From an uncultured Chloroflexia bacterium (GTDB taxonomy: Bacteria > Chloroflexota > Limnocylindria > Limnocylindrales > CSP1-4): a stretch of 64,000 nucleotides of DNA. Position numbers and translations under genes: made by a program. The stretch is from the NCBI GenBank assembly GCA_963749705.1, contig CAVVNQ010000003.1, positions 512,001 through 576,000 on the forward strand, given 5' to 3'. The notes under the pieces were generated by a model. It made no database searches and was not told the DNA's origin. It saw only the letters and a program-made list of their open reading frames with translations. Below are positions 1 to 64,000 of this stretch, in pieces. Within the stretch, counting starts at the first letter, position 1; the number at the start of each line of letters is the position of its first letter.

Positions 1-1208
1 GTCACCCGCATCTGGGCCAGCGTCCCTGAGGCCGTCCCGATCCGGCGCCGCGGGACCGACCCCAGGACGGCGCTGCTGTTGGGGCTCATGAACAGGCCCT
101 GTCCCACACCCAGGACGACCAGCCTCCAGACCAGGTCCGGGATCGCGAAGTCGGCCGGCAGCTGGGTGAGGCTGAGCAGCCCCAGGGCCATGACGGCCAT
201 GCCGGTGCTGGCGAGCACGCGCGGGCCAAACCGGTCGGATGCCGCGCCGCTGAACGGGGCAACGATGGCCATCGAGATCGGGACGGGGGTCAGCAGCAGG
301 CCGGTCTCGATGGGCGAGAACCCCGACCCCTGCTGGAGCAGGAACGGCAGCAGGAATGTCGCGGTGAACAGGCCGGCGAACGCCACGACCACGCTCGCCA
401 GGCCGGCCGCGAACGGGCGGATGCGGAACAGCGCGAGATCGATCATCGGCTGGAAGGAGGACCGCTCGACCACGATGAACGCGATGCCCATCACCAGGAA
501 CGCGGCAAGCAGCGCCATCGACGCGGGGCTGGTCCAGCCCCACGACTGGCCTTCGCTCAGCGCGAGCAGCAGGGCGAACAGCGAGGTCCCGGACAGCGCG
601 GCCCCGCGCACGTCGAACGCCTGGCCTCGACCCGGGTTCTCGGCGGGCAGCACGCGAGCGGCCCAGGCGATCGCCAGCAGCCCGATCGGCGCGTTGATCA
701 GGAAGATCGCGCGCCACGTGGCCAGCTGGGTGAGCAGGCCGCCCAGCGCGGGCCCGAGGCTGAGCCCGATCGACACGCTCACGCCGTTGAGCCCGAGAGC
801 CCGCCCGCGCTCGCTCGCCGGGAAGGTCCGCGCCACGATCGCGGGACCCATGGCCATGATCATCGCGGCACCGGCGGCCTGGATGACCCGGAACGCGATC
901 AGCGCCAGCTCGTTGGGCGCGGCGCCGCAGCACAGGCTCGCGACCGTGAACACGCCGAACCCGGCGAGGTAGACCCGCTTGAAGGTGAGCACCTCGCCCA
1001 GCCGGCCGACCGGCAGCAGCAGCGACCCGACGACCAGCAGGTAGGCCACGACCACCCATTCGACGGTCGTCAGGTCGATCCCGAAGTCAGCCTGGATCCG
1101 GGGCAGGGCGACGTTGACGATGCTGCCGTCGAGGGTCGCCATCAGCGAGCCCAGCGAGACGGTCGAGAGGATGAGCCACTTGCGATCGAGGGATTGCCCT
1201 GTTGCCAC
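1..1208 (-). CDS. MFS transporter, DHA2 (EmrB/QacA) family; runs off the window start
   Basis: Minus strand reads GTG...KWLILSTVSLGSLMATLDGSIVNVALPRIQADFG...VEWVVVAYLL (DHA2 N-terminal motif). GGAGA RBS precedes the GTG at 1208. The + strand ORF 79..972 is its antisense shadow. Confidence 0.9.
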   Translation of the reverse strand, partial: MATGQSLDRKWLILSTVSLGSLMATLDGSIVNVALPRIQADFGIDLTTVEWVVVAYLLVVGSLLLPVGRLGEVLTFKRVYLAGFGVFTVASLCCGAAPNELALIAFRVIQAAGAAMIMAMGPAIVARTFPASERGRALGLNGVSVSIGLSLGPALGGLLTQLATWRAIFLINAPIGLLAIAWAARVLPAENPGRGQAFDVRGAALSGTSLFALLLALSEGQSWGWTSPASMALLAAFLVMGIAFIVVERSSFQPMIDLALFRIRPFAAGLASVVVAFAGLFTATFLLPFLLQQGSGFSPIETGLLLTPVPISMAIVAPFSGAASDRFGPRVLASTGMAVMALGLLSLTQLPADFAIPDLVWRLVVLGVGQGLFMSPNSSAVLGSVPRRRIGTASGTLAQMRV

Positions 1209-1533
1209 GAAGTCTCCAGCCCGAGCCGAAGGGCGCCGCTCCCGGCGCATGCTGCTCGGCCAGGAGCCCCTTCACAGCGCTCCGCAAACGCTGGGGGCGC
1301 GGACGGTCCGGGATGGATCGACCTTCATGCAGCGTACCTCGCGACTCCGGACGCTGCCGCCCGGCCACCCGCGCCCCGGCCCAACCCTGCTCGCGCCGGC
1401 GATCGCCCGGCGGGCTCGCCATGCCTGATCGGGCAGCGAATCTGCCCGACCTGCCGCTCGCCTTCCTCTCGCCGAGGGCGCGTCAACGCCCGATGATCCC
1501 GGCCGATGGACGCTTGGGATCGGCCGCACGCAA

Positions 1534-3828
1534 GTGGCTGAGCGCGTCGGGTCCGAGCGCCGTCGCGCAGAGCCCGGGCGCGATCAGCGTCGAGCTCCCG
1601 CGGGCCCGGCGAGCGCGGGTCCGACCGTGGCGGGTGCGACCGTGGGTCCGCCCGCGGCGGGAGCGTCCGCGGCCACGCCGGTGCCGATCGCCGAGCTGGC
1701 GCGCGCGGCCACCGGATCGGGACACCCGCGAGCGCCACGCGGCACGCTTCCGGAGATCTCGGCGGGAACCGTGATGGCGCTGCAGCGTGCGGCGGGCAAC
1801 CGGGCGGTGTCCGCGGTCCTGGAGCGTCCGCCCCGGGCTCCCGAACGCGCGAAAGCGCACATCCAGCGCGCTCCTGCCGCCCCGGGCCGGCCGGCAGCCG
1901 GGGGACGAGGACCGGCGCCGGGCGGACACAAGCCGGCCGATGGCTACGACGACTATGTCGACCTGATCAATGGGTTCCAGGATCTGGCCATTGCCGCGAT
2001 CAACCGAGGGGGTCGGGGCCTCGATTCGGCTCGTTTCGGCGGTGATCTCAGCGGGTCGCACCGACGGCTCCTCGAGCGGGTGCGCAAGGTCCTGATCCTC
2101 GCGCAGGAGCCATCGCCCGACTCGAAGCGGACCGCGGTCTCGGAGTGGCCCGCCCTCGAGCGCAAGCTGCAACAGGCGCTCGCGCATGCGCGCAAGCTGG
2201 GGATCCCGGGCACCCAGCTCGACGCCGTCGCGGACAACCTGGCGCTCGTCACGGAGAAGGCGGTGCACCTGCGGCGGCGAGGTCCGTCCGAGGTCGAGAG
2301 CCCGCGCGGCTACGTTGACCTGTTCAATGGCATCCAGAGCCTGCTCGCCGTGCTCCAGCAGGAGAACGTCGACAAGACCGACGCGGTCGTGCCGCTGAAC
2401 CTGTACGAGACGAACAAGGCGCAGCGGGCGGCGCTCGCATCCGTCCAGTTCGGCGGCCACCTCACGCGGCGGCACCGGCATCTGCTGGAGGGGCTCCGAA
2501 CGGCGTTCATCGACGCCCGGACCGACGCACCGGGCTACCCGAAGAAGGCGCTCGCGGAATGGCAGGCGATCCAGGGCCAGCTGCGCCACGTGTTCAGCCG
2601 GGCGCCGAGGTTCGTGGATGGAGCCGAGCCGCTCCAGGCTGAGCTTGCCCGCGTGGGACGGCAGCTGATCCACGGCGGCGTGTACGCCGAGGCGCACAAC
2701 GAGGCGCTGAAGGGCACCGGCCTCGCCTCGCCCGATCGCCCGTTCGAGATCGAGCGGTTCCGCGAGGCCGCCGAGGAGATGGAGCAGGCGCACAAGCTCG
2801 CCGAGAAGGCGTTCGAGATGACCGGGGAGAAGGTCCTCGACGAAGCGCTCGAGCGGGCGGAGTTCAAGGACCTGGCCGGACCGATCCTGGAGCTCGCAAA
2901 GACGCCGGGGGAGATCGCCGAGAAGCTGGAGGAGTACAAGAAGCGAGGCGTCGTCGGCAAGTCCGTGACGGTCCTCGACATGGCCAACAAGACGCTCGCG
3001 TTCCGCAACGCGCTGATGAAGGTGTCGTTCGCGGTCACAAAGCGCTTCGCCGAGCGGTCCGTCCAGCTGGCGATTCGGTCAGGCGACTTCGAGGCCGTCG
3101 CGCGCTGGGGCAAGGTCAAGAACTGGGCCGTCGAGCATCTGGAGATGCTGGAGAAGGTCGAGAAGGTCGCCAAGGTGATCGCGATCGTGGTCAGCGCCAT
3201 CAAGGTCATCGACTACATCGCCCAGGGCAAGTGGGCCGAGGCGCTCGAGGAGGCAGCGGAGACGACGGCCAGCCTCGCGGCGGCTGCGGCGGGCGGTCTC
3301 GGCGGCACGGCGATGGTCAGCGGCATCGCCGTGGTCCTCGCAGCGGAGGCCGAGGCGATCCACGGGGCCGCCGCCATGATCCGGTACTGCAAGAAGGCAA
3401 GCGTCCGCGAGGCGGCCTGGACGTTCATCGACGTGCTTGTCGAGGCGGCGAAGAACGAGGCGCGCGACTTCGTCGCCGACGTCAAGCTGCTCGAGGATCC
3501 CGCCAATGCGGGCGAGAAGCAGCTGATCGAGCAGCGGATCGATTCCTACGTCCCGTACTGGCTGAGGCATGTCGGCGACCTCAGCGAGCAGCTCGCCGAC
3601 ACGCGCGTGATCCGGGTCGGGGGCCAGGATGGGCTCAGGGGAGCGCTGGGTCCGGAAGCCCAGATCATCCTCAACGAGCCGGCCATCTTCGCGGGAAGCA
3701 ACTGGCAGCAGATGGCACACCAGATCAAGGTGCTGTTCGCGGGCGCCAACTCGATGGCCCGGTATGTGGTCAGGAGCTATCCGCGCAGCGACCGCCCGGA
3801 GAAGAAGGAGGCCGGCGGCGAGGAGTAG
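1534..3828 (+). CDS. Hypothetical 764-aa protein with an LQRxAGNxAV motif, an internal domain duplication and a C-terminal hydrophobic/Ala-Gly region
   Basis: Long ORF with GC3-biased codons and the motif VMALQRAAGNRAVSAVL. Two related blocks start YVDLINGFQDL and YVDLFNGIQSL. The start codon is uncertain. Confidence 0.8.
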   Translation: MAERVGSERRRAEPGRDQRRAPAGPASAGPTVAGATVGPPAAGASAATPVPIAELARAATGSGHPRAPRGTLPEISAGTVMALQRAAGNRAVSAVLERPPRAPERAKAHIQRAPAAPGRPAAGGRGPAPGGHKPADGYDDYVDLINGFQDLAIAAINRGGRGLDSARFGGDLSGSHRRLLERVRKVLILAQEPSPDSKRTAVSEWPALERKLQQALAHARKLGIPGTQLDAVADNLALVTEKAVHLRRRGPSEVESPRGYVDLFNGIQSLLAVLQQENVDKTDAVVPLNLYETNKAQRAALASVQFGGHLTRRHRHLLEGLRTAFIDARTDAPGYPKKALAEWQAIQGQLRHVFSRAPRFVDGAEPLQAELARVGRQLIHGGVYAEAHNEALKGTGLASPDRPFEIERFREAAEEMEQAHKLAEKAFEMTGEKVLDEALERAEFKDLAGPILELAKTPGEIAEKLEEYKKRGVVGKSVTVLDMANKTLAFRNALMKVSFAVTKRFAERSVQLAIRSGDFEAVARWGKVKNWAVEHLEMLEKVEKVAKVIAIVVSAIKVIDYIAQGKWAEALEEAAETTASLAAAAAGGLGGTAMVSGIAVVLAAEAEAIHGAAAMIRYCKKASVREAAWTFIDVLVEAAKNEARDFVADVKLLEDPANAGEKQLIEQRIDSYVPYWLRHVGDLSEQLADTRVIRVGGQDGLRGALGPEAQIILNEPAIFAGSNWQQMAHQIKVLFAGANSMARYVVRSYPRSDRPEKKEAGGEE

Positions 3829-3994
3829 CCCAGCCGGTCGCCTGGGACGCGACGTCGTTCCGGCTCGTCGCACGCGGCGCCCGTAGAATGGTCACGGGTC
3901 GCGTCCCCGACCCGGCCGGACCGCGCCCCGTCGCGGTCGCGAACGAGTCCCGCCGTCGCCGGCTGCGGCGGATGCGTACGAAGGGGTCACCTCG

Positions 3995-4324
3995 ATGATC
4001 GATCCGGAGCTCCAGGCGGAGCGCGATGGGCTGAACCGCTATCCGGTCCCGTTCCTCCAGAACCTGATCGACAACGGCGAGGGCTGGCAGTCGGAAGGCG
4101 CTCTGAGCAAGGCGGTCGTGGATGCGCTCGAGGACGGCACGTGCGTGCTCGGTCCGGTTGCCCATCGTGACTACCAGGGTCACGTCGTCCCCGCCCGCGG
4201 GGACGTCGAGGCCGGTGCCAAGGGCACGCTCGCCTACGCCAACCGGCGCCGCGCCGAGCGCGGAGACCCGCTGCTCGTCGAAGGCGCCGACGGAAGGGTC
4301 ACCGAGGCGGCCGACACCGCCTGA
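3995..4324 (+). CDS. Hypothetical protein (109 aa)
   Basis: Globular-looking ORF with normal codon bias; TAGAAT -10-like box at about 3884. Confidence 0.7.
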   Translation: MIDPELQAERDGLNRYPVPFLQNLIDNGEGWQSEGALSKAVVDALEDGTCVLGPVAHRDYQGHVVPARGDVEAGAKGTLAYANRRRAERGDPLLVEGADGRVTEAADTA

Positions 4325-4373
4325 TCGTCCCCGGCCGACGCCCCGGGCCGGCCGGGCGATGCCCGGCCCTGCG

Positions 4374-5299
4374 TCAGGCGTCGCGGTCGATCACGCCACC
4401 GAGCTCGTCGCGCAGTGCCGCATACGACTCGAGGCTCAGGTCCTTCGGATCCGTCGCCCGGAGCTGGACGCACACGTGGTCCGCGCCCGCATCGAGGTGC
4501 TCGCGCACCCGCGCGGCGATCGCTGCGGCAGCTCCCTGGGGGACGACGGCGTCGAGCAGGCGGTCGCTGCCGCCGGCGGCCAGGTCGTCATCGCCCCACC
4601 CGAGCCGGCGCAGGTTGTTGGCGTAGTTCTCGAGCCCGAGGTAGCGGCCGGCGAAGGCGCGCGCCACGGTCCGGGCCCGGGCGGAATCGGTGTCGATCAC
4701 GGCGGCCATCTCCACCGCCAGCACGGGTCCGCTCCCAGCCGCTCGCGCGCCATCCGCGTGTGCTCGACCGGCACGAAGTACGGGTGTGCGCCGTCCGCAC
4801 GCTCGGCGGCCAGCTCGAGCATGCGCGGTCCGAGGGCAGCCAACACGACCGGCGGCGGCTCCGCGAGCGGGGGCCCGTTGTAGTCCGACGCCTCCATCGC
4901 ATCCAGGTACGCGGTCATCGTCTGGACCGGCCGGCCGTAGGTTCCGCCGCGCTGGGCGACCGAGGGCGCGTGGCTGACGCCGATCCCGAGCACGAATCGG
5001 CCCGGGTAGGCGTCGCACAGCGTCCGGGCGGCGTTGATCATGGCCGTTGGATCGCGCGCATAGATGTTGGCGATCCCGGTCCCGACCGTGATCCGCGGGC
5101 TGCCGGCCAGGAGAACGGACGCATGCGAGATCGCCTCCCGGCTGCCGAGGCTCTCGGGGAACCAGGCGGCCGAGTAGCCCAGACGCTCGTAGCTCGAGAC
5201 ACCGGCCTGGGCGTTGGCGACGGTCAGCGTCTGGAGCGCGAAGCTCCAGATCCCGACCCGGCCGAGCGTGGCTCGGAGGGCGTCGTGGCGTGCGGTCAT
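4374..5299 (-). CDS. LLM-class (probably F420-dependent) oxidoreductase, frameshifted near 4725
   Basis: The N-part (LGRVGIW...GTGIANIY...LGIGVSH...LAALGPRML...GAHPYF) is in one frame and the C-part (VLAVEMAAV...YANNLRRLG...GADHVCVQ) in another. One missing base at CCG^TGCTG rejoins them. Confidence 0.8.
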
Positions 5300-5403
5300 G
5301 GTCCGGAGTCTACCGATCGCGTCGGGTTCGTCGCCCATCGCACGCGCAGGCGCCCCGGGCGACAATGGAGCCTGACCTTGCGTCCGCTCGCCGGAGAAAC
5401 CCG

Positions 5404-6447
<1,044 letters not shown>

Positions 6448-6497
6448 GCCGCCGCGCGGCCTGACCCCGAGGCGACTGGGACGCTAGGCTGCGCCAG

Positions 6498-8384
6498 GTG
6501 ACCGCCCGCGATCGCTCCATCGCCGCCATCGTCGACACGTTCGTCCCCGCGGCCGAGGGGCTGCCGTCCGCGAGCGAGCTGGGCGTCCACCGGCGCCTGC
6601 TCGAGGAGGTGGCGGCGCTCGGCCGGCCATCGCTCCGGATCCAGCTCGACCTGCTGCTGCGGGCCATCGACTCGCGGGCCGGCGGTCTTGCCATCGGTGG
6701 GCGGCCGGTCCGGTTCGCCGATCTCGGCCAGGAGGGCCGGGAGCGATACCTGCGGCGGATGGCCGCCAGCCCGATCGCGCTCAAGCGGACCGCGTTCCAG
6801 GACCTCAAGCGCCTGACCCTCCTCATCGCCTACGGGCTCGAGGACTCGCCGTGGCGGGCCCGGGCAGGGTTCGTGCCACCGCCGCCCGATCCCGCCAGCC
6901 CGAGCCGCGTCAACGTCCGGACGCCGGCCGCCGGCGAGGTGATCGACGCAGACGCGGTCGTGATCGGCTCGGGGGCGGGCGGCGGGGTGGCCGCCGCGAT
7001 CCTGGCGGCCGCGGGCAGGAAGGTGATCGTCCTCGAGCGAGCCGCGATGGTCACCGAGGCGGACTTCGGCGGACCGGAGCTGGCCGGTCTGGGGGCGCTG
7101 TTCCTCGATCGCGGCCTGACCGCGACCACGGATCGGTGGATCTCGATCCGTGCCGGCAGCGCGGTCGGTGGCGGCACCGTCGTCAACTGGAGCACGTCGC
7201 TGCGCGCCCCGGCCGCGGTCCGCGACGAGTGGCGCGTGGCCGGGATCGACGACCTCGACGAGCACTACGCGGCGATCGAGGCCGACATCCACGTCACCAC
7301 CGACGAGAGCCCGGTCAACGGGCCGAACGGCCGGCTCGCCGCCGGGCTCGACGCCCTGGGCCTGCCCCGAATCGTGGTCCCCCGGAACGTGCGCGGCTGC
7401 GGTGACTGCGGCCCGTGCGCGGTCGGCTGCCGCCGGGGCGCCAAGCAGTCGACGCTGCGGACGTCGCTCGTCGCTGCCTGTGATCACGGTGCCGAGATCC
7501 TCGATCGGTCCGACGTCCGCCGGATCCTCGTGGACCGGGGGCGTGCGACCGGGGTCGTCGCGCGCGTCCCGGGCGGCGAGGTGACCGTGCGCGCGCCGCT
7601 GGTCGCGCTCGCTGGCGGAAGCATCCTGTCGCCCGCCGTGCTCCTCCGCTCCGGGATCGCCACGGGGACCGCGGGTCGTGGGCTGCACATCCACCCGGTG
7701 TCAGCGCTCGGCGCGATCTACCCGGATTCCCTGAACCCGTGGTCGGGCGTGCCCCAGAGCGTGATGAGCGACGCCTACGCCGAGATCGACGGGACCTGGG
7801 GCTTCCGCCTCGAGGCCGCGCCGACCCATCCGGGGCTGATCGCCACGGGGTTCCCGTGGTGGAGCAGCGGCGACCACCGCGACCTGATGACCCAGTGCGA
7901 CCGCGTGGCGGCGTTCCTCGCCATCGTCCGCGACCGGACCACCGGGCGGGTCACGCTGGCGCGCGACGGCGGGGTGGCGATCCACTATGCGCCGGACGCG
8001 GCGGACCGGGACCTGCTGCGCCGCGGATCGCTCGAGGTCGCGAGGATCCACCGCGCCGCCGGCGCGCGCCGGATCATCCCGCTGCTCACGCCGCCGCTCG
8101 ACTGGCACGAGGGCGAGCCGTTCGACGCCTGGCTGGACGCGCTTGCGCGGCGCCCGATCGAGTCCAACCGGATCCTCCTGTTCTCAGCGCACCAGATGTC
8201 CAGCTGCCGGATCGGGACCAGCCCGCGCGACAGCGTCGCCGACCCGGACGGGCAGGTCTACGGCGTGCGCGGCCTGTACGTGACGGACGCCAGCGCGATG
8301 CCGACGGCGTCGGGCGTCAACCCGATGCTGTCGCTGATGGCGCTCGCCCGACGCACGGCGCTGCGGATGGTCGCGGGCACGTAA
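6498..8384 (+). CDS. GMC-family FAD oxidoreductase (long-chain alcohol oxidase-like)
   Basis: VIGSGAGGG FAD motif, GGGTVVNW, CGxCxxGC, SAHQMSSCRIG and GVNPMLS. Confidence 0.88.
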   Translation: MTARDRSIAAIVDTFVPAAEGLPSASELGVHRRLLEEVAALGRPSLRIQLDLLLRAIDSRAGGLAIGGRPVRFADLGQEGRERYLRRMAASPIALKRTAFQDLKRLTLLIAYGLEDSPWRARAGFVPPPPDPASPSRVNVRTPAAGEVIDADAVVIGSGAGGGVAAAILAAAGRKVIVLERAAMVTEADFGGPELAGLGALFLDRGLTATTDRWISIRAGSAVGGGTVVNWSTSLRAPAAVRDEWRVAGIDDLDEHYAAIEADIHVTTDESPVNGPNGRLAAGLDALGLPRIVVPRNVRGCGDCGPCAVGCRRGAKQSTLRTSLVAACDHGAEILDRSDVRRILVDRGRATGVVARVPGGEVTVRAPLVALAGGSILSPAVLLRSGIATGTAGRGLHIHPVSALGAIYPDSLNPWSGVPQSVMSDAYAEIDGTWGFRLEAAPTHPGLIATGFPWWSSGDHRDLMTQCDRVAAFLAIVRDRTTGRVTLARDGGVAIHYAPDAADRDLLRRGSLEVARIHRAAGARRIIPLLTPPLDWHEGEPFDAWLDALARRPIESNRILLFSAHQMSSCRIGTSPRDSVADPDGQVYGVRGLYVTDASAMPTASGVNPMLSLMALARRTALRMVAGT

Positions 8385-8452
8385 CGGCCGCCCGGCGGGT
8401 GCGCCAAACTCGAGGGCACACACGCATCGCGGCGTGAGCGAGGAGGTTTCCC

Positions 8453-10039
8453 GTGTTCGTGCCCCTTTCGGTCCTCGAGTTTCGCGACCGGGCGGCCGCC
8501 TATTTCGGTGACAAGATCGGCGTCGTCGATGGCGACACCTCGCTCACCTATCGCGCGTGGGCCGAGCGGACGCACCGGCTGGCGAACGCGCTCGTCGGCC
8601 TCGGCGTGGTACCCGGCGATCGGGTCTCGTTCATCACCTACAACACCCATCACCTGCTCGAGGCCTACTTCGGCGTCCTGGAGGCCGGCGCGGTCCTCAA
8701 CCCGGTCAACATCCGGCTGGCGCCGCACGAGATCGCCTACATCCTCGACCACGCGGCCTCGCGGGTGGTGTTCTTCCACCGCGACTTCACCCCGCTGGTC
8801 GAGTCGATCGCGCCCCAGCTCTCGACGCGCCCGCGGTTCGTGGTGCTCGAGGGCGAGCCGGGCGGCGTGGCGGGGGACGAGTACGAGGCGCTGGTGTCGG
8901 GTGGCTCGTCAGAGCCCAGGCATCCACAGGTGGACGAGAACGCGATCGCCGAGCTGTTCTACACCAGCGGCACGACCGGGCTGCCCAAGGGCGTCGCGCT
9001 GAGCCAGCGATCGCTGTACCTGCACGCGCTCAACGCCCAGCTGTCGCTCCGGTTCGACGAGGACGACGTCGTCCTCCACGTGGTCCCGATGTTCCACGTC
9101 AACGGCTGGGGCGTGCCGCACTTCGTGACCATGATCGGCGGCCGCCACGTGATGCTCCGGAAGTTCGACCCGGTCGCGCTCATGGAGCAGGTCGAGCGCC
9201 ACCGGGTCACGCGCCTCCTCGGCGTCCCGGCCATCTTCAACGCGGTGCTGCACCACCACGACCGCCCGAACCACGACCTGTCGAGCCTCAGGCAGCTGAT
9301 CATCGGTGGCTCGCCGGCCTCGCCGGCCCTGGTCGGGGCGCTCGAGGAGCAGCTGGGCGTCCAGGCGATCGTCGGCTATGGCCTGAGCGAGACCAGCCCG
9401 ATCGTGACCCTCGCCCAGCCCCGGCGGGCCCTCGGGGAGACCGAGCCGCCGGAGCGCCGGCGCGAGCGCCAGGCGATGACCGGCTGGCCGATCCCCGGTG
9501 TCGCGGTTCGTGTCGTGGACTCGGCGGGCGGTGACGTCCGCCCCGATGCCGAGCAGATCGGCGAGATCGCCGTGCGCGGCAACACGGTGATGCTGGGCTA
9601 CTACCGCGATCCCGACGGGACGGCCGAGGCGATCCACGATGGATGGCTCCATACCGGCGACATGGCGACGCTCGATGAGGCGGGCTATGTCGTGATCAAG
9701 GACCGCTCCAAGGACGTGATCATCCGCGGCGGCGAGAACATCTCGTCGGTCGACGTGGAGAACACGCTGGCGGCGCATCCGGCGGTGCTCGAGTGCGCGG
9801 TCGTCGCAGCGCCGGACGAGAAGTTCGGCGAGGCGCCGGTGGCGATCGTGGTCCTCAAGCCCGGCGCGACGGCGACGACGGCCGAGCTACGGGCGCACTG
9901 CCGCGCGAACCTGGCCCGGTTCAAGGTGCCCCGCGAGTTCCACTTCCGCGATGCGCTGCCCAAGGGCGGCACGGGGAAGATCCTCAAGGCCGAGCTGCGC
10001 GAGCCGTTCTGGAAGGGGCTCGAGTCGCGGGTCCACTAG
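8453..10039 (+). CDS. Long-chain fatty acid-CoA ligase (AMP-binding)
   Basis: YTSGTTGLPKG, GYGLSET, WLHTGD, DRSKDVIIRGGENI and LPKGGTGKILK; AGGAGG RBS. Confidence 0.92.
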   Translation: MFVPLSVLEFRDRAAAYFGDKIGVVDGDTSLTYRAWAERTHRLANALVGLGVVPGDRVSFITYNTHHLLEAYFGVLEAGAVLNPVNIRLAPHEIAYILDHAASRVVFFHRDFTPLVESIAPQLSTRPRFVVLEGEPGGVAGDEYEALVSGGSSEPRHPQVDENAIAELFYTSGTTGLPKGVALSQRSLYLHALNAQLSLRFDEDDVVLHVVPMFHVNGWGVPHFVTMIGGRHVMLRKFDPVALMEQVERHRVTRLLGVPAIFNAVLHHHDRPNHDLSSLRQLIIGGSPASPALVGALEEQLGVQAIVGYGLSETSPIVTLAQPRRALGETEPPERRRERQAMTGWPIPGVAVRVVDSAGGDVRPDAEQIGEIAVRGNTVMLGYYRDPDGTAEAIHDGWLHTGDMATLDEAGYVVIKDRSKDVIIRGGENISSVDVENTLAAHPAVLECAVVAAPDEKFGEAPVAIVVLKPGATATTAELRAHCRANLARFKVPREFHFRDALPKGGTGKILKAELREPFWKGLESRVH

Positions 10040-10153
10040 GCCGGCGCGACGGCGCCCGCACTTGCGGCGTCAGCGCATGGCGTAGACGCGCGCGTCGATC
10101 GCCTCGTAATGGTCGTACCGCTCGGTGAGCGGGCGCCCCCCGCGGGAGACGCG

Positions 10154-10477
10154 TCAGGCGGTGGTCGGGCTCGTCACCGTGGTCCGGCCGCGCTTCGCCG
10201 CCGCCTCGCGACGGTGCTTGACCACCAGCATGGACTTGCCCTCGGCGGCCTTGACGTCGATCGTCTTGCCATCGAGCAGGTCCGCCGCACTCGGCGCGAC
10301 GAGGGTGGACATCTTGCCGCCGTCGACGAGCCGGTCACCTTCCTCGGGGGAGCGAACGAAGGTGAGTGCCAGGCGCCCGGATCGGCGGATGAACCGGGGA
10401 AGCTCCTTCGCATCGATCCCGCGCTGTCCGCGAACCCGCTGCAGGTGATCGATGGCCTGGGTGGTGAGTCGAAGCAT
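10154..10477 (-). CDS. Small hypothetical protein with a HesB/IscA-like pattern, lacking Cys ligands
   Basis: MLRLTTQA...PEEGDRLV...VAPSAADLLDGKTID pattern; GGAGG RBS. Confidence 0.6.
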   Translation of the reverse strand: MLRLTTQAIDHLQRVRGQRGIDAKELPRFIRRSGRLALTFVRSPEEGDRLVDGGKMSTLVAPSAADLLDGKTIDVKAAEGKSMLVVKHRREAAAKRGRTTVTSPTTA

Positions 10478-10725
10478 TGGCGACCTCCGTATGCATGCTT
10501 GGGGCCGGACCTCGACGGCTGCCGACCGGCCGTGGACGGCGCGCGCGTGCGCCGACATCCCGCCTGTCTGTCCAATAGTAGCCCATAGGCTAGTATTTGG
10601 TCCAGCCGAGCCCGAACGACACTCGAGATGCCGGCGCAGGCGGCAGCGTCGCGCAGCCCGAACGCGGCGTGGACCTCCGGTCCTCTCGCGCGACCCCGAA
10701 CGCCCCGGTGGGGCACGATGGCGTC

Positions 10726-11670
10726 ATGCACCCCGACCCCCTCGCTCCGTTGCTCGCCCGCGACGGTGTCGTCGTCCTCGATGGCGGGCTCGCGACGCAG
10801 CTCGAGGCGCAGGGCCATGACCTGTCCGACCGGCTGTGGTCCGCGACGCTGCTCGCGACCGTGCCGGAGGCGATCGTCGAGGCGCACCTGGCGTACTTCC
10901 GGGCGGGCGCGCGCGTCGCCACGACGGCCAGCTACCAGGCGACGTTCGAGGGGTTCGCCGACCGTGGCATCGACCACGATCACGCAGCCGAGCTGATGCG
11001 GCGAAGCGTGACCCTCGCCGCGCAGGCACGCGACCGCTACCGCACCGAGCTGGCCGCCGGCGGCGCGCCGGATCCCGGACCGCTCCTGGTCGCCGCCTCG
11101 ATCGGCCCGTACGGGGCGATGCTCGCGGATGGATCCGAGTACCACGGCCGGTACGGGCGCTCCGTCGACGAGCTGATGGCGTTCCACCGCGACCGGCTGC
11201 GGGTCCTGGCGGCTGAACCAGCCGACGTGCTGGCGATCGAGACGATCCCCGAGCTGGACGAGGCCGTGGCCCTCGCCCGGCTGCTGGACGAGGTCCCGGG
11301 GACCCCCGCATGGATCAGCTTCTCGTGTGCGGACGGCGCGCACCTGCGCAGCGGCGAGCCGTTCGAGGCGGCCGTGGCTGCGGTGGCCGGGTCACCGGCC
11401 GTCGTCGCGGTCGGCGTGAACTGCACGGCACCCGAGCACGTCACGTCGCTGGTGGGGCTCGCCCGCGGCGTCACGGCCAAGCCGATCGTGGTCTACCCCA
11501 ACAGCGGCGAGGGATGGGATGCGGCCGCGCGCCGCTGGACCGGCGCGGCATCCACGCGGGTCGATGGGGCCGCCGCGGCCCGGTGGCGCGCCGCCGGCGC
11601 CTCGCTGATCGGCGGCTGCTGTCGCGTGACGCCGGACCAGATCGCGCTGCTCGCCGCCTCGCTCGCATGA
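10726..11670 (+). CDS. mmuM: Homocysteine S-methyltransferase
   Basis: VLDGGLATQLE, ASIGPYGA.LADGSEY, ETIP, GVNC, YPNSGE and IGGCC (Zn ligands). Confidence 0.92.
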   Translation: MHPDPLAPLLARDGVVVLDGGLATQLEAQGHDLSDRLWSATLLATVPEAIVEAHLAYFRAGARVATTASYQATFEGFADRGIDHDHAAELMRRSVTLAAQARDRYRTELAAGGAPDPGPLLVAASIGPYGAMLADGSEYHGRYGRSVDELMAFHRDRLRVLAAEPADVLAIETIPELDEAVALARLLDEVPGTPAWISFSCADGAHLRSGEPFEAAVAAVAGSPAVVAVGVNCTAPEHVTSLVGLARGVTAKPIVVYPNSGEGWDAAARRWTGAASTRVDGAAAARWRAAGASLIGGCCRVTPDQIALLAASLA

Positions 11671-11760
11671 GCGCGCCGTTGGCGGGCGTCGCGTTGCACC
11701 GGGGCCGCGATCGGATCCCTCCGCCGCGCGGCATGACCACGTGACCACCCGCACCGAAAA

Positions 11761-11776
11761 CGTGACCTGTGTCACG
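11761..11776. promoter_or_regulatory. CRP/FNR-family-like operator CGTGA-N6-TCACG
   Basis: Perfect inverted half-sites with 6-nt spacing, about 70 bp upstream of the lipoprotein ATG at 11848. Confidence 0.45.
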
Positions 11777-11847
11777 AGGGCTGAACCCGCTCGCCGGGCT
11801 AGGCTGGGACATCGTCCGTTGCCGCCAGGGCCGAGCCAAGGAGATCG

Positions 11848-12513
11848 ATGGTGCACCGCCGCGTCCTCGCGGTCGCGATGACCCTGTTCGTCGCCGCCTG
11901 CGGATCGAGCGCTCCACCCGCAGCCACCGGGCCGGTATCCTCACCGCTCCCCGCCGGCACCTACACGTCCGCCGCGTTCCAGCCACCGGTCACGTTCACC
12001 GTGCCCGAGGGATGGGAGCTCGGGACCGACACGGCCGGGTACCTCGAGCTCCACCCCGCCGGCTCCGACCTCGTCGGGATCCACCTGTTCCGCGATGCCG
12101 TTGCGGCATCGCAGGATCCGGCCTGTCCGACGGCAGCCGAACCCGGGATCGGGACCACGTCCACGGACCTCGTGCTGTGGATGCGTAGCCTGGCCGGGCT
12201 GACGGTCAGCACGCCCGCGATGACGACCATCGGCGGCCTCCGTGGCACGTCGCTCGACATCGGGATCGCCCCCGGCTGGGCGAGCTCATGCCCGTTCGCG
12301 AACGGGCTGCCCACCGTGGCGTTGCTCGTCGGCGAGGCGAGCGGCCTGCGCTGGGTCGTCGCGGGCAATGAGCGGCTTCGGCTGCACATCCTCGACCTGC
12401 CCGGCGGCGGCACGGTGATCGTCGATGTCGACGCGTTCGACGGGACGCTGATGGACTCGCTCCTCAGCGCCGCCTCACCCGTCGTCAAGAGCCTCGAGTT
12501 CCAGGCGGGCTGA
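11848..12513 (+). CDS. Putative lipoprotein
   Basis: Signal peptide with lipobox FVAAC; AAGGAG RBS. Confidence 0.75.
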   Translation: MVHRRVLAVAMTLFVAACGSSAPPAATGPVSSPLPAGTYTSAAFQPPVTFTVPEGWELGTDTAGYLELHPAGSDLVGIHLFRDAVAASQDPACPTAAEPGIGTTSTDLVLWMRSLAGLTVSTPAMTTIGGLRGTSLDIGIAPGWASSCPFANGLPTVALLVGEASGLRWVVAGNERLRLHILDLPGGGTVIVDVDAFDGTLMDSLLSAASPVVKSLEFQAG

Positions 12514-12545
12514 TCGCCCGTCCGCCACGCGCGGATAATCCGCCG

Positions 12546-13301
12546 ATGACGCGGCCACGCGCACGCCGTTCCGGGTCCGGGCAGCAGGCCTCCGCGACGC
12601 CGCGGATCCTGGCGCTGATCCCCGCCCACGATGAGGCTCCGCGCATCGGACCGGTGATCACGGTCGCCCGACGCCACCTGCCGGTGCTGGTGGTGGATGA
12701 CGGCTCCGCCGATGACACCGCGGCCGTCGCCGAGGCTGCCGGCGCGACGGTCCTCCGCCAGCGGCCGAACCAGGGCAAGGGGGCCGCGTTGCGGGCCGGG
12801 TTCCGGCGTGCCCTCGACGATGGGTGGGACGCGGTGGTCACGCTCGACGCGGACGGCCAGCACGCGCCGGCCGAGATCCCGCGCCTGGTCACGAGGTTCA
12901 CCGAGCCCGTGGTGCCCGGACCTCGGCCGGAGCTGGTCATCGGCTGCCGCGACTTCGCGCAGATGCCCCTCGTGCGACGGCTGTCGAACACGCTGGGCGG
13001 CATGCTGTTCTCGTGGGCCGTCGGTCGCCGGATCCCGGACAACCAGTCGGGCTACCGGCTGGTCGGGCGGCGCCTGATGACCGAGATGGTCGGCAGCCGC
13101 GAGGCCGGCTTCGAGCTCGAGGTCGAGATGATCGCCGTCTGCCTCCGGCTGGGCTGGACCCTGGACTGGGCGCCGATCTCCACCATCTACACGGGCGGTC
13201 CGACCCACGTGCGCCCCCTGGCCCACCTTCGACACTTCGTGCGCGCGACCCGGGCGGCGCGCCGGATGGTGCGCGAAGGCCGCCGCACGACGGATCCGTA
13301 A
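12546..13301 (+). CDS. Glycosyltransferase family 2 (polyprenol-phosphate glycosyltransferase-like)
   Basis: LIPAHDE, VVDDGSAD, NQGKGAA, TLDADGQH and DNQSGYR. Confidence 0.9.
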   Translation: MTRPRARRSGSGQQASATPRILALIPAHDEAPRIGPVITVARRHLPVLVVDDGSADDTAAVAEAAGATVLRQRPNQGKGAALRAGFRRALDDGWDAVVTLDADGQHAPAEIPRLVTRFTEPVVPGPRPELVIGCRDFAQMPLVRRLSNTLGGMLFSWAVGRRIPDNQSGYRLVGRRLMTEMVGSREAGFELEVEMIAVCLRLGWTLDWAPISTIYTGGPTHVRPLAHLRHFVRATRAARRMVREGRRTTDP

Positions 13302-13404
13302 GGCAACTTCACCCCACGTCCACCCGCAATGAAGGCCGAGGCGTCATGCTGAAGTCCGCGCCGGCCGTATCGGCGCGCGCGCCACACCGCCCAAATGGAC
13401 CCGA

Positions 13405-14799
13405 ATGACCGAACCCGGACCCGATCCGCAACACGATCCCACCGAGCCCGCCACCCCGGCTACGCCGGCCGTCACCAATGCTGCCCCGGAGCCCACGCCC
13501 GCTGCCGGCCCTCCGCCGCCGCCGTTCGTGCCGCCGTCCCGGCTCGGAACGCGACGGACGACCACATGGATCGCGGCCTTCCTGGCGCCCGTGCTGGCCG
13601 TTTCCCTGTTCCTCGCAGGTGCCGGAGCGGAACGGTCAGGCTGGTTCGGCGACTCCGGTACTGTCGCGCCCACCGCATCGCCGTCCGGCAGCGCTGCCGA
13701 GCTCGCGCTGATCGAGGAGGCATGGCGCGACCTCCACGAGCATTACGTGGACGCCAGGAACCTCGATGACCAGGCCCTCGCCTACGCTGCGATCAGCGGC
13801 ATGACCCAGGCGGTCGGCGACGTGGGACACACCTCGTTCCTCACCGCCGCTGAGGCAAAGGCGTCGGACCAGTCGCTGTCGGGCACGTTCGTGGGGATCG
13901 GCGTCCGGGTGAGCGGGGAGACGGGCGCCGTCACGATCGCGTCGATCATCCCCGGCACGCCGGCGGCCGACTCGGGCCTCCGGCGCGGCGACCGGATCGT
14001 GGCCGTGGACGGGAAGTCGACCGAGGGAGAGACGGTCGACCAGGTCGTCACCCGCGTGCGAGGGCCCGAGGGCGAGGCCGTCACGCTCACGATCGCCCGG
14101 GCAGGGATCCCGAACTTCGACCTCACGATCACGCGCCGCAAGTTCGACCTTCCCCTGGTGAGCTGGGCGATGGCGCCCGGGACGACCGTTGCCGTGATCC
14201 GGCTCGACCAGTTCGCCACCGGCGCCACCAAGGGCATCCAGGACGCGATCACGAAGGCCAAAGCGGCGGGTGCCACCGCGCTGGTCCTCGACCTGCGCGG
14301 CAATCCGGGCGGCTACGTCAGCGAGGCGATCGGGGTGACCAGCCAGTTCGTGGGTGACGGGATCGTCTACCGGGCGATCGACGCGAGCGGCAAGGAGAAG
14401 GACTCGCCCGTCGAACCGGGCGGTCTCGCCACGCATATCCCCCTCGTCGTACTGGCCGACGGCGGCACGGCCAGCGCGGCCGAGATCGTGACCGGGGCGA
14501 TCCAGGATGCCGGCCGGGGCAAGGTCGTGGGCGAGAAGACGTTCGGGACCGGGACCGTCCTCGGGCGGTTCGACCTCGCGGACGGCTCGGCGCTGCGGAT
14601 CGGCGTCGAGCGCTGGCTCACGCGGGCGGGTCGACCGATCTGGCACGAGGGCCTGGTTCCGGATGTGACGGTCGCCCTGGCCGCCGATGCCCAGCCCGTC
14701 GGGCCGGACGAGCTCCGGGACATGACGCCAGCGCAGCTCGCGGCGTCGGGCGACACACAGCTGCGCAAGGCGCTCCAGCTGGCCGAGGGCGAGGGCTGA
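13405..14799 (+). CDS. S41-family C-terminal processing peptidase with PDZ domain
   Basis: N-terminal TM segment, GIG PDZ motif, DLRGNPGG, TASAAE and GEKTFGTG. Confidence 0.9.
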   Translation: MTEPGPDPQHDPTEPATPATPAVTNAAPEPTPAAGPPPPPFVPPSRLGTRRTTTWIAAFLAPVLAVSLFLAGAGAERSGWFGDSGTVAPTASPSGSAAELALIEEAWRDLHEHYVDARNLDDQALAYAAISGMTQAVGDVGHTSFLTAAEAKASDQSLSGTFVGIGVRVSGETGAVTIASIIPGTPAADSGLRRGDRIVAVDGKSTEGETVDQVVTRVRGPEGEAVTLTIARAGIPNFDLTITRRKFDLPLVSWAMAPGTTVAVIRLDQFATGATKGIQDAITKAKAAGATALVLDLRGNPGGYVSEAIGVTSQFVGDGIVYRAIDASGKEKDSPVEPGGLATHIPLVVLADGGTASAAEIVTGAIQDAGRGKVVGEKTFGTGTVLGRFDLADGSALRIGVERWLTRAGRPIWHEGLVPDVTVALAADAQPVGPDELRDMTPAQLAASGDTQLRKALQLAEGEG

Positions 14800-14815
14800 C
14801 GCCCGACTGAATCAG

Positions 14816-14842
14816 AACGACCGCCGGGATCCGGCGGTCGTT
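14816..14842. terminator. Bidirectional terminator-like hairpin
   Basis: AACGACCGCCGG-GAT-CCGGCGGTCGTT, a perfect 12-bp stem between convergent genes. Confidence 0.7.
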
Positions 14843-14877
14843 GGTTGACGCGGGGTTCTGGGTGCGCAGCCGAACGG

Positions 14878-15087
14878 TCAGCCGCGCTCGAGCCGGGACG
14901 CCGCCACGTGGCGGCTCCAGTCACTCGTCCGTCCATCGGGCGATGCCGAGCTTCCGACCCAGCCGCAGACGCAGGTGACTTCCTGGCTGCGATGGCGATA
15001 CTCGGCGATCACGTGCTTGCGCTCATCGGCCGGCGGAGCCGGTCGTCGAGGGGGCAGCCCCGTAGCGGGACGTGTGACGTCGGCCAT
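14878..15087 (-). CDS. Small hypothetical protein, possible Zn-binding (CxCGW...H)
   Basis: 69-aa ORF starting 5 nt after the zinc-ribbon gene; VTCVCGW...WSRHV. Confidence 0.55.
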   Translation of the reverse strand: MADVTRPATGLPPRRPAPPADERKHVIAEYRHRSQEVTCVCGWVGSSASPDGRTSDWSRHVAASRLERG

Positions 15088-15092
15088 GAAGC

Positions 15093-15479
15093 TCAGGCCC
15101 GGCGCTGGGCGAAGCAGGAGCTGCAGTAGACCGGCTTGCCCGAGGTCGGCCGGAACGGCACCTCGGTCTCCTGCCCGCAGGACGAGCAGGTTGCGGGGAA
15201 CATCTCGCGCGGGCCGCGGCTGCCGCCGCCGCGCGAGCCGTAGCCGCCACCGCCACCGGAGCCGTAGCCACCGGAGCTGTAGCCACCGCCGGCGCTGTAG
15301 CCGCCGCCGGCGCTGTAGCCGCCGCCGTCCGCGTTGCGGGCAGCCTTGCGGCTGGCGCGACAGGACGGGCAGCGACGCGGCTCCGTGAAGCCACGCTCGG
15401 CATAGAAATCCTGCTCGCTGGCAGTGAAGGTAAAGGCCTGGCTGCAGTCAGCACAGGTGAGCGTCTTATCGACGTTCAT
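15093..15479 (-). CDS. Zinc-ribbon (zf-trcl type) plus CxxC-x17-CxxC domain protein with a Gly/Tyr-rich linker
   Basis: DKTLTCADC...FTASEQDFY..RGF.EPRRCPSCR, GGGYSA repeats, and REMFPATCSSCG..TEVPFRP..GKPVYCSSCF. Confidence 0.88.
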   Translation of the reverse strand: MNVDKTLTCADCSQAFTFTASEQDFYAERGFTEPRRCPSCRASRKAARNADGGGYSAGGGYSAGGGYSSGGYGSGGGGGYGSRGGGSRGPREMFPATCSSCGQETEVPFRPTSGKPVYCSSCFAQRRA

Positions 15480-15594
15480 CGAGATCCACATCCTCGTGGT
15501 TTGCGACGGTTTCCGCGATCTTCCTCGGCGGAATCCGGGAGGGAGTGGATCGAGTCGGCCGTACTAGGCTCGCCCTACGGTGGGGCGTCGAACG

Positions 15595-15623
15595 AGCATA
15601 CGCCATAAATGCCCCCCCGCCAA
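15595..15623 (-). promoter_or_regulatory. Sigma70-type promoter of the zinc-ribbon gene
   Basis: Minus strand TTGGCG-17 nt-TATGCT, implying a leader of about 110 nt. Confidence 0.6.
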
Positions 15624-15673
15624 GGTATGGATTTCCGCCCGCGAGCGTCGCCCGGGGGCCTGGCCGGGCGCGG

Positions 15674-16021
15674 TCAGCGCTTCGCGGGCAGCGACGCCGC
15701 GAACGCGATCGCGCGGGAGACCCAGGTGTCGAGCGCGGCGTCGTCATGGATCATGTCCGGCGGCAGCGTCGCGTAGCCGGTCATCGTGCGGCCCGGCATC
15801 GGGCTGAACGGCTTCGCGCCGGGCAGCTCGAGCACCGCCTCGAGGTCTTCAGGGCCGAGGCGGACCGTCCAGGCGTCGGCGAACAGGTTGGTCGCGAGAT
15901 TGCCGCCCACGAACAGGGCCGGGTAGCCGAACATCTTCCGGCGCTGGGCCTGGCCGAACCTGCCCGCGACCTCGTCGAAGCGGGCGATGAGCTCCGGTGG
16001 CGACTTCTCGAACGACGGCAT
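15674..16021 (-). CDS. TfoX/Sxy N-terminal domain protein
   Basis: RKMFGYPALFVGGN...PF.PMPGR.MTGY...W; AGGAGG RBS. Confidence 0.82.
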   Translation of the reverse strand: MPSFEKSPPELIARFDEVAGRFGQAQRRKMFGYPALFVGGNLATNLFADAWTVRLGPEDLEAVLELPGAKPFSPMPGRTMTGYATLPPDMIHDDAALDTWVSRAIAFAASLPAKR

Positions 16022-16099
16022 GGTGGTCGCCTCCTGCGCGACGGCACGCTGGATCGCGGTTGTATCGCTGGAGGATACGCGCCCGACCGCGGGCCCCGG

Positions 16100-19000
16100 T
16101 CAGCCGGCCGGCTCGTCCGCCAGGTTCTGGCCCAGCCACCGAGCCGCCTCGTCGACGTCCATGCCGGCGCGCCGGGCGTAGTCCTCGAGCTGGTCGTGCC
16201 CGATCCGCCCGATGCCGAAGTAGCGGCTCTCGGGATGCCACAGGTAGATGCCCGACACGGCGGCCGTCGGCAGCATCGCGTACGACTCGGTCAGGCGAAT
16301 GCCCGCGCGTGCCTCTGCCTCGAGCAGCGCGAACAGCGCCCCCTTCGTCGTGTGGTCCGGGGTGGCCGGATACCCCGGGGCGGGCCGGATCCCCTGGTAT
16401 CGCTGCGCGATCAGCCCGTCGTTGTCGAGCCGCTCGTCGGGCGCGTATCCCCACAGCTCGCGGCGGACCCGCTCGTGGAGCCGCTCGGCGAACGCCTCGG
16501 CCAGACGGTCCGCGAGCGCCTTGGCCAGGATCGCGCTGTAGTCATCGTGCGCGGCCTCGTGCTCCCGGACGATGTCGTCAAGGCCGTGCCCCGCGGTCAC
16601 CGCGAACGCCCCCAGATGGTCCGCCACCCCGGCCGGACCGACGAAGTCCGCGACCGACAGGTTGGGTCGGGCGTCCGTCCGGGCCATCTGCTGGCGGAGC
16701 GCATGGAGGCGCGCGAGCTCGGTCGCCCGCGTCTCGTCCGCCCAGATGACGATGTCGTCCTCGGGGGTCGAGTTCGCCGGCCAGAAGCCCACCACGGCGG
16801 ACGCCGACAGCCGGCCCTCGTCGACGATCCTGCGCAGCATGGCCGTCGCGTCGTCGTGGAGCGAGCGCGCCGCGCCGCCGAACCGTGGGTCGTCGAGGAT
16901 CGCCGGATAGGCGCCGCGAAGCTCCCAGGTGGCGAAGAACGGCGTCCAGTCGATCCGCTCCACGAGCTCCGCGAGCGGGTAATGGTCGAGCGTCCGGACG
17001 CCGAGGAACGACGGCATCGGCGGTGGCGTCGACCAGTCGGCCTGCAGCCGGTTGGCACGGGCCTCGGCGATCGAAAGGCGGGTCTCCCGTGCGCGACGGC
17101 CTTCGCGCTCGCGGCGAACGGTCTCGTACTCCTCGCGGACGCCCGCGGCATACGCCTCCCGCCGTGCCGGGTCCATCAGGGCGCCCGCGACGCCCACCGC
17201 GCGCGAGGCATCGACGACATGCACGACGGGTGCCGAGTACCCGGGCTCGACCTTGACCGCGGTATGGACGCGCGAGGTCGTGGCGCCGCCGATCAGGAGC
17301 GGCGTGCGCATGCCCTCGCGCTCCATCATCGATGCCACGTGGACCATCTCGTCCAGCGAGGGCGTGATCAGCCCCGACAGCCCGATCAGGTCCGCCCCCA
17401 CCTCGCGCGCGGTCTCCAGGATCCGCGCCGCGGGCACCATCACGCCAAGGTCGATGACCTCGAAGTCGTTGCAGCCGAGCACGACGCCCACGATGTTCTT
17501 GCCGATGTCGTGCACGTCACCCTTGACCGTGGCCATCACGATCGTGCCCGCGCGACGTCCCGTTCCCTCGCGCTCGGCCTCGAGGTACGGGATGAGGTGA
17601 GCCACGGCCTTCTTCATCACCCGGGCGCTCTTGACGACCTGGGGCAGGAACATCCGGCCGGCGCCGAACCGGTCGCCGACCACGTTCATGCCGGCCATCA
17701 GCGGGCCCTCGATGACGTCGAGCGGGCGGCTCGTCAGCTGGCGCGCCTCCTCGGTGTCCTCGACGATGAACGCGTCGATGCCCTCGACGAGGGCGTGGGT
17801 GAGTCGCTCGTTGACCGGCAGCTCGCGCCATTCCAGGTTGTCGGCCACGCGCGCCTGCCCGCCCGCAGCCGCGTACCGGGGGGCGATCTCGAGCAGCCGT
17901 TCCGTGGCATCCGGCCGGCGGTCCTGGACCACGTCCTCGACCCGCTCCAGCAGGTCCGGGTCGATGTCGTCGTACAGCGGCAGCGCGCCCGCGTTGACGA
18001 TCCCCATGTCCATCCCGGCCCGGATCGCGTGGTACAGGAACACGGCGTGGATCGCCTCGCGTACGCGGTCGTTGCCGCGGAACGCGAACGACACGTTGGA
18101 CACACCGCCGCTGATCCGCGCGTGGGGCAGCGACGCCTTGAGCCGCCGGACCGCCTCGAAGTAGGCGACGGCATACCGCGCGTGCTCCTCGATCCCGGTC
18201 GCGATCGCGAAGATGTTGGGATCGAGGATGACGTCCTCGGGCGCAAAGCCCGCCCGTTCGGTCAGCAGGCGGTAGGCGCGGGTCAGGATCTCGACCTTGC
18301 GCTCCGTCGTGTCCCCCTGGCCCTGCTCGTCGAACGCCATCACGACCACCGCGGCGCCATACCGGTGGCACAGCGACGCCTGGCGCAGGAACTCCGGCTC
18401 ACCCTCCTTGAGCGAGATCGAGTTGACAACGCCTTTGCCCTGGAGCTGGCGCAGCCCGGCCTCGATGATCGACCAGCGCGAGCTGTCGACCATGACCGGG
18501 ACCGCGGCAATGTCGGGTTCGCTGCCCAGCCGGCGGAGGAAGCGCGTCATCGCCGCGACGCCGTCGAGCATCGCCTCGTCCATGTTGACGTCGAGCATCA
18601 CCGCGCCGTTGGCCACCTGGTCACGCGCGATCGCGACCGCCTCGTCCTCGGCGTCGCGTCCGGCGGCCATGAGCCGCGCGAACTTGCGCGAGCCGGTCAC
18701 GTTGGTCCGTTCGCCGACGTTGACGAACACGCCGCCCGGCATCGGGATCGTCAGCGGCTCGAGGCCGGCGAGCCGGGTCTCGTGCGTGCGCTCGGGGATG
18801 ACCCTGGGCGGAACCCCGGCGACCGCCGCGGCGATCGCCGCCACGTGCTCCGGCGTCGTCCCGCAGCAGCCACCGGCGACGTTGAGCAGCCCTGCCCTCG
18901 CCCACGCGCCCAGCTCGGCGGCCGTCTGGTCAGGCGTCTCGTCGTAGCCGCCCAGCTCGTTGGGCAGGCCGGCGTTGGGATAGGCCGACAGGGCGATCGG

Positions 19001-19828
19001 CGCAAGCCGCCCCAGCTCCTCGACGTGCTCGCGCAGCTGCCTCGCGCCCAGGGCGCAGTTGAGGCCGACCAGCAGCGGGTCCGCGTGGCGCACGCTGTTC
19101 CAGAACGCGGCGACCGTCTGGCCCGACAGGGTCCTGCCCGACGCGTCCACGATCGTTCCCGAGATGATCACCGGCAGCCGCAGGCCCAGCGCCTCGAACG
19201 CGTCCTCGATCGCGAAGATCGCGGCCTTGGCGTTGAGCGTGTCGAAGATCGTCTCGACCAGCAGCAGGTCCGCCCCGCCGGCGATCAGGCCGTCGGCCGA
19301 TTCGCGGTAGGCGGCCGCCAGCTCCTCGAACGAGACGTTGCGGGCGGCCGGGTCGTTGACGTCGGGGGAGATGGACGCGGTCCGGTTGGTCGGTCCGAGC
19401 GAGCCGGCGACGTACCGCGGCCGGCCGTCGCGTGCCTCCGCGGCATCGGCCGCCTCGCGCGCCAGCCGGGCGGCGGTCTCGTTCATCTCCCGGGCGACGT
19501 CCTCCAGGCCATAGTCGGCCTGCGCGATCCGGGTGGCCGTGAACGTGTTGGTGCTGATGATGTCCGAGCCCGCGTCAAGGTACCCGGCATGGACCGCCCG
19601 GACGGCATCGGGCCGCGTGATCGACAGCAGGTCGTTGTCGCCCCGCACGTCGCGCGGATGGCTCGCGAAGCGGGCACCACGGAAGTCCTGCTCCGAGAAC
19701 CGGTGTCGCTGGAGCATCGTGCCCATGGCGCCGTCGAGGACCAGGATGCGCTGGCGGAGGATGCCCGGCAGCAGCTCGAGCCGCGAGGCGCGGGTGAGCG
19801 GCGGCGGAGCTGCGACGTTGGCCGGCAT
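16100..19828 (-). CDS. metH: B12-dependent methionine synthase
   Basis: LDGAMGT, GLNCALG, GGCCGT, GERTN pterin domain, [11 protein letters not shown] cobalamin motif, and AdoMet activation domain [10 protein letters not shown]. Confidence 0.97.
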
Positions 19829-20025
19829 CAGGCGACCAATCTACCCCCACGGCATCGGCGTCATGGCCCGCCGGCAGGCGATGGCGGTCTCATCCGCCGC
19901 GTCAGCGCAACGGAATCGACGGGCGGCTGACATCATGACCGGAGACGACGCGACCAGTCGTGTGCCGCGCCGTTCGGCGCCCGATCCCGTCCCGCCGGCG
20001 TCGCATCCGCGAAGGAGATCGAGAC

Positions 20026-21249
20026 ATGCGGATCCTGGTGATCGGCGCCGGTGGCGTGGGCAGCGCCGCCGTCGGCATCGCGGCCCGACGCGAGTTCTTC
20101 GAGCACATGGTGGTCGCCGACTACGATCCCGCCCGGGTCGAGCACGCCCTGGCCCAGGTCGCCGGCGACGGCCGCTTCTCCGGCGCGCAGGCCGACGCGT
20201 CGGATGTCGAGGCGATGGTCGCCCTGATCCGCGAGCACCGGATCAGCCATGTCCTCAATGCCGTGGACCCGCGCTTCGTGATGCCGATCTTCGACGCCAC
20301 GTTTGCGGCGGGCATCGACTACATGGACATGGCGATGTCGCTGTCGCGCCCGCATCCCGATCGTCCATACGCCGAAAGCGGCGAGAAGCTGGGCGATGCG
20401 CAGTTCGCGAAGGCGTCGGCGTGGGAGGCCGCAGGCCGGCTGGCCCTCGTCGGGATGGGGGTCGAACCCGGCCTGTCCGACGTGTTCGCCCGCTATGCCG
20501 CCGATCACCTGTTCTCGGCCATCGACGAGGTCGGCATCCGGGACGGCGCCAACCTGACCGTCGACGGCTACGAGTTCGCGCCGTCGTTCTCGATCTGGAC
20601 GACGATCGAGGAGTGCCTCAACCCGCCGGTCATCTGGGACAAGGACCGCGGCTGGTACACGACGCCGCCGTTCAGCGAGCCGGAGGTGTTCGAGTTCCCG
20701 GAGGGCATCGGCCCGGTCGAGTGCGTCAACGTCGAGCACGAGGAGGTCCTGCTGGTCCCGCGCTGGGTGGACGCGAAGCGGGTGACGTTCAAGTACGGCC
20801 TCGGTGACGAGTTCATCGAGGTGCTGCGGGTGCTCCACAAGCTGGGTCTCGACAGCACCGCACCGGTGCGGGTCCGGGGCGCCGAGGTCTCGCCCCGGGA
20901 CGTGGTTGCCGCCTGCCTCCCGGATCCGGCCGGGCTGGGCGACCGGATGCACGGCAAGACCTGTGCGGGAACGTGGGTCACGGGCCGCGGCAAGGACGGC
21001 CGCCCGCGCGCCGTCTACCTGTATCACGTGGTGGACAACGGCTGGTCGATGGCCGAGTACGGATCGCAGGCCGTGGTCTGGCAGACCGCGATCAACCCGA
21101 TCGTCGCGCTCGAGCTGCTGGCGCGCGGGACGTGGAGCGGGACGGGCGTGCTCGGCCCGGAGGCGTTCGATGCGATGCCATTCCTGGAGCTGCTGACGGG
21201 GTACGGCTCGCCCTGGGGCATGCGCGAGGAGGCGCCGCCCGCCGGCTGA
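20026..21249 (+). CDS. Saccharopine dehydrogenase / carboxy(nor)spermidine dehydrogenase family protein
   Basis: IGAGGVG Rossmann motif, YMDMA, GMGVEPG, FSIWTTIEEC and HEEV; AAGGAG RBS. Confidence 0.85.
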   Translation: MRILVIGAGGVGSAAVGIAARREFFEHMVVADYDPARVEHALAQVAGDGRFSGAQADASDVEAMVALIREHRISHVLNAVDPRFVMPIFDATFAAGIDYMDMAMSLSRPHPDRPYAESGEKLGDAQFAKASAWEAAGRLALVGMGVEPGLSDVFARYAADHLFSAIDEVGIRDGANLTVDGYEFAPSFSIWTTIEECLNPPVIWDKDRGWYTTPPFSEPEVFEFPEGIGPVECVNVEHEEVLLVPRWVDAKRVTFKYGLGDEFIEVLRVLHKLGLDSTAPVRVRGAEVSPRDVVAACLPDPAGLGDRMHGKTCAGTWVTGRGKDGRPRAVYLYHVVDNGWSMAEYGSQAVVWQTAINPIVALELLARGTWSGTGVLGPEAFDAMPFLELLTGYGSPWGMREEAPPAG

Positions 21250-21312
21250 TCATCGCTCCTGGCTCGCGTCGCCGTCGCGGTCACGCGGGCCCGGCTGTCT
21301 GCCGGCGCCCTC

Positions 21313-22293
21313 TCAGATCCGGTCGATCCGCCGAGCCGACAGGCGGGGGCCGTACCGTGGTGCGCGGATCCCCGACAGCTCCAGCAGCCGGAGCACGCGC
21401 CCACGCTGCCCGCGGTACGGCTCGAGCAGCTCGAGCATCCGTTCGTCCGTCCCCCTGGGCTCGCGGGCCAGCGCCCAGGCGACGAGGTTGGGCAGGTGGA
21501 AGTCGCCGACGCTCACGGCATCCGGGTCGCCGAGCGCCCGGATGCCCACCTCGGCCGCCGTCCACGGGCCGATGCCGCTGAACGACCGGAGGGCCTCGTA
21601 CAGCCGGGCTGGCTCGCCGTCCGGCCCGGCGGCCTCCGCGGCCAGCCGCTCGAGCCGCGGCGCCTCGCGCGCCACTGCACGGATCAGCTCTGCGCGCCGG
21701 CGCTCGATGCCCAGCGGGTGATACGCGTGGTAGGGCAGGGCAGCCAGCGTCTCCGCCGCCGGCTGGAGCCGGAGAGCGGCGGAGCCGGGTGCCGGCTCGC
21801 CGAGCACCCGGATCATGGTCCGGTATGCGTGGCGGGCCTCGGCGCCCGTGACCTTCTGCTCCAGGATCGCGGGCACCAGCGCCTCGAGCAGCGCGCCCGT
21901 TCGGCCGATGCGCAGCCCGCGAAGGCGATGGGCCGCGCCGGCGACGACGGGATCCTGCGGAACCAGCGCCGACGGCTCGTCGTCGAGGCCGATCAGTGAC
22001 TCGATCCCTGCGACCGCCGTCTGCGCCCCGGGACCCCAGGCATGCACGACGAGCCCGTCCCGAGCGGGCTGGAGCAGGACCGTCGCCGGCCCGGCCGTGG
22101 TCCGTGTCGCCCGCCAGACGCGACCGCCGGGCTCGAATCGCCAGGCAGGATCGCCCGCGCCCCGGAGGTGGAGCCCCAGCGTCAGGCGGAGGTGGATCTG
22201 GACGTCGAACCGAACGTGGCGCTCGGCGTCCGGGGCGTTCGCCGCGGCCCCATCGACCGCGACGCGGGCTGCGCTGCTGCTCGGGTTCGTCAC
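21313..22293 (-). CDS. DNA-3-methyladenine glycosylase II (AlkA/HhH-GPD family)
   Basis: ILEQKV, HhH motif GIGPWTAAEV, and VSVGD. Confidence 0.85.
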   Translation of the reverse strand: MTNPSSSAARVAVDGAAANAPDAERHVRFDVQIHLRLTLGLHLRGAGDPAWRFEPGGRVWRATRTTAGPATVLLQPARDGLVVHAWGPGAQTAVAGIESLIGLDDEPSALVPQDPVVAGAAHRLRGLRIGRTGALLEALVPAILEQKVTGAEARHAYRTMIRVLGEPAPGSAALRLQPAAETLAALPYHAYHPLGIERRRAELIRAVAREAPRLERLAAEAAGPDGEPARLYEALRSFSGIGPWTAAEVGIRALGDPDAVSVGDFHLPNLVAWALAREPRGTDERMLELLEPYRGQRGRVLRLLELSGIRAPRYGPRLSARRIDRI

Positions 22294-22384
22294 CCGTGCA
22301 GGCTACCGCCGGCACGACGATCGGCTGCACCAGGTGGGCGGCCGCGTGCACAAGTTGACATCTCCGGGTAGGCTGCGACCAGAC

Positions 22385-22996
22385 GTGCGCACCAGGCTCA
22401 TCGTCGCGATCGCGGCCCTCATGGCCGCGTCCGCCCTGGTCGCCCTACCTGAACCCGCGGGCTCGAGTGCCCCGAGCTCCGCCCGGACGGTCGATCCGGC
22501 GTCATTGCGCGCCGTGTCGATTGCGCTGCTCGCCGGTTCACCGGCGACGACAATTCCACCACTTGACACGGCGCCTCGCTCGGCCGGATGGCTCGGGCCC
22601 GGTTCGACGTTGGTTGAGCCAGGTCGGGTGGTCACCCCGCCCAGCAGGCCGACCGTCGCGCAGCCGGCGCCGCGGGTGGGCACGTACCTCAAGAACTACT
22701 GGCGCTTCGACGGCAACATCAGCTGGTACGGGCCCGGCTTCTACGGCAAGCGCACGGCGTGCGGGTACGCCTACACGCAGACGATCATGGGCGTCGCGCA
22801 CCGCACCCTGCCCTGCGGCACCCTGGTGACCTTCCGCAACCCGGCCAACGGACGCCAGGTCACGGTGCCCGTCATCGATCGCGGACCGTACGTCACGGGT
22901 CGCCAGTGGGACATGTCCGCGGGCCTGTGCACCTACCTCGGCCACTGCTACACGGGCTCGATCGAGTGGCGCTGGGGCAACCGGCCGGGCGGCTGA
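22385..22996 (+). CDS. RlpA-like DPBB lytic transglycosylase, secreted
   Basis: Signal peptide, SWYGPGFYGKRTACG, AHRTLPCGT and VIDRGPY. Confidence 0.85.
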   Translation: MRTRLIVAIAALMAASALVALPEPAGSSAPSSARTVDPASLRAVSIALLAGSPATTIPPLDTAPRSAGWLGPGSTLVEPGRVVTPPSRPTVAQPAPRVGTYLKNYWRFDGNISWYGPGFYGKRTACGYAYTQTIMGVAHRTLPCGTLVTFRNPANGRQVTVPVIDRGPYVTGRQWDMSAGLCTYLGHCYTGSIEWRWGNRPGG

Positions 22997-23086
22997 GCCG
23001 CCGCGCAAGGTCACGGAACCGGCGGGGAGGCACGTACGTCCTCTCGCCACGGCCACATCGCCGCGTCCCATCGAGGCCAACGTCCC

Positions 23087-24028
23087 GTGTCCACGCTCGC
23101 CAACCACCACGTCCGTGTCAGCGTCCTGATCGTCGGGTCGCTGCTGTGCCTCCAGCTGGCCGCCTGCGGGTCCGGGTCTGCCAGCCTGACCCCGACCGGC
23201 GTCCCGCCATCCGCCCCCGAGAACTCGCAGGATTCGTCTGCCGCCCCTTCCGCCGCACCGACGGGCGTGCCGGCTCCGGAGCTGCTGCTCGAGGTCACCA
23301 GCGAGGGCGGGTTCATCAACCCGTCGGCCAACATCGGCGCCCTGCCCCTGGTGGTCGTCGACTCCGATGGTCGCATCTACACGCCCGGCAGCTCCACCGC
23401 CGAAGGTCCGGCGCCGCTCGTCGCGCCGGTCGACGTTCGTGATGTCGGCGCCGACGGCGCTGCGGCGATCCTCGACGCGATCCGGACCGCCGGGCTGGAC
23501 CGGGAGGGGAGCGGCGGCGGGGTCGTCGCCGATACCGGATCCGCGGTGTTCACGGTCGTGATCGACGGCAACACGATCGTGAGCCGGTTCGCGAACAGCG
23601 GCGGCCCGGGACTCCCCGGCGGCGCAGGTGGCCCGGGTGCGCCGGGGAGCGACGGTCCGGGTGCGGCGGCCTTCGACCTCCTCGGGCGGCTGACCGATCC
23701 GACCGTCAGCTGGGGCTCGGCGCCCGCCTCGCCGGTCCCATACGTGCCGGCCGGCTACCGCATCTACGACGCGCCGGTCGAGTCGGCGACCGAGGACGGT
23801 GGCACGCCGATCCCGTGGCCGTTGCCGACGGACCTCGCCTCGTTCGGTACCCCCGCCGTCCCCGACCTGGGCGTCCCCGGGCTCCGCTCGGGCATCGCCA
23901 CCGGCGACGCGGCAGCGACGCTGACACCCGTGCTGGCATCGGCATCCGTCACGACGGCATTCATCTCCTCGGGGCAGGCGTACTCGCTGTGGGTGCGGCC
24001 GCTGTTCCCGGACGAGCTCGCCAGCTGA
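23087..24028 (+). CDS. Putative lipoprotein
   Basis: Lipobox LAAC, Pro/Ser linker, and C-terminal VRPLFPDE. Confidence 0.7.
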   Translation: MSTLANHHVRVSVLIVGSLLCLQLAACGSGSASLTPTGVPPSAPENSQDSSAAPSAAPTGVPAPELLLEVTSEGGFINPSANIGALPLVVVDSDGRIYTPGSSTAEGPAPLVAPVDVRDVGADGAAAILDAIRTAGLDREGSGGGVVADTGSAVFTVVIDGNTIVSRFANSGGPGLPGGAGGPGAPGSDGPGAAAFDLLGRLTDPTVSWGSAPASPVPYVPAGYRIYDAPVESATEDGGTPIPWPLPTDLASFGTPAVPDLGVPGLRSGIATGDAAATLTPVLASASVTTAFISSGQAYSLWVRPLFPDELAS

Positions 24029-24107
24029 TCGATCCGGCCGGTCTCGCTCGAAGATGTGAAAACGCTCATCGGGCGCACAGGCGCGGGCCAATGACGAGCG
24101 GCACGAT

Positions 24108-25451
24108 TTGCTGCGGGATGCCGGATCCGGTCGGCATCCCGTCTATGGAGGACAAGGTGCGCGTGCGAACCCCAAGGTCACGGCGTTGAGCCGTCGCAGC
24201 CGCGAGGTGCGCCGCGCCCGCTCCAGGCCACCGGTCGACGCGCAGTCGGCATCGTGGCAAGAGGTCTCCCGGACCGGCAGCGCTCCCGAACCCTCGCTTC
24301 GGGAGCGCCTCGAGCGCGCGAGCGTTCCGGCTCGCGCGCTCCTGCCGGCCCGCCTGTTCTTCGGCGCGACGTTCGTGTACGCGGGCATCGACAAGCTCGT
24401 GGACCCGACGTTCTTCGATGCGGCAAGCCCGGCCTCGATCAACGGCCAGCTGGCCGCGTTCGCACGCGTCTCGCCGCTGGCGCCGCTCGTCCGCCTGAGC
24501 CAGCCGTTCGCGTTCGAGATCGGCATCCTGATCGCGCTCGCGGAGATCGCGATCGGGATCGGGGCGCTGACCGGGCTTGCCTTCCGGCTGTCGGCGCTCG
24601 GTGGCGCGCTGCTGTCGCTGCTGTTCTGGCTGACCGCCTCGTGGACCACCACCCCCTACTACTACGGCCCCGACCTCCCGTACGCATTCGGCTGGCTTGC
24701 GCTCGCGCTCGCCGGTGACGGCGGCCTGCTCGTGCCCCGGTCGGTCCGCGAGATCGGCCGCCGCGTGGAGGAGGACTGGCCGCTGAGCATCCGCGCGGCG
24801 GGCCGTCGGATGCGCGACCCCTGGTACGCCGACGACGAGGAGGAGGTCTCACCGGCGCGCCGGCTCGTGCTCCAGAGCGGCGTGCTCGCCGCTGCCGCGC
24901 TCGGGATCGCATCGCTGGCGGTGCCGCTCCGGTTCCTCCGGCCGCGGAGCCTCGACGACGCGCAGTCCGCCGGCCTGGCCGGCGATCCGGGTCTCGGCGC
25001 CGGAGGCTCGAGCCCCGGCACGGGCGACCTCTCGAGCCCGCAACCGGCTGGCGCGGGTGCGTCGGCGCCCACGGCGCCGGATCCGGCCACGGGGCCCAAC
25101 GCGACGCCCAACGCGTCGCTCGCCATCGCCACCGTCAGCGACGTGGATGCCCAGGGTGCTCGCCGCTTCCGGGTCCCGATCTCCGCCCCGTCACCGCTTC
25201 CGGCCGGCGATCCCGGCATCATCGTCAAGCTTGCCGACGGCACATTCGCGGCCTACGACGCCACCTGCACCCACGAGGGATGCAGGGTGGGCTGGAACGC
25301 GCAGTACGGCGTGCTCCTGTGTCCGTGCCACGGCGCCGCCTTCGATCCGACGAACCACGGCGAGGTGCTCGGCGGACCCACCAACCGGCCGCTGCTCGAG
25401 CTGCCGCTGGTCGTGGACACCCAGACCGGGACGATCAGCCTGAAGGCGTAG
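24108..25451 (+). CDS. DoxX/DoxD-like membrane domain fused to a Rieske [2Fe-2S] domain (start uncertain, likely further downstream)
   Basis: LPARLFFGATFVYAGIDKL...AEIAIGIG (DoxX), internal RR motif ARRLVLQ, and CTHEGC...CPCHG. Confidence 0.82.
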   Translation: MLRDAGSGRHPVYGGQGARANPKVTALSRRSREVRRARSRPPVDAQSASWQEVSRTGSAPEPSLRERLERASVPARALLPARLFFGATFVYAGIDKLVDPTFFDAASPASINGQLAAFARVSPLAPLVRLSQPFAFEIGILIALAEIAIGIGALTGLAFRLSALGGALLSLLFWLTASWTTTPYYYGPDLPYAFGWLALALAGDGGLLVPRSVREIGRRVEEDWPLSIRAAGRRMRDPWYADDEEEVSPARRLVLQSGVLAAAALGIASLAVPLRFLRPRSLDDAQSAGLAGDPGLGAGGSSPGTGDLSSPQPAGAGASAPTAPDPATGPNATPNASLAIATVSDVDAQGARRFRVPISAPSPLPAGDPGIIVKLADGTFAAYDATCTHEGCRVGWNAQYGVLLCPCHGAAFDPTNHGEVLGGPTNRPLLELPLVVDTQTGTISLKA

Positions 25452-25536
25452 TCCGGAGCCCCATCCGAAGCGGTCCCGGGAATCCCTTCCGGACGCGCTC
25501 CCGGCGCCGCCGTGGAACCTCCACTACAGTCGCCGC

Positions 25537-26829
25537 GTGAACCCGCCGATGCCCGATGGGCGCGTCCCGCCCCGTGGTGCGCCCGCCGGCGCCGGCAACA
25601 CAGGTACGGCGCGGCTGTCGCGCCGGCGCGTCCTGGGTGCCGGTCTTGCCGGCGGCGCCGCGCTGCTGCTGGCCGGATGCGCCCCCGGGTCGTCGCCGAC
25701 GACAGGTCCGTCCGGCACGGCACCGTCACCGGCCCCGTCGGCGTCCGGATCGGCGCCGGCATCCCCGTCCGGGCCGGCGGTGCGCCCCTCGCCATCTGCG
25801 GCGGGCGATCTCCGCCGCAGGATCGCGGGCCTGCTCGTGGTGGGGTTCCGCGGGCTCACCCTCGATGACGCTCCATGGGTCGCGGACGCGCTGGCCGGCG
25901 GTCTCGGCGGCGTGATCCTGTTCGATCGCGATCAGCTGACGGGCGGGTCCCGCAACGTCGCGTCCCCGGCACAGGTCGCCCGTCTCACACGGGACCTGCG
26001 CGCGGCCGCGGGGGACCGGGCGATCGCCATCGGCGTGGACCAGGAGGGCGGCCGGGTGACACGGCTCGGTCCGGCCCATGGGTTCCCGGCGGTCGCCTCC
26101 GAGGCGGAGATCGGGGCGGGCACGACCGCCGCGGCCCGGACGTGGGCGGCGGGCATCGCGGCGACCCTTGCCGCGGCCGGCATCGACCTCAACCTCGCGC
26201 CGGTCGTGGATCTCGACGTCAACCCGGCCAGCCCGGCGATCGGGGCGCTGGACCGGTCGTTCTCGGCGGATCCGGACGTGGTCGTCAGGATGGCGACGAT
26301 CGAGGTCGCCGCCCACCGGGCGGCCGGGGTCCGGACGACGCTCAAGCACTTTCCGGGGATCGGCAGCTCCACCGCGAACACGGACACGGCGTTCGTGGAC
26401 GTCACGAAGACCTGGACCCGGATCGAGCTCGAGCCGTTCCGGCGCCTGGTCGCAACCGGGGACGCCGACGCGATCATGGTGGGCCACGTGCTCAACGGCC
26501 AGCTCGATCCGGACCTGCCGGCCTCCCTGTCCCCGGCGGTCGTCACCGCACTGCTGCGGGGCACGCTCGGCTGGGACGGCGTCGTCGTGACCGACGACCT
26601 CCAGGCCACGGCCGTTCTGGACGCCTACGGGCTGGAGGAGGCCGCGCTGCTTGCCATCGATGCCGGCGATGACCTGCTGCTGGTCGCGAACCAGCAGGCC
26701 TACGAGCCCGACGTCATCGAGCGCATCGTCGAGGCCGTCGCGGACGCCGTCGAGCAGGGGCGCCTGGCCGAGTCGCGCATCGACGCCTCGCTGGCCCGGG
26801 TCGACCGGCTGCTCCGAGCCGGCTCGTAG
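25537..26829 (+). CDS. GH3 beta-N-acetylhexosaminidase-like Tat lipoprotein
   Basis: SRRRVL Tat motif with LAGC lipobox, GGVILF, VDQEGGRVTRL, LAPVVD, KHFPG and VTDDL. Confidence 0.88.
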   Translation: MNPPMPDGRVPPRGAPAGAGNTGTARLSRRRVLGAGLAGGAALLLAGCAPGSSPTTGPSGTAPSPAPSASGSAPASPSGPAVRPSPSAAGDLRRRIAGLLVVGFRGLTLDDAPWVADALAGGLGGVILFDRDQLTGGSRNVASPAQVARLTRDLRAAAGDRAIAIGVDQEGGRVTRLGPAHGFPAVASEAEIGAGTTAAARTWAAGIAATLAAAGIDLNLAPVVDLDVNPASPAIGALDRSFSADPDVVVRMATIEVAAHRAAGVRTTLKHFPGIGSSTANTDTAFVDVTKTWTRIELEPFRRLVATGDADAIMVGHVLNGQLDPDLPASLSPAVVTALLRGTLGWDGVVVTDDLQATAVLDAYGLEEAALLAIDAGDDLLLVANQQAYEPDVIERIVEAVADAVEQGRLAESRIDASLARVDRLLRAGS

Positions 26830-26862
26830 CGCGCCCGACCACACCGGCGGCCCCGCCCGTGG

Positions 26863-28239
26863 CTATCCCAGCGGCGCGAACCGCGCCGTGAAGTGGCGCA
26901 GCTGGGATGGCTGGCGCTCGATCCGGTATCCACGCAGGGTCGACGCGCGCCGGGCCACGTCCCGGGCGACCTCGATCACGTAGTCGATGTGGCTCTGGGT
27001 GTACGTCCGGCGCGGGATGGCGAGCCGGACGAGGTCCATCGCGGCCGGTGCCTCGGTGCCGTCCGGGTGGACCCCGAACATCACCGTGCCGATCTCGCAG
27101 CCGCGGATCCCGCCGGCGCGGTAGAGCTCGACGGCCAGCGCCTGGCCCGGGTACTCGAGCGGCGGGATGTGCGGGAGCAGGGCGCGCGCGTCGAGGTAGA
27201 CGGCGTGGCCGCCGATGGGCTTGACCAGCGGGATCCCCGCAGCGTCGAGCGCATCGCCCAGGTACGCGGTGGACCGGATCCGGTATCGCAGGTAATCCTC
27301 GTCGACGACCTCGCGCAGCCCCTGCGCGATCGCCTCGAGGTCGCGGCCGGCGAGGCCGCCGTAGGTCACGAACCCCTCGGTCAGGATGAGCAGGTTCCTG
27401 CACTGCTCCGCCAGCGCGTCGTCGTTCATCGCGAGCCAGCCGCCGATGTTCGCGAGCCCGTCCTTCTTGGCCGACATGGTCATGCCGTCGGCGAGCGATC
27501 CGATCTCGCGCACGATGTCCACCACGGACCGGTCCGCCTGCCCGGGCTCGCGAGCCTTGATGAACCACGCGTTCTCGGCGAACCGGCAGCCGTCGAGGAA
27601 CAGCGGCCTGGCAAACCTGTCGCACACCGCGCGGACCGCGCGCAGGTTCTCGAGGCTCACCGGCTGGCCGCCGCCCGAGTTGTTGGTGATGGTCACGAAC
27701 ACGACCGGCACGTCGTCACCGCGAGCCGCCAGCAGCGCCTCGAGCGCCCCGACGTCCATGTTCCCCTTGAACGGGTGGAGCGTGGCCGGCTCGCGGCCCT
27801 CGGGGATCACCAGGTCGACCGCCTCGGCGCCGGTGAACTCGACGTTCGCGCGCGTGGTGTCGAAATGGGTGTTGTTGGGCACGACCTTGCCGGGGCCGCC
27901 GATCGCGCTGAACAGGATCTTCTCGGCCGCGCGCCCCTGGTGGGTGGGGATGACGTGCCGGAACGGGAACAGGGCCTGCACGGCATCGAGGAAGGCGTAC
28001 CAGCTGGGGCTGCCGGCATAGCTCTCGTCGCCGTGCTGGATCGCGGCCCACTGGTCGCGGCTCATGGCGCCCGTCCCCGAGTCCGTCAGCAGGTCGACGA
28101 GGACGTCCTCGGCGTGGAGGTTGAACAGGTTCCAGCCGGCGGCCTCGAGCGCGCGTTCTCGCTCATGTTCCGTGGTCAGCCGGATCGGCTCGACCGCGTG
28201 GATCCGGAACGGCTCGATGATCGTCTGCCAGCGTTCCAT
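26863..28239 (-). CDS. tnaA: Tryptophanase (tryptophan indole-lyase)
   Basis: DLLTDSGT, THQGRAAE and MSAKKD (PLP Lys). EIG and LRHFTA match TnaA rather than tyrosine phenol-lyase (ERG, LRFFTA). Confidence 0.85.
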   Translation of the reverse strand: MERWQTIIEPFRIHAVEPIRLTTEHERERALEAAGWNLFNLHAEDVLVDLLTDSGTGAMSRDQWAAIQHGDESYAGSPSWYAFLDAVQALFPFRHVIPTHQGRAAEKILFSAIGGPGKVVPNNTHFDTTRANVEFTGAEAVDLVIPEGREPATLHPFKGNMDVGALEALLAARGDDVPVVFVTITNNSGGGQPVSLENLRAVRAVCDRFARPLFLDGCRFAENAWFIKAREPGQADRSVVDIVREIGSLADGMTMSAKKDGLANIGGWLAMNDDALAEQCRNLLILTEGFVTYGGLAGRDLEAIAQGLREVVDEDYLRYRIRSTAYLGDALDAAGIPLVKPIGGHAVYLDARALLPHIPPLEYPGQALAVELYRAGGIRGCEIGTVMFGVHPDGTEAPAAMDLVRLAIPRRTYTQSHIDYVIEVARDVARRASTLRGYRIERQPSQLRHFTARFAPLG

Positions 28240-28261
28240 CACCCCGAGGATACGCGCCGGC

Positions 28262-30688
28262 TCATGGGATGGGTGCGAGATCCAGCAGCGTGCTCCGCAG
28301 CGGCGGATCGGTGGCCGGACGGCCGGCGTTGAACACGGCGACGAACACGTCGCCGGACACCTTCTTCGTCCCCTGGCTTCCCACCAGGGTGACGCTGATC
28401 AGGCGGCCCGAGACGCCGCGATCGCGGAGGTCGAGCCCGGTCAGCGTACCCACGCTGGTCCGGGTGTCGGCGTTGAAGATCGTGGTCAGCGCAGCGGCGG
28501 AGTAGGCGTGCGTCTGCCACGTCGCGTACGGGGCCGCGGCGTCGTAGGAAACGCCGCTCGGGTCTCGATCCGAGGAGCCGCGCAGGTACGACACGGCGCC
28601 GGCAACCTTGGCGCCCGTCGACGACACGAACACGTTCTCGTTGTTCTCGGTGGCGCCGCCGGCGGTCGAATGGAACAGCGCGTTCGCGATCGCGGAGCCG
28701 CTGCGCAGGACCTGCGCGGCGGTCGCCGTGACGGCCGCGTCCGACGCAGCGCTCTCGCGACGGGCGCCCTGGTAGACCTGCGAGCGCGTGTCGTCGTACA
28801 CGTCGAACGTGGACACGCCCGGGCGCAGGCGATATGCGGCGTACGAGCGGGCGGCGATGGTCTGGGCAAGCCGCGCCTCGAGCGGCCACGAGGTCGGCAT
28901 CTCGGCCGGCACCACCCCGCGGAGGTAGTCCTCGAGCCCGACCTCGTTGACGACGTCCGCCGTGGACGTGGAGAGGATGGCCCGCAGCGTCCCGCGGTAC
29001 AGGTCGTAGGTCGAGGGCTTCGAGTACAACTGGAGGGTCGTGCCCGGCTCGCGCGGCTCGACGGTCAGGTCCGCGGGCGCGGCGGCATCGGCGAGGACCG
29101 CACCGGTGGTGTCATCGACGATCATCCGCCACTGGGTTCCCGTGCCTGCGACCGGCGGCATCAGCCGGAGCCGGGCGTCCGCGGGGTAGACGGTCGAATC
29201 GCCGCGGATGCCCCAACCGCCGCCGCGACCGAAGACCGTCAGCGGGATGGTCTGGCTGGCCGCGAGGTTGTCGAGCACGAGCACCCGGATCGACGTGCCG
29301 GACGGGAGGGTGCCGATGGTCGTTCCGGCGTAGTAGTGGGCGAGGATCTCGGCCGCGGCCTGACCGGCCAGGGCTCGGCCGCGCGCGCCGTACTGCGAGA
29401 GGCCGACGCCGTGGCCGTAGCCTCGACCGTAGAAGGTCGTGCTGCTGCCGATCGGCGAGATCCCCGGTGCCGGCGTGGGCGTGGGTGACGGGGTCGCGGT
29501 AGGTGCCGGCGTGGGCGTGGGTGCCGGGGTGGCCGCGGGCGTCGGCGCGGGGGTCGGCGCGGCCTTGAGCACGCCGGTCGCCCCGTACAGGTAGCTCACC
29601 CCGTACAGGGTGCGCACGCTGGTCCCGTTGATCGCGCTGATCCGGTACCAGCCGGAGCCCGACTTGGCCGTGGGACAGACCGCGCTCCAGCTGCTGCCGC
29701 TCACGGTCGCCACCACGGTGACGGTGTCCGACGGCGTGAGCCGGGTCTTGATCGCCGCGCTCAGCGATGCGCTGGTGCGGATGTTGACCGCGCTGCAGGC
29801 GGGCAGGTAGAGGTTCGCCGCGGGCGCCGACGTGGGCGCCGGCGTGGGCGTGGGTGACGGGGTCGCGGTAGGTGCCGGCGTGGGCGTGGGTGCCGGGGTG
29901 GCCGCGGGCGTCGGCGCGGGGGTCGGCGCGGCCTTGAGCACGCCGGTCGCCCCGTACAGGTAGCTCACCCCGTACAGGGTGCGCACGCTGGTCCCGTTGA
30001 TCGCGCTGATCCGGTACCAGCCGGAGCCCGACTTGGCCGTGGGACAGACCGCGCTCCAGCTGCTGCCGCTCACGGTCGCCACCACGGTGACGGTGTCCGA
30101 CGGCGTGAGCCGGGTCTTGATCGCCGCGCTCAGCGATGCGCTGGTGCGGATGTTGACCGCGCTGCAGGCGGGCAGGTAGAGGTTCGCCGCGGGCGCCGAC
30201 GTGGGTGCCGGCGTGGGCGTGGGTGACGGGGTCGCGGTAGGTGCCGGCGTGGGCGTGGGTGCCGGGGTGGCCGCGGGCGTCGGCGCGGGGGTCGGCGCGG
30301 CCTTGAGCACGCCGGTCGCCCCGTACAGGTAGCTCACCCCGTACAGGGTGCGCACGCTGGTCCCGTTGATCGCGCTGATCCGGTACCAGCCGGAGCCCGA
30401 CTTGGCCGTGGGACAGACCGCGCTCCAGCTGCTGCCGCTCACGGTCGCCACCACGGTGACGGTGTCCGACGGCGTGAGCCGGGTCTTGATCGCCGCGCTC
30501 AGCGATGCGCTGGTGCGGATGTTGACCGCGCTGCAGGCGGGCACGAACGTGCCGGTGGCGGCTCTCGCCGCCTGCGGGCCGACGACGAGCCCCGCGAGCA
30601 CGACCGCCACGAGCAACGCGGCCAGCGACGGGCGGTGACGGCCGGCACGGGCGAGCCCGATCCGGCTGGTGCTCGCAGGTTGATCCAT
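28262..30688 (-). CDS. SpoIID/LytB-domain cell-wall hydrolase with three SH3b-like repeats
   Basis: Signal peptide, three copies of VNIRTSAS...[32 protein letters not shown] and DDTRSQVY. Confidence 0.88.
29466..30543. repeat. Tandem repeat, about 2.9 x 369 bp, nearly identical
   Basis: Identical shadow ORFs start at 29610, 29979 and 30348 (period 369). One difference was spotted: T29468 / C29837 / T30206. Confidence 0.92.
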
Positions 30689-30864
30689 GACCACACAAGG
30701 CTGCACCCTGGTGCACCACTCAACCACGGGCCGAAGGGCCCAGACCGTGGCCCGGTCGAATGGGACCATTGGCTGGTCGCTGCCGGACGCCGGACGGCGC
30801 CCGCGCCATCGTTCCCGCCTCGCCAAAGCGGTGCCGACGGTCGTGGAGCGGTACGCTGCACCGC

Positions 30865-31161
30865 ATGTGTCGCAGCATTCGCCAGCTCCGCCGCGCCGAC
30901 GATGCCGGCGCGGCCACCACGGGCGAGGCCCAGGCCGCAGCCCTCCAATACGTGCGCAAGATCAGCGGGTTCCGGACGCCGTCGGCCCGGAACGAGGAGG
31001 CGTTCCGGGCCGCCATCGACGAGATCGCCGCGGCGACGCAGCGGCTCCTGACCGCGGTCGGGACGCCAGTCGCCGAGGGTCCCGACCCGTTCGCTGATCC
31101 GGTCGCTCGCCGGGCGATCCTGGCAGCACGCCCCGCACGGACCAGGAACGCGCGCGCCTGA
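30865..31161 (+). CDS. DUF2277 family protein
   Basis: MCRSI...AAALQYVRKISGF..PS..NEEAF signature. Confidence 0.8.
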   Translation: MCRSIRQLRRADDAGAATTGEAQAAALQYVRKISGFRTPSARNEEAFRAAIDEIAAATQRLLTAVGTPVAEGPDPFADPVARRAILAARPARTRNARA

Positions 31162-32426
31162 TGGGCGCCGAGGCCGGGCCGCTCGCCTCGCCGGCGCCCA
31201 CCTGGTGGCGGCGCCCGGGCCTGGACATCCGTGACGGCCGGCTGTCGCTCAACGGGGCGGACCTCGAGGCGCTGGTCCGCGAGCACGGGACGCCGCTGTT
31301 CGTGTACGACCTGGCACGTCCGCGGGAGAACGTCCGGGCGCTCCAGGCCGCCGTCCGCGCGACCGGCCTCCGCCACGTCGTCCGGTTTGCGCTCAAGGCC
31401 AGCCCGGACCCGCGAATCCTCGCCGTGCTGCGCGGTCTGGGCGAGCCGGGCTCGCCGGACGGCATCGGCATCGACGCGTGCTCTCCCGGGGAGGTGCTCC
31501 ACGCGCTGGCGAATGGCTGGATGCCCGAGGAGATCAGCCATACCGGCACCAACGTCTCCGAGCGGGACCTCGACGTCCTGCTCGCGCATCCGATCCACCT
31601 GAACCTCGATGGCGTCAGCCAGCTCGATCGGGTGGGCCGCCGCGCGCCCGGCCGGACCGTCGGCATCCGCGTCAATCCGGGTGCGGGTGCCGGGTACACC
31701 GAGCACCTGTCATACGCCGGTGACCGGCCCACCAAGTTCGGCGTCACGGCCGATCGCCTGGATGACGCGATCGCCGTGGTCCGGCGTCACGGCCTGGTCG
31801 TGGACACGATGCATTTCCACGCCGGGTCGGGGTGGCTGGGGGATCAGCTGGATGGCTTCGAGTCGGCGCTTCGGGGCGCCACCGCGTTCCTGGATCGCCT
31901 GCTCGATGCGGGGCTCCCGATCCGCGAGGTCAACGTCGGCGGCGGGCTGGGGCGCATCGCGCGCGACGGCGAGCGGGCGGTTGACCTCGACGCCTACGCG
32001 CAGGTCGTCGCCCGGCACCTGGCGCCGTATGGGGTCACGGCGGCGTTCGAGCCAGGCGACCTGGTCATGAAGGACACCGGGATCCTGCTGGGCGAGGTCG
32101 TCAGCGTCGAGCGACGAGGTGCCACGGTCTTCGTCGGCCTGGACATCGGCTGGAACGTCAACTGCGCCTGGTTCATCTACCGCTACGCACAGGAGATCGT
32201 GCCCGTGCGCGAGCCGCTGCGGGACCGGACCCGGCGGGTGACCGTGGCCGGGCACATCAACGAGGCGGGCGACGTGTTCGCCGAGGACTACCCGTTCCCC
32301 GACGTGGCCGAGGGAGAGCCCGTGGCCATCCTCAACGCCGGTGGGTATCTTCAGGCGATGTCGATGACGCACTGCCTGCGGCCGATGGGCAGCGCGGTCT
32401 ATCTCGAGCGGGAGACGCAGCCGTGA
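31161..32426 (+). CDS. Group IV PLP decarboxylase (diaminopimelate decarboxylase-like)
   Basis: GTPLFVYD, FALKA (PLP Lys), TKFG, HFHAGS, NVGGG, EPG and AGGY. Confidence 0.85.
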   Translation: MGAEAGPLASPAPTWWRRPGLDIRDGRLSLNGADLEALVREHGTPLFVYDLARPRENVRALQAAVRATGLRHVVRFALKASPDPRILAVLRGLGEPGSPDGIGIDACSPGEVLHALANGWMPEEISHTGTNVSERDLDVLLAHPIHLNLDGVSQLDRVGRRAPGRTVGIRVNPGAGAGYTEHLSYAGDRPTKFGVTADRLDDAIAVVRRHGLVVDTMHFHAGSGWLGDQLDGFESALRGATAFLDRLLDAGLPIREVNVGGGLGRIARDGERAVDLDAYAQVVARHLAPYGVTAAFEPGDLVMKDTGILLGEVVSVERRGATVFVGLDIGWNVNCAWFIYRYAQEIVPVREPLRDRTRRVTVAGHINEAGDVFAEDYPFPDVAEGEPVAILNAGGYLQAMSMTHCLRPMGSAVYLERETQP

Positions 32427-33239
32427 CCGACTTCGAAGGGTTCGTGCCCGTGCCCGGCGGCCGGATCTGGGCCCAGGCGTCCGGCAGCGGACCGGGGGTG
32501 GTGCTCGTCCACGCCGGGATCGCGGATGCGCGGATGTGGGACCCGCAGTGGGACGCGCTGGCTGCGCAGCATCGCGTGGTCCGCTACGAGACGCGCGGCT
32601 TCGGGCGGACCGAGACCGACGACGTCGAGTTCTCCGACCGCGCCGACCTCCTGGCCGTGATGGGCGCGGTCGATGTCGATAGCGCGGCCGTCGTCGGCTG
32701 CTCCCGGGGTGGGCAGATCGCCGTCGACGCGGCCATCGAGCACCCGGATCTGTTCGACGCCCTCGTCTGGGTGTGCGGTGGGCTGAGCGGGCTGGAGATC
32801 GAGGAGACGCCCGAGGAGCGTGCGCTGGGCGAACGCGAGGAAGCCCTGTACGAGGCCCACGACTGGGCGGGCCAGGCCGACCTCGACGTCGAGATCTGGG
32901 TCGACGGCGTCGGGCAGCCTGCGGGTCGTGCCCCGGAGCGCGTCCGGCGGCTGGTGCGCCAGATGTGCCTTGACACGTCGCTCCAGGAGAAGGTCGAAGG
33001 ACGTCCGATCCGGCTGGATCCGCCGGCCGTGGGGCGGCTCGATGAGATCCGGGTGCCGTTGCTCGCCATCGTCGGCGAGCTGGACCTGCCCTCGGTCTCG
33101 ATCGCCGCCGACGCCCTGGTCGACGGGGTGGCCGGTGCGCGCCGGATCGATGTCCCCGGGCGTTGCCCACCTGCCCAGCCTCGAGCGGCCGGAGTGGTTC
33201 ACCGAGACGCTGCTGGCGTTCCTCGCCGAGACCGCCTGA
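32423..33239 (+). CDS. Alpha/beta hydrolase, frameshifted near 33157
   Basis: LVHAG, RGFG, GCSRGG nucleophile elbow and GELD. The His motif GVAHLPSLE continues in another frame after an extra base in CCCCGGG. Confidence 0.8.
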
Positions 33240-33242
33240 CGC

Positions 33243-33770
33243 TCAGCCCGCGGCCGTCGGTCCTGCGGCCGGCGGTCCCGCGGCTTCGGGCCCCAGCCGG
33301 CCCCAGCTCGAGGCCCGCGTGACCACGATCCTGATCAGGGGCCGCGCTTCGAGCCGATGCCGCCGGTACTGCGGGTACTTGGCGCGCAGCGCCCGGATCG
33401 CGGCATCGCGCTCGTCGGCCGCCGCCCCGTCGGGCACCAGGATCTGCGCGCGACCCTCCAGGCGCACCCAGCCCAGGCGCGACCAGTCCTCGTCCCAGCG
33501 ATCGACCAGCAGCCGGGCGACGTCCCGCGCCAGGAGGTCGCGGACGCGGGCCAGCGCGAGGGGATCGGCGAGCCGCTTGGGCTTCTCGTCGAGCGGCGTG
33601 TACAGGCGAGGCGGCTGCGGCAGGTCGGGATCGGCGCCCCCCAGCAGGACGAAGCACACGGGGATGAGCCGCGGCCGGCCCTGCGGGTCGACGGTCGCCA
33701 GCGTGGCACGCCGCGCTGCGGCCACGAACGACCAGGCATCGCCGGCCAGGATCTCCACCGGATCGGACAT
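33243..33770 (-). CDS. PPOX-class probable F420-dependent enzyme (Rv0121-like)
   Basis: [39 protein letters not shown] and LRAKYPQY. Confidence 0.82.
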
Positions 33771-33806
33771 CCCCGCAGTATGGTCCGGCGCGGGTAGGAT
33801 GCCGGG

Positions 33807-34663
33807 GTGACGAGTCCCGGACAGCCCACGCCGCGCGAGGCCGCGCGGACGAGGATGACGACGTATCGCGCCGGACGCGTCGAGGTGCGCGACGATCGCC
33901 TCGCGGGCGAGGAGCCGATGGCGATCCGCGCCTGCGGCCCGGGGCAGCTGCCGGTGGACGTCGCGGTCACGATGCGGACGCCCGGTCACGAGGCCGAGCT
34001 CGCCGTCGGGTTCCTGCGCACGGAGGGCCTGATCGACGACGTCTCGAGCATCGAGCGCGTCACCACCGGCGACCCTGCCGTCCACGCACAGCCGGACGAC
34101 GAGCAGACCGTCCACCTGGTCCACGCGTTCGACGCGAGCCGGGTGGCGGAGCGCCACTTCGTGGCCACGGCGTCCTGCGGGATCTGCGGCAAGGCGTCGC
34201 TGGACGAGGTCGAGGTTCGCTGCGCGGCAATCCCGGATGGGCCCGTGATCGGGGCCGCCGTGCTGCTCGCCCTGCCACACGCCCTGCGCGAGGCGCAGTC
34301 GGTGTTCGAGGCGACGGGCGGCCTCCACGCCGCGGGGCTGTTCGAGCCGTCGGGCGCCCTGGTCGCGATGCGGGAGGACGTGGGCCGCCACAACGCCCTG
34401 GACAAGCTCATCGGCAGCCAGCTCCTGGCCGGGTCACGCCGTCGCTCAACGGCAGGGTCGTCCTCGTCTCGGGCCGGTTGAGCTTCGAGCTCGTCCAGAA
34501 GGCGGCCGTCGCGGGCGTTCCCATCCTCGCGGCCGTCTCGGCGCCCACCGATCTCGCGGTCGAGGCGGCGGAGCGACTGGGCGTGACCCTGGTCGGGTTC
34601 CTTCGCGGCGACGGCTTCAACGTGTACGCCCGCCCGGACCGGGTATCGGTCGGGCGGGCGTAA
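33807..34663 (+). CDS. fdhD: Formate dehydrogenase accessory sulfurtransferase, frameshifted near 34432
   Basis: EEP, TMRTPG, SCGICG, TGGLHAA and [12 protein letters not shown]. The C-part [12 protein letters not shown]...AVSAPT.LAV is in the next frame. Confidence 0.9.
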
Positions 34664-34702
34664 CGCTCCTCCCTCGGGTTGGAATTGTCCGGGGGTCGTG
34701 GG

Positions 34703-36239
34703 TCAGCGGTGCTCGAGCTCGCGATCGAACTGGCGCTTGAGGAGCCACAGGAACACGATCCCGGCCAGGATGAAGGCGAGGACGATCACCATCGCCTGGC
34801 GTCGGAAGACGCTCTCGTCGATCTTGGCCGTGGCCAGCTCCTGGGCCGCCTCCGCCCGTGCCTTCGCATCGGTGGACAGCTCGGCGACGAGCTTGAGCTT
34901 CGTGGTGTGCACGGATGCCTGCGCCTGGATCAGGCTCGTCTTGGCGCCGACCAGCCCCACCTCGGCATCCGAGGTGATCATGCCCAGCCGGGAGGCCTCC
35001 TCGATCTTTGCGCTGGCATCGTCGTAGGCCTGCTCGGCCGAGGTGACGGCGGTCGAGATCCCCTGGATCTGGGCGTAGATCTGCGAGTCGGGGTGATGGC
35101 AGGTGTCGCACCGCCGATCCGGCTCGCTCGCGAACCGGTTGAGCTGGAGCCGCAGCTGGTGGGTCACCAGGTCGTGGCACGTCGAGCAGTCGTAGTCGGG
35201 CGGCGTCGGGTGGAAGAACAGCTGCGAGCTGGGCTGCGACACATCGTGCGTTCCATGGCACGTCCAGCACTGCGGTGCCGCGGCCTGGAGCTCGGAATGG
35301 CGGCTCTGCTGATACAGCTCCTCGGTCGCGGTATGGCACTTGCCGCACACCTGGACGACCGTCGCCGATGTCGGCGGCTTCGCATCATGCGAGCCGTGGC
35401 AGGACGCGCAGCTGGGAGCCCGGACGTCCTTGTTCTCGAGCAGCGCCACGCCGTGGACGCTCTTGGAGTAGATCTCGTACTGGTCGGTGGGGATGCCGTA
35501 GGGCTGCATCCGCGCGGGATCCGCGTGGCAGGACGCGCACAGGTCGGGGACGTTCAGGGCGTACACCTTCGCCGTCGGGTCGGAGACCTTCTTCACGTCG
35601 TGCGAGCCATGGCAGTCGATGCAGATCGCGACCCGCGTGTCGGCGGCCGTCGCGAGCCGCTGGCCGTGGACGCTCGACCAGTACTTGGCGTACTCATCCG
35701 TGGGCAGGCCCGTGCCGCGCATTCGTTCGACGTTCGCGTGGCAGCTGGCACACACGCCGACGGCGTCCATTCGATCGGGGGCGCCGACGAACCCGTTCGA
35801 GGCGTCCATGGCCACCGTGATCTGGTCGGAGCGGGGATCGCCGCCGTGGCAGTCCGCGCACGTCACGCCCGCGGCTGCGTGGGCGCTCGTCTGCCACGCG
35901 GCCGCGATGGCCGCCTGCTTGTCGTTGACTGCACTGTGGCAGTCGTAGCAGCCGTTGGCGCCGCCGCCCTCGGGATGGGCGATGATCGCCGGAACGGGCG
36001 GCGGCGAGACGAGCGGGAGCTCGGACGGCTCGGGTGTCGCCCCGAACAGGGGGTTCAGGGTCGCGGATGCGGATGGGGTCGGCGTCGCCGTATCCGACGA
36101 CGCTGCCGGGCTGGGACTCTCGGCCACCGCCGACCAGGCGAAGGCGAACCACAGGATCACGGCCGCGCCGATCACGGGCGCGACCCGCAGCACGCGGCGA
36201 ATCGTCGTGGCTCGGGCGGGGTTCGGCCGCATGGGTGTC

Positions 36240-36256
<17 letters not shown>
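34703..36256 (-). CDS. Decaheme c-type cytochrome with N-terminal signal/TM and C-terminal TM anchor
   Basis: 10 CxxCH motifs (CYDCH, CADCH, CASCH x3, CIDCH, CGKCH, CWTCH, CSTCH, CDTCH), a helical C-terminal region and a TM segment; overlaps the cytochrome b stop. Confidence 0.9.
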
Positions 36257-37331
<1,075 letters not shown>

Positions 37332-37332
37332 C

Positions 37333-37803
37333 TCAGGATTCCGTGAGGTAGATCTGGTCGCCCTCGACCGACACCGTCACGGGCGGCAGCGGGGCCGGCG
37401 GCGGACCCGACACGACGGCTCCCGTCGCCGGGTTGAAGTGCCCGTCGTGGCAGGGGCACTGGATGGCGCCGATCAGGTCGTTCCAGGCGACCACGCAACC
37501 GAGGTGGGTGCAGATGGCCGAATAGGCCTTCACGCCCTGATCGGTGTTGACCACGATCGCCGGCTTGCTGCCGACGGCGACGACCTTGCCGGCGCCGGGC
37601 GGGATGTCCGCCGTCGTGCCGACCAGGGTCTTGCCACCCCCGGCGGCCCGGCCGCTGCTCGACGGGACCAGGAAGCCGACGATGGGGGTGAGGATCATCG
37701 CCGCGGTGGACACCACGGTGAGCCCGCCAAGCCAGCGCAGGAACGCGCGTCGCGTCGGTCCGGCCGGCTTCGCCGGCGGCGCGCCGCTGGTCCCAGGCTC
37801 CAT
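37333..37803 (-). CDS. Rieske [2Fe-2S] subunit of the bc-type complex
   Basis: Tat motif TRRAFL, TM segment, CTHLGC, CPCH and GPPPAPL. Confidence 0.92.
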   Translation of the reverse strand: MEPGTSGAPPAKPAGPTRRAFLRWLGGLTVVSTAAMILTPIVGFLVPSSSGRAAGGGKTLVGTTADIPPGAGKVVAVGSKPAIVVNTDQGVKAYSAICTHLGCVVAWNDLIGAIQCPCHDGHFNPATGAVVSGPPPAPLPPVTVSVEGDQIYLTES

Positions 37804-38069
37804 CCCTTCCCTCCGATGCGGGCCATACGGCCCGTTCGACCTCGACCGATGGCCTGCATTGTGTGTGCTGGGGCATGGCCCAACCAAGGTGCGGATGGAT
37901 ATAGAAAAGGCATAGGCGGCCGCTCAGGAGCCGGCCTCGCGGCCCCGGCCTGGTCGGTAAGGCGGCCCCGGCGTGGTCGACAAGGCGGCCCTCTGCCGGG
38001 TCGGGGCCGCGGGATCGCGGGTGCGCGGGGGGCCGTGGACGACGCGCGGGTGCGCCAGGGACGCGGCGG

Positions 38070-38642
38070 TCAGGACGCCGGCGGCAGCGGCGTGTCCGTC
38101 CCGGGGCCAACCCCGCCGAACGTCGTGTCGACCGCCGCGCGGACCTGGATCATGGTGCTGCCGTCCTGGAGCATCCGCTGCGCGAGGTTCGCCGTCTTCA
38201 CGCACACGTCGCAATACGACGCGTGCTCCTCGTACACGTAGCTGCCGCGGACCTCGCGCCGCTGGAAGAAGCAGTCGAGGTTGCTCCGGTGGTCGATGGC
38301 CATGCAGCCGCAGTGGCACGGCAGCCACTGGAGGACGTCGGGCCGTGCCAGCGCATACGCATAGGCCGCCTGCCAGTCACCCGGCAGCGCCGTCACGTAG
38401 TCGGGTCGGGCCTGCCACGCTGCCGCCACCTCATCCGCGGTCGGCATGTGCATGTCGCCCAGCGGCACGACGGCGTCGGCCGGATGTCCCGTCGCCATCG
38501 GCGCATCGGTCATGGTCGGGTCCGCCCCCGAGCATCCGGCCATCCCGCCAGCCAGGGCGAGCACCAGGATCAGCAGGGGCATGCCCAGCGCGCCCGCTCG
38601 GCGCGCCTGGGAGGGTCGCGAAGGGTTGGCTCGGGTGGTCAT
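38070..38642 (-). CDS. PCYCGC-motif lipoprotein
   Basis: Lipobox MAGC; LPCHCGC...H.SNLDCF...HASYCDVC. Confidence 0.8.
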   Translation of the reverse strand: MTTRANPSRPSQARRAGALGMPLLILVLALAGGMAGCSGADPTMTDAPMATGHPADAVVPLGDMHMPTADEVAAAWQARPDYVTALPGDWQAAYAYALARPDVLQWLPCHCGCMAIDHRSNLDCFFQRREVRGSYVYEEHASYCDVCVKTANLAQRMLQDGSTMIQVRAAVDTTFGGVGPGTDTPLPPAS

Positions 38643-38662
38643 GGTGTCTCGCTCCCGATTGC

Positions 38663-40447
38663 TCAGCGCCGGGCCGTAAGTGGCCACGAGATGCCGTCCG
38701 GTGCGCCCAGCCCGGTCGCCGGCGCCGGTTGGAAGTACGGGGTCGTGACGGGCAGCACCGGTTCGCGATGGCACCGCGCGCAGTACACGGGCTGGTGGCA
38801 GTAGGCGCACGCGGTGTTGCCCTGGCGACGGATCACCGCCGCGTGGTTGGTCAGCATCTCGTCGTGGTCGACCGTGACCGCGCCCGTCGAGTGACAGTTC
38901 ACGCAGAAGTCACGCGCATGGCACTCGCCGCAGGTCGTGCCGCCCGGGTCGGTGCTCGTGGCCACGTTCTTGTGACTGAACACGTACAGCGGCTGGTCGT
39001 GCGTCGCCGGCGGCTCGCCGAGCGGCAGGCTCGCGATCGCGGGTCCGATCTGCGGGAAGGTGTGGCAGGTGTCGCAGGTGGACGGAATCGTCTTCGTGGT
39101 GACCCTTCCGTCGACGACGAGGAAGTGGCCGCCGTCGTGACATCGGAAGCAGCCCGGGAAGTCCATGTGGCCGAGGTTGTCCGGGTAGGTCCGCGCCGAC
39201 ACCTTCATCTCGGGCGTTGCGGTCAGCCGGTACAGCACCTTGATCTCGTCGACCGCCGCGTTGATCTGGGCGGCCTTGGTCTGGAACACCAGCGGGTACT
39301 GCTGCTGGTAGAAACCCTCGAGGCGGTCCGCTTCGGCGTCCGCCGACGCCAGGTTCGGGTACCCGGCCGACAGGATCCGCATCCCCTCGCGCTTGATATA
39401 CGGCAGCGTCGGGTCGATCGCGCCGGTCGACAGCTGGTAGTCGAGCCCGGTTCGCGGGTTGGGGATCGCGTGGCCGGCGCGGTTGTGGCAGTCGTAGCAG
39501 GTCATCGTCGTCAGCCGCTCGGCGGCCTTGATCGCATCGATGTCCGGCTGGACATCCTCGCTGACCTTGATCTTGTCCTGCGAGATGAACTCGTCGACGG
39601 TCCCGTCCTCGGTCGTCGCCGCGACGTAGTCGATCGTCGTCGCGCGCGGGTCCGCGCTCGCATAGGTGACGTTGCGCAGCACGTGCCAGTGAACGCTGCG
39701 GTCCACGTTGAACACGTCGCCGCCGCCGGGACGGATCAGGAGACCGACCAACTGGCGGGTGTTCGCCTCGTCCTCGGCGAACTGGGTCCGGGTCTTCAGC
39801 GAGGCAAGGGCCTCGCGGCTCACGGTGTGGCAGCCCGCGCAGGTGTCGGATGCTGCCGGCAGCTCGGAGTGGTCAGGGGGCGGGATCGGCTCCGGGAAGG
39901 TGCCCAGCACGACCTCGACCAGCTGCCGCGTGCCGTTCAGCTTGGCCTTGATCCAGCCGGCGATCCCCGGCTCGACATGGCATTCGGCGCAGGCCACGTC
40001 GCGGTGCGGGCCGGCCTCGTAGGCGGCCAGCTCCGGCTCCATCGCATGACAGCGACCACAGAAGTCGGCCGTCTCGGTCCAGTGGAGGAGCGACACCGCA
40101 GAGAAGGTTGCGACGCCACCCAGGCCGGCCAGCACGAGCAGGAGGGCGAACAGCCCGCCGCGCGAGCGCGGGAGCCGCAGCCGCCGGCCACGCAGGTAGA
40201 ACCGCGACCGGTGCTCCGGCGCAGGCGCCTCGGCTGACGGCGGCTCCGCGGACCCGGTGCTCTCGGCGGCGGTCGATGACTCGTCGTTGGTCGCTGCCAC
40301 ATCGGCGGTCGCCGCTGCCTCGTCGGCGGTCTGCGTCGCCGGCGCAGGTCCCTCGTGGACGGCCTCCCCTGCCGGCCCGTCGGCTGGTGCATCGCCGGTC
40401 GCGGACCGGTCCGCGCCGGCATCGGGCTGCTCCGGGAGGTCGCTCAT
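38663..40447 (-). CDS. NapC/NirT-domain 10-heme cytochrome c (ImcH-like)
   Basis: TM segment then TETADFCGRCH, H..VACAECHV.PG..G...AKLNG..QL (NapC), CYDCHNR.GH and YPDNLGH..FPGCFRCHDG; 10 CxxCH in total. Confidence 0.88.
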   Translation of the reverse strand: MSDLPEQPDAGADRSATGDAPADGPAGEAVHEGPAPATQTADEAAATADVAATNDESSTAAESTGSAEPPSAEAPAPEHRSRFYLRGRRLRLPRSRGGLFALLLVLAGLGGVATFSAVSLLHWTETADFCGRCHAMEPELAAYEAGPHRDVACAECHVEPGIAGWIKAKLNGTRQLVEVVLGTFPEPIPPPDHSELPAASDTCAGCHTVSREALASLKTRTQFAEDEANTRQLVGLLIRPGGGDVFNVDRSVHWHVLRNVTYASADPRATTIDYVAATTEDGTVDEFISQDKIKVSEDVQPDIDAIKAAERLTTMTCYDCHNRAGHAIPNPRTGLDYQLSTGAIDPTLPYIKREGMRILSAGYPNLASADAEADRLEGFYQQQYPLVFQTKAAQINAAVDEIKVLYRLTATPEMKVSARTYPDNLGHMDFPGCFRCHDGGHFLVVDGRVTTKTIPSTCDTCHTFPQIGPAIASLPLGEPPATHDQPLYVFSHKNVATSTDPGGTTCGECHARDFCVNCHSTGAVTVDHDEMLTNHAAVIRRQGNTACAYCHQPVYCARCHREPVLPVTTPYFQPAPATGLGAPDGISWPLTARR

Positions 40448-40454
40448 CGGGATG

Positions 40455-41051
40455 TCAGTTCAGGATTGCCGCGATGGCGCGGTCCATGTCGTCCGGGTGC
40501 ATCGCCCCGATCCGGATCTCGCGGATCCGGCCGTCCGCCCCGATGAAGAAATGGGTCGGGATGCCCATCGTGCGGTACGTGCCGGCGATGACGGTGTTCT
40601 GGTCCACCGCGATCGGGAACGTCAGGCCGGCGCGCTCGGCATAGCCCTGAACGTCGCCGGCAGGCTCGCTGATGAACACGCCCAGCACCACGAGCCCCTG
40701 CGCCTGGTACTTCTCGTAGGCCGCCTCGACGTCGGGCGCCTCCGACCGGCAATCGGGGCACCACGACGCGCCGAAGGTGAGCCACACCGGCTTACCGGCG
40801 TAGTCGGACAGCGAGACCTTCGTGCCGTCGTAGGTCATGCCGGTGAAGTCGGGCGGCTGGGCGCCGATGGCGGGGCCGGCTGCCGCCGCGTTGCCGCCAA
40901 GGTCGACCTGGGTGACCCCGTCGTTACCGGTTCCACCCATGACGAACGCGATCGCGGCGATGATCACGGCCGTCATCCCGATCACGACGACGGTCTGCAA
41001 CCGTCCCGGAACGCGCCCGGCCGGCCGGGCCGTGAGGCCTGCTGCGCTCAT
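40455..41051 (-). CDS. resA: Membrane-anchored thiol-disulfide oxidoreductase (ResA/TlpA)
   Basis: TM segment, PDFT, ASWCPDCRSE and GIPT. Confidence 0.85.
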   Translation of the reverse strand: MSAAGLTARPAGRVPGRLQTVVVIGMTAVIIAAIAFVMGGTGNDGVTQVDLGGNAAAAGPAIGAQPPDFTGMTYDGTKVSLSDYAGKPVWLTFGASWCPDCRSEAPDVEAAYEKYQAQGLVVLGVFISEPAGDVQGYAERAGLTFPIAVDQNTVIAGTYRTMGIPTHFFIGADGRIREIRIGAMHPDDMDRAIAAILN

Positions 41052-41079
41052 CTCGCTCGATCCCTTCTCTCGGCCCGGA

Positions 41080-41964
41080 TCAGCCGAGGCCGGAGTAGCT
41101 GTGGAGCCCGCCGAAGAACAGGTTCCCGAAGTAGGTGAACAGCGTGGCCGCGAAGCCGAGCACGAGCAGCCATGCCGCGCGATTGCCCCGCCAGCCGCGC
41201 ATCACGCGGGCGTGGAGGTAGGCGCCGTAGATCAGCCACGTGACGAGGGAGGCGGTCTCCTTGGGATCCCAGCTCCAGTAGGTGCCCCATGCCGTGTCCG
41301 CCCAGACCGCGCCCAGGATGATCGTCAACGTCAGGAACGGGAACCCGACGACGACCGCGCGATATCCGATCTCGTCCAGCACCTGCGGCTTGGGCAGGCC
41401 CCAGCGGCCACCCTCGGGCTGGATCAGGTAGAGCAGCGAGGCCGCGAACGCGATCGAGAAGCTGCCGTAGGCGACGATGGCGACGGCGACGTGGACGGTG
41501 AGCAGGAGGTTGTTCTGGAGGGCCGGGACGAGGGGCTCGATCTCGGCCGGGATCGTCGCCGCGTAGCCCATCATCGCGAGCGCGACGGGGAGCGCGACCA
41601 GCGCCAGGATGCGCTGGTGGTAGCGGCGCTCGAACCACATGTAGGCGGCGAGGATCCCGAACGCGAACGCCATCGAGAACTCGTACATGTTGGCGAACGG
41701 CCCGTGGCCGGTGGCAACGGTCCGGAACGCCATGCTCGCGAGGAGCGCGACGACCGCAAGCCAGCCGAGGATCGTGGCGTAGCGCCCGATCGCGGCCGTC
41801 CGTGGCCCGGAGATGAAGCCCATCGCGCCGCCCGGGACCGTCATGCCGGCGGTCTGCAGGCGGGCGGCCCGGAGGCCGGACACCGCGTAGAGCAGGTAGG
41901 CGAGCGTCGCGAGCCCCGTGCTCAGCATCGCCGCCACGAAGGCGTATTCGGACATCTTGGCCAT
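41080..41964 (-). CDS. resC: Cytochrome c biogenesis system II heme-handling protein (CcsB/ResC)
   Basis: HGPFANMYEF, LVPALQ, WWD domain WGTYWSWDPKET, YLH and GLHSY. Confidence 0.93.
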   Translation of the reverse strand: MAKMSEYAFVAAMLSTGLATLAYLLYAVSGLRAARLQTAGMTVPGGAMGFISGPRTAAIGRYATILGWLAVVALLASMAFRTVATGHGPFANMYEFSMAFAFGILAAYMWFERRYHQRILALVALPVALAMMGYAATIPAEIEPLVPALQNNLLLTVHVAVAIVAYGSFSIAFAASLLYLIQPEGGRWGLPKPQVLDEIGYRAVVVGFPFLTLTIILGAVWADTAWGTYWSWDPKETASLVTWLIYGAYLHARVMRGWRGNRAAWLLVLGFAATLFTYFGNLFFGGLHSYSGLG

Positions 41965-41977
41965 GGCCAGGTCTCCC

Positions 41978-43444
41978 TCAGCTTCGCGCCGGCGCCTGGA
42001 GCGCCTGGCGGACGGTAGTGACAAGGGTTTCGAACTCGGTTGCCAGGGTTGCCTCCCGGTTGCCCAGGCTTGCCAGCCCCAGCACGGCCCCGCCATTGGG
42101 GCGGGCCGTGATCCTGGCCCACACGCGCTTGTGCGGGATGGTGAAGCGGATCACGAAGCCGACGAACAGCAGCAGCGCCCCCAGCCACACGAGGGTCACG
42201 CCCGGATCGCGGGCCACGCTCAGGCCGGTGAACTGGCTCTCCCGATCGAAGGTGACGGTGAGCCCGCCCACGGTTCCGGCGCTGCCCTGGTCGAGCACGA
42301 CCGTGTCGACCTCGGTGCCCGTCTCGGCGGTGTACAGGTCCAGCTCCATCTGGCCGGGCTTGACCTTCGGATCGCCGTTGCCGAGGGTGCCGATCACCCA
42401 GCCGACATACTGCGTGCCGGGGATGCTGAACGAGCCGATCGGCCGGTCGTCCGCGGTCGTCCGCCAGGCAAGCGGCACGCCCTCGGACACGAGCGTGTTG
42501 CCCTTGTCGTCCTTGACGGTCATCACCGCGGCGGACCCGAAGAATGCCTGGTAGAAGGTCGTGTCGCCGTACCGCAGCGGGTCGTTGACGCGGATGGTGT
42601 GCCGCGCGACCTCGGTCCCGTCCTTGTACAGGACGACATCGCTCGCGTAGTCCTCCGGGGCCCCGGTTGCGACGTAGTACGTATCCGTGAAGTCGAGCAG
42701 CTGGATGCTCAGCCCGTCTTCGGCCGCGACCGGGAGGGTCGCGCCCTCGGCGATGGTGAACCCGCTGTCCCGGTAGCCGAAGGTCGAGCCGACGATGGCG
42801 CCGGCGAGGATCACGACCAGCGACAGGTGGCCGATGAGCCCGGCGAACGGCGCCCAGCGGAACCGGTCCGCGTACAGGTGGATGGTGCCGTCGTCGGCGA
42901 CGATCGTCCGGTAGTGCTTGTTCCTCAGCAGGCCCTGGACGATCGCGAGCGTCTCGGCGGGGCCGTGGCGGACGACGATCACCTCGTGCTCCGGCGCGTG
43001 CTCGAAGAACCCGGGTCCGACGTCGACGCGCGGCTTGATGGCGGTGCGGATCATGCCCGGAATCCGGTGCACGGAGCAGGCGACGAGGCTGATCGTGAGC
43101 GCCGCGACGGTGAGCCGGAAGATGACCGAGTTGAAGATCTGGAACAGCTGGAGGCTGTCCATCAGGCCGGTCAGACCGCCGAATCGGGGCCGGATCTCGT
43201 TGAGCCAGTCCGCCTTCGCGGCCGGGTCGGTGAGGACGCCCGGAGGGGCCTGGATCACCAGCGACCCGATGACGCCGAGAACGGCCAGGACCAGGATCAG
43301 GACCATCGCCACGCGCATCGACGTCAGGAAGTGCCATAGTCCTTCCAGCCCCGCGTCGACGCGGTCCATGATGGTCGGACCCGCCGCCCCGCCAGCCGGG
43401 ACGGCTGCGGGAGGAAGGGGCCGGGAACGCACCTCGTGTGCCAT
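41978..43444 (-). CDS. resB: Cytochrome c biogenesis protein ResB
   Basis: LTSMRVAM.L, GSLVIQ, H in IGHLSL, YASDV, IRVNDPL, YQA and DPG; GGAGG RBS. Confidence 0.9.
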   Translation of the reverse strand: MAHEVRSRPLPPAAVPAGGAAGPTIMDRVDAGLEGLWHFLTSMRVAMVLILVLAVLGVIGSLVIQAPPGVLTDPAAKADWLNEIRPRFGGLTGLMDSLQLFQIFNSVIFRLTVAALTISLVACSVHRIPGMIRTAIKPRVDVGPGFFEHAPEHEVIVVRHGPAETLAIVQGLLRNKHYRTIVADDGTIHLYADRFRWAPFAGLIGHLSLVVILAGAIVGSTFGYRDSGFTIAEGATLPVAAEDGLSIQLLDFTDTYYVATGAPEDYASDVVLYKDGTEVARHTIRVNDPLRYGDTTFYQAFFGSAAVMTVKDDKGNTLVSEGVPLAWRTTADDRPIGSFSIPGTQYVGWVIGTLGNGDPKVKPGQMELDLYTAETGTEVDTVVLDQGSAGTVGGLTVTFDRESQFTGLSVARDPGVTLVWLGALLLFVGFVIRFTIPHKRVWARITARPNGGAVLGLASLGNREATLATEFETLVTTVRQALQAPARS

Positions 43445-43458
43445 GACCGACGACCTCC

Positions 43459-43551
43459 TCAGGCGCCGGAGGGCGACGCGAGGGTCGCCGGCCGGCTGGG
43501 ATTGGTGTTGGGATCGCGAGCGCCGATGGCCACGAGCAGCGGGCCGATCAT
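43459..43551 (-). CDS. 30-aa small ORF or gene remnant between the TPR gene and resB
   Basis: The ATG overlaps the TPR stop (ATGA) and the stop abuts the resB RBS; MIGPLLVAIGARDPNTNPSRPATLASPSGA. Confidence 0.4.
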   Translation of the reverse strand: MIGPLLVAIGARDPNTNPSRPATLASPSGA

Positions 43552-44714
43552 GGCTGCGTGCTCGGTGCCGCGGAGGCCGCCGGCGAGGCGTCGTCGGCTG
43601 CGCTCGGTGATGGCGCCGCGCTGGCCGCCGCTGAGGCGGCCGGCAGCATCGACGATGCGGCAAGCGAGTCCAGGTGCTGCTGGACGGTATCGGCGAGCTG
43701 GGAGCCGGGATCCAGCTCGACCACGAGGCCCCATTCCCGCTGGACCCCGGCCCAATCGGGCGTGGCCTGGTTGAGGAACAGGAACCCGAGGTCGTAGTGG
43801 GCCTCGACGTTCTTGGGATCGATCGTGACAACCTGGTCCCAGGCGTCCTGCGCGGCCGGGAGGTCGCCCAGGTTGAAGCTTGCTGCGCCGCGCGCAAGCA
43901 AGGCCCCGACGTTCTTCGGATCGAGCGCGAGCAGCTTGTCCAGCCATGTGCCCGCGCTGGCGTAGTCCTCGCCCGCGTAGAACTCGTCCGCGAGCGCGAG
44001 CATCGTTGCCGTGTCGGTCGGGTCTGCCTGGATCTTCTCCATCAGCGCCGCCACCTTGGCCTGGTCGACCACCGGTGCGGATGCGGCGGCCGAGTCCGGG
44101 CTCGCGGTGCCGGCACCCGGGTTGACCCCTGCGCCGTTCAGGTTGTAGCCGATGAACAGGAGCCCGGCCGCGGCCGCGATGCCAACCGCGCCGAGGACCA
44201 GCTTCTTCCAGATCCCGCCCGCGGCTGCTGGCGGCGCGACGGTCGCGACAGCCGCGCCGGACCGCACCTGCGCCGGACGGGCCTTGCGCTTGCGATCGGG
44301 GCCCATGTCCGAGTGGGCGCTGGGCGTCACCGAGGCGTACAGGGCCTCGAAGTCGTCGTCGGCGTCGCTCGTTTCGTCGTCGACGTCTGGCACCGCCTCG
44401 GGAAGGGGGTCCCGGCGGGCCGGAGGTGTCGCCGGCCCGCCGGGTTCGACCCGCGGCGGCCTCGTCGGGCTCCTGAGGGCTGAGCCCCCGAAGCCGACTG
44501 GGTCGGTCAAATGGAGGTACGCGGCGTCGAGCGCCGCGGACTGCGAGTGGGCCCAGCCGCGGACGGCGGACGGGGCGGATGCGAGGTAGTCGCTCACCGC
44601 CTGGTGAACGCGGTCGACGTCTTCGGGGGACGCGCTCGGCGGCAGGCCGAGCTCCGCGAGCAGCTCGTTCTCGGCGGCTGCTCGGCCGGTGGCGGGCAGG
44701 CCCGGGGCGCTCAT
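43548..44714 (-). CDS. Membrane-anchored TPR protein (CcmI/CycH-like maturation chaperone candidate)
   Basis: Central TM segment; C-terminal TPR repeats (LALDPKNVGA, TIDPKNVEAHYDLG, ELDPGS). Confidence 0.75.
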   Translation of the reverse strand: MSAPGLPATGRAAAENELLAELGLPPSASPEDVDRVHQAVSDYLASAPSAVRGWAHSQSAALDAAYLHLTDPVGFGGSALRSPTRPPRVEPGGPATPPARRDPLPEAVPDVDDETSDADDDFEALYASVTPSAHSDMGPDRKRKARPAQVRSGAAVATVAPPAAAGGIWKKLVLGAVGIAAAAGLLFIGYNLNGAGVNPGAGTASPDSAAASAPVVDQAKVAALMEKIQADPTDTATMLALADEFYAGEDYASAGTWLDKLLALDPKNVGALLARGAASFNLGDLPAAQDAWDQVVTIDPKNVEAHYDLGFLFLNQATPDWAGVQREWGLVVELDPGSQLADTVQQHLDSLAASSMLPAASAAASAAPSPSAADDASPAASAAPSTQP

Positions 44715-44735
44715 GCCTGGCCACCCGTGAGACGC

Positions 44736-44753
44736 GCGCAACGATCGTTGCGC
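44736..44753. promoter_or_regulatory. Perfect 18-bp palindrome upstream of the TPR-resB-resC-resA-imcH operon
   Basis: GCGCAACGATCGTTGCGC, about 20 bp before the ATG at 44714. Confidence 0.45.
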
Positions 44754-44947
44754 AGTAGCTGCCGGATCATCGTGAATGCCCTCATTGCGCGCCGCGGGGG
44801 ACCGCGGCCTGACACCTGTGTGAATTGTCCGGGTCAGGCCCCTGCCAGCCCATCCACCGGGCCGCACATTTCGACCGGGACCCGGGAGGGCTATTGGGTG
44901 GAGAGATCAGGCCGGGCCTGTACCCGTCGATACATCCGGAGGCCGGG

Positions 44948-45970
44948 TCACGGGGCGGGGACGGTCGCCCCGTCGTGACCTACGCCGTGGCAGGTCAGGG
45001 TGCATGTCCCGGTCGTCGCGTCGTAGCTGATCGGCAGGCCGCCGTAGGCGACCACGTCCGGCGCGAACTTCACCAGGCCGCGGGTGTCGTCGCTCGTGCC
45101 GTGCAGGTTGTAGTGGCACTCGGCACACAGGGCGTTTCCCTGGCCGTCGCCCGGCACGGTGATATCGGTGCCGGCGCTGCCGGAGCTGTAGCCGTCGATG
45201 CTCCGGAGGTGGAAGCCGTGGCCCGGGAAGTTGGTGCCGGTCGATGTCCCGGTGGTGTCCTCGATCGCGGTCTCCTGGGCGCCCGAGTGGCACGAGAAGC
45301 ACAGGCTGAAGTCGGCCGCCCGGTAGGCCTCGCCGGTGGATCGCAGCGGGCTGGTCCGGTAGGCGCTTGGGAGCAACGAGGAGTCGGACGCGCTGTGCGA
45401 GGCATGGCAGGCTGCGCACGTATCGCTCGTGAGCCCGCTGATCACGTGCGGCGACGTGGGATCCACGTTGATATCCAGATCGGCGAACGGGGCGACCAGG
45501 CGGACCTCCGGCGAGGGCGAGACCTCCGGCGAGGGCGAGACCTCCGGCGAGGGCGACGGACCGAGGGAAGGATCCGGGGATCCCGTTGGCACCTCGCTGG
45601 GCGGGACGTCAACGCTTGCGCTGGGGGTCGGGGACGCGCCCGGTGTGGCGGATGCGGACGGGTCCACCGACGGTGACGGCGCAGCGCTTGGCGAGGGTTC
45701 CGCGGACGGGCTGGGGGATTCGGACGCCGGTGGGGGCGAGCCGGGCGTCGGTGACGCCGAGGGCGTGGGCGACGCCGACGGCGTCGGGGTGGCGGCGGGC
45801 GCCGATGCCGAGGGCGTGGGGGTGGCGGCGGGCGCCGATGCCGAGGGATCCGGCGACGGGTCGGTGGCGGAGACGGCCGGCACCGCCGGCGCAAACGTGG
45901 CCAGCACGGCGGCGGCCACCAGCCACGCTCCGAAGAGCGGGCCGGCGCGGCGAGTGAGCCCTGCGTTCAT
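44948..45970 (-). CDS. Secreted tetraheme cytochrome c with a long Pro/Ser/Thr stalk
   Basis: Signal peptide, about 115-aa PS/PT low-complexity region, CAACH, CFSCH, CAECH and atypical CTLTCH. Confidence 0.85.
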   Translation of the reverse strand: MNAGLTRRAGPLFGAWLVAAAVLATFAPAVPAVSATDPSPDPSASAPAATPTPSASAPAATPTPSASPTPSASPTPGSPPPASESPSPSAEPSPSAAPSPSVDPSASATPGASPTPSASVDVPPSEVPTGSPDPSLGPSPSPEVSPSPEVSPSPEVRLVAPFADLDINVDPTSPHVISGLTSDTCAACHASHSASDSSLLPSAYRTSPLRSTGEAYRAADFSLCFSCHSGAQETAIEDTTGTSTGTNFPGHGFHLRSIDGYSSGSAGTDITVPGDGQGNALCAECHYNLHGTSDDTRGLVKFAPDVVAYGGLPISYDATTGTCTLTCHGVGHDGATVPAP

Positions 45971-46143
45971 GCTCGTGGGACGTTCTCTCGTATCGGAGCC
46001 AATTCGGATCTCATGGCCGGCGGCGGACCCGACAGCCCGTTCATCGTGACGAAGACCAACCAGGTGCCCGGTGGCGCATCAGCCCCGGCACAGTGGCTGC
46101 TCTCCGTCGAGATGAAGTCGGCGATCGCGACCTCGGGGGTTGC

Positions 46144-46175
46144 CCCGGCGGCCCGGTTGAACCGTGGCCGCCGGG
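46144..46175 (-). terminator. Strong stem-loop just downstream of the hexaheme cytochrome gene
   Basis: CCCGGCGGCC...GGCCGCCGGG, a 10-bp stem extended by CGGT/ACCG. Confidence 0.55.
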
Positions 46176-46194
46176 AGCGTTCGAGTACGGTTGG

Positions 46195-47535
46195 CTAGTT
46201 GCCCGGGGTGGGCAGCGGGCCGAGGTAGGTGCCGTCCGCCAGAGTCCCCGTCGGGTCGTGGCAGAGCTGGCAGGTGCCGCGGTTGTCCGCCTTGAGCAGG
46301 CGGCTGTCACCGGAGGTGGCAACACTGCCGTTCGGGCCGACGTTGGTGGGCTTGGGCGGGACCGCATGGTTCGGGTCCACGTAGTTGAGGGAGTTGGTGC
46401 CCGTCATGAGGGCGTTGGAGCCATGGGACACATGGCACTGCTCGCACCCGACGCGGGTCGTCCCGTGCTTGTACATGAATGTGGAGTCCGCGCTGTTCGC
46501 GACGAGCGAGGACACCTGATTGCCACCCGGCGTGTAGTCGCTGACGCCGCCGGTCACGGTCGTGCTATAGCCGTTGTAGCGCGTGTGGCACTGGATGCAC
46601 CACGCGGTCATGAGGCCGGTGGTGTTGGCCGGGGCCACGCCGCCGTTGGCGGCCGCGTTCGTGGCGGTGACGCCGTTCCAGGCGGTGTTCATGGGGTCTT
46701 TCGGCGGGAGAGGCGTCAGGTACCAGAGGTCTGCGCCGGTGGGATCCCAGTGGTAGCGCCAGTAGTCACCGGTGTCGGTGGTCACGATATTCGCCGCGGA
46801 GCCATTGGCATCGGTGCCGTCGGTGGCCGGCTTGATCGTGTAGTTGTGGGTCCCGGTCGTGGTCGTGTCAACAATCTCGACCGCGCTCGTCGACAGGACG
46901 AACTGGGCTGCGGGCGAAGGAGCCGTCGCAACAGCGCTGGGCTTCGTCTGCAGAATTCGGTACTGGCCATTGCCGTGCGGGTTGTGGCACGAGGCGCACT
47001 CGAGGGTAACCGTGGCACCGGTGCCGCTGTTGACGGCTCCGTTGCCCCAGACCGTGCCAGTGCCCCAGCCGGCGTTGTAGATGCCACCCGTGCCGCCGTG
47101 GGTCGAGGTGACCTTCTGCGCGGTGGCCAGCGGCTGGATGTGGCTGTTGTAGCTGTGCGAGGCCTCGTCGATGAGGACCTTTGCCGCGTTGCTCGAATCG
47201 ATCAGCGCGTACTGGAACCCGCCGCCCCGGAGGGCGCCGAGGACGGGAGCGGTCTTGGCCGTCGCTGAGTACTGGACGCCGTCAATGACGTCCGTGGTGG
47301 CCTTGCTGCCGTCGTGGCAGTTCAGGCACAGCTCCGGCTGGTCGTTGTTGAGCAGACCCGCGGCGGTCGCCGTGTGGGCCCGATGGCATCCCGCGCACGA
47401 ATCGGCGGTCAGCCCGGCGGTCCCGTTGTTGGTGGCCATCTGATGGGGGCCACCGTCGGCGAACGCTGGAATCGCGGCAACGAACAGCCAGAGGATACCT
47501 ATCGCACCGAGAAGTGCGAACTTCCTCACTGTCAT
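46195..47535 (-). CDS. Secreted hexaheme cytochrome c, OmcS-like
   Basis: Sec signal ending AFA|D; six CxxCH (CAGCH, CLNCH, CASCH, CIQCH, CEQCH, CQLCH); strong RBS AAGGAGGT; Asn/Thr/Gly-rich. Confidence 0.88.
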   Translation of the reverse strand: MTVRKFALLGAIGILWLFVAAIPAFADGGPHQMATNNGTAGLTADSCAGCHRAHTATAAGLLNNDQPELCLNCHDGSKATTDVIDGVQYSATAKTAPVLGALRGGGFQYALIDSSNAAKVLIDEASHSYNSHIQPLATAQKVTSTHGGTGGIYNAGWGTGTVWGNGAVNSGTGATVTLECASCHNPHGNGQYRILQTKPSAVATAPSPAAQFVLSTSAVEIVDTTTTGTHNYTIKPATDGTDANGSAANIVTTDTGDYWRYHWDPTGADLWYLTPLPPKDPMNTAWNGVTATNAAANGGVAPANTTGLMTAWCIQCHTRYNGYSTTVTGGVSDYTPGGNQVSSLVANSADSTFMYKHGTTRVGCEQCHVSHGSNALMTGTNSLNYVDPNHAVPPKPTNVGPNGSVATSGDSRLLKADNRGTCQLCHDPTGTLADGTYLGPLPTPGN

Positions 47536-47620
47536 TACCTCCTTTGTGGACTGGATGAGCACTGCCTGCGCTGCAGGCGACGTTGTCGTCCTGACCTCCA
47601 CCTCCGTCTCCCTGCACATG

Positions 47621-48676
47621 TCAGTAACTCCACACCTGGAGCCGGTCGTTGCCCCAGTCCGCGACGTACACGCGCCCCCGGGCATCGATGGCGAGCCCGT
47701 TCGGGTAAGAGAACGCGCCGTCGCCGGCGCCCTTCTGTCCGAACGTGTTCACGTAGCCGGGGCCGCGATCGCCGGATGTCATGGGTGCGTAGGCCTGGAT
47801 GGTCGATGCACTCGAGTCCACGACCAGGATCCGGCCGTGGTCGTCGATCCCGATCCCAACTGGAAGGCCCAGGTTGCCGACCGCGTCCCCGCGCTCCACG
47901 ATGCCAACCTGGGCACCGGATGCGTCGAAGACGAGCAGCCGCCCGTTGGCGGTGTCGGTGACGTACACGGTGCCGTTCGCGTCCACCGCGATGCCGTTGG
48001 GGTGGTTCATCCCTGCGCCCGCGCCGAAGTCCCGGACCAGCTTGCCGTCCGAACCGAACACGTGGATCACCACGGGGTCGGCGCTCACGTCGGCGATGTA
48101 GACGTTGCCGGCCTGGTCGAAACCGATCCCCAGGGGCTGCCAGTTCGCGAGCCCCGCGCCCTGGTCGAAGATCCGGAGGTACGTGCCATCCGCGGCGTAG
48201 ACCACGACCGCGCCGTTGAACCGGTCGGTTGCCCAGAAATCGCCGGTCGCCGGGTCGGTGGCCACGAATAGCTGATGGGCCTGCACGATCAGGTCGGCCG
48301 GGGGCTTGAGGACCGCGAGCTGCCCACCCTGGCGGTCCATCATCACCGTGTCCAGGGAGGTGCCTGTCTGGGTTACCACGATCCGCGTGCCGTCAGCGCT
48401 CACGGCGACCGCCTGCGGCTTGCTCAGATCGTAGAAGGATCCTTGGTACGCCGGCATCGGCGGCTCGACGAAGGGAACCGGGATGTTGGTGATCGGCTGG
48501 CGGAACAGGAGGTACCAGATCGACAGGGACCCCATGATCGCGAGCAGGGCGAGGAGGAACAGGAGCAGGAACTTCTTGCGTCGGTTGTCCTCGCGCTCCT
48601 CGACCGGTGCTTCCGGCGGGGTCGAAGGCTGGGCATCACCGGAGAGCGCTCCAAGCGACAGGTCGGGTGTGGTCAT
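47621..48676 (-). CDS. Membrane-anchored NHL-repeat six-bladed beta-propeller protein
   Basis: N-terminal TM segment; repeats of P.GI.VD..G.VYV.D..N.R..VF. Confidence 0.88.
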   Translation of the reverse strand: MTTPDLSLGALSGDAQPSTPPEAPVEEREDNRRKKFLLLFLLALLAIMGSLSIWYLLFRQPITNIPVPFVEPPMPAYQGSFYDLSKPQAVAVSADGTRIVVTQTGTSLDTVMMDRQGGQLAVLKPPADLIVQAHQLFVATDPATGDFWATDRFNGAVVVYAADGTYLRIFDQGAGLANWQPLGIGFDQAGNVYIADVSADPVVIHVFGSDGKLVRDFGAGAGMNHPNGIAVDANGTVYVTDTANGRLLVFDASGAQVGIVERGDAVGNLGLPVGIGIDDHGRILVVDSSASTIQAYAPMTSGDRGPGYVNTFGQKGAGDGAFSYPNGLAIDARGRVYVADWGNDRLQVWSY

Positions 48677-48677
48677 C

Positions 48678-49661
48678 TCAGTTGTTGCCTCCGGCAGTGG
48701 GGGACGCGACCTCGGAGGGTGCTGCCACGTCGCCCGCGCCGAGGCTGCTGAGGCCGATCTGCGCGGACTGGTTCGTGGGGTCGATCGCGAGCACCTGGCG
48801 GTAGTAGGACGTCGCCGCGGTGTTGTCGCCGCTCTGGGACGCGATGAGCGCGAGACCGATGAGCGCGTCGGTCTTCATGGCGCCCGTCGTGAGCGGCTTG
48901 AGCGCCGCCGTCGCCTCATCGGGGCGGCCCTGGCAGAAGGCGACCATGGCACTTGCCCATGCGACGCCATCCGGCTGTTGGAGGGCCGTGTAGGAGACGG
49001 CGAGCTCCTGGTACGGCTCGAACCAGCCGGTCGGCACGAAGGCGACGGAGAGCCTGAGCGCACTGACCGCCTTCGTCGGGTCACCTGTCTTGTTGAGGGC
49101 CTGGCCAAGCAGGTACAGGGCGTCTGCATCGGCTCCGTTGATGGCGACTGCCTTCTCGAGCGTGGTCGCCGCGTCGGCGGCCAGGCCTTGCTGCAGCTGG
49201 ACGAGGCCGAGCTCGTAATAGGCATGCTCGAGCTGCGGGTCCGAGCTTGCGAACTCGCCCGCTGCGGCTTGGTCGATGAACGCGTTGAGGTCAGTGGCGG
49301 CCGCGTCAGGCTGGCCGATCTCAACGTAGGCGATCGCCCTGCCGAGCAGCGCGGGTCGATCCGCCGGGTCGATCTTGAGCGCCTCGGTGAACTGGGTGAT
49401 CCCGTCGTCATAGCGCTTGGCGCTCACGTAGGCGGCGGCGAGATAGTCGCGTGCCTGGAGATCGTTGGGGTTTGCCTGGACGGCGGCCTCCGCCGCCGCG
49501 ACCGTGCGATCCGAAACGGACCCACCGGTGTCGACATGCCGGTCGCTCCAGTAGACGAACACCATCACGGGGACCCCGATCAGCAGGATCAGCGCCGCGA
49601 TCAGGATCAGCCGGTTGAGGGTTCTGGTGGAGATGGTCGTGGGACGTGCGACTCTCATCAT
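48678..49661 (-). CDS. Membrane-anchored TPR protein
   Basis: N-terminal TM segment; multiple TPRs (ALKIDP, AYYELG, ALYLLG, VLAIDPTN); AAGGA RBS. Confidence 0.85.
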   Translation of the reverse strand: MMRVARPTTISTRTLNRLILIAALILLIGVPVMVFVYWSDRHVDTGGSVSDRTVAAAEAAVQANPNDLQARDYLAAAYVSAKRYDDGITQFTEALKIDPADRPALLGRAIAYVEIGQPDAAATDLNAFIDQAAAGEFASSDPQLEHAYYELGLVQLQQGLAADAATTLEKAVAINGADADALYLLGQALNKTGDPTKAVSALRLSVAFVPTGWFEPYQELAVSYTALQQPDGVAWASAMVAFCQGRPDEATAALKPLTTGAMKTDALIGLALIASQSGDNTAATSYYRQVLAIDPTNQSAQIGLSSLGAGDVAAPSEVASPTAGGNN

Positions 49662-49921
49662 TGCTGCCATTCCTTGCGGTGGACGCGCGGCCGGACACCC
49701 GGCCATCAAAGGACGCCGAGGCCTGAGCCCGGCTCCCCGTCCATGTTCGGGCGCGCGAGGGCGAGTTCCCATCCGTCGGGGGATAGAACTGCGATACAGG
49801 GCGTGGTGCGCACGCAACGGTGGTCGTGTATCGAGTGGCCCCCGAAGGTCCCAAGGACCCGGGCCGGATGTCCCGTCCCGTCAGACGCGGGGCGCGCCCG
49901 GCCTCCAGGATGGAGGGCCGG

Positions 49922-50452
49922 TCAGAGGCTCTCGCGCGGCGTCCGGAAGCTCGATGGCACGTCCACCTCGATCACGTCGCCCACCAGCCTGAGCGGGAAC
50001 CGGTCCAGGGGGCGCGGCGGCGGACCCGATACGACCTTGCCGTCGATGTCGAACACGCCATCGTGGCAGGCACACTTGAACTCGTGATCGGCGTCAGCCC
50101 AGCGGTAGATGCACAGCGCGTGCGTGCAGCGCGGGTCGAACGCGGTGATGTCGCCGCCGGCGCGCCTGACGAGCCAGGCGGACGCGGCCACCGCCTGGCC
50201 GCCGGTGTCGAGCGTGAACGGGACCTCGGTCGGCACCCCCACCTCGAGCGACGCGGGATCGACGTCCAGGGTCACCGTGATCGGGGGACCGGCGCAGGCC
50301 TCGAGCAGGACGCCGAGGCCGCCGCCCGCGGCGATCGCACCGGCGCCCATCAGGAGCAGCACCCGACGGCGGGGAACGGGCGTCGTCAGCGGATCGATGG
50401 GGCGGCGCCCGGCGTTGCCCGGCAGCGTCGGGATGTGGCGCTGATCTCCCAT
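49922..50452 (-). CDS. Second Rieske [2Fe-2S] protein with Tat signal
   Basis: PRRRVLL, CTHALC, CACHDGVF and GPPPRPL. Confidence 0.88.
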   Translation of the reverse strand: MGDQRHIPTLPGNAGRRPIDPLTTPVPRRRVLLLMGAGAIAAGGGLGVLLEACAGPPITVTLDVDPASLEVGVPTEVPFTLDTGGQAVAASAWLVRRAGGDITAFDPRCTHALCIYRWADADHEFKCACHDGVFDIDGKVVSGPPPRPLDRFPLRLVGDVIEVDVPSSFRTPRESL

Positions 50453-50462
50453 GCGGGAGAGC

Positions 50463-50888
50463 CTAGCCCGGAATGACGACGGTGCGCAGCCCGCGGTCGG
50501 GCTCGGTGGGACGATCCCGTTCGGGGCCCGGGTCGGCGATGTCGGCCCGCTGGCCGGTGACCGCGCTCCGGATCGCCGCCATGAAGTCGTCCGGCCGGCT
50601 GCTCAGGGTCTCGCGCCGCAGGCTCCAGGCGCAGGTGGTCGTGATGTCGACGTCGAGCACGACGGCGCAATGCGAGCGTCGCATCACCTCGGCCGCATCG
50701 AGCGACCCGCCTTCCTCGACCACGATGATCCCCGGCTCGCGGGCGATCGCCGCGTCCACCGCTCCGACATTGGCGCCGTCCACGGCGTCCACCGCCAGGC
50801 CGGGCTCGGCGGCGAGCATCCGTTCGAGGCCTTCGCCCATCAGCGGATGGCTGTAGACGACGAGGACGCGCACCGGTTCAGGCGACAC
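50463..50888 (-). CDS. Atypical stand-alone receiver-like domain protein
   Basis: VRVLVVYSHPLMGEGL..ML is a REC N-terminus without the acidic pair; GAGGAG RBS before the GTG. Confidence 0.6.
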   Translation of the reverse strand: MSPEPVRVLVVYSHPLMGEGLERMLAAEPGLAVDAVDGANVGAVDAAIAREPGIIVVEEGGSLDAAEVMRRSHCAVVLDVDITTTCAWSLRRETLSSRPDDFMAAIRSAVTGQRADIADPGPERDRPTEPDRGLRTVVIPG

Positions 50889-51050
50889 CAGGGCTCCTCG
50901 TGGAATCCGTGGGCCGCGGATGCGACCCGTGGGAGAGATGCTAGGGGTGGCCGGCGGCAAGGCCAATCCCTCGCCCGGCACAGCCTGCTCCCCGGGGTTC
51001 TGTATCCGACGGGATAGCCGGCCGCGTCGCGCCGCGGGTCCCAGTCCCGC

Positions 51051-51761
51051 TCAGCCGAGCCGCGGGTCCTGGTCGCGCTTCGGCTCGCTGCCCGCGAACC
51101 CCCGACGGACCGCATAGGCCGCCGCCTGGACGCGGTTGGTCAGGTGCAGCTTCTCGAGCGCGTTGTGCACGTGGTTCTTGACCGTCCCCTCGGTGATCGT
51201 GAGCTGGTTCGCGATCTCCTTGTTGGACAGCCCGTCGGCGACCAGCTCCAGGATCTCCGACTCGCGCCGGGTGAGCACGCTGTCCTGCGCTGCCGGCGAC
51301 GGCTGGCCGCGGACGGGGATGCCGCCGGTCCGGAGCGCCGTGAGCAGCTTGGTGGCGACCGCGGGTGCGATCGGGGCCTCGCCGCGCATCACGCCGCGGA
51401 GATCCTCGAACAGCTGCTCGGGGCGGACGTTCTTGAGCAGGTAGCCGTTGGCCCCGGCCTTGATCGACTCGAACAGGTCGTCATCGTCCTCGGACACCGT
51501 GAGCATCACGATCGGCGTCGAGATCCCGGCCTGGCGGATCGCGTTGACGCCGTCGACACCCGAGGCACCCGGCATGTTCACGTCCATGACCACCAGGTCG
51601 GGGCGCAGGGCGCGGACCTTGTCCAGCGCGTCGCGGCCGTTCTCCCCCTCGCCCACGACGGTCATGTCGAACTGGGCGCTGATCAGCGTCGCGAGCGCTC
51701 TCCGGAACAGCGGCTGGTCATCGACGAGCAGCACCCTGAGACGCGGCGGAGTGTGTTCCAC
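51051..51761 (-). CDS. NarL/LuxR-family response regulator
   Basis: LLVDDQ, VVMDVNMP, GYLLK and LTRRE.EIL...GLSNKEIA...TVKNHV. Confidence 0.93.
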   Translation of the reverse strand: MEHTPPRLRVLLVDDQPLFRRALATLISAQFDMTVVGEGENGRDALDKVRALRPDLVVMDVNMPGASGVDGVNAIRQAGISTPIVMLTVSEDDDDLFESIKAGANGYLLKNVRPEQLFEDLRGVMRGEAPIAPAVATKLLTALRTGGIPVRGQPSPAAQDSVLTRRESEILELVADGLSNKEIANQLTITEGTVKNHVHNALEKLHLTNRVQAAAYAVRRGFAGSEPKRDQDPRLG

Positions 51762-53523
51762 GGGAGCTCTCTGCTTCGAGGTGGACGATGATCCTGGTCC
51801 CCTGCTTCGGGGCAGTATGCACAACAAGGGTGCCACCGATCTGTTCCACCCGCTCCCGCATGGACGCGAGCCCGAAGCCGCCGTCCATGGACCCGGCCAC
51901 GGTGCCCAGGTCGAAGCCGACGCCGTCGTCCTCGATCGTAAGCGTGGTCGCCGCGGTGGCGCACTCCATCCGGACCTGGACGTGGGTCGCCCGCGAGTGC
52001 TTGCGGGTGTTGGTCAGCGCCTCCTGCACGACGCGCAGCAGCTGGACCTCGCTGCGAGGCGTCAGCGAGGCGCGGGTGTCGCCATCGCAGGTGAGGGTGG
52101 CCGCGATCCCGGTCTGCCGGCTGTACTTGCGCAGGTACTCCCGCAGGGAGCCCTCGAGCCCCGTCTCCTCGCGAACGGTCTCGCGCAGCCCCAGGATCGC
52201 CTCGCGCACGTCCTGGTAGGCCTCGTCGGCGGTGTCGGCGATCTGCGACAGCTCGGCGGCCATGGTGTAGCTCGCCTCATCCTTGGCCCGGCCCTCGAGC
52301 GCGCGCAGCTGCAGGTGGATCACGCCCAGCACCTGGGCCAGGCTGTCGTGCAGCTCGCGTGCGATCCGGTCACGCTCGGCATGGATCGTCCACTGCTCCT
52401 CGGCTTCGTGGAGACGGGCCGTCCGAACGGCGATGGTCGCCATGTCGGCCAGTGCGCCCAGCAGCGTCCGCTCGGCCTCGTTGAACGCCTGCCCCGCGCG
52501 GACCACGCACAGCTCGCCCAGGATCCCGTCAGGCCCGCGCAGCGGTCGCGCCGCCCACGTCCGGTTCGCGTCGACCGCGAGCAGCGGGCACTCGGGGTTG
52601 CGCGGGTGGATGGCGCCCGTCGCGCGGTGGACGATCAGGCAGACGCTGCCGTCGTCCGCGATCGCCATGCGCCCCTGGCCGCCGGAAGACCCCGCACGGG
52701 TGGTGTCGGTGAGGCATACGACGGCGCGATCCGCACCCAGCAGCTCCCGCGCATGACCGGAGATCGCGTCGAGGACGTCGTGCAGGTCAGCCCGGCGAGT
52801 GAGCTGGAGCGCGACCTCGTACAGCGCGGCGCGCTCCCGTTCCCGGCGATGCAGATCCGCGACCGTGAGTGCGAGCTGCGCGGCGCCCGCGATCTCGCCC
52901 GTGATGTCGGCGAGCGCGGCGGGCGAGATGTCGGGATCGACCGCCGGATGGATCACGACGCGCAGGTGTCCGATCCGGTCGCGTCCCCGGATCAGCGGCA
53001 GGTCCAGGACGCCGGTGTCGAGCTCCGCCCGGCGCGTGAACGAGGGCGTGTCCTGCTCCGGGTCTGCCGGCGCATCGAGCAGCGGGGCGAGCCAGCTGAG
53101 GCCCGTCGCAAGCGGGTCCGGCCGGCGGATCGTCAACGGGTCGCCGCCCGGGGTCAGGATCGAGACCGTGCCGGCGATGGCGCCGGTCTGCGTGATGAGC
53201 CGGTCGAGCGCCTGCCCGAGCAGGTTCGGCAGGGCGAGGCCGCCCCGGACGGCGGAGCTCACCGCGTGGGTGACGGTGAGGTCCTTGTTCCGGGCCAGCA
53301 GCTGCTTCTGGGTGCGGTCGAGGTAGATCGAGACGAAGGTCGCAAAGATGACGATCGCGCCGCCCATGATCATCGCGGACAGCACGTGGGCGTCGTCGCC
53401 GGTGACCGTGCGATCGAGGAACAGGAACCGGACCACCTCGAAGGCCCAGACGAACACGACGGGCACGATCATCGTCGCCCACTTGAGGCGGTTGAGATCG
53501 CGTGCGCCCTGGGGTTCGCTCAT
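51718..53523 (-). CDS. Membrane sensor histidine kinase with two GAF-like domains (HisKA_3)
   Basis: Two TM segments, ERDRIARELHDSLAQ, QEALTN..KH, EDDGVGF and GFGLASMRER. Confidence 0.92.
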   Translation of the reverse strand: MSEPQGARDLNRLKWATMIVPVVFVWAFEVVRFLFLDRTVTGDDAHVLSAMIMGGAIVIFATFVSIYLDRTQKQLLARNKDLTVTHAVSSAVRGGLALPNLLGQALDRLITQTGAIAGTVSILTPGGDPLTIRRPDPLATGLSWLAPLLDAPADPEQDTPSFTRRAELDTGVLDLPLIRGRDRIGHLRVVIHPAVDPDISPAALADITGEIAGAAQLALTVADLHRRERERAALYEVALQLTRRADLHDVLDAISGHARELLGADRAVVCLTDTTRAGSSGGQGRMAIADDGSVCLIVHRATGAIHPRNPECPLLAVDANRTWAARPLRGPDGILGELCVVRAGQAFNEAERTLLGALADMATIAVRTARLHEAEEQWTIHAERDRIARELHDSLAQVLGVIHLQLRALEGRAKDEASYTMAAELSQIADTADEAYQDVREAILGLRETVREETGLEGSLREYLRKYSRQTGIAATLTCDGDTRASLTPRSEVQLLRVVQEALTNTRKHSRATHVQVRMECATAATTLTIEDDGVGFDLGTVAGSMDGGFGLASMRERVEQIGGTLVVHTAPKQGTRIIVHLEAESSRGTHSAASQGAARR

Positions 53524-53640
53524 GGGTCCGACTGTGCCGTTCGATACATGCGGTGGCGAAGGGCCGTCCGGCCCGTGCATGGAGGGACCCATCGGCACCC
53601 AACCGCGTGACCCGGACCGGGCCGGCCGCGGCGGTGCGCG

Positions 53641-54732
53641 CTACGCGGGTCCGGCGTCCTCCGCCGGCGCCGCCTCGCCCGCCGCTTGCGCCGTGCTCGG
53701 CCAGCCCTCCGCGTCACCCCTGGGGCGGACCTGGACGAACTCGAACCCGAACCGGCCCTTGACGCACAGGTGCCCGCTGGTGACCGACGACTCGAGCGGG
53801 GAGGTCACCTTGACGATCGAGTTGTCCTGGACGTGGAGCGAGAGCGTGCACCCGACGCCGCAGTACGGGCAGATCGTGTCGGTCGTGGTCTGGGCGGTCT
53901 CGTCCCAGGTTCCCGCCTGCCGCATCTCGTGCTCCGACCGGAACATGAGTGCGCCGGTCGGGCAGACGCCGATGCAGTTGCCGCAGTACACGCATGCGGA
54001 CTCGGGAAGCGGAACGTCGAACTCGGTCGAGATCCGGGCATCGAACCCGCGGCCCGCGACCGAGATCGCGAACGTGTTCTGGGCATCCTCGCCGCACGCC
54101 TCGACGCACTTGTAGCAAAGGATGCAGCGGGCGTAGTCGCGGACGTACAGGTCGTTGTCGACCTTGACCGGCTGGGCGACGGTCTCGGCCGCGGGTGCGT
54201 CCCCGGCGGGAGCGTGGTGGTGTCCCGGGGCCCGGGCGTCGCGCTCTCCGGCGGCCGCGGGTGCCGCGGCCGGGCCGAACCGCTCGGGGTGCGCCCCGTA
54301 CCGGCGGGCGTAGCGGGCGAGGTCGCCATCGGGTGCCTCGGGTCCGGCCAGCGAGAGGTCGACCGAGGAGCCGAGCAGCTCCAGGACCATCCGGCGCGCT
54401 TCGCGGACGCGCTCGCTGTCGGTCTGGACCTCCATCCCCGGCTCGACCTTGCGCGAGCACGCCGGGACGAGGACGCGCGAGCCGGCGACCTCCACCACGC
54501 ACACCCGGCAGACGTTGACCGGCGCGAGCGTCTCCAGGTAGCACAGCGTCGGCGTGTCGATGCCCACCGACCGGGCGGCCTCGAGGATCGTGGAGCCGGC
54601 CGGGACGGTCACGCCGGCGCCGTCGATCGACAGCTCGACGGCCGGAACGTCGGGTGCCGGCGGTGGCTCGGGCGGCCGCGAGGGACGCGCCGGCGGCTCG
54701 AAGAAGATGCGGGCGACGTCGTCGACGCTCAT
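53641..54732 (-). CDS. Fe-S subunit of formate dehydrogenase (NuoG/FdhA N-terminal part)
   Basis: 2Fe-2S ligands (TLC...CRVC...PAC), two 4Fe-4S motifs (CILCYKCVEAC, CVYCGNCIGVCP), and the molybdopterin-enzyme Fe4S4 motif CPYCGVGC...LCVKGRFG. Confidence 0.9.
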   Translation of the reverse strand: MSVDDVARIFFEPPARPSRPPEPPPAPDVPAVELSIDGAGVTVPAGSTILEAARSVGIDTPTLCYLETLAPVNVCRVCVVEVAGSRVLVPACSRKVEPGMEVQTDSERVREARRMVLELLGSSVDLSLAGPEAPDGDLARYARRYGAHPERFGPAAAPAAAGERDARAPGHHHAPAGDAPAAETVAQPVKVDNDLYVRDYARCILCYKCVEACGEDAQNTFAISVAGRGFDARISTEFDVPLPESACVYCGNCIGVCPTGALMFRSEHEMRQAGTWDETAQTTTDTICPYCGVGCTLSLHVQDNSIVKVTSPLESSVTSGHLCVKGRFGFEFVQVRPRGDAEGWPSTAQAAGEAAPAEDAGPA

Positions 54733-56684
54733 CGGGCTCCCCCCATGGCGGCTGGGGCATCGTCGAAGCGGACGAGGCCGGCGCGGAACGCACTCTCGAT
54801 CGCCGAGGACGCGGTCTGGCCGAGGCCGCAGATCGAGGCGTCGCGCATCGCGCGCGAGAGATCCGCGAACAGCTCCGCCTCCTGCGCGTAGGATCCCAGC
54901 GGTGCGCCGGCGGCGAGGCGGGCGAGCAGCTCCTCCTGGCGGACGGTGCCCACCCGGCACGGGACGCACTGGCCACACGACTCGTCGCGGAAGAACGCCG
55001 CGATCCGTCGCAGCGCGCCGACGAGGTCTGCCGCCTCGTCGAACACCATCACCACGCCCGAGCCCAGGGTCACGCCCGCCTCCCGGGTGCCCTCGAACGT
55101 GAGCGGCGTGTCGAGCCGGTCCGGGCCGACGAACGCCCCCGCCGCTCCGCCCAGGAGCACCGCCTGGATCGCGCGGCCGTGCGGGACCCCGCCGGCGAGC
55201 TCGATCAGCTGCCGCAGGGTCGCCCCGAACGGCAGCTCGTAGACGCCGGGCCGGGCCACGTTGCCCGACACGCAGAACAGCTTGGGACCGGTCGAGCCCT
55301 CGGTGCCGATCGCCGCGTAGGCGTCAGCGCCGAGGCGCAGGATCAGCGGGACGTTGACCAGGGTCTCGACGTTGTTGACGGCCGTCGGCCGCCCGAACAG
55401 GCCGACCTCGACGGGGAACGGCGGCTTGTTGCGAGGCTCGGGACGTCCGCCCTCGATCGACTCGAACAGCGCCGTCTCCTCGCCCGCGATGTAGGCGCCG
55501 GCGCCGATCCGAAGCTCGATGTCGAACGCCCAGCCGCTGCCGGCCACATCCCCGCCCAGCATGCCCGCTGCACGCACCTCGGCCAGCGCATGCTCCAGGC
55601 GCTGCCGCGCGAGCGGGTACTCGCCGCGCAGGTAGAGATAGCCCCGCGACGCGCCTACGGCGAGCCCGGCGATCGTCATCGCCTCGAGCAGGGCGAACGG
55701 GTCCTCCTCGAGGATCACGCGGTCCTTGAACGTCCCGGGCTCCGACTCGTCGGCGTTGCACACCACGTAGCGGGGCGTCACCGGCTGCGCGGCGACGGCG
55801 GCCCACTTCCGGCCGGTCGGGAACGCGGCGCCGCCGCGACCCACGAGCCTCGCGTTGGTCACCTCCGTGATCACGGCATCGGGTCCGACGGCCATCGCCC
55901 GGGCGAGCGCCTCGTAGCCGCCCGCGGCCCGGTACGCATCGAGCGAGGTCGGGTCGACGCGACCGACGCGGGCGAGCAGCTGGAGGCCGTCCTCGCCTGC
56001 CTGAGGCGCCAGCCCGCGAACCCATTCGACCGGGTCGGCTCGCGCATCGCCCAGCTCCGTCGCGACGCGGCCCCCGCCCTCGCGGGCGACCCCGACGGCC
56101 CAGTCCAGCGTCTCGAGCAGCCCGCCGCCGTCCTCGATCTCGCCCACGACCATCGCCCCGGCCGTCTCGCCGGCAACGGTCAGCAGCGCCGCCGTTCCGC
56201 GCTCGCACTGCCCCAGGCACGGGCTGCGCAGCCACGTCGCGTTGCCATCGCCGATGGGGGCACCGGGTGGACCGGCGAGACGCTCGAGCTCGGCGCACAC
56301 GGCCTCGGCGCCGGCGAGCCGGCAGGCGATGTCGTCGCACACGTGGGCGACCACGGGCGGCCGCGGCGTCGTGGACAGCAGCGAGTAGAACGACGCGACG
56401 CCGTACGCGTCCGCGGGCGGCACGGTGAGGCGCCTCGAGATGTGGTTGAGGGCGCCCCGGCTCACCCAGCCCGCCTGTCCGGCGGCGGCTTCGAGCGCCG
56501 GGAGGAGGAGGTCGCGGCGCGCCCTCGCCTGGTGACCCCCGCGGGCGACGTGGCCGTCGAGACCGGTATCCCGCGCACCGCCGGACCAGCCGTCGCGGGC
56601 GGGCCCGATCTCCGGGTCGAGGACAGCATCGATCGCGGCCCGCTCCTCGGGGCTCGCGGCGGGACCGACGACGTGGAGGTCCAT
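54729..56684 (-). CDS. NuoE-NuoF fusion (NAD(H)/FMN diaphorase subunit of FDH)
   Basis: ASFY, CDDIAC and CLGQC (NuoE); GRGGAAFPTG, NADESEPG, GAYIAGEET and ESCGQCVPCR (NuoF). Confidence 0.92.
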   Translation of the reverse strand: MDLHVVGPAASPEERAAIDAVLDPEIGPARDGWSGGARDTGLDGHVARGGHQARARRDLLLPALEAAAGQAGWVSRGALNHISRRLTVPPADAYGVASFYSLLSTTPRPPVVAHVCDDIACRLAGAEAVCAELERLAGPPGAPIGDGNATWLRSPCLGQCERGTAALLTVAGETAGAMVVGEIEDGGGLLETLDWAVGVAREGGGRVATELGDARADPVEWVRGLAPQAGEDGLQLLARVGRVDPTSLDAYRAAGGYEALARAMAVGPDAVITEVTNARLVGRGGAAFPTGRKWAAVAAQPVTPRYVVCNADESEPGTFKDRVILEEDPFALLEAMTIAGLAVGASRGYLYLRGEYPLARQRLEHALAEVRAAGMLGGDVAGSGWAFDIELRIGAGAYIAGEETALFESIEGGRPEPRNKPPFPVEVGLFGRPTAVNNVETLVNVPLILRLGADAYAAIGTEGSTGPKLFCVSGNVARPGVYELPFGATLRQLIELAGGVPHGRAIQAVLLGGAAGAFVGPDRLDTPLTFEGTREAGVTLGSGVVMVFDEAADLVGALRRIAAFFRDESCGQCVPCRVGTVRQEELLARLAAGAPLGSYAQEAELFADLSRAMRDASICGLGQTASSAIESAFRAGLVRFDDAPAAMGGAR

Positions 56685-56799
56685 GGTTCCCGAGTGTAGT
56701 GCGGTCGGTCGTGTCCCGGATTCCCGCCGCGCGGCGGAGCGCGGCCGAATGCGCCGCGGTGTGGCCGGCCGGATCGGCTGCCGCAACACGGTCCCGCGT

Positions 56800-57447
56800 T
56801 CAAACGGGCGGGAGGTCCAGCCAGCCCTCGCGCAGCGCCCGGGTCGCCAGCTCGGTTCGCGACGCGATCCCGAAGCGCTCGAACAGCCGGGCGAGGTGCG
56901 TCTCCACGGTCTTGGCGCCGATCGAGAGCGCGACGGCGATCTCGTCGTTGGACCGGCCTTCGATGACCAGGGCCACGACATCGAGCTCGCGACGCGAGAG
57001 CCGCGCGCGGTCGGCCGCCCGCGGACGGACCCCGAACGCGAGCCCGCCGGCGGCCGCGCGCCGGATCGCGTCGAGCAGCTCGCTCATCGGTGCGGTCTTG
57101 AGCACGAAACCGGCCGCGCCGAGCCGCAGGGCCGCCTCGGCGTACTGGGGGTAGTCGTATGCGGTGAGCACCACGATCGCGGGCCGCGGTCGGTCGGTGC
57201 GCGCATCGTTGAGCAGGTTGAGCCCGCTGTCGGTCCCCAGCCGGATGTCGAGCAGGACGACGTCGACATCGGTGCCCGCGATCAGCGCGCGCGCCTCCGC
57301 GAGCGAGCCCGCGGTTCCCACGATCGAGAGCCCGACCTGCTTCGCGAGGATGGCCGCCGTCCCTTCGCGCACCACCGGGTGGTCGTCGATGACCATGACC
57401 CGGATCGGCCTGACGGGGTCACCCGCGTCGGTCACCGCGCTCGCCAT
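56800..57447 (-). CDS. NarL/LuxR-family response regulator
   Basis: VIDDHPVVREG, LLDIRL and LSRRELDV...SNDEIA...KTVETHL. Confidence 0.92.
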   Translation of the reverse strand: MASAVTDAGDPVRPIRVMVIDDHPVVREGTAAILAKQVGLSIVGTAGSLAEARALIAGTDVDVVLLDIRLGTDSGLNLLNDARTDRPRPAIVVLTAYDYPQYAEAALRLGAAGFVLKTAPMSELLDAIRRAAAGGLAFGVRPRAADRARLSRRELDVVALVIEGRSNDEIAVALSIGAKTVETHLARLFERFGIASRTELATRALREGWLDLPPV

Positions 57448-59156
57448 TCGAGCCCGACGTGCGTGCCGCCCTTGGGCCACCGGCGGATGTCGAGGATCGC
57501 GCCGATGCCCTCGGCCCGCTGCTGCATGTTGAGGAGGCCGAAGTGGCCCTCTCGCTCGGCACGGTCCCCGGCGTCGGATGCGATCCCGGCGCCCTCGTCG
57601 TCGATCGTCAGCGAGGCGATTCCCTGGCTCGACCGGTACCGGACGGTGATCGGCGGCCGCCCGTGCTTGACGGCGTTGGACAGCGCCTCCTGGGCAACCC
57701 GGAAGAAGGCGAGCTCCACGTCCGCCGGTGGTCGCGTCCCGTCCGCTCGCTCGAGGCGGACCTCGCCGCCGGCGAGCCGCTCGATCCGCAGCACCAGCCA
57801 GTCGAGCGCCGGCCCCACGCCGAGGTCATCGAGGATGGGCAGGCGCAGGTCGCCGCAGATCGCCCGCAGCCGGTCCGAAACGGTCCGCGCGATGTCCGCA
57901 CCCTCGGTGTCGCCGGCCGCGTCGAGCCGGCGGACGAGCAGCGTCAGCTCCTGGAGGGCATCGTCGTGGATGTCCGCCGCCACCCGCGCCCGCTCGGCCT
58001 CGGTGGCCGCGACGACGAGGTCGCGCTGGAGCTGCGCGCGGCTCGCGAGCCTGGCCAGCGGACGCACGGTGAACCGGCCCGCCAGCGCGATCGCCGCGAT
58101 CCACAGCAGGAACACGATCAGGTACGAGGAGGACGCGGTCAGCAGGGCGATCACCGGCGTGACGCCGGCGAGCGCGAGCTCCGTGGATTGCAGGAGCCGG
58201 CCGCTGGCCGCCGCCTCGCCGCCGGCGGCGACGGGCGCGCGCGACGCCCCCGGCAGCAGGGGTCCCGCGGCGATGAACCCCGGGATGGCGACGATCCCGG
58301 CTGCCAGCAGGGCCGTGGGCAGCTCGAGGCCCGGTGCGGCCGGGTTCGCGGCGCTCGCGAGGCCGGTCACGATCGCTGCGACGGCGCAGGTCGCGGTCCC
58401 GGTCACGGCCATGGAGCGGTCCTGCGGGTCGTCGATCCGCGCGAGCAGCGCGGCCGCGAGCGGCAGCAGGGTCGCGGGCAGCAGCACCGCGAGCAGGACC
58501 CCCGCGGCCGGCATCCACACGCGCGTCAGCGGCTGCACCAGGAACGGGCCCGCGGTGGCCAGGGCGAGGGGCAGGCCGAGATCGCGGAGCGAGGCGCCGG
58601 CGCGGCCGGTGACCATCCACCAGGCGGTCGCGAACAGGACGCCGATCCCGAACACGACCAGCAGGATCGAGTCCCGGAGGCGGTTCTGGCCGTCGTCGCC
58701 GATGAACGCCGTGTACCCCTGGTTGTCGGGGCTCCACGTCGCGAGGTCGCCGGCCCTGATGGCGGTCAGGTCCGTCACCGGCGCGTTGGCCAGCGACTGG
58801 AGCACGTCCTCGGGCAGGCCGAGCGAGACCGGAAGCGCCGGATCCCACGTGTACGAGGGTTCCGGAATGTCGCCCGTCACCGGGTCCGGGGTCGCTTCGG
58901 TCGTCGCGTAGACCGGCTCCGGCATCCGGATCAGCTGCCGGTCGTTGAGCATGATCGCGACCATGCCCGGCTCGATCCCGTACCTCGCGGCCGGACCGGC
59001 CGGATCGACCGTCCACACGACCACGCGTCCGTCCGACACGATCAGCTGGAGCCCGGGCCCGTTCCTGGCGATCACCGGCGTCAGCAGGCCGATGACGACG
59101 GCGACCAGGCCGATGACGATGGCCGCCCGCTCGATCCGTGCCCGTGTGATGGCCAT
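57432..59156 (-). CDS. Multi-TM sensor histidine kinase (HisKA_3) with a PDZ-like extracellular part
   Basis: GPAARYGIEPG, several TM segments, ERARVAADIHDD, QEALSNAVKH and HFGLLNM. Confidence 0.88.
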   Translation of the reverse strand: MAITRARIERAAIVIGLVAVVIGLLTPVIARNGPGLQLIVSDGRVVVWTVDPAGPAARYGIEPGMVAIMLNDRQLIRMPEPVYATTEATPDPVTGDIPEPSYTWDPALPVSLGLPEDVLQSLANAPVTDLTAIRAGDLATWSPDNQGYTAFIGDDGQNRLRDSILLVVFGIGVLFATAWWMVTGRAGASLRDLGLPLALATAGPFLVQPLTRVWMPAAGVLLAVLLPATLLPLAAALLARIDDPQDRSMAVTGTATCAVAAIVTGLASAANPAAPGLELPTALLAAGIVAIPGFIAAGPLLPGASRAPVAAGGEAAASGRLLQSTELALAGVTPVIALLTASSSYLIVFLLWIAAIALAGRFTVRPLARLASRAQLQRDLVVAATEAERARVAADIHDDALQELTLLVRRLDAAGDTEGADIARTVSDRLRAICGDLRLPILDDLGVGPALDWLVLRIERLAGGEVRLERADGTRPPADVELAFFRVAQEALSNAVKHGRPPITVRYRSSQGIASLTIDDEGAGIASDAGDRAEREGHFGLLNMQQRAEGIGAILDIRRWPKGGTHVGLEWRAR

Positions 59157-59265
59157 GGCCCGACGGTAGCACCGGGTCGGGGCGCCCGAGGTCCGGGAGA
59201 TCCCGGAACGCTCGTCCGTCGTCCGACGGGTTCGCAGCCGTTGCGGTCATCATCATGCTGGCTTC

Positions 59266-60158
<893 letters not shown>

Positions 60159-60162
<4 letters not shown>

Positions 60163-61100
60163 CGCGGCTGGACGTGCGGCTCACGCTGCGCCTGTACCGG
60201 TTCGAGATCATCACCTTCGGGACGTTGGTCGGGTTGCTCGCGATCGCCGCCGTGGTGACGGCGGACATGCTGGACGCGACGGGCTACGGCGCGAGCTGCT
60301 GGACGGGCATCGGGACACCCGACTGCGAGTCGATGGGCCGCGCATTCTGGGCGCTCCAGCAGCCACGCGTGCCGCTGATCCACGCGTGCCTGGTCGCGCT
60401 GCCGTACCTGCTCGCCGCACTGGTGGGTGCGCCGCTGGTCGCCCGGGAGCTGGAGCGCGGGACGACGCGCCTGGCCTGGTCGCTCGCTCCATCCCGGGTT
60501 GGCTGGCTGGTCAGCCGGGTCGTGCCGATCGCGGTCATCACGCTCGTGCCGGCGCTGGTGGCCGGGCTGGCCCTCGACCGTCTCTTGGCCGCCGTCACGC
60601 CGGGCACGGACGTGGCCAACGCATTCGACGCGTTCGGTGATCGCGGTGTCGTCCTGGCGGCCAGGGTGATGTTCGTGTTCGCCGTGGGCGTGCCCATCGG
60701 CGCGATCGTTGGGCGGATGCTGCCGGCGCTGATCGTGGCCATGGTGGTCGGTGCGGTGGGAATCGCCGGTGGCTCGTATGTCCACAGCCGGATCCTCGCG
60801 TCGGAGGCGGTCTGGGTCGACACGGCGTCAGGATCCGGCGCCCCCGGCGACCTGTTCTTCGACCAGCGGATCCGGACCCCGGACGGCGCGATGGTGACCT
60901 GGGACGAGCTGTTCTCGCTGGTCCCCCAGCCGGAGGATGGATCGGACTGGCCGCCGCCCGGCTACACGTTCGTGGCCCTGGTGGTTCCCGGCACGCGCTA
61001 CGGGTTCGTCGAGCTGCGCGAGGTCGGGGCGCTCGCCGGCGCCAGCCTGGTCGCGCTCGGGCTCGCCGCGTTCACCGTCCGGCGCCGGCGGCCCGGCTGA
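60159..61100 (+). CDS. ABC transporter permease
   Basis: GTGA overlap with the ATPase gene; GAPLVARELERGT..LAW; multiple TM segments. Confidence 0.85.
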
Positions 61101-61126
61101 GGGGCGCCTCGACGGGATGACGGCCG

Positions 61127-61208
61127 TGCCCGCCTCCCGACGGACGGGATGCGCGCCTCCCGACGGATGGGATGCCCGCCTCCCGACGGCACCCGATGCC
61201 CGCCCCCG
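61127..61208. repeat. Intergenic tandem repeat, about 3.5 x 23 bp
   Basis: Units TGC(C/G)CGCCTCCCGACGG...GA start at 61127, 61150, 61173 and 61197 (last one partial). Confidence 0.75.
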
Positions 61209-61212
61209 CGCG

Positions 61213-61566
61213 TCAGGCGCTGCCCGTGGTTCCCCAGCCCGTGTACTCGCCCCCGTGCTCGGCGGCGAACGCGCCGAGCTGCTCGCGGATGGCGGTGATC
61301 CGCTCGAGCGTCACGACCATCGGGAACGCGACCCGCACCGCCCAGCTGCGGCCCATCAGGCTCGGGTTGAGCCGCACCGTCCCGCCGCTGCTGGCGAGCT
61401 TGGCCACGACCTGACGCGCCGATCGCTCGTCGGGAAGCGTCAGGAAGTGCTCGACGGTCATCGGGCGCGACATGTCGACACCGGCCGCGACCAGCTTCGC
61501 GATGAGCTGTGCGTCGCCGTCACCCGCGTCGTCGGGGGCGCCGAACAGCCTGCGGATCATGCTCAC
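61213..61566 (-). CDS. RraB-like (ribonuclease E inhibitor family) small protein
   Basis: L...GVDMSRPMTVEHF...A.EHGGEYTGWG pattern; overlaps the fdh stop. Confidence 0.7.
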   Translation of the reverse strand: MSMIRRLFGAPDDAGDGDAQLIAKLVAAGVDMSRPMTVEHFLTLPDERSARQVVAKLASSGGTVRLNPSLMGRSWAVRVAFPMVVTLERITAIREQLGAFAAEHGGEYTGWGTTGSA

Positions 61567-63506
61567 GCGGGGCCGCCGGGGGCGCTCGGTGCGGGGTCCC
61601 GTGACGCGACCTTCTCGACCCGGATCGCGGTGGCCTTGAACTCGGCGGTACCGGATCGGGGATCGGTGGCATCGATGGTCAGCAGGTTGGTCGCCACGTC
61701 GTCCTGGAAGTGGAAGGTCATGAACGCGAGCCCGGGTCGCAGCGCAGGATCGGTCCGGACGGGTACCTCGACCCGGCCGCGTCGTGAGATCGCGCGGACG
61801 CGCTCGCCATCCGCCAGGCCGAGCCGGGCGATGTCCTCCGGTGACAGGTCAAGCGTCTCGCCACGCCGCCGAGGGTACCGGTAGCCGCCCGACTGCACAC
61901 CCGTGTTGTACGAGTCGAGGTGGCGCCCGGTGGTCAGGCGGATCGGGAAGTCGTCGTCGAGACGGTCGACCGGCGGGTCGTGCTCGACCGGGACGAACGG
62001 CGCCCGGTTGCCGGGAACGGGGTCCTCCCACAGCCGGGAGTGGAGGAACAGCTCGCCCGGGTGGCCCTCGTCATAGCACGGCCACTGCAGCCCGCCCTCG
62101 GCCTCGAGCCTCGCGTAGCTCATCCCGTGGAATGCCTGCGCCAGCGCTCGGACCTCGTTCCACACGGCCTCGGGGTCCGGATCACCCCAGTCCGCCCCCA
62201 TGCGCCGGGCGATCTCGAAGATGATCCACAGGTCGTCGCGGGCCTCGCCCGGCGGCGTCAGCGCCCGGTGGACGCGCTGGACCCGGCGCTCGCTGTTGGT
62301 GACCGTGCCCTCGCTCTCGGCCCATGCCGCAGCCGCCGGCAGCACGACGTCGGCGATCTCGGCCGTCCCGGTCAGGAAGATGTCCTGCACGACCAGGAGG
62401 TCGAGACCCCGCAGGCGGCGTTCGGTGAGATGTCGGTCCGCCTCCGACTGCATCGGGTTCTCGCCGATCACGTACAGCGCGGTCAGCTCGCCGCGATCCA
62501 TCGCCAGGAACATGTCGGACAGGTGCCAGCCGCGCTTCGGCGGCACGCGCACACCCCACAGCTGGTCGCACCGCTGGCGCGGCTCGTCCTGCTCCACGTG
62601 CTGGAAGCCGACCAGGCGGTCCGGCAGGGCGCCCATGTCGCCGCCACCCTGGACGTTGTTCTGGCCCCGGAGCGGGTTGAGGCCGCTGCCGTACTTCCCG
62701 ACGTGTCCGGTCAGCAGCGACAGGTTGATCAGCGCGAGCACGTTGTCGACCGCGTTGTGGTGCTCGGTGATCCCCAGCGTCCAGCAGATCATCGCGCGGC
62801 CCGCGCTGGCGTACGCGTGCGCCGCCTCGCGGATCGCCGCTGCGGGGACGCCGGTCTCGCGCTCCGCGAGCTCCAGCGTGTACGGCTCCACCGCGGCTCG
62901 GTAGGCGTCGAACCCGGACGTCGCCCGGTTGATGAACTCCGTGTCGGCGAGCCCTGCCGCGATGATCTCGCGGCCCATCGCGTTGGCCAGCGCGATGTCG
63001 GAGCCGACGTCGAGGCCGAGCCACAGGTCCGCCCACTCGGCGCTCGAGGTGCGGCGGGGGTCGATCGAGATCAGCCGCGCACCCCGACGCACCCCCTTGA
63101 GGAGGTGGTGGAAGAAGATCGGATGCGTCTCCCGGGCATTGCTGCCCCACAGGAGCACGAGATCCGTGTCCTCGACCTCACGATATGAGCTGGTACCGCC
63201 ACCAGCGCCGAACACGGTCGCCAGACCGGCGACAGATGGGGCGTGTCAGGTGCGGTTGCAGCTGTCGATGTTGTTGCTGCCCAGGACGGCCCGGGAGAGC
63301 TTCTGGGCCGCGAAGTTGACCTCGTTGGTCGACTTGCTGCAGCTGAAGATCCCGTATGTCCCGGAGCCGTGCGCCGCGCCCGCCGCCCGGAGCCCGGCGA
63401 CCGTCCGGTCCAGCGCCTCGTCCCACGTCGCGGGGCGGAGGACACCGGTGGCTCGATCGCCGTCGCGCACGAGCGGCGTGGTCAGGCGGACGTACTCCTT
63501 CGGCAC
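61563..63506 (-). CDS. fdhF: Selenocysteine-containing formate dehydrogenase catalytic (molybdopterin) subunit
   Basis: ORFs 63246..63506 and 61563..63215 are in frame across one TGA, giving NNIDSCNRT-U-HAPSVAGL. Also PLRGQNNVQG, GTVTNSERRVQ, LTTGR and TAEFKATA. Confidence 0.92.
63217..63233 (-). promoter_or_regulatory. Bacterial SECIS element
   Basis: mRNA GUCGCC-GGUCU-GGCGAC hairpin starting 12 nt after the UGA (63246-63248), resembling the E. coli fdhF SECIS in position and loop. Confidence 0.8.
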
Positions 63507-63594
63507 TGGCGTGACCTCGGGTAGGGAGTCCGATGCGCCGAGTGTAGATCCGACGGCAATGGCGGTGCGTCAGCGGGCCTCGGCGGAGCGCGGG

Positions 63595-64000
63595 TCAGTC
63601 ACCCGGCCGCTGGCCATAGTCGAGGAGCCGGTCGCGCACCCGGGCGATCTCGGCGTCGTCGAGGACCTCGGGCGTACCCAGCTGGAGCGCGCGCCGCCAG
63701 ACGCCGCACAGCCACTCCACGTCCGTGACGAGCGATGCCGCCGTCACGAGGTCAGGTCCGACGGCCACGGCCCCGTGGTTGGCCATCAGGCAGGCGAGAC
63801 CGGACGCTCCCAGCGTGGCGACGACGGCCCGGACGAGCTCGTCGGTGCCATACGTCGCGTACGGCGCGCACGGGAGCGTCGACGCGCCGAAACGGGCGAC
63901 AGCGAAACGGGCGACCACGTAGTGGATCGCCGGCACCGCCCGGCGCAGCGCCGCGGCCGCCGTCGCCTCCGGCGAATGCGTATGGACCACCGCGCCCACG
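63595..64000 (-). CDS. Class II aldolase/adducin family (L-fuculose-phosphate aldolase-like), 5' end outside the window
   Basis: VVHTHS, APYATYGT.EL and LMANHG (Zn-binding His residues). Confidence 0.85.
   Translation of the reverse strand, partial: VGAVVHTHSPEATAAAALRRAVPAIHYVVARFAVARFGASTLPCAPYATYGTDELVRAVVATLGASGLACLMANHGAVAVGPDLVTAASLVTDVEWLCGVWRRALQLGTPEVLDDAEIARVRDRLLDYGQRPGD

What the first reader, a model, noticed from the sequence alone, without database searches (positions are those of the whole stretch)
46195..47535. Hexaheme cytochrome with OmcS-like motif order: putative nanowire subunit
Seen in sequence: signal peptide, then H...CAGCHRAH...LL....LCLNCH...GGF...LECASCHNPHG..YRIL...MTAWCIQCH...H....CEQCHVSHGS...RGTCQLCH. 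From my recall of Geobacter OmcS, the order of motifs matches: an N-terminal CxxCHxxH, CLNCH, CxSCHDPHG followed by YRIL, MSxWCxxCH, CxxCHxxHxS and a terminal CxxCH. The His three residues after the first CxxCH corresponds to the OmcS His that ligates a heme of the neighbouring subunit. The gene has a near-perfect Shine-Dalgarno (AAGGAGGT), a downstream stem-loop and an Asn/Thr-rich composition, as expected of an abundant structural protein (inference).
Basis: partly seen in the sequence, partly recalled or inferred. Interest (0 to 1): 0.88.

Follow-up and report, generated by a model that had tools for sequence, protein, structure and literature searches.

The report
Remote OmcS-like secreted hexaheme cytochrome
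A secreted six-heme cytochrome of an uncultured Chloroflexota bacterium distantly resembles the Geobacter nanowire protein OmcS and sits in a conserved electron-export gene cluster, but nothing yet shows that it forms wires.

Summary
Window 46195-47535 (-) encodes a 446-aa protein with a Sec-type signal peptide and six CxxCH motifs holding all 12 cysteines. It belongs to a large family: 2148 relatives, and 224 of 267 fetched have exactly six CxxCH. Genome hits are almost all Chloroflexota MAGs, some named Ca. Limnocylindria.

The OmcS link is weak but repeatable. Single-sequence and 35-sequence profile searches of PDB miss OmcS. Three broader profiles hit it at E = 0.001, 0.00058 and 0.012, collinear over heme motifs 1-5, 3-5 and 3-4 respectively. 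Foldseek ranks OmcS first of 350,542 chains over 406 columns, but at E = 0.1 and TM 0.19-0.21.

An NHL-repeat gene lies just upstream, as reported beside omcS in Geobacter. The cluster also holds two TPR proteins, a stalked tetraheme, System II cytochrome maturation genes and a NapC/NirT-type decaheme.

Best reading: the outermost cytochrome of an extracellular electron-transfer module, probably a very distant OmcS relative. Polymerisation is untested; I put it at about 0.35. The CxxCHxxH histidine is generic to paired-CXXCH modules, so it is not evidence for inter-subunit ligation.

The parts
46195..47535 (-). Hexaheme c-type cytochrome gene (446 aa from the ATG; the likely true start is GTG at 47529, giving 444 aa); stop codon at 46195-46197
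   Evidence: Pfam PF09699 E 5.5e-21
47537..47544 (-). Shine-Dalgarno AAGGAGGT, 1 nt before the ATG and 7 nt before the GTG
47458..47535 (-). Signal peptide coding part (residues 1-26, cleavage AFA|DGGPH by inspection)
   Evidence: helix 3-20; no predictor run
47383..47397 (-). Heme motif 1, CAGCH (C47-H51), followed by H54
   Evidence: invariant in A1 and A2
47314..47328 (-). Heme motif 2, CLNCH (C70-H74)
46984..46998 (-). Heme motif 3, CASCH (C180-H184), followed by NPHGNGQYRIL
   Evidence: aligned to OmcS CSSCHDPHG
46585..46599 (-). Heme motif 4, CIQCH (C313-H317), preceded by MTAW
   Evidence: aligned to OmcS MSEWCANCH
46432..46446 (-). Heme motif 5, CEQCH (C364-H368), followed by VSHGS
   Evidence: aligned to OmcS CLSCHRAHAS
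46258..46272 (-). Heme motif 6, CQLCH (C422-H426)
46142..46178 (-). GC-rich hairpin 16 nt after the stop, with no U-tract
   Evidence: not called by the terminator scan
47621..48676 (-). NHL-repeat beta-propeller protein with an N-terminal membrane helix, directly upstream
   Evidence: PF01436 E 6.1e-28; upstream on the same strand in 54 of 60 loci with enough flank
48678..49817 (-). TPR protein with a membrane helix (TPR1)
   Evidence: present in 61 of 72 loci
49922..50452 (-). Rieske [2Fe-2S] protein with an RRR-containing N-terminus
   Evidence: PF00355 E 5.2e-10; 42 of 72 loci
44948..45970 (-). Stalked cytochrome: signal or anchor, then an approximately 130-aa Pro/Ser-rich linker, then 3 CxxCH plus CTLTCH
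   Evidence: 63 of 72 loci
43548..44867 (-). Second TPR protein with a membrane helix (TPR2)
   Evidence: 63 of 72 loci
40455..44041 (-). System II cytochrome c maturation genes: ResB (41978-44041), CcsA (41080-42150), thioredoxin-like ResA (40455-41201). Limits are stop-to-stop.
   Evidence: PF05140 2.1e-70, PF01578 1.2e-47, PF00578 3.5e-26
38663..40459 (-). Membrane-anchored NapC/NirT-type cytochrome with 10 CxxCH
   Evidence: PF03264 1.8e-10; motif count
34703..37376 (-). Cytochrome b (36240-37376) and a decaheme with a C-terminal membrane helix (34703-36262)
   Evidence: PF00033 9.2e-51, PF14522 9.2e-14
51051..53640 (-). LuxR-type response regulator and GAF/HisKA_3 histidine kinase at the head of the cluster (stop-to-stop limits)
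   Evidence: each in 50 of 72 loci

Best explanation
The gene encodes a Sec-exported c-type cytochrome whose six hemes can all be bis-histidine ligated. It is the outermost electron carrier of a conserved extracellular electron-transfer (EET) module.

Proposed path (inferred): quinol pool, then the membrane-anchored NapC/NirT-type decaheme (and/or the Rieske and cytochrome b proteins), then the tetraheme on a Pro/Ser-rich stalk, then this hexaheme, then an external acceptor. The reverse direction, from an external donor, is equally possible. The co-encoded System II genes (ResB/CcsA/ResA) attach the hemes. The NHL propeller and the two TPR proteins are candidate assembly or holding factors.

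The protein is probably a very distant relative of Geobacter OmcS. Because it has no membrane anchor, something must hold it at the cell surface. I put about 0.35 on OmcS-style head-to-tail self-polymerisation and about 0.3 on docking as a closed unit onto the stalked cytochrome or the NHL protein.

Shown: the ORF, signal peptide, six heme motifs, conserved histidines, family size, conserved gene order and borderline OmcS similarity.
Inferred: location, direction of electron flow, partners and oligomeric state.
For: - Six CxxCH hold all 12 Cys.
- Twelve His are invariant in 35 relatives: six proximal plus H31, H54, H146, H187, H357, H371. In 114 relatives all are invariant or at least 90% conserved. 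That is enough for six bis-His hemes.
- There is a signal peptide and no further hydrophobic segment.
- Gene order is conserved. An NHL homolog lies on the same strand within 3.5 kb upstream in 54 of 60 loci with enough flank. The stalked cytochrome lies downstream in 50 of 59. Across all 72 loci: TPR1 61, TPR2 63, CcsA 49, ResB 40, kinase and regulator 50 each (many loci are cut short). Hexaheme identity across these loci runs from 38 to 80%.
- OmcS link by sequence: profiles A2, A3 and A4 hit 6ef8_A at E 0.001, 0.00058 and 0.012. A4 shares no sequence with A2 or A3. The A2 alignment is collinear over heme motifs 1-5 with matching flanks; the A3 and A4 stretches cover motifs 3-5 and 3-4.
- OmcS link by fold: Foldseek's first hit is 6ef8_A over 406 of 407 residues.
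- Size is similar: 420 aa mature versus 407 for the OmcS chain.
- Some related loci carry a second hexaheme paralog in tandem.
- The very conserved mature N-terminus (residues 27-60) is the least confident part of an otherwise confident model: pLDDT 49-57 against a mean of 83.4. That would fit a segment packing against another chain or a heme (inference).
Against: - phmmer and profile A1 find no OmcS at E <= 10.
- The best E-values are near threshold. Reaction-centre cytochromes also give long two-motif alignments at E 0.04-0.7.
- The Foldseek match is not significant (E 0.1, probability 0.09) and the superposition is at random level (TM 0.19/0.21, rmsd 19.5) despite a confident model (pTM 0.85). 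The model has no hemes.
- The strongest PDB hits are to the generic paired-CXXCH module of the decaheme 6r2q_A (E 8.6e-8 to 3.7e-6) and to OmcE.
- Twelve conserved His would also satisfy a closed monomer.
- No expression, localisation or envelope data exist. That Chloroflexota lack an outer membrane is my recall, not a result here.
Confidence: 0.6

Rival explanations
1. Strict first-reader reading, a sharper version of the best explanation. The protein is an OmcS-type nanowire subunit that polymerises head to tail. A histidine of the N-terminal arm (H54 or H31) ligates a heme of the next subunit, giving a continuous heme chain.
For: - OmcS is the only full-length PDB match by profile and by Foldseek rank.
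- The NHL neighbour parallels GSU2505 beside omcS.
- It is a secreted protein without an anchor.
- The extreme mature N-terminus is nearly invariant, yet modelled with low confidence.
- Tandem paralogs occur in relatives.
- In OmcS and OmcE a heme is ligated by a His of the adjacent subunit (PMC9473688, passages).
Against: - The CxxCHxxH His is generic to PF09699 modules. The heme-1/2 module has the gapless spacing of decaheme modules, whereas OmcS carries a 14-residue and a 1-residue insertion there.
- TM is 0.19-0.21 to OmcS.
- The histidine count fits a closed monomer equally well.
- No filament evidence of any kind exists.
Confidence: 0.35
2. Same EET role, but as a closed, non-polymerising surface cytochrome. 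It docks on the stalked tetraheme and/or the membrane-anchored NHL propeller, like the cell-wall cytochrome relays proposed for Gram-positive metal reducers such as Thermincola (recalled, not read here).
For: - Twelve conserved His suffice for cis ligation.
- The paired-CXXCH modules are canonical.
- The AF2 monomer is a confident compact model (pTM 0.85).
- The stalked cytochrome and the NHL protein co-occur almost always.
- A conserved C-terminal tail (Y-x-G-P-x-P-T-P-G) is specific to the long subfamily and absent from the compact one, as a docking peptide might be.
Against: - The OmcS resemblance and the NHL parallel are left as coincidence or as shared ancestry without shared assembly.
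- No partner contact was tested.
Confidence: 0.3
3. It is not EET. The protein is a soluble electron carrier within the cell envelope. It links the co-encoded Rieske and cytochrome b proteins, or the NapC/NirT-type quinol dehydrogenase, to a terminal oxidase or reductase.
For: - A Rieske protein lies in the same gene string; cytochrome b and a membrane decaheme lie about 9 kb downstream.
- Multiheme cytochromes serve as subunits of bc-type complexes in several phyla (general knowledge).
Against: - Cytochrome b and its decaheme co-occur with the hexaheme in only 5 of 72 loci within the flanks held, and Rieske in 42. NHL, TPR and the stalked cytochrome are near-constant.
- A 130-aa Pro/Ser-rich stalk on the neighbouring cytochrome suggests reach across a wall.
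- No terminal oxidase or reductase gene lies in the cluster.
Confidence: 0.15
4. It is a catalytic multiheme enzyme, for example a nitrite, hydroxylamine, sulfite or tetrathionate reductase or oxidase.
For: Weak sub-threshold NCBIfam hits to NrfH (30.3 bits against a cut-off of 134.2) and QrcA (24.2 against 180).
Against: - All such hits are far below their cut-offs and confined to heme motifs.
- There is no CxxCK or other variant motif.
- Six conserved distal His leave no open heme site.
- No solved enzyme matches.
Confidence: 0.03

Closest known systems
OmcS of Geobacter sulfurreducens (GSU2504; PDB 6EF8/6NEF), the hexaheme nanowire subunit
   Same: - Six CxxCH.
- Similar size: 420 aa mature versus 407.
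- Same order and flanks for heme motifs 1-5: CxxCHxxH, CLNCH, CxSCHxPHG..YR, (M)xxWCxxCHT, CxxCHxxHxS.
- Mostly coil: 64% in the model.
- An NHL-repeat gene is adjacent.
- It is the first Foldseek hit, over its full length.
   Different: - About 15% identity.
- Profile E-values reach only 0.00058-0.012, and two searches miss it.
- TM is 0.19-0.21.
- The heme-1/2 spacing is 15 residues shorter here; other spacings also differ.
- This family has a beta-rich insert between hemes 2 and 3 and a conserved C-terminal tail.
- The host is Chloroflexota, not Desulfuromonadia.
- Polymerisation is unknown.
Paired-CXXCH (PF09699/TIGR01905) cytochromes such as the decaheme chain 6r2q_A. I recall this as MtrA; the file labels it differently.
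   Same: The heme-1/2 module aligns without gaps to two modules of 6r2q_A, including the His at +3. This is the best PDB E-value for every profile: 8.6e-8 to 3.7e-6 for A2-A4 and 0.0016 for A1. Pfam E is 5.5e-21.
   Different: The match is local (about 40 residues). NCBIfam decaheme models score 48-50 bits against cut-offs of 192-325. The heme number differs, and no porin partner gene is in the cluster.
OmcE (PDB 7TFS) and the OmcE-like chain 9yuq_N, tetraheme nanowire subunits
   Same: The profiles hit their C-terminal paired-CXXCH module: 7TFS at E 2.2e-5 to 0.0018 and 9yuq_N at E 0.0068 to 0.049. They are extracellular polymerising cytochromes with a His donated between subunits.
   Different: Only about 36-43 residues align. 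They have four hemes and are 218-232 aa long.
OmcS homolog reported from a Coriobacteriales (Actinobacteria) genome
   Same: It is a six-CxxCH OmcS-like protein in a Gram-positive lineage, 28% identical to OmcS (PMC7399161, passages). The compact subfamily found here includes proteins named from Actinobacteria and Actinomycetes MAGs.
   Different: I could not see that sequence (its Supplementary File S10 was not read), so I cannot say whether it belongs to this family. It was found by BLASTP with OmcS, which the present protein would not be.

Membership tests
OmcS family (hexaheme nanowire cytochromes) | Six CxxCH heme-binding motifs in a protein of about 400-430 aa | tested here: met
   Six motifs and 420 aa mature. 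224 of 267 relatives and 114 of 114 compact relatives have exactly six.
OmcS family (hexaheme nanowire cytochromes) | Significant sequence similarity to OmcS | tested here: inconclusive
   phmmer and profile A1 give no hit at E <= 10. Profiles A2, A3 and A4 give E 0.001, 0.00058 and 0.012 at 17.9-22.2 bits, collinear over hemes 1-5 (A2), 3-5 (A3) and 3-4 (A4).
OmcS family (hexaheme nanowire cytochromes) | Same fold and heme arrangement as 6EF8 | tested here: not met
   Foldseek gives rank 1 and 406 columns, but E 0.1, TM 0.19/0.21 and rmsd 19.5. Caveat: the query is a heme-free AF2 model (pLDDT 83.4), and heme positions could not be compared.
OmcS family (hexaheme nanowire cytochromes) | A histidine donated to a heme of the neighbouring subunit, and filament formation | not testable with these tools
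   A positionally matching His (H54; OmcS position 16) exists, but it is generic to PF09699 modules. No coordinates or holo-oligomer modelling were available.
OmcS family (hexaheme nanowire cytochromes) | Adjacent NHL-repeat gene (GSU2505-like) | tested here: met
   The NHL gene at 47621-48676 scores PF01436 E 6.1e-28. It is conserved in 54 of 60 loci. The Geobacter parallel comes from PMC9070056. Direct similarity to GSU2505 was not tested.
Paired_CXXCH_1 domain cytochromes (PF09699 / TIGR01905) | Score above the curated cut-off for the doubled CXXCH domain | tested here: met
   PF09699 scores 74.4 bits against a cut-off of 20.6, in 4 stretches. TIGR01905 scores 63.8 against 25.2.
DmsE/MtrA-type decaheme cytochromes (TIGR03508, NF041028) | Score above the family cut-off; ten hemes | tested here: not met
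   Scores are 49.7 bits against 192.2 and 48.0 against 325. The protein has six hemes.
Catalytic multiheme reductases (NrfA/NrfH, HAO and similar) | A variant or open-site heme and a family-level match | tested here: not met
   NrfH scores 30.3 bits against 134.2. There are six conserved distal His and no CxxCK.

The most novel reading that the evidence does not exclude
This family is the subunit of an OmcS-type cytochrome nanowire made by Ca. Limnocylindria-like Chloroflexota. These are uncultured bacteria recovered from soil, freshwater, groundwater and permafrost. By my recall they have a Gram-positive-type envelope. The wire would be built by a dedicated 13-gene module: NHL propeller, two TPR proteins, a stalked base cytochrome, its own heme-attachment system and a two-component switch. 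That would place heme wires far outside the Desulfuromonadia and the archaea where they have been solved. It would also give a compact, conserved candidate assembly gene set.
Probability: 0.35. Interest if true: 0.8.

Novelty: new variant of a known kind. Interest (0 to 1): 0.55.

Why it matters
[quoted passage not shown] Here a hexaheme family with at least 2148 sequences shows OmcS-like motif order. A compact sister group has at least 1784 sequences. The family is tied to a near-constant set of neighbours: an NHL propeller, TPR proteins, a stalked cytochrome and System II maturation genes.

If it polymerises, long-range electron transfer would extend to a widespread uncultured Chloroflexota lineage. 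The conserved neighbours would become concrete candidates for the assembly machinery, including for the unexplained NHL gene beside omcS.

If it does not polymerise, it still defines a conserved and so far undescribed EET-type module. In the paper searches and the passages read from the Chloroflexi preprint, I found no description of it. The family would also make a useful test of what separates wire-forming from non-wire hexahemes.

Tried and rejected
- **AF2 with the 35-sequence alignment A1.** It gave an unusable model (pLDDT 37, pTM 0.19). Only the 114-sequence run was used.
- **Complex prediction, two copies of residues 27-446 with alignment A2.** No verdict. Scores were 0.38, 0.59 and 0.00 against a mark of 0.42; the three controls scored 0.00. 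This is not used as evidence either way.
- **Early PDB sequence searches.** phmmer and profile A1 gave no OmcS hit at E <= 10.
- **Search for a transitive link to OmcS.** The profile of the compact subfamily against the protein collection returned only more members of the same family. The few names given were 'cytochrome c3 family protein' from Actinobacteria and Actinomycetes MAGs. No OmcS-named protein appeared among the 120 listed.
- **The listing of cluster members for ten distant relatives.** Their organisms stay unknown.
- **Protein atlas.** The nearest clusters are all PF09699 cytochromes from Chloroflexota, Actinomycetota, Bacillota, Thermodesulfobacteriota and others. These are leads only; no structure search was possible.
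- **Paper searches that gave nothing usable.** One was for an 'osc'/OmcS-companion cluster that I half-remembered (only rice papers). The other was for 'His16' with OmcS. The identity of OmcS His16 as the donated ligand therefore stays my recall of the 2019 structure papers, which I did not read here.
- **Terminator scan.** No site downstream of the gene.
- **Enzyme reading.** Rejected: six conserved distal His and no family-level match.
- **Unchecked.**
  - Supplements of bioRxiv preprints were closed.
  - Supplementary File S10 of PMC7399161 (alignment of the Coriobacteriales OmcS homolog) was not read and may bear on the OmcS link.
  - Similarity of the NHL protein to GSU2505 was not tested.
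Full report
**1. The observation**

Window 46195-47535 on the minus strand is an open frame of 446 codons. The window is 72% G+C, and the frame has the GC3 bias of real genes here (0.86). The product starts with a signal peptide by inspection: MTVRK, a hydrophobic run, then AFA|DGGPH. AF2 places a helix at residues 3-20.

The protein carries six CxxCH motifs at C47, C70, C180, C313, C364 and C422. These hold all 12 cysteines.

Three details need correcting:
- The Shine-Dalgarno AAGGAGGT (47544-47537) ends one base before the ATG. A GTG two codons on has normal spacing, and several relatives begin at that point.
- A GC-rich hairpin follows the stop (46178-46142; region z -2.55). It has no U-tract and was not called as a terminator.
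- The mature protein is Thr/Gly/Ala/Asn-rich: 13.6, 12.1, 11.7 and 7.4%.

**2. The family**

The protein has 2148 relatives at E <= 0.001 among the 7997 candidates scored. It has 945 cluster representatives at E <= 0.001, of which 134 are at E <= 1e-30. Of the 267 proteins fetched by then, 224 have exactly six CxxCH.

In 35 relatives, 12 histidines are invariant. Six are the proximal ligands. The other six are H31, H54, H146, H187, H357 and H371. In 114 more diverse relatives they remain invariant or at least 90% conserved. Six bis-His hemes are therefore possible.

A compact sister group of 312-416 aa shares the same core but ends right after heme 6. It has at least 1784 members, and all 114 newly fetched ones have six CxxCH. 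The few that carry names come from Actinobacteria or Actinomycetes MAGs.

Curated libraries give only the generic doubled-CXXCH domain: PF09699 at E 5.5e-21 and TIGR01905 at E 1e-17. Every named equivalog model scores far below its cut-off.

**3. Organism**

The scan of genome contigs gave 196 stretches encoding a relative. Of these, 72 distinct loci were kept. By record title:
- 11 are Ca. Limnocylindrales or Limnocylindria.
- 58 are other uncultured Chloroflexi, Chloroflexota or Chloroflexia.
- 2 are Anaerolineaceae.
- 1 is Actinomycetota.

The closest locus (L012) is 80% identical. The window thus comes from a high-G+C Chloroflexota bacterium of this group. A preprint calls the lineage RIF-CHLX/Ellin6529/Limnocylindria. 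It reports genomes from vents, freshwater, groundwater, permafrost and soil. Its multiheme section deals only with Anaerolinea (passages).

**4. Relation to OmcS**

By sequence, five PDB searches gave these results for OmcS (6ef8_A):

| Query | Result for OmcS |
|---|---|
| phmmer, single sequence | no hit at E <= 10 |
| Profile A1 (35 sequences) | no hit at E <= 10 |
| Profile A2 (114 sequences) | E 0.001, 21.3 bits |
| Profile A3 (37 compact members) | E 0.00058, 22.2 bits |
| Profile A4 (114 new compact members, none shared with A2 or A3) | E 0.012, 17.9 bits |

The printed A2 alignment is collinear. It pairs CEGCHTMH, CLNCH, LHCSSCHDPHG-KYR, MSEWCANCHT and NCLSCHRAHAS of OmcS with the matching motifs here. 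In the A3 and A4 searches the matched stretch covers hemes 3-5 and 3-4.

OmcS is always ranked third, behind local hits to the paired-CXXCH module. Those are the decaheme 6r2q_A (E 8.6e-8 to 3.7e-6) and OmcE 7tfs_A (E 2.2e-5 to 0.0018). Reaction-centre cytochromes also give long two-motif alignments at E 0.04-0.7. This shows the background level among multiheme proteins.

By structure, the 114-sequence AF2 model is confident (pLDDT 83.4, pTM 0.85). Foldseek puts 6ef8_A first of 350,542 chains, aligned over 406 columns. But E is 0.1, probability 0.09, TM 0.19/0.21 and rmsd 19.5.

Two independent methods therefore single out OmcS. Neither is significant on its own, and the heme-free model does not superpose.

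**5. The histidine argument**

OmcS and OmcE do have such a donated histidine (PMC9473688, passages). That it is His16 is my recall. One search shows a His at OmcS position 16 in the aligned CxxCHxxH.

However, CxxCHxxH is the signature of the PF09699 module. Here the heme-1/heme-2 module aligns without gaps to two modules of 6r2q_A (23.0 and 19.8 bits). OmcS needs a 14-residue and a 1-residue insertion at that place and scores 1.6 bits. The histidine is therefore no evidence for inter-subunit ligation.

The 12 conserved histidines fit a closed monomer as well as a swapped polymer.

One weak hint toward contacts outside the chain remains. The nearly invariant mature N-terminus (residues 27-60) is the least confident part of the model, at pLDDT 49-57.

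**6. Gene neighbourhood**

Reading the minus strand downstream from 53640, the cluster runs as follows:
- GAF/HisKA_3 kinase
- LuxR-type regulator
- a 195-aa protein without a Pfam match
- a Rieske protein
- TPR protein 1
- a membrane-anchored NHL propeller
- the hexaheme
- a cytochrome with an approximately 130-aa Pro/Ser-rich linker, 3 CxxCH and CTLTCH
- TPR protein 2
- ResB, CcsA and a ResA-like thioredoxin
- a NapC/NirT-type protein with 10 CxxCH
- a PCYCGC protein
- cytochrome b
- a decaheme with a C-terminal anchor

The order is conserved in relatives whose hexaheme is 38-80% identical. Homologs occur in the 72 loci as follows (many loci are truncated):

| Gene | Loci with a homolog (of 72) |
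|---|---|
| NHL propeller | 64 |
| Stalked cytochrome | 63 |
| TPR2 | 63 |
| TPR1 | 61 |
| Kinase | 50 |
| Regulator | 50 |
| CcsA | 49 |
| Rieske | 42 |
| ResB | 40 |

Where enough flank is held, NHL lies upstream on the same strand in 54 of 60 loci. The stalked cytochrome lies downstream in 50 of 59.

In Geobacter, the NHL-repeat gene GSU2505 lies next to omcS. [quoted passage not shown]

Some relatives carry a second hexaheme in tandem (L030, L027, L053, L048, L066). In those loci the stalked cytochrome is enlarged, with 7 CxxCH and a length of 890-1176 aa.

**7. Mechanism**

I read the hexaheme as the outermost cytochrome of an extracellular electron-transfer module (confidence 0.6).

Shown: export signal, six heme sites, ligand set, dedicated maturation genes and constant partners.

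Inferred: the electron path from the quinol-oxidising NapC/NirT-type decaheme, through the stalked cytochrome, to the hexaheme and on to an outside acceptor, or in the reverse direction. The role of the NHL and TPR proteins in assembly or holding is also inferred.

How an anchorless six-heme protein is kept at the cell is the open point. I put 0.35 on OmcS-like polymerisation and 0.3 on docking as a closed unit.

Less likely readings:
- An internal respiratory carrier (0.15). Cytochrome b co-occurs in only 5 of 72 held loci, and no terminal oxidase is in the cluster.
- A catalytic enzyme (0.03).

**8. Novelty**

An actinobacterial OmcS homolog with 28% identity has been reported (PMC7399161, passages). 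I found no description of this Chloroflexota family or its cluster in the searches. The held library is incomplete, and supplements were not read.

I file it as a new variant of a known kind. It is a generic paired-CXXCH hexaheme with remote, unproven OmcS kinship and a conserved accessory set. It is not a demonstrated member of the OmcS family, because the fold test was not met.

**9. Limits**

- No model coordinates, holo-oligomer modelling or OmcS-family alignment were available.
- The homodimer job gave no verdict.

Noticed in passing
window 63246-63248 (-), within 61563-63569 (-): An in-frame TGA splits a molybdopterin oxidoreductase into two ORFs of one frame (PF00384 on both halves). 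Read as selenocysteine, it gives ...SCNRT-U-HAPSV.... By my recall, this is the context typical of formate dehydrogenase selenocysteine sites. FdhD (33798-34478, +), a NuoE/NuoF-like fusion (54732-56981, -) and an Fe-S/Mo-Fe4S4 protein (53644-54978, -) are also in the window. No SECIS element was sought.
   Followed up: partly
L030 9341-10660; L027 9322-10584; also L053, L048, L066: A second six-CxxCH paralog lies directly downstream of the hexaheme gene in some related loci. By my recall this resembles the omcS/omcT tandem of Geobacter.
   Followed up: partly
window 44948-45970 (-); homologs in L027, L030, L048, L053: The neighbouring cytochrome has an approximately 130-aa Pro/Ser/Ala/Thr-rich linker before its heme domain, and a CTLTCH (CX3CH) motif near the C-terminus. 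In more distant loci it grows to 890-1176 aa with 7 CxxCH.
   Followed up: partly
17 of 72 loci, e.g. L023 6969-7631, L061 6360-6983: In these 17 loci a second region similar to part of the hexaheme occurs; it is about 600-660 nt in 12 of them and 850-1280 nt in five. It lies upstream in all but L016 and L017. The main gene is itself longer (1.6-1.9 kb) in most of these loci.
   Followed up: no
proteins P0269-P0382; alignments A3 and A4: A compact subfamily (312-416 aa, six CxxCH in 114 of 114) keeps the whole heme core but ends at '...CHNK/CHNV', without the C-terminal Y-x-G-P-x-P-T-P-G tail of the long subfamily. The few named members come from Actinobacteria or Actinomycetes MAGs.
   Followed up: partly
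C-termini of the window protein and of the stalked-cytochrome homologs in L005, L007, L008: The hexaheme ends in ...PLPTPGN. The neighbouring cytochrome's homologs in close relatives end in ...PTPTPGI. This may be a shared C-terminal motif. In the window itself the neighbour ends ...ATVPAP.
   Followed up: no
window 24060-25451 (+): A single ORF combines a DoxD-like membrane domain (PF04173) with a C-terminal Rieske domain (PF00355).
   Followed up: no
PDB chain 6r2q_A in the tool's table: The best PDB sequence hit is labelled 'Cystathionine beta-synthase', yet its aligned segments are repeated CxxCH modules. I recall 6R2Q as a decaheme MtrA-containing complex, so the label looks misassigned in the file.
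   Followed up: no
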